From the NCBI GenBank assembly GCA_937888895.1, contig CALASV010000085.1, positions 1 to 33,420 on the forward strand: DNA of 33,420 nucleotides, read 5' to 3'. The position numbers were made by a program, and so were the translations under genes. Below, piece after piece: positions 1 to 33,420 of this stretch; the stretch's first letter is position 1; each line of letters starts with the position of its first letter. Below the pieces are notes generated by a model. The model did not search any database. It was not told the DNA's origin and saw nothing but the letters and a program-made list of their open reading frames with translations. Origin of the DNA: an uncultured Clostridia bacterium. Its GTDB lineage: Bacteria > Bacillota > Clostridia > Lachnospirales > Lachnospiraceae.

Positions 1-110
1 GTCTATACGGGTGATCCCAAGTACGGACGTGTTGCGGCGGTCATTGTTGACCGTATTGCGGATATTTATCCGAAAATGAATTTGGAGAATATCGTTATTT
101 AGCTTATGCA

Positions 111-1613
111 GTGAATCAGTTTTTTACAAATGGTGGTTCAAGATGTTTTGTAAAGAGAGTAGTTCCAAGTGATGCTGCTTTCGCACACAATGCAGAAGAT
201 GATAGTGTAGCACCTATTGTAATTTATGCTAAGAATCCAGGTGTATGGGGCAATAAGATTTCTATTAAAGTAGTACCTGCAAGTAAGTCTAAGACACAGA
301 TTCTTGAAATGATTGAAACATCTAACGATATGAAGTTTAGAGTAAAGAATGCAAGTGGCTTTTTAGCAGGTGACATTATTGTATTTGATGATAAGAATAC
401 AAAGGTTTATAACAGAGTAACAAGTGTAGATGGTAACATTCTTACATTTGAAAATGCGTTTGATGCTTCTGTTGTAGATACGGCTATTTTACCAATAAAG
501 ACAATCGCAACTTGTGAAATGGATATCGAAGTAAAATATGATACAATTGTAGAAACTTATGAAGGTTGTTCTTTAAATATTGAATCTCCAAACTTTGTAA
601 CTCAGAAGATGGCTACTTCTGAACTTGTTATGGTAGAAGCAAAAGTAACAGATGAAATCGTAGCACCTTATAAGTTAATTTCTGGAAATGAAGATGGCGA
701 ATTTTTAATTAGCTTATTCGATGGAAAGAATGGTACAAAGAGTGTATTATCTAGCGTAGATTATATTGGCGAAGATAAAGGTCCTGGTGAACGTACTGGT
801 ATTCAGGCATTTATTGATAATAATGAAGTTAGCATTATGGCAGTTCCTGGTGTAACAGACCCATCAGTTGAATTAACATTAGTTGCTCATTGTGAAAACT
901 TAGGCAATCGTTTTGCTATTTTAGATATTCCTAGAAATAAAAAGACCGTTGGCGATGTAATGACACATAGAGATATGTTTGATAGTGAATATGCTGCTAT
1001 GTATCATCCTTGGGTAAAGGTAGTAGACCCATTGACTAAAAATACAATTGCTATTCCTCCATCTGGTTCTATTGCTGGTATTTATGCAAGAACAGATAAT
1101 TCTAGAGGTGTACATAAAGCTCCTGCAAATGAAATCGTAAGTGCTTGTGTTGGTTTAGATTGTAACTATACAACAGGTGAGCAAGATTTATTAAATCCAA
1201 AGGGTGTAAACCTTATTAGAAGTTTCCCAGGTCAGGGTATTCGTGTTTGGGGTGCAAGAACAGTAAGTTCTAATGGTTTATGGAAATATGTAAACGTTCG
1301 TAGATTGTTTATCTTTATTGAAGAAACTATTAAGGCAAGTACAAATTGGGTAGTATTTGAGCCAAATGATGCCGTATTGTGGATGAGAACAAAGAGAACT
1401 ATCGAAATCTTCTTAACCGATGTTTGGAGAAGTGGTGCTCTTGCTGGTGCTTCTGAAAGTGATGCATTTTTTGTAAATGTTGGTCCAGAAACAATGTCTC
1501 AGGGAGATATTGATGCAGGTCGTTTGATTTGTGTTATCGGTATTGCTCCTGTGAAACCAGCAGAATTTGTAATCTTTAGAATTACACAGAAGACATCTGG
1601 TGGAGCTGAATAA
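111..1613 (+). CDS. Contractile tail sheath protein (phage-tail/CIS sheath family), N-terminus missing or disrupted
   Basis: The translation carries conserved sheath motifs: AVNQFFTNGGSRCFVKRV near the start, then GVHKAPANE, GVNLIRSFPGQGIRVWGARTV and WKYVNVRRLFIFIEETI in the C-terminal domain. The frame stays open upstream to nt 51 (GYLSENEFGEYRYLAYA, also sheath-like). It is blocked by in-frame TGA codons at 48-50 and 12-14. GTG 111 is therefore only the first usable start, and the usual first ~60 residues are not encoded. Confidence 0.9.
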   Translation: MNQFFTNGGSRCFVKRVVPSDAAFAHNAEDDSVAPIVIYAKNPGVWGNKISIKVVPASKSKTQILEMIETSNDMKFRVKNASGFLAGDIIVFDDKNTKVYNRVTSVDGNILTFENAFDASVVDTAILPIKTIATCEMDIEVKYDTIVETYEGCSLNIESPNFVTQKMATSELVMVEAKVTDEIVAPYKLISGNEDGEFLISLFDGKNGTKSVLSSVDYIGEDKGPGERTGIQAFIDNNEVSIMAVPGVTDPSVELTLVAHCENLGNRFAILDIPRNKKTVGDVMTHRDMFDSEYAAMYHPWVKVVDPLTKNTIAIPPSGSIAGIYARTDNSRGVHKAPANEIVSACVGLDCNYTTGEQDLLNPKGVNLIRSFPGQGIRVWGARTVSSNGLWKYVNVRRLFIFIEETIKASTNWVVFEPNDAVLWMRTKRTIEIFLTDVWRSGALAGASESDAFFVNVGPETMSQGDIDAGRLICVIGIAPVKPAEFVIFRITQKTSGGAE

Positions 1614-1644
1614 TCAAAGATTTTTTAGTTAAGGAGGAAGAACA

Positions 1645-2082
1645 ATGGCAGGAGTATATCCATATAAGAATTTTAGATTCAAAGTGGAAATCGAAGGTAC
1701 ACAAGTAGCTAGTTTTAGTGAAGTGACAGGCTTTGATGCAACTTTTGATGTAATTGAATATAGAGAAGGTGATGATATTATTACACCTAGAAAACAGCCA
1801 GGTCTTATTAAGTACAGCAACATCACATTTAAGAGAGGCGTTGTAGATGGAATCGACTTCTTCGAGTGGATTGATGCGATTAATAAAGGTACCATTGAAA
1901 GAAAAACGGTTACTATTTATTTAAATGGTGATACAGCAGATTCTGTTGTTACATCTTGGCAGTTATTAAATGCTTGGCCATGCAAGTATACAGGTCCAGA
2001 TTTAAATGCAATGGGTTCTGAAGTAGCAGTAGAAAGCATTGAATTTGCACATGAAGGATTAGTTCGTTTAGCAGGTGCATAA
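1645..2082 (+). CDS. Inner tube protein (T4 gp19 / Afp1-type tail tube family)
   Basis: 145 aa. Hallmark tube motifs are YPYKNFRFKVEIEG, ASFSEVTGFD, IEYREG, ITFKRGV, FFEWI and C-terminal DLNAMGSEVAVESIEFAHEGL. An AAGGAGG SD lies 7 nt upstream of the ATG. The gene sits directly downstream of the sheath gene. Confidence 0.9.
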   Translation: MAGVYPYKNFRFKVEIEGTQVASFSEVTGFDATFDVIEYREGDDIITPRKQPGLIKYSNITFKRGVVDGIDFFEWIDAINKGTIERKTVTIYLNGDTADSVVTSWQLLNAWPCKYTGPDLNAMGSEVAVESIEFAHEGLVRLAGA

Positions 2083-2102
2083 TAGAATTTATATATAAGC
2101 TC

Positions 2103-2157
2103 GTCTTGATATTATCTGTTAGCGAGAATTACAGATAATATCAAGACTTGGCTTTTG
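2103..2157 (+). terminator. Hairpin terminator or attenuator after the tube gene
   Basis: A perfect 17-bp inverted repeat (GTCTTGATATTATCTGT at 2103-2119, ACAGATAATATCAAGAC at 2131-2147) has an 11-nt loop and is followed by TTGGCTTTTG. The stem is AT-rich and the U-tract is interrupted, so termination is probably partial. Confidence 0.55.
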
Positions 2158-2183
2158 TGAAGTAATGTAGTTTTTGTTATAAT
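2155..2183 (+). promoter_or_regulatory. Sigma-A type promoter with extended -10
   Basis: TTGTGA (-35, 2155-2160), a 17-nt spacer, then TGtTATAAT (TG at 2175-2176, TATAAT at 2178-2183). It lies immediately after the hairpin and about 20-35 nt upstream of the next gene's candidate starts. Confidence 0.5.
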
Positions 2184-2202
2184 ACTATGGAAGTAGTTCT
2201 AT

Positions 2203-2625
2203 ATGATGGAGAAAAATATGGAAACGCAACGTAGAAAGACAGGAAGGAAGAAAAAAATGCAGAGTTTTCAAACAGAATTTCCTTTTGAATTACCAAGAGG
2301 ATATATGGATGGAGAGGGAAATATTCATAAAACAGGAGTGATGCGTTTAGCAACTGCTGCTGATGAAATTATCCCAATGAAAGACCCTAGAGTGCAACAA
2401 AATCCAGCATATATGAGTATTATTTTACTTGCTCGAGTAATTACTAAGTTAGGAAATTTACCAGCCGTAGATACTAGAACCATTGAGAGATTATTTACAG
2501 CAGATTTAGCTTTTTTACAAGACCTTTATCAACGTATCAATCAGGCAGAGCCACCAGTAATTAAAACAATTTGTCCTCATTGTAATGAACAGATTGAAGT
2601 ACCTTGGCCATTTTTGGGGGAGTAA
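2203..2625 (+). CDS. Tail assembly chaperone-like protein (P2 gpE-like position and pattern)
   Basis: Its position between tube and tape-measure-like genes matches P2 gene E. The core pattern is FELPRGY..G..H..GVMRLATAADEI....AYMSIILLARVITKLGNL..VD..TIERLFTADLAFLQDLY, followed by a CPHC half zinc-ribbon. ATG 2218 (METQ..), with GGAG 7 nt upstream, is an equally good start. Confidence 0.6.
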   Translation: MMEKNMETQRRKTGRKKKMQSFQTEFPFELPRGYMDGEGNIHKTGVMRLATAADEIIPMKDPRVQQNPAYMSIILLARVITKLGNLPAVDTRTIERLFTADLAFLQDLYQRINQAEPPVIKTICPHCNEQIEVPWPFLGE

Positions 2626-2810
2626 TACACCTTTATCCTGAAAAACAATTGTATGAGGAAATGGCGTTTCTTTCCTATTATATGCATTGGTCGCATGAAG
2701 AAGTAATGACATTAGAACACGCAGAACGAGCAAGATGGTGTAAAGAAATTTCTGCGATTAATAAAAAATTAAATGGGGAAGAAAATAAGAAGAATATATT
2801 TGATATATAA
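2604..2810 (+). CDS. Probable -1 frameshift extension of the chaperone (gpE-prime-like); small conserved CIS-associated domain
   Basis: The ORF is in the -1 frame relative to 2203-2625 and overlaps its last 22 nt. Its only own start is a TTG with no SD. The sequence YPEKQLYEEMAFLSYYMHWSHEEVMTLEHAERARWCKEISAINKKL resembles a small domain I recall from tail/CIS loci, though I cannot place the family name with certainty. Confidence 0.55.
   Translation: MAIFGGVIHLYPEKQLYEEMAFLSYYMHWSHEEVMTLEHAERARWCKEISAINKKLNGEENKKNIFDI
2613..2619 (+). promoter_or_regulatory. Candidate -1 programmed ribosomal frameshift heptamer T_TTG_GGG
   Basis: In the zero frame the codons read CCA TTT TTG GGG GAG TAA. T TTG GGG fits the X_XXY_YYZ rule, and the A-site GGG re-pairs perfectly after a -1 slip. 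The site lies one codon before the stop. A slip would yield ..VPWPFLG-GVIHLYPEKQ... Confidence 0.45.
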
Positions 2811-2908
2811 AAATCTTTATTGGTTTGGATATATATAGAAGTTGTAGTAATTTGTCTAAAAAATTAGGAGAGTTCTTATTAAGTTGCTAAAAATAAGGGG
2901 GAATATCT

Positions 2909-3625
2909 TTGTCGCAGTCAACATTTTCTTGGAAAAATATTGAAGGTAAATTAGGTCAAAAAAAAGAATATCCTTTTATTGCGAATAGTTATGTAGTTTC
3001 TTTTGGTTCTGTTGTGGCAAGTTTTTCAAAAATATCGGGAATTTCTTTAAAAATAACAGAGTATATGGCTATGAATGAAGGTGGAAGTGATGCACCTTAT
3101 ATTTTATTAGACCAAAGTAAGAATTTTAATACGATAACATTTGAAAAAGGTTTAGGGATTGGTTTTCAAGAAAGTGCGTCGACAGATATGCTTCAATTTG
3201 TAGAAGAGATAAGAATTAGAGATATGCTTTTGATTATTTATGGAAATACACCAGAGGAAAAAAAAGCATATTATACAGATACAGCGTATGTCAAAGATAT
3301 TGTACTTTCTGATTTAAATGCAACAAGTCAAGAAGTTTTAATACAATCTATGACAATCGTTTATGATGTTTTTAAAGAATCTAAAGATAGTTCTAATAGT
3401 GGAAGCAAAACAGTTTCTACTACATCAAATGTAGGAATAACTTCGAATAAAAATAAAAGGAAATCTTCTAATACTACGACTTTGAAAAAATCAAAGGAAA
3501 ACGAGGAAATTACAAAAGCAAGTTTACAAAATAGTAATGTAAATGAGAAGAAACAAATAGCATTAGAAGAAGAAAGAAAAAAAGAAGAATTGGAGAAGCA
3601 GAAAAAAATGGAAGCTTGTTTTTAA
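2909..3625 (+). CDS. Second tube-family paralog (Afp5-like tube/baseplate adaptor) with a long K/S/N/E-rich C-terminal tail
   Basis: The first ~155 aa align by eye with the tube protein: VASFSKISGIS vs VASFSEVTGFD, ITFEKG vs ITFKRG, DLNATSQEVLIQSMTIVYDVF vs DLNAMGSEVAVESIEFAHEGL. The last ~85 aa are low complexity. TTG start, with AAGGGGGAA about 5 nt upstream. Confidence 0.7.
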   Translation: MSQSTFSWKNIEGKLGQKKEYPFIANSYVVSFGSVVASFSKISGISLKITEYMAMNEGGSDAPYILLDQSKNFNTITFEKGLGIGFQESASTDMLQFVEEIRIRDMLLIIYGNTPEEKKAYYTDTAYVKDIVLSDLNATSQEVLIQSMTIVYDVFKESKDSSNSGSKTVSTTSNVGITSNKNKRKSSNTTTLKKSKENEEITKASLQNSNVNEKKQIALEEERKKEELEKQKKMEACF

Positions 3626-3721
3626 TCATATAAAGTTAGGTTTATACTTTTGGTATGCGAGATTTCATAGATAGAACAAGAGATAGTTTTTTTCTAAAAG
3701 AGTAAAGTATAGGTGAAAAAT

Positions 3722-4144
3722 ATGCTAATAAATAAAAAAATTCAACCAACACAAAAGAAAATAGGGACAATAGATGGAACATTTGCAGAAACGCTTTGTA
3801 GAAAAAATATTGTAAATCGAGGAGAAGACGATTTTAATTATGATACAAGAGTGTTTAAAACAGATGCTTCTATCGATATTACAGCATATTTAGAACTTAT
3901 GGTGACTTTATTAAACCAACTTCGATTTTCTAATATGCAAGGCAAAACGAATATTAATTTTTTGAAACAAGATGTTATACGACAAATTAGGAATAATATT
4001 ACATTACATGCAAATAGTATTCGAGGAACACAACTACATAAAGTATTAACTAATTTTTTAACATCAGAAAATTTTGATAATAATGAAATGATAGATAATA
4101 CAATTACTATCATAACACAAGAATTAAAAAAAAAAGTCCATTAA
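3722..4144 (+). CDS. Hypothetical protein; possibly the N-terminal part of the downstream tape-measure-like gene
   Basis: ATG 3722 has AGGTGA 5 nt upstream; the ORF track starts at GTG 3713. No motif was recognised. The ORF ends just after an A10 run, and the downstream gene's frame is already open there. Confidence 0.5.
   Translation: MLINKKIQPTQKKIGTIDGTFAETLCRKNIVNRGEDDFNYDTRVFKTDASIDITAYLELMVTLLNQLRFSNMQGKTNINFLKQDVIRQIRNNITLHANSIRGTQLHKVLTNFLTSENFDNNEMIDNTITIITQELKKKVH
4126..4135 (+). repeat. A10 homopolymer at the junction of two ORFs (slippage or indel hotspot)
   Basis: The context is GAATTAAAAAAAAAAGTCC. Upstream ORF codons read TTA AAA AAA AAA GTC CAT TAA. The -1 frame is open from 4099 and runs into the 4216-5940 ORF. 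Confidence 0.9.
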
Positions 4145-4215
4145 TTTTAAAAACGGATTTTGATGTTATTAAAGAAGTACCAAATACAGAAATCAATCGT
4201 AGTACAACAAATATA

Positions 4216-5940
4216 GTGAAAAAACAAAAAGTTGTAGTACTGCAAGATAGAATCAATAGTAAAATAAAAGAAAAAAATATAGAATTTCATCAAAATTTGA
4301 TATCTGAAAATAAGATGTCTAATTTAGTAAAACATCATTTAGAGTATATAACTAAATTAGATTCTATCATTTTTGGTGAAGGCATAGTTAGTGAAACATC
4401 CATTCAAAAAAATTGGTGGAATTTCACTTCTTCTATTTTTAATAAAGAATATAAAATTAATTTAAATCAAAAAAACTTATATTCTGAACATTGGTTGAAA
4501 GAAACACCATCTGTTTTCTATGAAGAAAACTTTGTAGAAATATTACCATTAGAATATAAAAAAGAAGAAATAGAAGAAACAAATTTAGTAGAAGTATTAC
4601 AAGAAAATAAAAGTATCTTGCGAGAACTTTTTTATAAAGAGGTTCAGAAAGAAACTGCATCTTCGGAAACTTATGTAGAACATCAGAAGAAAGGTTCTAA
4701 CTTAGTTGAAAAAATTTATGAAAAGTATGCCAAGGAACAAGAAAAGTTTTTTGTAGATAAGGTGCAAAATAGTTCTACAACTAAATTTACGATAGAACTT
4801 GTGGAAAATTTGTGGAAAAATACAAAGGAAATCACAAAGTATGTGAAAAACAATATAGAAAGAAGTTTACTTTCTAAAGAAATCGTTCCATTATTTTCAA
4901 AACAAGAATGGATAAATAACTTAATTTCAGATGGAGAAATAAAAGAAGTAGAACACTTTATTTCTAATTGGAAGAAAGAAACGATAAAAGTAATAACATC
5001 TATTTGGAATACGAATAAAAAAGAATCTAGTATTTCAAACTGGAATACAGAGTTCATAGAAAAGATAGTCTCTGCTTGGAATCTCCATCATATAGATAAA
5101 CTTACAACCATTTCAGATAGTACAAATATACAAGTAATAAAAAATAAGAGTTTCTATTTTAATAATTTATTGCAAGAAAATTCAACTGTTTTTGAAGAAA
5201 TTTTTGCAAAAGAATTACCATTAGAATATAAGAAGGAAATGCTAGAAGAAACTAATTTTGCAGAAGCATTAAAGGGAAATTCAAAGGCTTTTAGTATTTT
5301 TAAACAAAGAAATTTACAAAATAACGATTTTATTAAAAATATAGAAAAGAAATTATTTTATGAACATAGAGCAAGTAATTCTCCACAAGGAATACATAGA
5401 TTATTTAGTAGTGGGTTAGGGACACTTGTATCAGATGTGGATAAAAAATTCTTGACTTCTAATTATCCAAAAGTGGTAGCTGAATTGATATTGCAAAATA
5501 ATCGTCATATATCAGAAGATTTCTTTACTGAGAATACAACACAAAATTTATTTTTTAGAAAAAATGTAATGTTTGATGAAAATAAGAATAAATCAAATGT
5601 TACTTCTAATGAATCATTAGAGCAAACGATTGTCTATAAGTTAGAAAAGAAATCAGAAGCAACAAAAGAAATTTTAAATAAAGAAATAAAAAGTTTTATT
5701 TATAGTCAAGTAGAACAAATCATACAGTCTAAAATAGAGGATTATGAAATAAGAAGAAATAAAGACGAAAATCAAAAGATAGATGATGCATTAGAAAAAA
5801 TTGTAGAGAAAAAGACGAAAGAACAAAGGAAAACTTCTCAAATTCAGATAGAAGATTTTGATATAGAGGAAATTTATGAAAAAGTGTATCAAAAAATAGA
5901 GAGAAATTTAAGGTCAGAGATGAGAAAAACTGGAAGATAG
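4216..5940 (+). CDS. K/E/N-rich tape-measure-like protein (assigned by synteny only)
   Basis: 574 aa, low-complexity and helical-looking, with internal duplications. It occupies the P2 gene T position, after the chaperone pair and before the tube-initiator, hub and spike genes. GTG 4216 has no SD, and its frame is open 117 nt upstream. The true product probably begins at 3722 via the A10 run. Confidence 0.4.
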   Translation: MKKQKVVVLQDRINSKIKEKNIEFHQNLISENKMSNLVKHHLEYITKLDSIIFGEGIVSETSIQKNWWNFTSSIFNKEYKINLNQKNLYSEHWLKETPSVFYEENFVEILPLEYKKEEIEETNLVEVLQENKSILRELFYKEVQKETASSETYVEHQKKGSNLVEKIYEKYAKEQEKFFVDKVQNSSTTKFTIELVENLWKNTKEITKYVKNNIERSLLSKEIVPLFSKQEWINNLISDGEIKEVEHFISNWKKETIKVITSIWNTNKKESSISNWNTEFIEKIVSAWNLHHIDKLTTISDSTNIQVIKNKSFYFNNLLQENSTVFEEIFAKELPLEYKKEMLEETNFAEALKGNSKAFSIFKQRNLQNNDFIKNIEKKLFYEHRASNSPQGIHRLFSSGLGTLVSDVDKKFLTSNYPKVVAELILQNNRHISEDFFTENTTQNLFFRKNVMFDENKNKSNVTSNESLEQTIVYKLEKKSEATKEILNKEIKSFIYSQVEQIIQSKIEDYEIRRNKDENQKIDDALEKIVEKKTKEQRKTSQIQIEDFDIEEIYEKVYQKIERNLRSEMRKTGR

Positions 5941-5957
5941 GTAGATGAGGTGGCAAT

Positions 5958-6608
5958 ATGGGTGAGCAGAGTGGACCTGTGGCAAAAGCTAAAATTATTA
6001 TAGCAGAAAGAAAAGATGGTACATATAGTACTTATAAAAATGTTAAGTTAAAAGCAAGGGAAGAAATTGAAGTGCAATTTAATCCAAATGAATATTCTAT
6101 CTCTATGTCTAGTAAGTGTAAACTTAGACCTTTAAAAAAGAAATCTGAGGAAGAAGATGAAATAGAGTATGCGAGTTTTATTCCTGAAAATCCGAGAGAA
6201 TTAAGTGTAACTTTATTTTATGATACATTGATGCAAGCTTATTTTGATGCTAGGAAAGATAATTTTTCAAAATCGGCAGACATTTATGAAAAGAAGTATG
6301 GGAAAGATAAACAACAAAATGTAAATGAAGTATATTTAAATAAATTAATGGCATTGACAGCAGAAGAAAAAACAAGTAAACGCCCTCCTAGAGTTGTATT
6401 TGCTTGGGGAAGTCACTATTTTGTAGGTTATGTAACAAGTTTGGATATTTCTTATAAACGCTTTAATGCTAATGGTGTACCAATTCGGGCAGAAGTGTCA
6501 ATGAGAATAATAGAATGTCGGCAAAAGATAAGTGAAGATTCTTCTAATTCTGATACAGGTGGGTTAATAGGAGATGAGCCAATGGGATTAGATGAGCTAT
6601 TTGGATAG
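5958..6608 (+). CDS. Tube-initiator-like CIS protein (gpX/Afp-type tube-fold baseplate protein, no LysM domain visible)
   Basis: The motifs VQFNPNEYSIS, ELSVTLFYDT and PPRVVFAWGSHYFVGYVTSLDISYKRFNANGVPIRAEVSMRI match the conserved pattern of the tube-fold protein that precedes gpD in CIS and myophage tail loci. A GAGGTGG SD is present. Confidence 0.6.
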   Translation: MGEQSGPVAKAKIIIAERKDGTYSTYKNVKLKAREEIEVQFNPNEYSISMSSKCKLRPLKKKSEEEDEIEYASFIPENPRELSVTLFYDTLMQAYFDARKDNFSKSADIYEKKYGKDKQQNVNEVYLNKLMALTAEEKTSKRPPRVVFAWGSHYFVGYVTSLDISYKRFNANGVPIRAEVSMRIIECRQKISEDSSNSDTGGLIGDEPMGLDELFG

Positions 6609-6624
6609 TAATTTTGGAGGAAAT

Positions 6625-7731
6625 ATGAGCAAATATACAATGAAAAAATTAAAGCAAGAGTATGGTAATTTTGTAAGACCCAAAATAACAATTAAAATAG
6701 CAAATCAAGAATTAAATAGTAAGTATACAAAAGAGAGTGTAGTTGTAGAAATTCCATCCACTTATGATGCTGCAATATGTAAATTTACAATTACAAATGC
6801 ATTTGAACATTCCAAAGATTATCAAGTAGAAATAGAAAAAGATTTAAAAGATGTATTTCAATTAGGCAATCTTGTGGAAGTATTTATGGGTTATGAATCA
6901 GGAAGTGAAAAGCAAGTATTTTTTGGTTATATTGATGCAATATATTTTGATTATGATGAAGAAATAGGAATTGAGTATTCGGTAGAGTGTTTAGATGCAA
7001 AGGGAATTATGATGAATAGTTATCGTTCTACAGTAAAGAAAAATGCTAAAAAGTATAGTGATGCTGTAGCAGATATATTGAAAAAGTATAGTAAATTGAT
7101 TAAAAAGAAACAAATTTCTACTACTTCTGAAATAGAAACAATAATTGAACAGCATAATGAAAGTGATTATCAGTTTGTAGTTCGTTTAGCGAAAAAATTA
7201 AATTATTGTTTTTATATTGTGAATGGAGAAGCATATTTTCAAGAGATGGGAAAAGATACAGAAGATTTTTTTACTTTTTGTATCAATGAGGGAGTAAGAA
7301 CTTTTTCGATGTTTCAAACATTAAAAAAACAAGTATCTAGTGTTACTGTGCGAGGAAATAATGAAAAAGACCCTACAAAGCCATTTGAATCTACGGCATC
7401 AGCTTATAAAAGTATTGCAGATAACTCGAAAGTACAAGCAAATAAAATATCTATTATTGATTCTAATGTGACAAAAACAATTATTGATAATTCGATTTCT
7501 TCGGAAAATGAAGCAAAACAAAGAGCAGAAGCTGAATTAAATGAATTGTCATATAAAAATTCCAAAGGAACAATTTCTACCGTTGGGATTCCTGATTTTG
7601 TACCGAATAAAGTAGTTTCAGTGGAGGGGTTTGGCAAACAGTACGATAAAAAGTATAGAATTGTAAAAGTGACACATAAATATAAAAATTATCAATATAC
7701 AACAGAATGTGAACTGGAGGCTAACAAGTGA
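6625..7731 (+). CDS. Baseplate hub protein, phage late control gene D (gpD) family
   Basis: GNLVEVFMGYESGSEKQVFFGYIDAI, ECLDAKG, KYSDAVADILKKY and QHNESDYQFVVRLAKKLNYCFYIVNGEAYF follow the gpD pattern. ATG 6625, with GGAGG just upstream, is preferred over the track start 6592, which lies inside the preceding gene. Confidence 0.8.
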   Translation: MSKYTMKKLKQEYGNFVRPKITIKIANQELNSKYTKESVVVEIPSTYDAAICKFTITNAFEHSKDYQVEIEKDLKDVFQLGNLVEVFMGYESGSEKQVFFGYIDAIYFDYDEEIGIEYSVECLDAKGIMMNSYRSTVKKNAKKYSDAVADILKKYSKLIKKKQISTTSEIETIIEQHNESDYQFVVRLAKKLNYCFYIVNGEAYFQEMGKDTEDFFTFCINEGVRTFSMFQTLKKQVSSVTVRGNNEKDPTKPFESTASAYKSIADNSKVQANKISIIDSNVTKTIIDNSISSENEAKQRAEAELNELSYKNSKGTISTVGIPDFVPNKVVSVEGFGKQYDKKYRIVKVTHKYKNYQYTTECELEANK

Positions 7732-8480
7732 GTATTATAGAAACTCTAATGGAGAATGAGGAAACAACCATAGATACTGTTTTTTTTGGAGTTGCTGTTG
7801 GCATTGTGACAAATATTGATGACCCAGATAAAAGAAATCGGGTCAAGGTAAAGTTAATTAACAGAGATAGTTCGGATTATGAGACTGATTTTATTCGAGT
7901 GGCTACGCCAATGGTTGGAAAAGAATGGGGTATGTTTTTCTTTCCGGAAGTGGGAGATGAAGTATTAGTTGCATTTGGAAATGGAGATATTACAAGACCT
8001 TATGTGATAGGTTCTCTTTGGAATCAAAATTATAAACCACCTGTAGATTTTGATAAAAAGAATATGGTGCGTGAAATTAAAACAAAAAATGGACATGAAA
8101 TTATTTTCCATGATGAAGATAATAAAGATTATATTGAAATTAAAACTCCAAAAGCATTGACGATTAACTTAAATGATGAAAAAGAAACGATTACTATTCA
8201 AGATAAAAAAGGAAAAAATATATTAAAAATAGATTCTAAAAACGGACAAGTGGAAGTAGTAGCAGAAAAGAAAATTAGTTTAGCAGCAGGAAATTCTAAG
8301 TTGGAGTTAGACGGAAATGGAAATGCGATTCGTTTAGAAAGTAGTAAGTCCATTAATATAAAGTCACAACAAATTGTAATTGAATCTAAAGGCACATTGG
8401 ATTTAAAGACTTCTGGCAATATGAGTATGAAAGCAAATGGACAGACAATGATAAAAGGTGCTGTTGTAAAAGTAAATTAG
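7728..8480 (+). CDS. Central spike protein (gpV / gp5 OB-fold / VgrG-like) with a C-terminal beta-helix
   Basis: GIVTNIDDPDKRNRVKVKL and ATPMVGKEWGMFFFPEVGDEVLVAFGNGDITRPYVIGSLWN are the classic Phage_base_V signature. The C-terminus has short repetitive beta-strand segments. GTG overlaps the upstream stop (GTGA), with GGAGG 7 nt upstream. Confidence 0.85.
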   Translation: MSIIETLMENEETTIDTVFFGVAVGIVTNIDDPDKRNRVKVKLINRDSSDYETDFIRVATPMVGKEWGMFFFPEVGDEVLVAFGNGDITRPYVIGSLWNQNYKPPVDFDKKNMVREIKTKNGHEIIFHDEDNKDYIEIKTPKALTINLNDEKETITIQDKKGKNILKIDSKNGQVEVVAEKKISLAAGNSKLELDGNGNAIRLESSKSINIKSQQIVIESKGTLDLKTSGNMSMKANGQTMIKGAVVKVN

Positions 8481-8494
8481 AAAAGAGTGAGTGT

Positions 8495-8869
8495 ATGGGA
8501 TGGGCATTTCCAATTGGAATAGATGAAAAAACAGGAAAAATAAAGACAACAAGTTTAGAAGAAGATATTAAGCAATCGGTCAAGATTTTGTTAAATACAG
8601 TAAGAGGAGAACGGTTAAAGCATAGTAATTATGGAAGCCAATTGACAAGATTTGTGTTTGAACCAATTTCCTATCATTTAGTAAGAGAAATTGAAGAAGA
8701 AGTATATAATACATTACGTTATTGGGAAAAACGAATTGAGGATATTGATATCGAAATTTTACATAAAACATCGAATGATTCAGAACTTTTAATTCATATT
8801 AGTTATATGATTGTGGAAACAAAAATAAGAGATGATATCAATTATGCGTACAGTTTATCTAATCAATAA
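8495..8869 (+). CDS. Baseplate wedge protein, gp25 / gpW family
   Basis: 124 aa. GWAFPIGIDEKTGKI, EEDIKQSVKILLNTVRGERLKHSNYGSQL and VYNTLRYWEKRIEDIDIEI match the GPW_gp25 pattern. Confidence 0.85.
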   Translation: MGWAFPIGIDEKTGKIKTTSLEEDIKQSVKILLNTVRGERLKHSNYGSQLTRFVFEPISYHLVREIEEEVYNTLRYWEKRIEDIDIEILHKTSNDSELLIHISYMIVETKIRDDINYAYSLSNQ

Positions 8870-8890
8870 CTTAGAATAAAAATAGAACAG

Positions 8891-8925
8891 AAGGAGGTCG
8901 GCAAATCCTTTGCCAAAGTCAGATG
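8891..8925 (+). promoter_or_regulatory. Split ribosome-binding site: SD separated from the ATG by a small hairpin
   Basis: AAGGAGG at 8891-8897 lies 25 nt upstream of ATG 8923. Between them, GGCAAA-tcc-TTTGCC (8900-8914) can form a 6-bp hairpin. There is no alternative in-frame start between the upstream stop (8872) and 8923. Confidence 0.35.
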
Positions 8926-11889
8926 AAGTTACCTATTATTGACCATAGAGATAAAAAAGAGATTTATAATCAAATAGTAAGTATGGCAAAAGAATATGTT
9001 CCAGAATGGAATCCTACAGACAATGAAGATGATGTAGGAGTAATTTTGGCGAAAATCTTTTCTGAAATGTTTGAAGAAACGATTCAACGCTTTAATAAAA
9101 TGCCATATAAAAATTATATCTATTTTTTAAATTTATTAGGTGCAACAATGCAACCAGCTATTTCTTCTCGTGGTTATGCTACGGTAGAATTAACCGATAT
9201 GGTAGATACAGGAGTATATATTAAAAAGGGAACTCATTTATTTGGGCAGTCGAAAGAAGGAGAGAGAGTACTGTTTGAAACGAAAGAGGATATGTCTGCC
9301 ATTTATAATACAATAGAACATATTTATTGTAAAAGTGGAAATAAAAATCGAATCATAAAACAGGAGTTGCCATGTCATTTATTTGATTTTTATGGAAGTG
9401 AAAATTTACAAAAACGTAGAATGATTTTTGCTCAAAAAGATGTGCTTTTGGTGGGTACAGGGGCACAGATTACAATGTATATTTTTCATAAGGAAAAATT
9501 TTATTTAGAAACGAAATTAGCAACAAGTTTAGCAGATCATTCGTTAGTAAAATGGGAATATTTAACGAATGATGGTTGGAAAGAAATAAAAGAAGTTACT
9601 TGTAATGGAAATCGAGTGGAATTTAGAGTAAATGCAGAAATTCCATTAGTGATTTATGAGGAAATAGAAAGTAGATGGATTTCTTGTACATTGATGGATG
9701 GATATGATTTTGAGGAAATTACGTTTACTGATTTAAAATTGATTTCACAAAATGAAAACCTTCTTCCAGATGCTCTTTATTATAATGATGTAGAGATGAC
9801 AAAAACAAACTTTTTACCATTTGGAGAAAGTTTTAGTGTATATGATGATTTTTATATCAATAGTGAAGAAGTATTTAGTAAAAAAGGTGCTTTTATTACA
9901 ATATATATGACAGTAGACACGAATCAATATGTAGAGGAAGAAGAAGTACAATTACAACCTGTAGGTTCTAAATGGAAGTCTATTTTGTCACAAAAAGAGT
10001 TTGTAAAGCCAAAAAAAGAAGCAATTGAATTGGAACGTGTCATTTGGGAATATTGGAATGGCATTGGTTGGACAAGATTATTTGAAGATAATTGTTATGA
10101 AGATATTTTTATGACAAAAGAAAAATCAAGTATAAAAATGAGTTTTTATTGTCCAGAAGATATAGATTATACTTATATTGGTGCTAAGTATGGTCTGTGG
10201 ATAAGAGCGAGAATACAAAAAGTAAAAAATGCATTTTTGGTAGACAGTTTTTATCAGTATCCTATTGTAGAAAAATTAAATTTAGCATATACCTATAAAG
10301 AACATAAGGGAACGGTGGAACATATTTTTGTAGAAAAAGATTTAGAAACTACCTATATTCCATATGTGAAAAATAAAGAGATAACTCTTTATGAAAAAGA
10401 AGAAGATAGTTATCCAGAATGTTATTTTTCCATGTCTTATCCTATACCTACGGGACCAATCAAGTTGTATTTTCAAAAAGAGGGTAAAGAAAATTTGAGA
10501 ATGCCTTCTTTAAAATGGCAATATTTTGGAAAAGTAAATGGAGTAAATAAGTGGATAGATATTAAGATTTTAGATGAAACAAATCATTTTGGAAAAAGTG
10601 GAATTGTTACTTTTTTAAGTAAGGGAAATTTTGAACAATGTAAGTTGTTTGGAAAAGAAAGTTATTGGATTCGATTAGTGAACCAAGATAGACGATATGA
10701 TATAGAAGATACTCTATACGCTTTATTAAAAGGAATTTATTTTAATACAGTGAAAATTGTGCAACAGGAAACAATGGAAGTGGAATATTTTCCAGTTGTA
10801 TCACAAGAAGACAATAAAATATTTGAATTATCAGCAACAGATATTTTAGAAGCCAAAGTTTGGGTAGATGAAATAGAGTCCATTTTAGCCAATGATAGAT
10901 ATGAATTGGAAGAAGTGAACGATAATGTGGAAATAGAACGAGAAGAAGACGGAACAATTGTACATTATTGGGTCAAATGGAAAGAAATATCTAATATAAA
11001 ACTTGCTTCTAGCGAAGATAGAGTTTATGTATTGGAAAAAAATAAAGGGAAATTAGCATTTGGAGATGGTATTTGTGGAAAATTACCATGTTCCAAACAA
11101 AATACAATGGTAAAAGTAGTTTATTCGGTAAGTATGGGAGAACAAGGAAATTTTGAGATAGGAGAAATCAATGAATTTTCGGATTCTATTCCATTTGTAA
11201 GTCGAGTATATAATGTAGAATCTGTTTCTGGTGGTTGTAATAGTGAAACAGTAGAAGTAGCAATTAATCGTTGTACAAAGATGGTAAAACATCAAAACAG
11301 AATTGTATCGAAAGATGATTATGAAACAATAGTAAAACAAATGGATAGAAATATAGTAAAAATAAAAGTACTTTCTAATGTGAATGAAGAAGGAAAGTTC
11401 CAAAATGGTTGTATTACATTAGTTGTTTTGCCAAAATATTTGAATCATAGTGGGAATTATTTTGATACAATGAAAGATAATGTAATGACACAATTGCAGA
11501 ACAAGTTACCAGTAGTACTTAGAAAACAAATTCGTATAGTACAAGTTCGTTATGTAGAAATTTGTGTGTCAGTCAAAGTTATTGTAGAGAACTATGAGGA
11601 TTATATGCAAGTTTCTACACAAGTACAAAAGAAATTAGATGATTATTTGAATCCAATTTCAGGCGATTTTTCAGGACATGGTTTTGAAATAGGAAAATTA
11701 CCGACAAAAACACAAATTTATAATTTTATTAGAACAGTAAATAAAATTAAGAAAATAGAAAACTTAACAATGGATTGTTATATTCGAACGAAAGAAGAAA
11801 GAGAAGAAATGGATTATGAGAAAGTGTTAGAGTTTGAAGATGTTGTACCGTTGAGTGGAGTACATCAAGTAGATATAGAGATATTGTAA
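8923..11889 (+). CDS. Large baseplate protein, Baseplate_J / gp6 / Afp11-like
   Basis: 988 aa. The N-terminus (LPIIDHRDKKEIYNQIVSMAKEYVPEWNPTDNEDDVGVILAKIFSEMFEE..RFNKMP) fits the conserved CIS baseplate N-terminal pattern. The C-terminal VSGGCNSETVEVAINRC...RIVSKDDYETIVKQ...VKIKVL fits the Baseplate_J signature. Confidence 0.75.
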   Translation: MKLPIIDHRDKKEIYNQIVSMAKEYVPEWNPTDNEDDVGVILAKIFSEMFEETIQRFNKMPYKNYIYFLNLLGATMQPAISSRGYATVELTDMVDTGVYIKKGTHLFGQSKEGERVLFETKEDMSAIYNTIEHIYCKSGNKNRIIKQELPCHLFDFYGSENLQKRRMIFAQKDVLLVGTGAQITMYIFHKEKFYLETKLATSLADHSLVKWEYLTNDGWKEIKEVTCNGNRVEFRVNAEIPLVIYEEIESRWISCTLMDGYDFEEITFTDLKLISQNENLLPDALYYNDVEMTKTNFLPFGESFSVYDDFYINSEEVFSKKGAFITIYMTVDTNQYVEEEEVQLQPVGSKWKSILSQKEFVKPKKEAIELERVIWEYWNGIGWTRLFEDNCYEDIFMTKEKSSIKMSFYCPEDIDYTYIGAKYGLWIRARIQKVKNAFLVDSFYQYPIVEKLNLAYTYKEHKGTVEHIFVEKDLETTYIPYVKNKEITLYEKEEDSYPECYFSMSYPIPTGPIKLYFQKEGKENLRMPSLKWQYFGKVNGVNKWIDIKILDETNHFGKSGIVTFLSKGNFEQCKLFGKESYWIRLVNQDRRYDIEDTLYALLKGIYFNTVKIVQQETMEVEYFPVVSQEDNKIFELSATDILEAKVWVDEIESILANDRYELEEVNDNVEIEREEDGTIVHYWVKWKEISNIKLASSEDRVYVLEKNKGKLAFGDGICGKLPCSKQNTMVKVVYSVSMGEQGNFEIGEINEFSDSIPFVSRVYNVESVSGGCNSETVEVAINRCTKMVKHQNRIVSKDDYETIVKQMDRNIVKIKVLSNVNEEGKFQNGCITLVVLPKYLNHSGNYFDTMKDNVMTQLQNKLPVVLRKQIRIVQVRYVEICVSVKVIVENYEDYMQVSTQVQKKLDDYLNPISGDFSGHGFEIGKLPTKTQIYNFIRTVNKIKKIENLTMDCYIRTKEEREEMDYEKVLEFEDVVPLSGVHQVDIEIL

Positions 11890-11904
11890 CGAGGGGGCTA
11901 AAGT

Positions 11905-14037
11905 ATGTTACCATTTCCAAATCTAAATGAGCAGCAATTTGAAGATATTATGAAAAATGCATTAAATCAAACAAAAAAATATGGTAACAGTTGGAAAGAT
12001 ATTGATATTCATGACCCTGGTGTTACGATATTAGAACTTTTAGCATTTTTTAAAGAGGACCAGCAATCTCATATTAATAATGTTGGTGTGAAAAGTTTCT
12101 TTAAGTTTGTAGAGTTATTAGGATTACAAAGAGAATTACCAAAACCAGCGAAAACACAGGTTTGTTTTAAGGCAAACAATCAAATTATTCCAAAAGGAAC
12201 AAAATTAAAAGCGTATGATGTAATATTTGAAACAATGGAACGAATCAAAGTTTTAGATAACAATATTGTTGCCTTAGGGTATCAAAATGATGAGGAGTTT
12301 GTATTTGAAAACTATGATTTAGAGGAATTAGAACGAGATATGCCAATATTTTCAGATAAATTTCCTGAAAAAAATGAGTTTTATATTGCATTTGAAAAAT
12401 CTTTACCAAGAGAAGAAATAATTCATCTGTATTTTGATTTATATGAGGATTATGAAGTAAAACGAAATCCTATTACTAATCCAGAGGAATTTGAACCATT
12501 ATCTATAGTAAACTGGGAATATTTTGGAGAAGAAAAAGGAGTTTTAGGTTGGCATAAATTAGAGTTAGACACAGATGAAACATACGGATTTTTGTATTCT
12601 GGGAATATTACGTTCAAGCTTTTAGGAGAACAAAAAAGCTTCGAAGGTTATGAGGGAATGCTTCGTATTACTGCATTACAATATGGGTATGAAGTAGCTC
12701 CAAGAGTAAAAGGGATAAAATTAAATGCCCTTTCTTTAACACAGCAAGATACAAAATGTGTAACAGTTACATTTTCCTATTCTGATTTTCAAAAAAATCA
12801 AATGTTGTTTGATGAATATTTGGCAAGAGAAGACTGTTATAATTTGTATATCAAAAAAGAAAATGCTTGGGTAAAAGCTGAAGATTTAGATATTATATAT
12901 ATGATAAGAAAAGAGGAAGAAGAATATTTTCGATTAGGAACATCAAATCGAGAAGGTTTAGAGGAACTTTTTCAAGGAGTTTTAGAGACAGAGCCTGTAT
13001 TACAATTAGTACTTTATGAAAAAGAGTTTTATTTTTATCGAATACTTGGGTCTAGTATGGGGACGATTCATCAAGAGTTTCAAGCATTACTTCCTTCGAA
13101 AGAAAATATTTTATATGATAGTTTTGAACTTATGGTAGCACAAAGAGAAAATTGGAATACTTGGAATAAAATACAAAATTTAGATAAAGCAAAAGGAAAT
13201 GACTATGTGTATACAATTTCTCCTCAAAGTAAAAAAATAACATTTGGAAATAATAAATTTGGACGAGTTCCCTATATTGGTACAAAAAATATTGTGATTA
13301 CTTCTTGTTGCACAACATTAGCAAAAAATGGAAATTTAAGAAAAGGTATTTTAAATTCTTTTGCGAAAGAAGGAGAATTTGAAGGAATTGAGGTAGAGCA
13401 TTTAACAAAAGCAATTGGTGGAATAGAAGAAGAAACATTAGAACAGTTAAAGCTAAGAGTATTATATGCGATGGAAGATATTGAGAGAGCTGTAACAGTA
13501 GAAGATTATGAAGTTTTAGCAAAACAAACGCAAGGACTTATGATAGAAAATATTACAGTGGAACCTTTATATGATTTAGATAGAAAAGCAAAAGAAAGAG
13601 CAGAGAATGCAGTTACTATAGTGGTAGAACCGTATGGAACAAACTTGTCTTGTATTGGTTATGTGAAAAATGTACGAAAAAAATTAGAAAAGGCAAAATT
13701 ACTTACAACAAAACTTTCTGTCACTTTACCAAAATATTTAGGTTTAGAAATAGAAGGAGAGTTAGTTGTCAATCAAGAAGAAAAATATGTATATCAAATG
13801 ATTGACAACTTATTAAAAACATATATCCAAGAGATTCAGAAAAAGAAAGAGGATAAAACGATTTACTATGCTGATATTTGTGGATTATTAGAACGGCAAG
13901 AAGCAGTTCGATATGTAAAATATTTAAAGTTAGAAATACCAAGGGAAGCAACAGCAAATATGATGGGAGATTTGAAAATACCTCCATGTGCAAAGGTATA
14001 TGTAAAAAGCAATCATCTTAAAATGGTGACAAGATAA
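11905..14037 (+). CDS. Second large baseplate protein (gp7 / Afp12-like, Baseplate_J-related)
   Basis: 710 aa. The N-terminus is MLPFPNLNEQQFEDIMKNA....DIHDPGVTILELLAFFKEDQ. The C-terminus is IGGIEEETLEQLKLRVLYAMEDIERAVTVEDYEVLAKQTQGL. A GAGGGGG SD lies 7 nt upstream. Confidence 0.7.
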   Translation: MLPFPNLNEQQFEDIMKNALNQTKKYGNSWKDIDIHDPGVTILELLAFFKEDQQSHINNVGVKSFFKFVELLGLQRELPKPAKTQVCFKANNQIIPKGTKLKAYDVIFETMERIKVLDNNIVALGYQNDEEFVFENYDLEELERDMPIFSDKFPEKNEFYIAFEKSLPREEIIHLYFDLYEDYEVKRNPITNPEEFEPLSIVNWEYFGEEKGVLGWHKLELDTDETYGFLYSGNITFKLLGEQKSFEGYEGMLRITALQYGYEVAPRVKGIKLNALSLTQQDTKCVTVTFSYSDFQKNQMLFDEYLAREDCYNLYIKKENAWVKAEDLDIIYMIRKEEEEYFRLGTSNREGLEELFQGVLETEPVLQLVLYEKEFYFYRILGSSMGTIHQEFQALLPSKENILYDSFELMVAQRENWNTWNKIQNLDKAKGNDYVYTISPQSKKITFGNNKFGRVPYIGTKNIVITSCCTTLAKNGNLRKGILNSFAKEGEFEGIEVEHLTKAIGGIEEETLEQLKLRVLYAMEDIERAVTVEDYEVLAKQTQGLMIENITVEPLYDLDRKAKERAENAVTIVVEPYGTNLSCIGYVKNVRKKLEKAKLLTTKLSVTLPKYLGLEIEGELVVNQEEKYVYQMIDNLLKTYIQEIQKKKEDKTIYYADICGLLERQEAVRYVKYLKLEIPREATANMMGDLKIPPCAKVYVKSNHLKMVTR

Positions 14038-14059
14038 TGGTTGAAAAGAGGAATGGGAT

Positions 14060-15214
14060 GTGACAAGTGGGTTTGTATTTAATGATGAATTTTGGAACAG
14101 AGGTTTTTTCTATGGTTGTGAATATAGAGAAGAACAAGGACTTATTGCAATACCAGAAGAAATGATGTCAGGAACGGCTATTTATATTTCTAGGGCGTTG
14201 GATAGTGGAGAATCAGAAACTGTTTGGAGTAGAATAAAATTTGATATTATTTTACCAAAAGATACAATGGTTGTGTTTTCTTATTTTGCAAGTGATAGCG
14301 ATTTATCAGAGTATAATAATCAAAGTATACTGGTGGATAACTATATTCAAGATGATACTATATTGTTAATAGATAAATTAAATGCTTTAGAGACACTTTG
14401 GATAGAAGAAAGAAAAAATCCAAAAGATATTTTGATTTCTAAGGCAAAGGGTAGATATCTTTGGTTTAAAATCGAATTGCTTTCAAAGAGTGTAGAATTT
14501 CCAAAGGTAAAAGGAATGGAACTTGAATTTCCAAGAGAAAGTTTTGTGGATTATTTGCCTGAGTTTTATAGTTCTCATACAGAAAGTTTTCAATTTTTGG
14601 ATAGATTTTTAGGAATTTATCAAAGTATGATTTTAGATTTGCAAGAAGAAATTGTGAATATTTCTCGTTATTTAGATTCTGATGTAACAACTACAGAATT
14701 TTTACAGTGGTTGGCAGAGTGGGTAGCAGTAGATAATGTATTTCAGTGGGAAGAAAAAAAGTTACGGAATTTTATAAAACAAAGTTTTTCGATTTATAAA
14801 TTAAAAGGAACAAAAGAAGGTTTATCAAAAGTGATAGAGTTATATATTGGTCAAAAGCCAATGATAGTAGAAACTTATAAAATCATGAATACTTATAGTA
14901 AAAGTGAATATCAAGAATATTATCAAAGTTTATATGGGGATAATATTTATTCTTTTTTTGTATTTGTAGAAGAAAAATTTGTACCAACAAATGAAGTATT
15001 AGTTGGGTTAAATGCAATTATAGAACATTATAAACCAGCCTATACGATAGGAAAAGTAATTGTTTTGAAGTCGTTTATGATATTAGGACATCATGTATAT
15101 TTGGGTATCAATAGTTGTACATTAAAAGATTCTATGCTGAAATTAGACGGCAATACCATGGTACCATTTAATACATCCATTTTTAAAGTAGGAGGAACTT
15201 TAGATGAAAAATAA
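14060..15214 (+). CDS. Baseplate/tail protein, P2 gpI-like (phage tail protein I family)
   Basis: The central motif is YLPEFY...FQFLDRFLGIYQSM..DLQEEI..ISRYLDSD.TTTEFLQWLAEWVAVDN....EKKLRNFIKQSFSIYKLKGTKEGLSKVIELY.G. It matches the conserved gpI-like domain found in CIS loci. GTG start, with an AAGAGGAA SD. Confidence 0.75.
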   Translation: MTSGFVFNDEFWNRGFFYGCEYREEQGLIAIPEEMMSGTAIYISRALDSGESETVWSRIKFDIILPKDTMVVFSYFASDSDLSEYNNQSILVDNYIQDDTILLIDKLNALETLWIEERKNPKDILISKAKGRYLWFKIELLSKSVEFPKVKGMELEFPRESFVDYLPEFYSSHTESFQFLDRFLGIYQSMILDLQEEIVNISRYLDSDVTTTEFLQWLAEWVAVDNVFQWEEKKLRNFIKQSFSIYKLKGTKEGLSKVIELYIGQKPMIVETYKIMNTYSKSEYQEYYQSLYGDNIYSFFVFVEEKFVPTNEVLVGLNAIIEHYKPAYTIGKVIVLKSFMILGHHVYLGINSCTLKDSMLKLDGNTMVPFNTSIFKVGGTLDEK

Positions 15215-16982
15215 AAAATACTATCCTTTTGAAAGGAATCATTATTTTTATGGAAAACTCTTAACAGTAAGAGATTTTGAAGATGAACAAAGATATATGA
15301 ATGATAAAAGAAGAATTAACAATGTACTGACAAAAGGAGCAGGAGTTATTAGTGGTCTTTCTACAGTAATGATAGATGAAAAAACAATTTCTTTGGAAAC
15401 TGGTATGGCACTTGATTATATGGGACGAGAAATTATTGTACCAGAATCAGTAACAAAAAAGTTGAATGTTTTAGATGGCTTTAAAGAAATTAAAAATTAT
15501 GAGACAGTTTATCTTTGTTTAGAATATGCAGAAAAAAAGAAAGATAAAGTACATTCGATTACAGAAACAACGAATGCAGAAGAAGTAGATTATAATCGAG
15601 TAGAGGAAAGTTACCATTTATTTTTAACAGATGGGTTCGTAGATAGTAAAAAATTGTCGCTTCATCGTCTTAAAGAAGAAGAACAAGTGATTTATTATGA
15701 TAATGGAATAAAAATAACACAAATTGTACCAAAATATGCAAATCCAAATAAGGAATTAGAAATAAAAGTTAGAATAGAAAAACAAAATGTTCCAAGAATG
15801 ATAGAAGTAGACTATATTTTTTCTTCGGAATATATTAAGGCAGAAGATGGTTCAAATCAAGTGAGAGTATATTATACAGACGAGGATTTGACAGCATATA
15901 AAGAAGTGGAATTAAGTTATATCGTAAAAGTAATTGATGTAAAAGATACAACAGCAAAATTAGTTACAAATGTGGAAGCTTCTAGAATTTTAATTGGTTC
16001 TGTGCCTTATTCTTTTACGGAAAGTGTGGAATATAAAGTCGATATTATAAAAGAATCCATAGTAGATAAAATTCTTTCTGATTATACAAACTTACATTTT
16101 GATGATATTTTGAATATGAACAATGAAGCAAAGATTTATCTTGCGAAGATGCGTTTGATTAAAAAAGAATCAGAATATTATATAGAAGCATTTGAAGCTA
16201 TGCCATTTGGACAATTTCTTCCAAGTAATGCCATGCTTTATATGTTAATGCAGGAAATGAAGAATCCAGTGATAGAAACAAAAAAGACAGACTGGAGCGA
16301 AATTAGAAAAGAATTAGCATTTACAAAGGAAGAAGTTTTGCCAATATCAGCAGAGAAAACATTTGCTTGTGGAGAAGAAACAATAGAAATTGATTTACAT
16401 AGTAAAAATAAATGTTATTTTAGTGATGAAATTGTGCATGGTCTTGGAAAAGGTGATGTTTTAATTCATGTAGCAGTGGAAGATACAATGCAAGAAAATA
16501 ATATTTGTGATGTGAATGCAACGGTATTTGGTGATATTAGTATTTTTAAAAAGAATATGCATTTTATAAAACTTCCGAATTTAAATACAGGAGTATTATC
16601 TTATACAGATAAAGGAACCTTCCGTATTGGTGTGAAATTTTTAGAAGATGCTGGAATGACAAATATTAAAATCAAATGGTGGGCTTATAAAGAAGAAATG
16701 AAAGTGGACAATGATTTTGCTGAATTAAATACTATTTCAGTAAAGATAGAACCAAATACGATAAAAATAGGTCCAAGAGATAAATATAAGTTTGAAGCTA
16801 TAGTAGTAGGAAGTGATAGTCAAGAATGTAGATGGACTGTATTAGACAAAAATGGTGGACAAATTGACTTTAATGGTTTATATGAAGCTCCTACACAAGA
16901 AGGTGTTTATGAAATTATGGCAGAAAGTGTAAAATATCCAAATAAGAAAGCGATTGCTTATGTGGTAGTAAAGCAGAAGTAA
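15204..16982 (+). CDS. Fibre / receptor-binding-like CIS protein with a C-terminal Ig-like (Big_2-like) domain
   Basis: The N-terminus YYPFERNHYFYGKLLTVRDFEDEQRYMNDKRRINNVLTKGAGVISGL...GMALDYMGREIIVPE is a pattern I recall from CIS baseplate-distal proteins. The last ~85 aa (IEPNTIKIGPRDKYKFEAIVVGSDSQECRWTVLDKNGGQIDFNGLYEAPTQEGVYEIMAES) look like a bacterial Ig-like domain. The start overlaps the upstream gene end, with a GGAGG SD. Confidence 0.5.
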   Translation: MKNKKYYPFERNHYFYGKLLTVRDFEDEQRYMNDKRRINNVLTKGAGVISGLSTVMIDEKTISLETGMALDYMGREIIVPESVTKKLNVLDGFKEIKNYETVYLCLEYAEKKKDKVHSITETTNAEEVDYNRVEESYHLFLTDGFVDSKKLSLHRLKEEEQVIYYDNGIKITQIVPKYANPNKELEIKVRIEKQNVPRMIEVDYIFSSEYIKAEDGSNQVRVYYTDEDLTAYKEVELSYIVKVIDVKDTTAKLVTNVEASRILIGSVPYSFTESVEYKVDIIKESIVDKILSDYTNLHFDDILNMNNEAKIYLAKMRLIKKESEYYIEAFEAMPFGQFLPSNAMLYMLMQEMKNPVIETKKTDWSEIRKELAFTKEEVLPISAEKTFACGEETIEIDLHSKNKCYFSDEIVHGLGKGDVLIHVAVEDTMQENNICDVNATVFGDISIFKKNMHFIKLPNLNTGVLSYTDKGTFRIGVKFLEDAGMTNIKIKWWAYKEEMKVDNDFAELNTISVKIEPNTIKIGPRDKYKFEAIVVGSDSQECRWTVLDKNGGQIDFNGLYEAPTQEGVYEIMAESVKYPNKKAIAYVVVKQK

Positions 16983-16991
16983 AGGAACAGG

Positions 16992-17876
16992 GTGTATATG
17001 ATATTTTCAGAAAAGTATTCTATTATACGAGTGTTGGAAAGTACAGAAAGTGCGAATTATTATATTGTGAAACAAAGAATACAACCAGAAAAGTTGTTTA
17101 TAGTGAATGAAATTTTTGATAAACAAAAAATAAAAGAAATTATTTCAGACTTTATGATATTAAAGCAAGAAAATAGACTTTGCGAATTTGTAGAATATTT
17201 TTCTGAAGATTCTAAGTTTTATGTAGTTTTTGAATATTTGCAAGGTTCTAGTTTGAAGGAATATATTGGGAAAAAAGAAGTTTCATTAGAACATAAGACA
17301 GAATTTTTAAAGGGTATCTTATTACAATTTATGAATTATGTGCAGTTACCTCCATTTATTCAATATTCTATGTTGTGTCCAGAAAATATTTTTTTGTATC
17401 AAAGAGAAATAAAATTTCATTATAAATTAAATTTGTCTATGGTGGGTAATAAGGAGATAGATGTTTATTCTGCCCTTACAGTATTGTTACAAGCACTATA
17501 TACAGAAGTAGAGTTACGAAAAAATACAAAACTTTTTATTATATATGAAAAGGCTGAAAAAAGACTTTATCATTCTGTAGGTGAGATTTTAAAAGATATG
17601 GAAGATGTTTTAGAAGCAAATCAAAAAAAGGTAGTAGGAAAAGAACTTTTTTTGGAAAAGAAACAAAAGGTGACACAAATAGGAATGAAAGTATTTGCAG
17701 TTTTGATTGTTGTATTAGCTATTTATACGCTTGGCGAAAGACTAATGAATTTGAATGGGGATGATGATATTATTTATCTTAATATAGATAAGATAGGTAC
17801 AGTGTTCGTAAATCCTGAATTACAAGAAGAAAGTACGACTTCTTCTGAAGTAATTTTTATAGATAATACACAATAA
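16992..17876 (+). CDS. Membrane-anchored Ser/Thr-kinase-like pseudokinase
   Basis: A Hanks-kinase scaffold is recognisable: YSIIRVLE.., hinge FYVVFEYLQGSSLKEYI, catalytic-loop remnant QYSMLCPENIFL, and DVYSALTVLLQALYT. The catalytic residues are replaced. There is no glycine loop. VAIK is FIVNEI (17098-17115). HRDLKPEN is QYSMLCPEN (17361-17387). DFG is NLS (17430-17438). One TM helix (KVFAVLIVVLAIYTLG) is followed by a ~50-aa tail. Confidence 0.5.
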   Translation: MYMIFSEKYSIIRVLESTESANYYIVKQRIQPEKLFIVNEIFDKQKIKEIISDFMILKQENRLCEFVEYFSEDSKFYVVFEYLQGSSLKEYIGKKEVSLEHKTEFLKGILLQFMNYVQLPPFIQYSMLCPENIFLYQREIKFHYKLNLSMVGNKEIDVYSALTVLLQALYTEVELRKNTKLFIIYEKAEKRLYHSVGEILKDMEDVLEANQKKVVGKELFLEKKQKVTQIGMKVFAVLIVVLAIYTLGERLMNLNGDDDIIYLNIDKIGTVFVNPELQEESTTSSEVIFIDNTQ

Positions 17877-17898
17877 TTACAATAGCTGGAGGTATATT

Positions 17899-20601
17899 GT
17901 GAAGAAAAAAGGGTTTATTATAGGCATATTGTTACTTAGTGTTTTGATAACGCTTGGAATTGTATTTCATGTAAGAGTTAGTAATATTGAGGAAACATTA
18001 AATTTTTATGTTACAGAAGATAAAGAATTTTTTTACTTTAATGAAACTTCTTTATATGGATTAAAAGAAAATGGGCAAATTTTTTATGAAGTTGAAAAAG
18101 AAAAAGATACTCAATGGTATGAATTAGCAGTAGATGGAAATTGTAATATTTATGTATTAGAGGAAGAATATTATGGAAATGAAAAAGTAGGTAGTAGTGT
18201 AAGAGTTTATTATGCAAATGGGTCAATAGAGAAACTATATGAAACTAAAATAGGAACATTGTCCAATATAGATTATAAGAATGGTTTTATTACTACTTTT
18301 ATTTTGGATGAAAATAAAAATCAAATAAAGCTTTGGAAGTATGATGTGAAACGAAAGACTTCTACAGAATTTATGTATGAATTGCAAAAACCACAAGAAA
18401 TTATAGAGATAGTGTATACTACGGAAGGTGATATTTATTATTTGACATCAGAAGCACAGTTGTGTGTCATTACTTCTGATAATGAATATTTAGAAATAGC
18501 GTTGGATTATGGAAATGGAGAAATTATTATTCCATGTTTAGATGGTGGATTTTCTACAGATTTAGATGGAAATGTATATTTTACAGATGGTTATAACTTG
18601 GAATTTGTAAGGTATAATCCCAAAAAGAATGTAGTAGAGAAAGTATATGAAAGAGAAGATAGTGTTACAAATCAGTATGCTTTTTATGAACTTCGATATA
18701 TGCGTTATATGGGAAGTATATTGACAGCAGTAAGTCCTTATGTCTTTAGTAGTAGTTCTTTTGATGGGGCTGATTTTTATTTAATTGTAGATTCTTTTTC
18801 CAATAGTACTACGATATCAGAAAAAAGTGAGATGGTTTCTGTCATAATCAGAACAGCAATTCTTTCTTTTTTTATTAGTATAGTAGGGATTTCGATTTTT
18901 ATATTGTTCGGATATAGTATTATATATATTATTAAAAATTTAAGAAGTCTTTTGTTGAAACAAGTATTAATCATTATACCATTGACAATAGTTGTTATAT
19001 TGATTGTTGTTACAAGTTTAAAATCAAAAATATTTGAAGTATTGGAAAAAGATGCTTATTCGCAATTGTATACATTAACAACTTCTATTATTAAAATGAT
19101 TGATACAGAGGAGTTTGAGAAAGTAAATTTTCCAAGAGAACATCAAGAAAGTTATTATAAAGAAGTAGATACTATGATTAATCTAAATATGGAAGAGTTT
19201 CATGAACTTTTTCCAGATATTTTAGAAAAAAATTTATATTATTCTTTGTATGTTGTTCAAAATGGATATTCTTATGTTTGTTATGAAAATGCAGTAAGTT
19301 CTGTAGAAGAAAGACAGCAAATTGGGTTAAGAGAAGAATTATATAATCCTATTACAGAAGATTGGTATTTATTCCAAGACCCAAATAATCATACTTATGT
19401 AGAACATAGTAGTGACGATGAATGGTTTTATTATGCTAGAATCATTACAAATAAGGAAAATAAAATTATTGGATATTTAGAAGTTGGTTTTGATAAGTAT
19501 GTCTTTGAACAAGAAGTAGAAAAAATAGGAAATGAAGTTAGTTTCTTTGTTGTAATTTTACTTGTTATAATGGTATGTTTCATTATGTTTAGTTTACATC
19601 AGTCTTTAAAAAATCTTCGAGTTTTGAAAGCAGGTGTGGCAGAAGTTTCAGATGGACATTGGACAACAACCGTAGATATTCATTCGAATGATGAAATGGA
19701 AGATATAGGTAATGCATTTAATAAAATGTCCTATCGAGTAAGTAAGTATTTAGATTCGATTGTAAAATTAAATATAGCTTATGAAAGATTTGTACCAAAT
19801 AAGATTTTTCATTTATTAGGAAAAGAAACTATTTTAGATGTAAAATTAGGTGATAAAGTTATTAGAAAACTAAGTATTATGTCAGTTTCTATAGAACGAT
19901 TAGAAGAAATGGATAGAACGGAAATGGGAGAAAAGTTTGAACTTATCAATCAAATACTTGGAGATATTGCGAGTATTATTAATGATTATTCTGGTATTAT
20001 TGAAACATTTCAAGGTTCTTCGATTCGTGCTATTTATATAAATTCTGTAGATGAAGCAATTGATACAGCATTACATATTATAGAAAAAGTAAATAATTAT
20101 CAAGCGAAAGAATTGATTAATTTAAGTGTTAATGTGCAGTATGGTGATGCAATTCTTGGTGTAGTGGGAGATGAAGATAGATTAGATACTACGATTGTGT
20201 CAGATGATGTAGATTTTGTCTATACATTGGATAAATTTTCTACTTCTAATCAAACAAAATTGCTTGTAACAAAAGAAGTTTATGAAAAAATTATAGATAA
20301 ACCAAAGTATAATTTTAGATATGTTGGTAAGTTAGAACAAACAAATACAAATCGAATTGTGGATTTATATGACTTAGTTGATGCGTATTCTTTCTATGAT
20401 AAGACAAATAAATTGTTAACAAAAGAACTTTTCGAAAAGGGAGTGGAATTATTTATTTTAGGTAATTTTACAGAAGCTAGAAAACAGTTTATTGATGTAA
20501 TTCGCATTGATTCTAATGATGAAGTGGCAAAGATGTATTTATTTTTATGTGATGAATATAGAAATAAAACAGTAGAACATTGGAAAGGAATCCTCAATTA
20601 A
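17899..20601 (+). CDS. Multi-pass receptor: N-terminal propeller-like ectodomain, TM bundle, second ectodomain, HAMP, degenerate class III nucleotidyl-cyclase homology domain, TPR-like tail
   Basis: An N-terminal TM/signal segment is followed by repeated DGN.Y motifs (DGNCNIYVL, EGDIYYLTS, DGNVYFTDG). Hydrophobic helices lie around nt 18840-19020 and 19545-19595. HAMP is LRVLKAGVAEVSDGHWTTTVDIHSNDEMEDIGNAFNKM (about 19597-19750). The cyclase-like core spans about 19788-20385. Its metal-binding Asp positions read as Ser (SVSIE, about 19882-19896; GSS, 20014-20022). The GDxVNxASR motif reads SDDVDFVYTLD. The tail FEKGVELFILGNFTEARKQFIDVIRIDSNDEVAKMYL is typical of HAMP-cyclases. Confidence 0.6.
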   Translation: MKKKGFIIGILLLSVLITLGIVFHVRVSNIEETLNFYVTEDKEFFYFNETSLYGLKENGQIFYEVEKEKDTQWYELAVDGNCNIYVLEEEYYGNEKVGSSVRVYYANGSIEKLYETKIGTLSNIDYKNGFITTFILDENKNQIKLWKYDVKRKTSTEFMYELQKPQEIIEIVYTTEGDIYYLTSEAQLCVITSDNEYLEIALDYGNGEIIIPCLDGGFSTDLDGNVYFTDGYNLEFVRYNPKKNVVEKVYEREDSVTNQYAFYELRYMRYMGSILTAVSPYVFSSSSFDGADFYLIVDSFSNSTTISEKSEMVSVIIRTAILSFFISIVGISIFILFGYSIIYIIKNLRSLLLKQVLIIIPLTIVVILIVVTSLKSKIFEVLEKDAYSQLYTLTTSIIKMIDTEEFEKVNFPREHQESYYKEVDTMINLNMEEFHELFPDILEKNLYYSLYVVQNGYSYVCYENAVSSVEERQQIGLREELYNPITEDWYLFQDPNNHTYVEHSSDDEWFYYARIITNKENKIIGYLEVGFDKYVFEQEVEKIGNEVSFFVVILLVIMVCFIMFSLHQSLKNLRVLKAGVAEVSDGHWTTTVDIHSNDEMEDIGNAFNKMSYRVSKYLDSIVKLNIAYERFVPNKIFHLLGKETILDVKLGDKVIRKLSIMSVSIERLEEMDRTEMGEKFELINQILGDIASIINDYSGIIETFQGSSIRAIYINSVDEAIDTALHIIEKVNNYQAKELINLSVNVQYGDAILGVVGDEDRLDTTIVSDDVDFVYTLDKFSTSNQTKLLVTKEVYEKIIDKPKYNFRYVGKLEQTNTNRIVDLYDLVDAYSFYDKTNKLLTKELFEKGVELFILGNFTEARKQFIDVIRIDSNDEVAKMYLFLCDEYRNKTVEHWKGILN

Positions 20602-20621
20602 TAATCAGAGAAGGTGTATAT

Positions 20622-22418
20622 ATGGACTTGATAAAGCAGATAAAAAATGCCTTGAGTACTACGCTACAATCTTATGAAACAAGAATAAGAACTTATGTTG
20701 CAAAGTTTACAAATAAGTCAGCAAAGCAAACGAAGTTAAATAAGCAAGTAAGAGAAGTAACTCAGCAAGTAATAAAATATATTGGTGGTAAGCCCGAAAG
20801 TTTAAAAGACTATTTAAAGTTCGGAGAATGGTATATTTCTAAAATACTGTTATTGCGTATTTTAGCTGTTATAGTTGTTCTTGTTCTTTTGGTGATTTAT
20901 GTTGGGATTCCGTTTTTATCAGGGAAATTATGGGCTTCTAAAGTTGTGGTTAACACGCCAGAATATCATACAGCAAGTGGAAAAGTGGAAGTATTTCGTA
21001 GTGATAATGTTCTTTTATATAAAGGAACTATGGAAGATGGTAGAATTACGGGTATAGGAGAAGTATATAGTGGTAATTTGTTAGTATATGCTGGTGATTT
21101 TGTGAATGCAAAGTATCATGGAGAAGGAAAGCTTTATCAAAAAGATGGTTTATTGTATGAAGGTGACTTTGTAGATAATTTATATCATGGTATGGGAGTA
21201 CTATATTATCCAAATGGAACAATCCAATTTGAAGGGACATTTGAAAAAGGATTGTATCATGGAGAAGGTACTCTCTACAATGAGAATGGTACTTTAAAGT
21301 ATATGGGAAAATGGACAGAGGGTACTTATGATGTGAATGGAAAAATTCACAATGAAAATGGTGTACTTCAATATGAAGGAGATTTGACATTAGGAAAGCC
21401 AAATGGAATAGGAACACAATATGATGAAATAGGAAAGATAAAGTATACAGGTTCATTTGTAGAAGGAATTTATGAAGGCAAAGGTATTCTTTACAGAGAA
21501 GATGGTAGTATAGAGTATGAAGGAAATTTTGCTGAAGGTAAATTTGATGGAAATGGTAAATTGTATTATGAAAATGGAACTTTACAATATGAAGGAAATT
21601 TTGTAGATAATACATTTGATGGTACGGGTAAATTGTATCAAGAAGATGGTACAATTTTGTATGAAGGAACATTTTCTAATAATAATTATGAAGGAGCTGG
21701 AAAATTATACGGAGAAAATGGTGCTTTACGATATGAAGGAACTTTTGTAGATAATGTATTTGAAGGAAATGGAGCATTATATACAGAAGAAGGAAAACTA
21801 CTTTATACTGGAGAATTTGAGGATAATACTTTTTCTGGAAATGGAACATTGTATTCGGAGGAAACAGGTAGAGAACTATATACAGGAGAATTTTCAGAAG
21901 GTGTATTTAGTGGAACAGGAACTTTATATAATGAAAAAGGACAAGATATTTATACAGGAAGTTATTATGCAGGAGAAATAGATTTTCCAAAATTTTGCGA
22001 TGTAGAACAACGTAAAGTGAAAGAAGTATTTGGAGAAGAAGATGAACTTATTTTACTTGATTATACGTTTTTATTAAGCTATGAAGATTTTGAAGTATTG
22101 TTTGAATTTGATTATGTATATGAAGAAACTGCTCCTGTTGTAAGTAAGATAAAGATGTTTGGTACTTCTGAAATAGATGGAGTAGCAAATGGAAAGTCTA
22201 TGGTAGAAGTAAAAGAAAAGTTTTCAGAAGGAAGTTTTTCAGAGTATACATTTGTTGCAGGGGAAGAAGATGTCATATTTTTTAATTATGCAGGTGAGAA
22301 TGTAAAAGTAGGAAAGAGTATCTATAGTATGAAATATATTTTGGAAAATTATTATATTCGAGCGTATGCACTAGAAGAACAAGGAGAAATTATTTATTAT
22401 GAAATAGGAGGTTTTTAA
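20622..22418 (+). CDS. Single-pass membrane protein with about 13 tandem MORN repeats
   Basis: ATG 20622, with GAGAAGGTG upstream, is preferred over TTG 20580, which lies inside the preceding gene. A K-rich N-terminus is followed by the TM helix ILLLRILAVIVVLVLLVIYVGIPFL. Then come 23-24-aa repeats of the form Y.G.F.(D/E)(N/G).(Y/F).G.G.LY.E.G. (for example LLYEGDFVDNLYHGMGVLYYPNGT). The ~150-aa C-terminal domain is unassigned. Confidence 0.8.
   Translation: MDLIKQIKNALSTTLQSYETRIRTYVAKFTNKSAKQTKLNKQVREVTQQVIKYIGGKPESLKDYLKFGEWYISKILLLRILAVIVVLVLLVIYVGIPFLSGKLWASKVVVNTPEYHTASGKVEVFRSDNVLLYKGTMEDGRITGIGEVYSGNLLVYAGDFVNAKYHGEGKLYQKDGLLYEGDFVDNLYHGMGVLYYPNGTIQFEGTFEKGLYHGEGTLYNENGTLKYMGKWTEGTYDVNGKIHNENGVLQYEGDLTLGKPNGIGTQYDEIGKIKYTGSFVEGIYEGKGILYREDGSIEYEGNFAEGKFDGNGKLYYENGTLQYEGNFVDNTFDGTGKLYQEDGTILYEGTFSNNNYEGAGKLYGENGALRYEGTFVDNVFEGNGALYTEEGKLLYTGEFEDNTFSGNGTLYSEETGRELYTGEFSEGVFSGTGTLYNEKGQDIYTGSYYAGEIDFPKFCDVEQRKVKEVFGEEDELILLDYTFLLSYEDFEVLFEFDYVYEETAPVVSKIKMFGTSEIDGVANGKSMVEVKEKFSEGSFSEYTFVAGEEDVIFFNYAGENVKVGKSIYSMKYILENYYIRAYALEEQGEIIYYEIGGF
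21010..21980 (+). repeat. Tandem coding repeat array (MORN units, about 69-72 nt period)
   Basis: There are about 13-14 in-frame degenerate copies. They also generate the spurious antisense ORF 21046-21672 and the alternate-frame ORF 21754-21981. Confidence 0.8.
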
Positions 22419-22420
22419 GA

Positions 22421-24460
22421 ATGTGGAGAAAAATAGTAGCTTTTTTATTATTTGTTTGTATTCTGTTTTCAGAAACCTCCTTTATTGCCTATGCAAAACA
22501 AAGGAATTTCACAGTAGATAATGTGATTGATATGGCAATCGAACATAGCGAAGGGGCACAAAGTGCTACGATAGAAAAAATAAAAAAGGAAATCGAATTA
22601 CAACAGGCAAAAGATGCAATTAAAGATATTAGAAAAAATGAAAGCACAATTCGATTTTCTTTATTATTTAATATTAAATTTCCAGAGAAGCATGGTATGC
22701 CAAAAGAAATTGAATTAGTGACAAAAGTTCCACAAATTCAGACAGAAATCGCTATTTTAAAAGAACAAGTAGAGTATGAAAGGTTAAATTCCTCCTTACA
22801 GGCACAACTTGCTTTTTATGATGTATTACAATTGGAATATGAAGTACAGTTTTATGAAGAACGATTGGAAGATAGCAAAAAGCTATTAGAAGCAACAGAA
22901 GCAAAATTTAAAACAGGAAATGGAAAAAAGGAAGATGTTGACTACATAAAAGGTCTTGTCAAAGAGTATGAGAGTGGTTTAAATAGTGCGATTACTTCAT
23001 TAGACCGAAAAAAAGAGAAGCTCGGTGATTTGATAGGAGTAGATGTTAGAGTTGGTTATACATTTACTGAATATTTGCCAGAAGCAACAATTACTCGTTC
23101 TCAGTTGACCGATATTATTTCGTATGCCAAAAAAAATGATTTTAATCTTTATAAAGCAACACAAGACCGTAAGTATGCAGAAAAAGAAGTAGAAGAAGTA
23201 CTTAGTGTATATCGTAGTAAATATTCTAAATATATTGGTGATATAGAAGCGTATATTAAGGCAAATGAAGGCAAGACAATGGATTATGATGTATTTATTC
23301 AAAAATATAATCATGCATTAACACAGATGGATAGTCCTTGGTATGGTGTTTATGTCATTAATTTATTATTCTTTAAAATAAAAATTCCAAAGGAATGGTT
23401 TAAAGGGACATATTCTGGTACTAGGTACATGGAAGATGAAAAATATGCGTTATTTATTTCTTTAGTAGATAGAGATAAGGCAAGAACAGAAGAAAAAAAT
23501 GTAGAAAAAGCTTTAGTAAGTAGTATTAAAGACTCTTATGAAACATTAAAACAAATGGAAAATGCATTTGAAACAGCCAAAGAAAGTTTAAAAAGTGCAG
23601 AAGAATCGTATGCAACTGCTTTAAAAGAAAATAAATTAGGATTAACTACATTTTCTACATTAGAATCGATGCGTGCTGGTATGTATGAAACGCAAAAAAG
23701 TTTATATGAAATGCAAATCGAATACGCAAAGGCATTAGCAAACTTTGATTTTATGACAAGTGGTTATGTGAGCGATTTACTTGTAGGTGGAGAAAGTGTT
23801 GAAGGAGATTATGAAGCAGGGTCTACATTTGCAGATGAATTTGGAGAGGAAGCAACAGATACCGTAGCACCAACTTGGTATATAAAGACAAGTGCTAGTG
23901 ATTATAAGTTTACGTTTGGAATTTCCGTACCTTCAGATTATGATGTGAATTACTATGAACTTTACTACAATAATATGTTAATTGGTAGTAAGACAAAAAC
24001 TTCGAAAACATTAGTGCATTTGGCATTGACTTATGAAGATTCTTCTCAGCTTTGTTTAAAATTGTATAAGGATACTAAGTTAAAGTATATTGCTTACTTT
24101 GATGGTGGAGATTATGGTGGTGAATTACAATTGCAAAAAGCAGAAAGTGCAAAATCACCATTAGAGGAGGAAAATATTCCAGTAGGACAATGGAGTTTTG
24201 TAAAAGCAGATACATTACGAAGCGAGTTTAGTTTTGCTGTAAATGGAGAGTATGAATATGATACCTATACGATTTGGTATAAGGACACAGTACTTGCAGA
24301 AGTAGAGAAAGATAAAACATGGAAAACTCTAAACTTATATTTTGCTGATGTGGAAAATATAACAATTAAGATTAGTAAGAACGGGAAGGAAGTAAGAAGT
24401 TTTCGATTGGAGCAGACAGAAGAAGGAATGGGCAATGTACTTTCTGGTTCAAAGGAGTGA
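22421..24460 (+). CDS. Secreted TolC-like (outer membrane efflux protein family-like) protein with two C-terminal beta-sandwich-like repeats
   Basis: The signal peptide is MWRKIVAFLLFVCILFSETSFIAYA. The N-terminal FTVDNVIDMAIEHSEGAQSATIEKIKKEIELQQAKDAI, then GKKEDVDYIKGLVKEYESGLNSAITSLDRKKEKLGDLIG, then LTTFSTLESMRAGMYETQKSLYEMQIEYAKALANFDFMTSGY follow the duplicated TolC/OEP helical pattern. Two related ~90-aa modules follow at about 23872-24150 and 24180-24420. Confidence 0.5.
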   Translation: MWRKIVAFLLFVCILFSETSFIAYAKQRNFTVDNVIDMAIEHSEGAQSATIEKIKKEIELQQAKDAIKDIRKNESTIRFSLLFNIKFPEKHGMPKEIELVTKVPQIQTEIAILKEQVEYERLNSSLQAQLAFYDVLQLEYEVQFYEERLEDSKKLLEATEAKFKTGNGKKEDVDYIKGLVKEYESGLNSAITSLDRKKEKLGDLIGVDVRVGYTFTEYLPEATITRSQLTDIISYAKKNDFNLYKATQDRKYAEKEVEEVLSVYRSKYSKYIGDIEAYIKANEGKTMDYDVFIQKYNHALTQMDSPWYGVYVINLLFFKIKIPKEWFKGTYSGTRYMEDEKYALFISLVDRDKARTEEKNVEKALVSSIKDSYETLKQMENAFETAKESLKSAEESYATALKENKLGLTTFSTLESMRAGMYETQKSLYEMQIEYAKALANFDFMTSGYVSDLLVGGESVEGDYEAGSTFADEFGEEATDTVAPTWYIKTSASDYKFTFGISVPSDYDVNYYELYYNNMLIGSKTKTSKTLVHLALTYEDSSQLCLKLYKDTKLKYIAYFDGGDYGGELQLQKAESAKSPLEEENIPVGQWSFVKADTLRSEFSFAVNGEYEYDTYTIWYKDTVLAEVEKDKTWKTLNLYFADVENITIKISKNGKEVRSFRLEQTEEGMGNVLSGSKE

Positions 24461-24468
24461 AAAGAGGT

Positions 24469-27400
24469 ATGAGAAAAAGATTTCTAGCTTACATAGGAGT
24501 GACATTATTTAGTTGTATGTTATTAGGAAATAGCGTGGTGTTTGGAAATACAAGACCGACTGCTAATGAGTTTCCAGAGAAAACGATTATTATAGGTACG
24601 TATGCGATTGCGTTGGATGTTGTGAATGAAGAATTGTTAGAGGTGGCTTTGCAGAGTGCTGAGACAAATATGCAGAATGAAGTGTATTTTAAGTCGGATG
24701 TGAATCGTGGCGTTTGGTATAATATTACAAATAGTGATAGTATTAGTGATATTTCGGAGAGTACAACAAATATTGTAAAGAATCAAGATATTGATAAATT
24801 GTATTTAACACATTATACGAATGCTTCTGGTGTGACGGTATGTTTTGAGACGGATTCTAGTGTGTATGTTTCGGATATCAATACACCACAAGTGCCTGCT
24901 AATATCGTGGAATTAGATGAATTAGAGAATGAACTGAAAATTCAACAAGCATTGTATGATAGTGTAAAAGATGAACCAGAAGATGAAACGGATAAAGAAG
25001 AAGACAAACGTTTAGAGAAAAAGGAAATTTATAGTCAAAAAATAAATAGTTTGAAAGAGGTTTTAAAAGAAATAAAAAATAAGGAAGTGGATAAGTTAAC
25101 TTCCCAAATTCGTGCAGTAGAGAATTTAGAACGTCAGCTTGTACAAAAAGGAGCAGATAGTGAGAAAATAGAAATGATAGTTTCGCAAAAAGAGAATCTA
25201 AAAAATACAAGAATGGCGTATTGTTATCAAATTTTAATTGATAAGATGAATAAAGAAAATGTTTCTATTGACTATGAAGATTGTAATGATTTAATTCAAA
25301 AGTATGCTGCTGCCATTACAAGTTTAGAGTCTATTTTGAGTGAATTAGGTATTGCAACGGATAAAGTAGCATCTAATACAGAAGATGACAAAGACGCAGA
25401 TGGAACTTTTTCTGATAATCAACCAAGTAAAGAATTAGTGGAAGAAGAAGCAACAGGAATAGATAAAGTTATTGAAGAAAATTTGGCATTGATGTTGGAA
25501 GCAGCAGAAAGTGGAGATTTTGGAAGAGCAGAGGAAGCTTTAGAGGAGGCTTATGTTGCTGAAACAGTAAAAAATAATGATAATAATGTTTCTGACGAAG
25601 TAAAAGAAAAGCAAAAAGAAGTATTAGAACAAGCGATTGAACTTTTAGGACAAGAGGCATTGGAATTAGTACAAGCTGGAGATGGAGAAAGTTATAAAGA
25701 GGCAGTAAAAAATAAAGAATCCAATGCTGTATTAGAAGCAATCAAAGAAGAAACAGTTAATGAATTGAATGATTTATTAACACAATTAGAAGATAATTAT
25801 GCTTCTTTGAGAGAAAAAACAGATGAGGCAGTAGAACAAGCAAAGCTATTACAACAGGAAATGGAAAGTTATAAGGAATTATTGGATGCTGTTCCAAGTT
25901 GTGAAGTTTCTGAACAATTCAAAAAATTATTACAGGATAAAGTGGGTTATGCCGAAGGGCAATTGAATGAGGTAAAACTGCAATCTATTCCAGAATATCA
26001 AGAAACAGCTAGTTTGATTGAGAGTGCCACAGTGGAAGTAGAATTATTAAATGAAAAATATTTAGAGGCAATCGAAGAAAATAATACAGAAGATAGTAAA
26101 CAATATAAATCAGAATTAGATGCAGCATTAGAAAAACTTGTAAATGCAGAAAATAAGATAGAGCAATTAGAAAAGGATTTTATGGAAGGAAATTTAAAAT
26201 CGGATTTGGAAACAGACGAAATACCTTCTACTGAAGGATTAAGTGAAAAGAAAGAAGATATTTTAAAGGATTTAGAAGATGTTCTTTCAGGAGAAGATAA
26301 GGTAACAGAGGTTTCAAGTTTGTTGGAAGATTTAAAGAAATTGCAGAAAGAACATTTGAATCATTCTGAAACTTTAGAAGAAGTGATAGATATTCTAGAA
26401 GAATCTTTATCCGACTTAGAAAGATTATTACAAATGATGATAGCAGAAGAGAGTGGCAAAGAATTATTACAAGAGGAATTACAGCAAACGAAAGAAAATG
26501 TAGAATGTTTAGAAGATTATTTTGCTTTTGTGATAGAAACTAATCAAGGAATAGAGCAAGAGTTAGAAAAAACAAAAAATAAATTGAAACAAACTACTAT
26601 TTTATCAAATGGAAAAAATACCTATCAAGAAAAACTGGATGGAGTAGAAAAAACTTTAGTAAAAGAAATACAAGATTGTATTAAAACAGCATTACAAAAA
26701 GAGATAGATACATTAGAAAAACAAATAGAAGTATTACAAAAAGGAGAAGAAACAAGTTCGTTTACAGAAGAAGAACAAGCTATTTTGAATGGCTATCTTG
26801 CTTTTATTCAAGAAAATAATCAAAAGATAGAAAAACAATTAGAAAAAACAATAGATGATTTAAAAAAGATAGAAATTTTAGAAGAAGGCAAAGATAGTTA
26901 TAAAGAAAAAATAGCAGAAACAGATAGCATATCAACAAAAGAATTACAAGATAGTATTACAAAATTATTACAAACAGAGATTGATAAATTAGTAAAGCAG
27001 ATAGAAACATTACAAACAAAAGAAAAACAAGAAGATATTTTGGAACAATTAGAACAAGTGATATCAAAAGAAGATGACAGTTTAGAAAAAGTTGCTGATT
27101 TATTACAGAGTTTAGAGGAAGTAGAAGCAATCAATTTGGCACAGACGGAACGTTTGCAAGAGGCAATGACTATAATGGGGGACGCTTTATCTGATTTAGA
27201 GGAATTGTTACAAAATGCAGACGAACAAAAAGAAGGAACAAATTTAGTGAAGGAAAAGATAACACAAATAGAGGAACAAACAGAACTTTTAGAAGAGTAT
27301 CTTGCCTTTATTGAGAAAACAAATGAAAATTTAGAGAAACAGTTAGCTAACACAAGTGATATATTTGAACAAAAGGATAGGTTAGCAGATACGAAAGATA

Positions 27401-28062
27401 TTTATAAAGAAAAGTTAGATGATGTAAGTAGTGAAGATGTTACAAATAATTTTTTAGAACAACAATTAAATGATGTTATTACAGAAGCATTACAAGAGGA
27501 AATATCTGCTATTACAAAGCAAGAACAAGAAGTACAAGAAAAAATAGAGGAGCACTTAGCAGAAATTTTAGGAGACAAGAGTGAATTAAGTGAAGCGAAT
27601 AAAGCTCTTGCAAATGCCCAAGAAGAAAAATATTCAGAAGAAGAATTAGATGCGATTGCTACATTAACGGATAATTTGAGAGAAAAATATGAAGAAAAAG
27701 GAGCAGAACTCATTTATCCATGGTTGATTATCTTTGAAGATTATGATATAAAATTAACACTTCCAGCAATTAAGATAAAAGAAGAAATTTATGTACCAGC
27801 AGAGGAGTTAGCAGTACAATTAGGTGCAGACTTATTAAAAAGCAAGACAAATCATGTTATTGTAATAAAAGGTAAAGGTGTTTTAATTGAGTATATTTTA
27901 AATGATAATGTAGTATATGTGAATGATAAAAAAATGACAGTGACACTTCCACCAGCGAAAGAAATTCAAAATCAAGTATATATCTCTTTACAATGTTTCG
28001 TAAGAGCGTATCGTTTAGAAGAAGCAACGTATGATGACTATACTATATTATCAAAGAAATGA
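24469..28062 (+). CDS. Signal-anchored giant E/K-rich coiled-coil protein with a C-terminal copper-amine-oxidase-N-terminal-like (stalk) domain
   Basis: ATG 24469 (MRKRFLAYIGVTLFSCMLLGNSVVFG), with AAGGAG 11 nt upstream, is preferred over the GTG at 24457. About 900 aa have heptad-like E/K/L/Q composition with long internal repeats. The last ~115 aa (27712-28059: IKIKEEIYVPAEELAVQLGADLL....VIVIKGKGVLIEYILNDNVVYVNDKKMTV.LPPAKEIQNQVYISLQCFVRAYRLE) match the Cu_amine_oxidN1 pattern. Confidence 0.6.
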   Translation: MRKRFLAYIGVTLFSCMLLGNSVVFGNTRPTANEFPEKTIIIGTYAIALDVVNEELLEVALQSAETNMQNEVYFKSDVNRGVWYNITNSDSISDISESTTNIVKNQDIDKLYLTHYTNASGVTVCFETDSSVYVSDINTPQVPANIVELDELENELKIQQALYDSVKDEPEDETDKEEDKRLEKKEIYSQKINSLKEVLKEIKNKEVDKLTSQIRAVENLERQLVQKGADSEKIEMIVSQKENLKNTRMAYCYQILIDKMNKENVSIDYEDCNDLIQKYAAAITSLESILSELGIATDKVASNTEDDKDADGTFSDNQPSKELVEEEATGIDKVIEENLALMLEAAESGDFGRAEEALEEAYVAETVKNNDNNVSDEVKEKQKEVLEQAIELLGQEALELVQAGDGESYKEAVKNKESNAVLEAIKEETVNELNDLLTQLEDNYASLREKTDEAVEQAKLLQQEMESYKELLDAVPSCEVSEQFKKLLQDKVGYAEGQLNEVKLQSIPEYQETASLIESATVEVELLNEKYLEAIEENNTEDSKQYKSELDAALEKLVNAENKIEQLEKDFMEGNLKSDLETDEIPSTEGLSEKKEDILKDLEDVLSGEDKVTEVSSLLEDLKKLQKEHLNHSETLEEVIDILEESLSDLERLLQMMIAEESGKELLQEELQQTKENVECLEDYFAFVIETNQGIEQELEKTKNKLKQTTILSNGKNTYQEKLDGVEKTLVKEIQDCIKTALQKEIDTLEKQIEVLQKGEETSSFTEEEQAILNGYLAFIQENNQKIEKQLEKTIDDLKKIEILEEGKDSYKEKIAETDSISTKELQDSITKLLQTEIDKLVKQIETLQTKEKQEDILEQLEQVISKEDDSLEKVADLLQSLEEVEAINLAQTERLQEAMTIMGDALSDLEELLQNADEQKEGTNLVKEKITQIEEQTELLEEYLAFIEKTNENLEKQLANTSDIFEQKDRLADTKDIYKEKLDDVSSEDVTNNFLEQQLNDVITEALQEEISAITKQEQEVQEKIEEHLAEILGDKSELSEANKALANAQEEKYSEEELDAIATLTDNLREKYEEKGAELIYPWLIIFEDYDIKLTLPAIKIKEEIYVPAEELAVQLGADLLKSKTNHVIVIKGKGVLIEYILNDNVVYVNDKKMTVTLPPAKEIQNQVYISLQCFVRAYRLEEATYDDYTILSKK
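26254..27560 (+). repeat. Nested long coding repeats inside the coiled-coil gene
   Basis: Unit B reads EDIL..LE.V.S.ED......LL..L......L...E.L.E.....L.E.LSDLE.LLQ, at about 26254-26433 and 27031-27213. Unit A reads LE(D/E)Y.AFI...N...E..L..T........GK..Y.EK........LQ..I...LQ.EI....KQ.E.LQ, at about 26506-26740, 26785-27015 and 27289-27540. Confidence 0.7.
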
Positions 28063-28153
28063 GAGAGTGTAATGCTAATGAGGTTATTGGAAAATAGGTA
28101 TACATCTTGTTTTCCGATAGCCTTGTATTCTAAGAAAGGACAAGGGTGACGGT

Positions 28154-28726
28154 ATGGGAAGTTATACGGTTATGGCAGATGTTAGTCGTTCTATATTGGA
28201 ATTATTAAAAAGTAATTTAGTACCAGAACCGATTAAAAAAGCAGAAAATATTGGGGTTTGTGCACCAAATGATAGAGGAAATAACATTTTAGGACTTTAT
28301 TTATATAATATTGATGAGAATCCAGAATCTCGCTCAATGGAGAGAATTGTGTTAGATAAAGAGCATTACAAAGATGCTCCGATGTCCATCAATTTATATT
28401 ATATGTTATTTGCTTATTCTGATACGGATTTAATTACGAGAGCAGTAGATGAACAAAGAATTTTAGGAAAAGCGATTCAAGTATTAAATGAAAATAGTCA
28501 GCTTGAAAAAGAATATTTGATGGGTACTTTAAAAGAAAACGAAGAAACAGTATCACTAAGTATGATTAATATGACCTTAGAAGAAAAAGTAAGAATTTGG
28601 TCATTGTTTAATCAACCATATCGAATTTCTGCGTTTTATAAAGTTGGACCTATTTTCTTAGAATCTGATAAAATTAAAACAGTTAAGAGAGTACAGAAAG
28701 TGGATATTTCTGTGTATCAGAAATGA
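28154..28726 (+). CDS. CIS tail terminator/cap protein, DUF4255 (Pvc16/Afp16 N-terminal domain) family
   Basis: 190 aa. The pattern is VSRSILELLKSNLVP....ENIGVCAPND......ILGLYLYNIDENPESR....APMSINLYYMLFAY....EQRILGKAIQVLNENSQL......LSMINMTLEEKVRIWSLFNQPYRISAFYKVGPIFLES. This follows the DUF4255 consensus. Confidence 0.8.
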   Translation: MGSYTVMADVSRSILELLKSNLVPEPIKKAENIGVCAPNDRGNNILGLYLYNIDENPESRSMERIVLDKEHYKDAPMSINLYYMLFAYSDTDLITRAVDEQRILGKAIQVLNENSQLEKEYLMGTLKENEETVSLSMINMTLEEKVRIWSLFNQPYRISAFYKVGPIFLESDKIKTVKRVQKVDISVYQK

Positions 28727-28745
28727 TTAGTAAGAGGATAGTAGT

Positions 28746-30764
28746 ATGGGTACTTTTAATGATGTAGAATATGTAGCGACTTCTATATTGCTTGAAGTAA
28801 TGAATAGATATGGAATAACTTATACAAAAGTACAAATAAAAGAAATATGTGAAAATTTTGCAGATTTGAAAAAGAAGGAAGTTTTTTTAATAGACAAATC
28901 AGATAATGAATTAGATGAAATTTTATTTGATTTATTGACAGATGGAATAGACGCAAAATCTAGAAAAAAATCTGGAACAGAAAGAACCCCAAAGGAACTT
29001 ATCACATATATGTTAGATATGATAGATTATAATGAAGATATATCAATATATCATACTATTGTAGACCCATCATGTGGTACAGGAACATTTACAAAACAGA
29101 TTTTAGATAGATTTATAAGTGGTCTTTATAAAAATAAAAAAATAGATATAGTAAAAGAGAAACTTTTAAATGAAAAATTGATAAGAGCTTATGATGTAAA
29201 TCCATCAAATGTTTATATTACAAAAATTGTAATGGTTTGTACATTGATAAAAACTAATCTAATAAAGAAACTAGATGATATAGTAGAATGGATAGAAAAG
29301 TTACCTGTGTATTGTAAAGATTTTTTGTGTACAGAAGAAAAAACAGATTTTGTAATTGGAAATCCACCTTATATAAGAGTTCAAAATATGTCAGTAGAGT
29401 ATAGAAACTTTATAAAAGAAAATTTTGTTAGTGCTACTGGTAGATTTGATATATTTACATGTTTTATGGAAAAAGCTGATACAATTTTAAATGAAAATGG
29501 AAAAATGTGTTTAATTACAAGTAATAAATATTTGACAGCTAATTATGGAGCTGGAATAAGAAGGTATTTATCAGAAAAAGGACATGTTAGAAAAATTGTA
29601 GATTTATATGATACAAAATTTTTTGGGGCAGCAGTTTTACCAGCAATTATTATGTGCGAAAATAGTGAACAGGAAAACGATAATGTAGATTATATTGGAA
29701 TAAAATCTTCTACACAACAACCACAATATCATTGTTTAGATTTGAAAGAGTTATTTAAATATATAGAAAATGAAATGAGTAGTAATAAAAGTTGTGTACT
29801 TTGTGGAAAGAAAGAGAAACAAGTTTTTGAAGTTTCTCTTTCTAAAGTAAAAATTCCATTAGGTGAAAAAACGTGGAATTTTTCTTCGAGTGATGAGAAT
29901 ATAATTAAGTCTAAAATGGATAGTCAAAAATTATGTTCGTTAGCAGATATTTTTGATGTATGTGTAGGAATTAAAACAACGGCTGATTCTGTATTTGTAA
30001 AACCTATGACAAAAAAGTTTGTAGAAGAATATAAATTGGAAAGTGATGTGATATATCCATTGATTCAAAGTTTTGATGTAAATAAATGGAATATTTCATG
30101 GGGAGAAAATGTAAAAGATAGATATATTTTATATCCACATAAAGAAGTAGATGGAATTATGGTTGCAATTCCATTAGAAGAAATACCAAAAGCAAAACAA
30201 TATTTAGAAGACCATGAGGATATTTTAAAAAATCGTTCTTATTTAGTTGAATGTAAGTCTCGAATGTGGTATGAGTGTTGGGTGCCTCAAACATTATCTA
30301 AGTTTAGGCAAATGAAAATAGTAACAAGAGATATCGTTTCAGAAAATTCATTTGCATTAGATGAATTAGGAAGATTATGTCAAGGAAATACATTTTTCTT
30401 AGTAAGAAAGGATAGTATTTTTTCTATAAAATATAAAGAGTTAAGTGAATATCAATATTATTGTTTTATGTTAGGAGTATTAAATTCAAAAGCAATGGAG
30501 TATTATCAAAAAATGATAAGTGGTTGTTTGTATTCTGGGAAATATAGATATACTACATCAAATTTGAATAGATGGCCAATACCTAAAATAGAAAAGTGTG
30601 AAGCAATAAAAATAGCAGAGTATGTAAACAAATTAATTTTTGGAGCAGAACAACAAGAAAAATTAGAAAATGCTATTGATAATATTATATATAACAGTTT
30701 TAAATTGGATAAAGAAGATATTTTGAAAATGGAATGTTTTCTTGGAAAAGAAAAGGATGAATAG
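28746..30764 (+). CDS. Type II N6-adenine DNA methyltransferase, gamma class (Eco57I/TaqI-like) with a C-terminal target-recognition domain
   Basis: The motif order is TPKELITYML, then motif I IVDPSCGTGTF (29064-29084), then AYDVNPS, then motif IV VIGNPPY (NPPY at 29361-29372). The long C-terminal region has a TaqI_C-like feel (WYECWVPQ). An AAGAGGA SD lies 7 nt upstream. Confidence 0.8.
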   Translation: MGTFNDVEYVATSILLEVMNRYGITYTKVQIKEICENFADLKKKEVFLIDKSDNELDEILFDLLTDGIDAKSRKKSGTERTPKELITYMLDMIDYNEDISIYHTIVDPSCGTGTFTKQILDRFISGLYKNKKIDIVKEKLLNEKLIRAYDVNPSNVYITKIVMVCTLIKTNLIKKLDDIVEWIEKLPVYCKDFLCTEEKTDFVIGNPPYIRVQNMSVEYRNFIKENFVSATGRFDIFTCFMEKADTILNENGKMCLITSNKYLTANYGAGIRRYLSEKGHVRKIVDLYDTKFFGAAVLPAIIMCENSEQENDNVDYIGIKSSTQQPQYHCLDLKELFKYIENEMSSNKSCVLCGKKEKQVFEVSLSKVKIPLGEKTWNFSSSDENIIKSKMDSQKLCSLADIFDVCVGIKTTADSVFVKPMTKKFVEEYKLESDVIYPLIQSFDVNKWNISWGENVKDRYILYPHKEVDGIMVAIPLEEIPKAKQYLEDHEDILKNRSYLVECKSRMWYECWVPQTLSKFRQMKIVTRDIVSENSFALDELGRLCQGNTFFLVRKDSIFSIKYKELSEYQYYCFMLGVLNSKAMEYYQKMISGCLYSGKYRYTTSNLNRWPIPKIEKCEAIKIAEYVNKLIFGAEQQEKLENAIDNIIYNSFKLDKEDILKMECFLGKEKDE

Positions 30765-31869
30765 TGGAATGAACTATATTGAAGAAGGAAAAAAACCACC
30801 AAAATGTAAAGAACTTCTTTCTACGCCAGAACAATTAGTAGAACGATTAAGTTCTTTAGTTGGACAAGAAATAATAATGACAGGAAAATCAAGGACAGAT
30901 GGTTCCAATTTTAGAAAAATTATTACAAACCATCTTTTAAAAGAGTATCTGCCAGAAGTTGCAAGTGAATATGAAATTGTTCCACCAAAACAAAAAGGAG
31001 TACCTTCTTTTTTAAGGGAATATATAGATACTTATATTGTTACAACAGGAAATTCTTATAATTTACAAGTATGGAATAGAAATCCTAATAGTGCATCTGT
31101 ACAAGTGGATTTAAAAAATGGACAAACTCTTTTAGCAAGTGATGTAAGGTTTGTGTTTGGAAAAATAAATACAAAAAATTATATTGAATCTATTATTATA
31201 ATGACACCTGATTATATTGAAAATAAGTTTGGTAAGTTTGGTAAACCAACAGTAAAACAACAATTGATTATATCTAAGAAAAAAAGAGAAGACATTATTC
31301 GAAAAGGTAAAATGATAATTGCTGACACTCAATTATTAAATGAACAATTATCTTATGAAGATGAAATAATAAGTAAAGAAGTTAGTATTAAAGATGAACC
31401 TAATAAAGTTTTATCCATAAAGACAATAGATGAACGTATTACTGATAAATTACTGAATAAAAAGTTAGATATTACATTGTCGACAAAGCAAAAAGGACAA
31501 CAATTAGAGAGAATGGTTGCGTACCAGTTAGGTTATAAGCATATACAAGAAGAATTAGAAGGTGGATATCCAGATATAAGAAATCAGATGCTTGAAATTA
31601 AGGTACAAGATTGTGCAACGATAGACCTTGGAAAATATTCTCCACAATTTGAAGAACAGATTACAGATAACTTTACAACAAGAATGGTAAGATATCTTAT
31701 TGCATTAACAAATGCGAAAGATGGTACGATTGATGGAGTGATAATATGTCCGGGAGAAGAACTTGGCAAACATTTTACTTATGTTGGAGATAAAAGTTTT
31801 AAGTGTCAAAGAAGTATTCCAATGAGTTTTTTTGAGCAATTTAAAGGTTGTGTAGTCTTTAATCCATAA
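30757..31869 (+). CDS. Restriction endonuclease, MutH/Sau3AI-like PD-(D/E)XK fold
   Basis: GGYPDIRNQMLEIKVQ (31561-31608) gives D-x6-E-x-K with the same spacing as the MutH catalytic triad. It is preceded by STKQKGQQLERMVAYQLG, resembling the MutH KGW.G.L.E..LG segment. ATG 30757 overlaps the methylase stop and is preferred over TTG 30742. Confidence 0.6.
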   Translation: MNSGMNYIEEGKKPPKCKELLSTPEQLVERLSSLVGQEIIMTGKSRTDGSNFRKIITNHLLKEYLPEVASEYEIVPPKQKGVPSFLREYIDTYIVTTGNSYNLQVWNRNPNSASVQVDLKNGQTLLASDVRFVFGKINTKNYIESIIIMTPDYIENKFGKFGKPTVKQQLIISKKKREDIIRKGKMIIADTQLLNEQLSYEDEIISKEVSIKDEPNKVLSIKTIDERITDKLLNKKLDITLSTKQKGQQLERMVAYQLGYKHIQEELEGGYPDIRNQMLEIKVQDCATIDLGKYSPQFEEQITDNFTTRMVRYLIALTNAKDGTIDGVIICPGEELGKHFTYVGDKSFKCQRSIPMSFFEQFKGCVVFNP

Positions 31870-31891
31870 ATAGAAATTGAGGTGTAATAAA

Positions 31892-32593
31892 TTGAGCATT
31901 AATCATACTATATCAAAATTATATAAATTGATAAATTTTGATGGTGAAGTAATAGAAAATGTAGAAATTCGAGTAGATAATAAAGTTTCACACACCTTAT
32001 ATAAGGGTGGAGGATTTTATATTTTATATGATTTATTGAAAGGAAAGCATAAGGTTACAATTTCCCATAGAAAATATAAGACAGTAGAGTTTATAATAGA
32101 TATTTGTAATACAATTGAAATACAACCTGAAATTTTATATTTAGAATGGAAAGAAAATTATTTGCCATCAAATAAAAAAATAATAACAGGGAGATTAGAT
32201 AATCTAGGGAAAGAATATTATTATTGTGTATGCACGAAGAAGACAACATTTAAAGTATTAGGTGACTTACCAAGAGGAAGTCAAATATTAAAAATGAAGT
32301 TTTCAGAAATTATTCCTCTTGACTATTGCATGGTAGCAGTTGCTTCTTCTGCGGTAATACATAAATTAAAAGAGTATGATTTTGATAAAAAGGCATATAT
32401 TTTAAATTGTCCATTGGAGGAAGAAGTAGAGCTTGGAGATAATGTATACTTATTGCAAAAAGGTATTGTAAAAGAAGATGGAACGTATCAAATTTTAGTA
32501 GATACTAATTTTTGTGATAAGGAAAATAATATATCCGTTTTATTTTTGTATGATAAAAAGCAACAAAAAATAAGTATACATTGTGAGAAGTAA
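31892..32593 (+). CDS. Hypothetical protein, N-terminal carboxypeptidase-regulatory-like beta-sandwich pattern
   Basis: TTG 31892, with GAGGTG 7 nt upstream, is preferred over TTG 31877. LINFDGEVIENVEIRVDNKVSHTLYKGGGFYILYDLLKGKHKVTISHRKYKTVEFIIDI resembles CarboxypepD_reg-type domains. The rest is unassigned. Confidence 0.35.
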   Translation: MSINHTISKLYKLINFDGEVIENVEIRVDNKVSHTLYKGGGFYILYDLLKGKHKVTISHRKYKTVEFIIDICNTIEIQPEILYLEWKENYLPSNKKIITGRLDNLGKEYYYCVCTKKTTFKVLGDLPRGSQILKMKFSEIIPLDYCMVAVASSAVIHKLKEYDFDKKAYILNCPLEEEVELGDNVYLLQKGIVKEDGTYQILVDTNFCDKENNISVLFLYDKKQQKISIHCEK

Positions 32594-32607
32594 GAAAAAA
32601 TTGTTTG

Positions 32608-32649
32608 TTAGTCTATGGATAAAATGATGATATATATTTGATAGACTAA
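32608..32649 (+). promoter_or_regulatory. Inverted repeat in the intergenic region upstream of the PAAR-like gene (weak terminator or operator)
   Basis: TTAGTCTAT (32608-32616) pairs with ATAGACTAA (32641-32649) around a 24-nt AT-rich loop, followed by TATAAATTTTTA. The stem is short and the loop is large. Confidence 0.25.
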
Positions 32650-32684
32650 TATAAATTTTTATAGAAAAGGAAAGGAAAGTTTAT

Positions 32685-33071
32685 ATGGCGTTTGCAGTAT
32701 GTAATGGTGCAATGTGTCAGTGTACATTTGGTGTAGCACCTTGTACCTTAGTTGTAACATCAAATCAAAAAACATTAGGTAGTGGAATGCCGATTGCTAC
32801 GATAAAAGATTATCAAGTGGCAAATTTATCAAGTTTTGGTATGTGTCAATCGTTAGCGAATCCAGCAGTAGCATCAGCAACGGCCGCTGCGCTTGGGGTA
32901 CTAACACCTCAACCTTGTACGCCAATGATTAGTGCACCTTGGGTACCGGGCAGTCCTACTGTTTTAGTGAGTGGTGCTCCTGCCTTAAATAATTCTTCCA
33001 AAGCGATGTGCAATTGGGCTGGAGTGATTAGTATTACAAATCCGGGGCAACAAACCGTACAAATTCCATAA
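32685..33071 (+). CDS. PAAR-like spike-tip protein, DUF4280 family
   Basis: 128 aa. The pattern is CNGAMCQCTFGVAPCTLVV......G.PIATIKD....NLSSFGMCQSLANP.........PQPCTPMISAPWVPGSPTVLVSGAPALNNSSKAMCNWAGVISITNPGQ. This is the DUF4280 cysteine/glycine pattern. A-rich GGA repeats form the SD. Confidence 0.85.
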   Translation: MAFAVCNGAMCQCTFGVAPCTLVVTSNQKTLGSGMPIATIKDYQVANLSSFGMCQSLANPAVASATAAALGVLTPQPCTPMISAPWVPGSPTVLVSGAPALNNSSKAMCNWAGVISITNPGQQTVQIP

Positions 33072-33088
33072 AGGAAAGGTGTTTATCT

Positions 33089-33247
33089 ATGAAACAATTA
33101 CATAACAAGAATATTACAAATTTTTACAAAAAATTAGAGGATGTTTGGCCAAGAGATGATAAATGGCATATGCATACGCATGATGTGATTTTTGGTTTTG
33201 TTTATGAAAAAGTAATGAACACCATCAATTTCACCAACTCTTGGTGA
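33089..33247 (+). pseudogene. 52-codon ORF, probably the 5-prime fragment of a truncated gene
   Basis: It has a good SD (AAGGAAAGGTG). It reads MKQLHNKNITNFYKKLEDVWPRDDKWHMHTHDVIFGF.., then runs into sequence that codes on the opposite strand and stops at 33245-33247. Confidence 0.3.
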
Positions 33248-33420
33248 TCTTGTGGTTGCTGATACTGAGAGCTTGAAATTCTTATCATTTTCAATTACTA
33301 CAGAATCTTTATCTAGGTTTATCCCATAAGTATTAAAAAGTTCTTTATTTGAAATTTCATCATTGTTTATTATTTCAAATATTTCACTTTTTGTTAATTC
33401 TGGATATTCTTGTGCTAATT
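33134..33420 (-). pseudogene. Minus-strand ORF entering from the window edge; contains a guanylate-kinase-like motif and appears 3-prime truncated
   Basis: The reverse translation is LAQEYPELTKSEIFEIINNDEISNKELFNTYGINLDKDSVVIENDKNFKLSVSATTRSPRVGEIDGVHYFFINK... The SATTR.PR.GE.DG..Y.F segment is the guanylate-kinase-type signature. After about nt 33200 the frame continues as MRMHMPFIISWPNIL and stops at 33134-33136, inside the + strand ORF. Confidence 0.35.

Follow-up and report, generated by a model that had tools for sequence, protein, structure and literature searches.

Why would an operon that encodes a contractile injection system (CIS) carry, between its structural genes, a run of genes for membrane and secreted proteins? 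The 33,420-nt stretch of DNA analysed here (the window) raises this question, since its positions 16992-28062 hold five same-strand genes (g1 to g5), with a gene for a Cis13-family fibre-like protein on one side and a Pvc16_N cap gene on the other. We consider the five genes to be an envelope-associated module of a Bacillota CIS lineage, probably one that has not been described before. An earlier note on this DNA had put them forward as a candidate undescribed system, and this candidacy has held so far: the literature searched contains no matching description of such a cassette, and NCBIfam returned no family for any of the five products.

The operon and its five-gene cassette

The operon belongs to a CIS of the Afp/PVC-like superfamily, lineage II. 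Its proteins match the Pfam families Phage_sheath_1 (77.6 bits), T4_gp19 (146.6), CIS_tube (86.6), Phage_GPD (37.8), Phage_base_V (85.1), GPW_gp25 (71.2), Tail_P2_I (43.9), Pvc16_N (118.2) and DUF4280 (117.6), with Baseplate_J found twice, while two Afp11 copies and a split spike match features of dbeCIS subtypes IIa/IIc. Its nearest solved sheaths are those of a haloarchaeal type VI secretion system (T6SS) (9EZM, E 1e-106) and of the Streptomyces cytoplasmic CIS (8BKY, E 9e-91), with sheaths of extracellular CIS (eCIS) at about 1e-45 to 1e-50. Membership of the canonical T6SS was rejected, as Pfam found none of the TssJ, TssL, TssM, TssK, TssA or ClpV families among the proteins of the window. 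The cassette and its two neighbours are as follows.

15204..16982, plus strand: fib592, Cis13-family fibre-like or baseplate-periphery protein (592 aa; NCBIfam CIS13_fam)
16992..17876, plus strand: g1, predicted bitopic pseudokinase (294 aa; Pkinase and PDB kinase matches, hydropathy)
17899..20601, plus strand: g2, predicted 4-TM receptor-like protein (900 aa; HAMP, bPAC match, AF2 and Foldseek)
20622..22418 (longest ORF from 20580), plus strand: g3, predicted bitopic MORN-repeat protein (MORN, MORN_2, hydropathy)
22421..24460, plus strand: g4, predicted secreted TolC-fold protein (679 aa; OEP, TolC profile match, AF2 and Foldseek)
24457..28062, plus strand: g5, predicted secreted helical protein, coiled-coil-like (1201 aa; Cu_amine_oxidN1, signal peptide)
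28154..28726, plus strand: Cis16/Afp16-type cap gene (Pvc16_N, 118 bits; synteny)

The tight same-strand arrangement described earlier is confirmed, including the cap gene 91 nt past the cassette: the junctions of the cassette genes measure -4 to 22 nt. The first gene, g1, starts 9 nt after fib592 and is followed by g2 after 22 nt. The longest ORF of g3 opens at a TTG (20580) and overlaps g2 by 22 nt; an ATG with an RBS at 20622 is its likely start, making the g2-g3 gap 20 nt. Only 2 nt separate the end of g3 (22418) from g4, and g5 begins either at GTG 24457, with a 4-nt overlap with g4, or at ATG 24469, 8 nt beyond g4, the start called in a related locus (L001). No terminator-like site was found on the plus strand between 14000 and 33231. 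Because g1 to g5 are under purifying selection relative to a 75-90% identical locus (L004; dN/dS 0.08-0.21, the same range as for the CIS structural genes), all five are real genes.

The protein encoded directly upstream of the cassette, fib592, is matched in part by CIS13_fam (residues 9-144, 84 bits) and has no Pfam match and no PDB sequence match. It co-varies with the cassette; where g1 and g2 directly follow, its full-length identity of 41-55% lies above that of the neighbouring baseplate genes, with a dN/dS of 0.11. On these measures fib592 behaves as a conserved Cis13-family protein and not as a fast-evolving receptor binder.

Distribution and gene order

Ordered homologs of the cassette occur in CIS loci of dozens of Bacillota species, and not, as the earlier note had allowed for, in this genome alone or mostly outside such loci. 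CIS genes adjoin all 46 g4-anchored loci (46/46 species-representative genomes with a g4 homolog), in which family-HMM searches recover g2 in about 33 and g1 in about 27. The carriers comprise Lachnospiraceae, Oscillospiraceae, Fusibacter, Acidaminobacter, Heliorestis, Epulonipiscium, Paenibacillaceae and Helicovermis, and the gene order holds over protein identities between 98% and about 25%. In every non-Paenibacillaceae genome locus with flanks of sufficient length, g3, g4, g5 and cap are contiguous; cap directly follows g5 in nearly all related loci, and g3 adjoins g4 in every g4-anchored locus with an upstream flank, lying directly upstream of it except in Paenibacillaceae. The cassette is missing from about 20 DUF4280 loci that belong to other CIS or T6SS lineages. 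The earlier picture of a cassette embedded as an insert thus gives way to that of a lineage-wide, ancestral module.

The module is not uniform. Higher-GC metagenome loci keep fib-g1-g2-g3-cap and mostly lack g4 and g5, so that g3 is also found where these two are missing. The widest core is fib-g2-g3-cap, with g4 and g5 mostly in lower-GC Bacillota loci and g1 patchy. Neither g1 nor g2 was found within 10 kb in Oscillospiraceae-type loci, so the sensor half is either not universal or placed elsewhere.

Predicted architecture of the five products

As claimed before, all five products carry a TM segment or a signal peptide: TMs in g1 to g3 and N-terminal hydrophobic signals in g4 and g5, all TM and topology calls being made from hydropathy only. 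Three of them combine TMs with cytoplasmic domains (the g1 pseudokinase, the HAMP-pseudocyclase-helical tail of g2 and the basic N-terminus of g3), and the other two, g4 and g5, are predicted to be secreted and elongated.

The g1 protein was expected to be a TM-anchored protein of kinase fold, and both the fold and the anchor stand, with the amendment that the catalytic residues are missing. Its predicted layout is a cytoplasmic kinase-fold domain (1-225), a TM (230-248) and a short outside tail. Pkinase scores 26.9 bits, under the Pfam cut-off of 31.7, and the PDB kinases MNK1 and CDPK match at E 7e-5. Asn takes the place of the VAIK Lys, HRD has become YSM and DFG has become NLS, which rules out a Hanks-type Ser/Thr protein kinase, as the catalytic Lys, the HRD Asp and the DFG Asp are all gone; in the homolog alignment the catalytic Lys/Asp are retained in none of 18 family members. 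By its sequence, then, g1 is a pseudokinase. Some g1 homologs (L006, L015 and L009) carry an extracellular LysM domain.

The g2 protein is predicted to cross the membrane four times (5-23, 320-338, 356-374 and 547-565), a layout found again in most of 37 homologs. A propeller ectodomain (25-319) and a second ectodomain (376-546) are followed by HAMP (567-611, directly after TM4; PF00672 at 30 bits, above the cut-off of 25), a cyclase fold (about 641-825) and a helical tail (832-899). An AF2 model of modest confidence (pLDDT 66) retrieves NHL propellers and the PknD and BT4663 sensors in Foldseek, confirming at the level of the model that ectodomain 1 is an NHL-type six-blade beta-propeller. 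The cyclase fold scores weakly in Pfam (16 bits, under 21.9) and matches the photoactivated cyclase bPAC at E 8e-9. In that alignment the two metal-binding Asp have become V (D156) and S (D201), T stands in place of the substrate Lys, and the transition-state Asn and Arg have given way to D and Y. This rules out a class III adenylyl/guanylyl cyclase, and the catalytic residues are degenerate in 37/37 homologs. Thus, of the propeller-HAMP-cyclase-TPR receptor read earlier, the propeller, the HAMP and the cyclase fold are upheld and catalysis is lost, while residues 832-899 are a predicted, TPR-like helical repeat that matches no family. The family comprises 537 clusters at E<=1e-30, and identity among homologs is 26-33% in the cytoplasmic HAMP, pseudocyclase and tail and 17-19% in the ectodomains.

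The propeller fold is shared with the M. tuberculosis PknD sensor and the Bacteroides BT4663 hybrid two-component sensor, and WalK and MtrB are weak matches (about 35 bits) to the TM-ectodomain-TM-HAMP segment. Unlike HAMP receptors with NHL or PAS-like ectodomains, g2 has four TMs and two ectodomains, and its output part combines a dead cyclase fold with a helical repeat instead of being a kinase, cyclase or MCP signalling domain. Judging from the residues lost, the kinase and cyclase folds of g1 and g2 cannot signal enzymatically, and the presence of a pseudokinase and a pseudocyclase across whole families points to scaffold or allosteric roles.

The g3 protein conforms to the earlier description of a TM protein with about 13 MORN repeats. 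A basic, presumably cytoplasmic N-terminus of about 75 aa precedes one TM (89-107 of the long ORF); outside lie the repeats (12 regular and one degenerate, with a period of 23-24 residues) and a C-terminal domain of about 140 aa. MORN (PF02493) scores 113.8 bits and MORN_2 40.9 bits. MORN is enriched in eCIS loci and counts among the eukaryote-like domains of putative eCIS toxins (Geller et al. 2021, PMC8213781), and one could thus imagine that the cassette proteins are cargo or effectors, the MORN protein being a eukaryote-like toxin, or else unrelated neighbours. We find this very improbable. The TM segments or Sec signals on all five would mean exit by Sec and no loading into a cytoplasmic tube; unlike the variable effector genes of other CIS, they keep their place, order and architecture across deep divergence, at low dN/dS; and chance neighbourhood is ruled out by the CIS linkage of all g4-anchored loci.

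The secreted TolC-like helical protein of the earlier note is recovered in g4, in which a signal peptide is followed by a TolC-like domain made of two long-helix repeats (26-460) and then by a pair of Ig/FN3-like domains (485-675). The OEP score is 47.3 bits, the family profile matches TolC in register for both repeats (E 2e-5), and the AF2 model (pLDDT 80) retrieves TolC as the top Foldseek match, with OprM and CusC (probability 1.0, TMt 0.55-0.6). As modelled, g4 has the duplicated helical-hairpin fold of TolC and the outer membrane factors. At least 148 full-length homologs exist, and the dN/dS is 0.08. At the sites of the long membrane strands of TolC, the model shows strands of 6 residues (310-323) and leaves a segment of 17 residues (75-91) unmodelled. 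These short hairpins and the carrier taxa (Lachnospiraceae, Oscillospiraceae, Fusibacter and Paenibacillus), which we take to be monoderm and so to lack an outer membrane, argue against an outer-membrane 12-strand beta-barrel, although the monomer model leaves room for a short one. In further contrast to TolC, g4 has the two added Ig/FN3-like domains, is linked or fused to the wall-associated rod g5, and is encoded in a CIS operon and not with efflux pump or type I secretion genes. The lumen of a TolC-type trimer is too narrow for a CIS (Hcp-type) tube, so g4 would be no simple conduit unless it is assembled differently.

For g5, described before as a 1200-aa signal-anchored coiled coil with a Cu-amine-oxidase-N-like end, the end domain is verified and the signal anchor is not: both g4 and g5 have cleavable-looking Sec signal peptides. 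Cu_amine_oxidN1 (PF07833) lies at 1098-1185 (32.7 bits against a cut-off of 24.2) and is kept in homologs from Oscillospiraceae, Fusibacter and Heliorestis, scoring 26-110 bits in homologs. A conserved motif, RPxAxxFPxKTIIIGT, comes after the signal peptide, the globular N-terminal domain (31-160) is conserved as well, the stretch 631-1045 is a repeat expansion specific to the strain, and composition suggests a coiled coil. In Paenibacillaceae (Paenibacillus L050) and in locus L008, g4 and g5 are fused, a Rosetta-stone link between the two.

Possible roles: docking, exit or self-puncture

With moderate confidence, we propose that the cassette is a sensor-plus-scaffold module that would dock an intracellular CIS at the membrane, bridge the wall and gate firing. 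This reading, already advanced in the earlier note, fits the anatomy (the pseudoenzymes, the receptor architecture of g2, the LysM domains of g1 homologs and the g4-g5 fusion), enzymatic signalling having to be given up. The CIS would be assembled in the cytoplasm, and its baseplate periphery (the Cis13-like fib592, Cis11 or Cis12) would dock on the cytoplasmic domains of g1, g2 and g3. The g2 protein would be the receptor, its propeller and second ectodomain sensing something outside or in the wall zone, and a HAMP-mediated conformational change in its dead cyclase/helical domain would license docking or firing, a non-enzymatic checkpoint like that proposed for CisA. Outside the membrane, the g3 MORN rod, g4 (probably as a TolC-like trimer) and g5 may together build a scaffold that holds the site in place within the peptidoglycan, with g5 bound to g4 and, via its C-terminal domain, to the wall, and with the LysM of g1 homologs adding anchorage. 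The scaffold may also open, or mark, a way through the thick wall along which the CIS would fire outward in the manner of a T6SS.

The two nearest sheath systems, the haloarchaeal T6SS and the Streptomyces CIS-Sc, both work inside the cell, each with a membrane protein encoded at the CIS cluster. CIS-Sc also comes from a monoderm producer, has a baseplate of the Tail_P2_I-type adaptor lineage and depends for contraction on the membrane protein CisA (Sco4242), which is encoded directly downstream of its baseplate genes. CisA spans the membrane once, with the N-terminus in the cytoplasm and a sensor-like C-terminal domain on the outer side; the proposal is that it brings the CIS to the membrane and serves as a firing checkpoint (PMC12237407). 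Compared with CisA by description only, g1 and g3 have the same N-in/C-out bitopic topology, as predicted, and the same gene position, and the g2 ectodomains are likewise sensor-like. However, Streptomyces has one protein where five are found here, and CisA, with its unstructured N-terminus and solute-binding-like C-terminal domain, is without the kinase fold, HAMP, cyclase fold, MORN repeats, TolC fold and coiled coil (PMC12237407); CIS-Sc also has no conventional fibre gene, whereas the Bacillota lineage has the conserved Cis13-family protein.

Similarly, the T6SS of Halogeometricum borinquense operates in a single-membrane organism with its baseplate on the cytoplasmic membrane, where two proteins of the baseplate periphery, Cis12 and Cis13, are believed to help to anchor it. 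The closest relatives of archaeal Cis11 are reported to be those of Bacillota, and the T6SS mode correlates with a conserved membrane protein, Hbor_38620, encoded upstream of the core CIS cluster (PMC11566945). Unlike the cassette, this putative anchor consists of one protein, with six TMs and a cytoplasmic domain about 150 residues long, and archaea have an S-layer, no peptidoglycan and nothing like g3, g4 or g5. The canonical T6SS docks on an operon-encoded multi-protein TssJLM envelope complex that offers docking sites in the cytoplasm and reaches across the wall, and its TagQRST-PpkA-Fha pathway ties external sensing to firing by threonine phosphorylation through a membrane-spanning kinase-fold protein. 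The cassette would share with it the operon-encoded, multi-protein envelope complex and a membrane-spanning kinase-fold protein with external sensing tied to firing; the differences are the families absent here, the loss of catalytic residues in g1, which means no phosphorylation cascade, and the monoderm hosts.

The same genes could also be read as serving the production of a true extracellular CIS, in which g2 and g1 would time expression or release and g3 to g5 would be a wall-remodelling or exit scaffold, by which a particle of about 100 nm gets out of a thick-walled cell that has no classical holin-endolysin to open it. A Tail_P2_I adaptor and a fibre-like protein are the hallmarks by which a 2026 catalogue assigns such baseplates in Bacillota and Actinobacteriota to eCIS with fibres (PMC12923769), and their retention at this locus counts against the docking reading. 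Moreover, related loci encode an Afp15-type WHD+AAA ATPase, and neither the window nor the locus of Clostridium sp. ASF356 showed any lysis genes, so that another exit route would be needed. As to the extracellular mode itself, in which released particles bind their targets by variable tail fibres and the producer has no membrane attachment of its own for them, the locus points both ways: it has the Cis13-family gene and the adaptor, but its fibre-like protein is unusually conserved and it keeps five conserved envelope proteins. We nevertheless regard the production reading as unlikely: fib592 is highly conserved, unlike receptor-binding fibres; neither phosphorylation nor cyclic-nucleotide signals could come from the pseudokinase and pseudocyclase, and a DNA-binding output is not encoded either; Pfam and NCBIfam detect no hydrolase domain in g1 to g5; and both nearest characterised sheath relatives are intracellular systems.

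The kinship of the sheath with that of CIS-Sc and the CisA-like topology of g1 and g3, together with the sensor ectodomains of g2, would also suit a suicide checkpoint, in which a cytoplasmic CIS fires into the producer's own membrane in a regulated cell death (under envelope stress, in differentiation or in sporulation). Here stress would be sensed by g2, with g1 and g3 as adaptors at the membrane, and the part of g4 and g5 would be no more than to steady the complex in the wall. Groups that, we presume, include endospore formers (Paenibacillus, Heliorestis, Epulonipiscium and many Clostridia) account for many of the carriers, which we count in its favour. However, the conserved and elaborate outside apparatus (the g4 TolC fold, the g5 rod and the MORN rod) seems needless for self-puncture, and the conserved DUF4280 PAAR-like tip and fibre-like Cis13 suggest a target beyond the cell; we hold this checkpoint to be quite unlikely.

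Returning to the docking module, we could speculate, tentatively, that it is part of a monoderm, type-VI-like contact-dependent apparatus, in which the CIS would sit baseplate-first on g1 to g3 and fire outward through a port in the thick peptidoglycan formed by the TolC-derived g4 barrel, the g3 rod and the wall-anchored coiled coil g5, with the NHL-propeller receptor g2 as trigger, acting as a pseudoenzyme by conformational relay alone. The carriers of such an apparatus would include common gut Lachnospiraceae and Oscillospiraceae.

The CIS operon and the position of the cassette

The window, from an uncultured low-GC Bacillota, is AT-rich (GC about 29%), and nearly all of it is one plus-strand gene array that Pfam matches identify as the operon of a contractile injection system (CIS). 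The genes are listed below; g1 to g5 are the five genes of the envelope cassette, and fib592 is the fibre-like product encoded just before them.

Genes of the CIS operon (coordinates, strand, assignment)
111-1613, +, sheath (Pfam)
1645-2082 and 2909-3625, +, two T4-gp19-type tube proteins (Pfam)
4216-5940, 574-aa ORF flanked by the tube paralogs and CIS_tube, no family match
5958-6608, +, CIS_tube protein (Pfam)
6592-7731, +, gpD-like hub (Pfam)
7728-8480, +, Phage_base_V spike (Pfam)
8495-8869, +, gp25 (Pfam)
8923-11889 and 11905-14037, +, two Baseplate_J proteins (Pfam)
14060-15214, +, Tail_P2_I baseplate adaptor (Pfam)
15204-16982, +, fib592, 592 aa, no Pfam match; NCBIfam CIS13_fam over the first 144 residues
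16992-28062, +, cassette g1-g5
28154-28726, +, Pvc16_N cap (Pfam)
28746-30764, +, Eco57I-type methyltransferase (Pfam)
30742-31869, 375-aa ORF overlapping the methyltransferase gene, no family match
31877-32593, +, 238-aa protein, weak CarboxypepD_reg-like matches
32685-33071, +, DUF4280 (PAAR-like) protein (Pfam)

The long ORFs with family matches are all on the plus strand, those on the minus strand being nested inside plus-strand genes; GC skew is strongly positive in each 1-kb window (0.15-0.53), and AT skew is positive throughout. The operon has two Afp11 copies and a split gp27/gp5 spike, as in dbeCIS subtypes IIa and IIc (Chen et al. 2019), and the gene for this strain's Afp15-like ATPase is outside the window. 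Judged by its position, the 574-aa ORF may be the equivalent of a tape measure, a component generally absent from lineage II according to dbeCIS. The 238-aa protein may be a tip or spike accessory; its gene is kept between the cap and DUF4280 tip genes in many related loci.

The earlier note had described the cassette as five same-strand genes closely joined to the fibre gene and to each other, and an ORF check gave the same coordinates, strand and junctions. The genes for fib592 and g1 are 9 nt apart and g1 and g2 22 nt; from g2 to g3 the gap is 20 nt, taking ATG 20622 as the g3 start. Further on, g3 and g4 are separated by 2 nt, g4 and g5 by -4 or +8 nt, and g5 and the cap gene by 91 nt. A terminator scan found no terminator-like site on the plus strand across 14000-33231.

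Spread and conservation of the cassette

The cassette is a lineage-wide module, as its conserved, CIS-linked occurrence across our surveys indicates. Exact look-ups of the window g2 and g4 in the assembly collection gave no match. The closest contig, L001 from a metagenome assembly (96.5% identical), and the more distant L004 (75-90% protein identity) share the order fib-g1-g2-g3-g4-g5-cap-231 aa-DUF4280. Compared with L004, dN/dS is 0.16 for g1, 0.21 for g2, 0.20 for g3, 0.08 for g4 and 0.18 for g5, a range shared with the CIS structural genes (0.06-0.24).

There are at least 148 full-length homologs of g4. Scanning the g4 alignment against one genome per species gave 46 loci, whose six-frame ORFs were searched in two rounds, first using the window proteins, then family HMMs. 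These loci belong to Lachnospiraceae, Epulonipiscium, Oscillospiraceae, Ruminiclostridium, Clostridium sp. ASF356, Heliorestis, Fusibacter, Acidaminobacter, Soleaferrea, Coprocola, Paenibacillus and Marinicrinis. In 46 of 46, g4 lies within a CIS cluster, and homologs of the cassette genes occur there together, in agreement with the association first noticed in the window. Every locus outside Paenibacillaceae with sufficient flanks has g3 directly upstream of g4, and g5, cap and DUF4280 downstream. The other two genes are found less regularly, g2 in about 33 and g1 in about 27 of the 46, sometimes on the opposite strand; Oscillospiraceae-type loci read spike-g3-g4-g5-cap, and neither g1 nor g2 appears in the 10 kb seen. 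In Clostridium sp. ASF356 (NZ_CP097810.1), a cultured carrier, the part of the locus covered reads J2-P2_I-fib-g1-g2-g3-g4-g5-cap-DUF4280-ATPase; Fusibacter sp. JL216-2, Heliorestis acidaminivorans DSM 24790 and Paenibacillus contaminans are further cultured carriers. Moreover, Helicovermis profundi encodes a 25%-identical g2 with g3, DUF4280, g4-like and g5-like genes and an Afp15-type ATPase. Two loci labelled Escherichia coli (L029) and Desulfovibrionaceae (L027) carry Oscillospiraceae- or Clostridia-type copies and are probably mis-binned MAG contigs.

For metagenomes the scan was seeded with DUF4280, the cap-protein alignment being too variable for this use; since DUF4280 is very conserved, most matches come from other CIS or T6SS lineages. 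The scan added one further g4-g5-cap locus and six higher-GC loci with g2, g3 and DUF4280, accompanied by fib and a g1-like gene where the contig extends, and by cap in five of the six. Typical g4 and g5 are absent from these six, although at that position L078 has a shorter g4-like ORF and L055 a g5-like ORF. About 20 spike-DUF4280 loci of other lineages served as natural negative controls and contained no cassette, barring weak, isolated single matches with the MORN or HAMP models. Thus, the widest core is fib-g2-g3-cap, with g4 and g5 mainly in lower-GC Bacillota loci and g1 frequent but patchy.

The g2 family itself is large: a word-indexed protein search returned only 10 relatives, and an exhaustive HMMER search returned 537 clusters (50% identity) at E<=1e-30. 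Most of what the g2 profile search added was paralogs fused to MFS or generic proteins with HAMP or cyclase domains. In the paralogous family, a g2-like N-terminal half is fused to an MFS transporter (L039:1335-4352; P0131-P0135), and a copy lies just upstream of the cassette in Fusibacter and apparently also in Acidaminobacter.

Synteny across families rules out a recent insertion of the cassette. By contrast, the Eco57I-type methyltransferase and the 375-aa ORF, probably its cognate endonuclease, form a strain-specific 3.2-kb insertion (28728-31902) between the cap and 238-aa genes; it is absent from L001, despite 96.5% identity, and from L004, so this R-M pair sits in the CIS operon of the window strain only.

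The Cis13-family match of fib592 is confined to its N-terminal 144 residues. Where g1 and g2 follow it, the protein is conserved over its full length (41-55% identity), with 53% in the N-terminal and 45% in the C-terminal Ig-like domain, and it exceeds the baseplate proteins next to it in conservation. This is unusual for a receptor-binding fibre; those of eCIS (extracellular CIS) are described as diversifying rapidly (PMC12923769). PDB sequence searches with fib592 and cap found no relatives.

Degenerate signalling folds and extracytoplasmic parts

Hydropathy confirmed that all five products carry a signal sequence or TM helices: g1 and g3 have a single TM each, g2 has four, and g4 and g5 begin with a signal sequence. 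One could suppose that these proteins are cargo of the CIS, or unrelated neighbours; their Sec/TM targeting, the fixed synteny and the constraint on the genes effectively exclude this.

Both signalling folds had been recognised correctly in the earlier note, and both turn out to be catalytically dead. The kinase fold of g1 matches PDB kinases at E 7e-5 and its TM anchor stands, but YSM stands in place of the HRD motif and Asn in place of the VAIK lysine, and catalytic residues are retained in none of 18 homologs. In several loci the g1 homologs have an extracellular LysM domain after the TM, which ties the module to peptidoglycan; the window g1 has lost it. Similarly, the propeller-HAMP-cyclase-helical layout of g2 is upheld by a real HAMP domain (30 bits), a bPAC match to the class III cyclase fold at E 8e-9, and AF2/Foldseek analysis, but the 37 homologs examined have all lost both metal-binding Asp, the substrate Lys, and the Asn and Arg. 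This family-wide loss in the two proteins rules out signalling by kinase or cyclase activity, and any role must be structural or allosteric.

In the AF2 model (pLDDT 66, moderate confidence) the first ectodomain of g2 is all-beta, and Foldseek pairs it with six-bladed propellers of the NHL type; the extracellular sensor of M. tuberculosis PknD is among them, as are Bacteroides hybrid two-component sensors. Beyond it the modelled chain continues as a helix-plus-sheet second ectodomain, the HAMP domain, the cyclase fold and a helical repeat at the C-terminus. Across homologs, the HAMP, pseudocyclase and helical tail are 26-33% identical to the window protein, and the ectodomains are less conserved (propeller 17%, second ectodomain 19%). 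Such a difference would be expected of a protein that binds a conserved partner within the cell and responds to something variable outside it.

The remaining three proteins would form the extracytoplasmic part. The repeats noticed in g3 are 12 regular MORN repeats and one degenerate. The TolC-like reading of g4 also holds, with an OEP match of 47 bits, a family profile that matches TolC in register, and Foldseek probability 1.0 against TolC-type structures (TMt 0.55-0.6). The modelled helices are 72 residues long; hairpins of 6 residues, or unmodelled ones, occupy the positions of the TolC membrane strands, and the protein ends with two Ig/FN3-like domains.

For g5, the Cu_amine_oxidN1 end proposed earlier is borne out (32.7 bits), but the signal anchor is not. 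The N-termini of g5 and its homologs resemble cleavable Sec signal peptides, with AxA-type cleavage sites in the homologs, and are followed by a conserved mature start (RPxAxxFPxKTIIIGT), so g5 is secreted. Its N-terminal globular domain is the most conserved part (41% identity), followed by the C-terminal end (25%), and the helical middle differs in length among homologs. Residues 631-1045 of the window g5 (26347-27591) are about 400 extra residues of repeated helical sequence absent from 700-930-aa homologs; thus, rod length differs between strains. Moreover, g4 and g5 are fused into one polypeptide in Paenibacillaceae (1100-1335 aa; L050:9839-13846, L051, L052) and in one Lachnospiraceae MAG (L008:9998-14674), an overall range of 1100-1560 aa, which argues that they work together.

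A proposed envelope adaptor for a monoderm CIS

The closest solved sheath is that of the Halogeometricum borinquense T6SS (9EZM, E 1e-106), followed by the cytoplasmic Streptomyces CIS (8BKY/8BL4, E 9e-91), with PVC, tCIS, AFP and AlgoCIS sheaths at 1e-44 to 1e-50. Both of the former systems act from within the producer (PMC12237407, PMC11566945). The haloarchaeal T6SS stands perpendicular to the membrane, contacting it through Cis11, Cis12 and Cis13, and its T6SS mode correlates with a 6-TM protein whose gene lies upstream of the core cluster; Bacillota homologs are reported as the nearest to archaeal Cis11 (PMC11566945). The Streptomyces CIS requires CisA, whose gene comes immediately downstream of the baseplate genes; this bitopic, N-in protein is proposed to bring the particle to the membrane and to serve as both sensor and checkpoint (PMC12237407).

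We propose that the CIS would assemble in the cytoplasm and that its baseplate periphery would dock on the cytoplasmic domains of g1, g2 and g3. The g2 receptor may relay an outside signal via its HAMP to the dead cyclase and helical domain, and this relay would license docking or firing. The extracytoplasmic half, fixed in the wall, would consist of the MORN rod of g3, the TolC-fold assembly of g4 and the rod of g5, with further fixation by the LysM domain of g1 in relatives. Judging by the dimensions of TolC and Hcp, a TolC-type lumen would be too narrow for a CIS tube, so that g4 is more likely to serve as a strut or collar than as a conduit.

Because the extracytoplasmic apparatus is large and conserved and the tip is PAAR-like, we lean towards outward, T6SS-like firing rather than the rival suicide checkpoint of the Streptomyces kind, in which the CIS would fire into the producer's own membrane and cause CisA-like cell death. 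An eCIS whose cassette handles timing and exit is kept alive as an explanation by the Tail_P2_I adaptor and the Cis13 protein in the locus.

To our knowledge, the sole bacterial monoderm CIS studied is that of Streptomyces, in which a single membrane protein is required and the producing cell itself is killed. The present module bears on how CIS work in thick-walled, single-membrane bacteria, as a whole Bacillota lineage has a conserved five-protein envelope module in which known folds are repurposed: g1 is a pseudokinase, g2 a receptor with a pseudocyclase, g3 a MORN-repeat protein, g4 a TolC-fold protein and g5 a predicted wall-binding rod. The g4 protein also offers a case of what a TolC fold does where there is no outer membrane. 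Among the carriers are gut Lachnospiraceae and Oscillospiraceae as well as a cultured strain from the mouse gut, and the module genes allow a direct test of whether monoderm CIS are T6SS-like or checkpoint-controlled.

Membrane adaptors are already known for CIS (TssJLM, CisA, the haloarchaeal putative anchor Hbor_38620 and the tCIS baseplate extension), so the idea itself is not new; the composition of the module is entirely new, and far more elaborate than the single-protein adaptors of one-membrane organisms. Our full-text literature search found no description of it and no TolC-like, MORN, pseudokinase or HAMP part reported for a CIS, and NCBIfam has no family covering g1-g5. Lineage II loci were noted to contain unnamed 'subtype-specific genes' without recognisable domains (Chen et al. 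2019). EAT8 and EAT12 of Geller et al. 2021 were rejected as cassette homologs, Ccel_1518 being 180 nt (~59 codons) and unrelated. In that eCIS set OEP and HAMP are not enriched; MORN is, classed among eukaryote-like toxin domains (PMC8213781), and the MORN proteins so listed look like envelope components instead.
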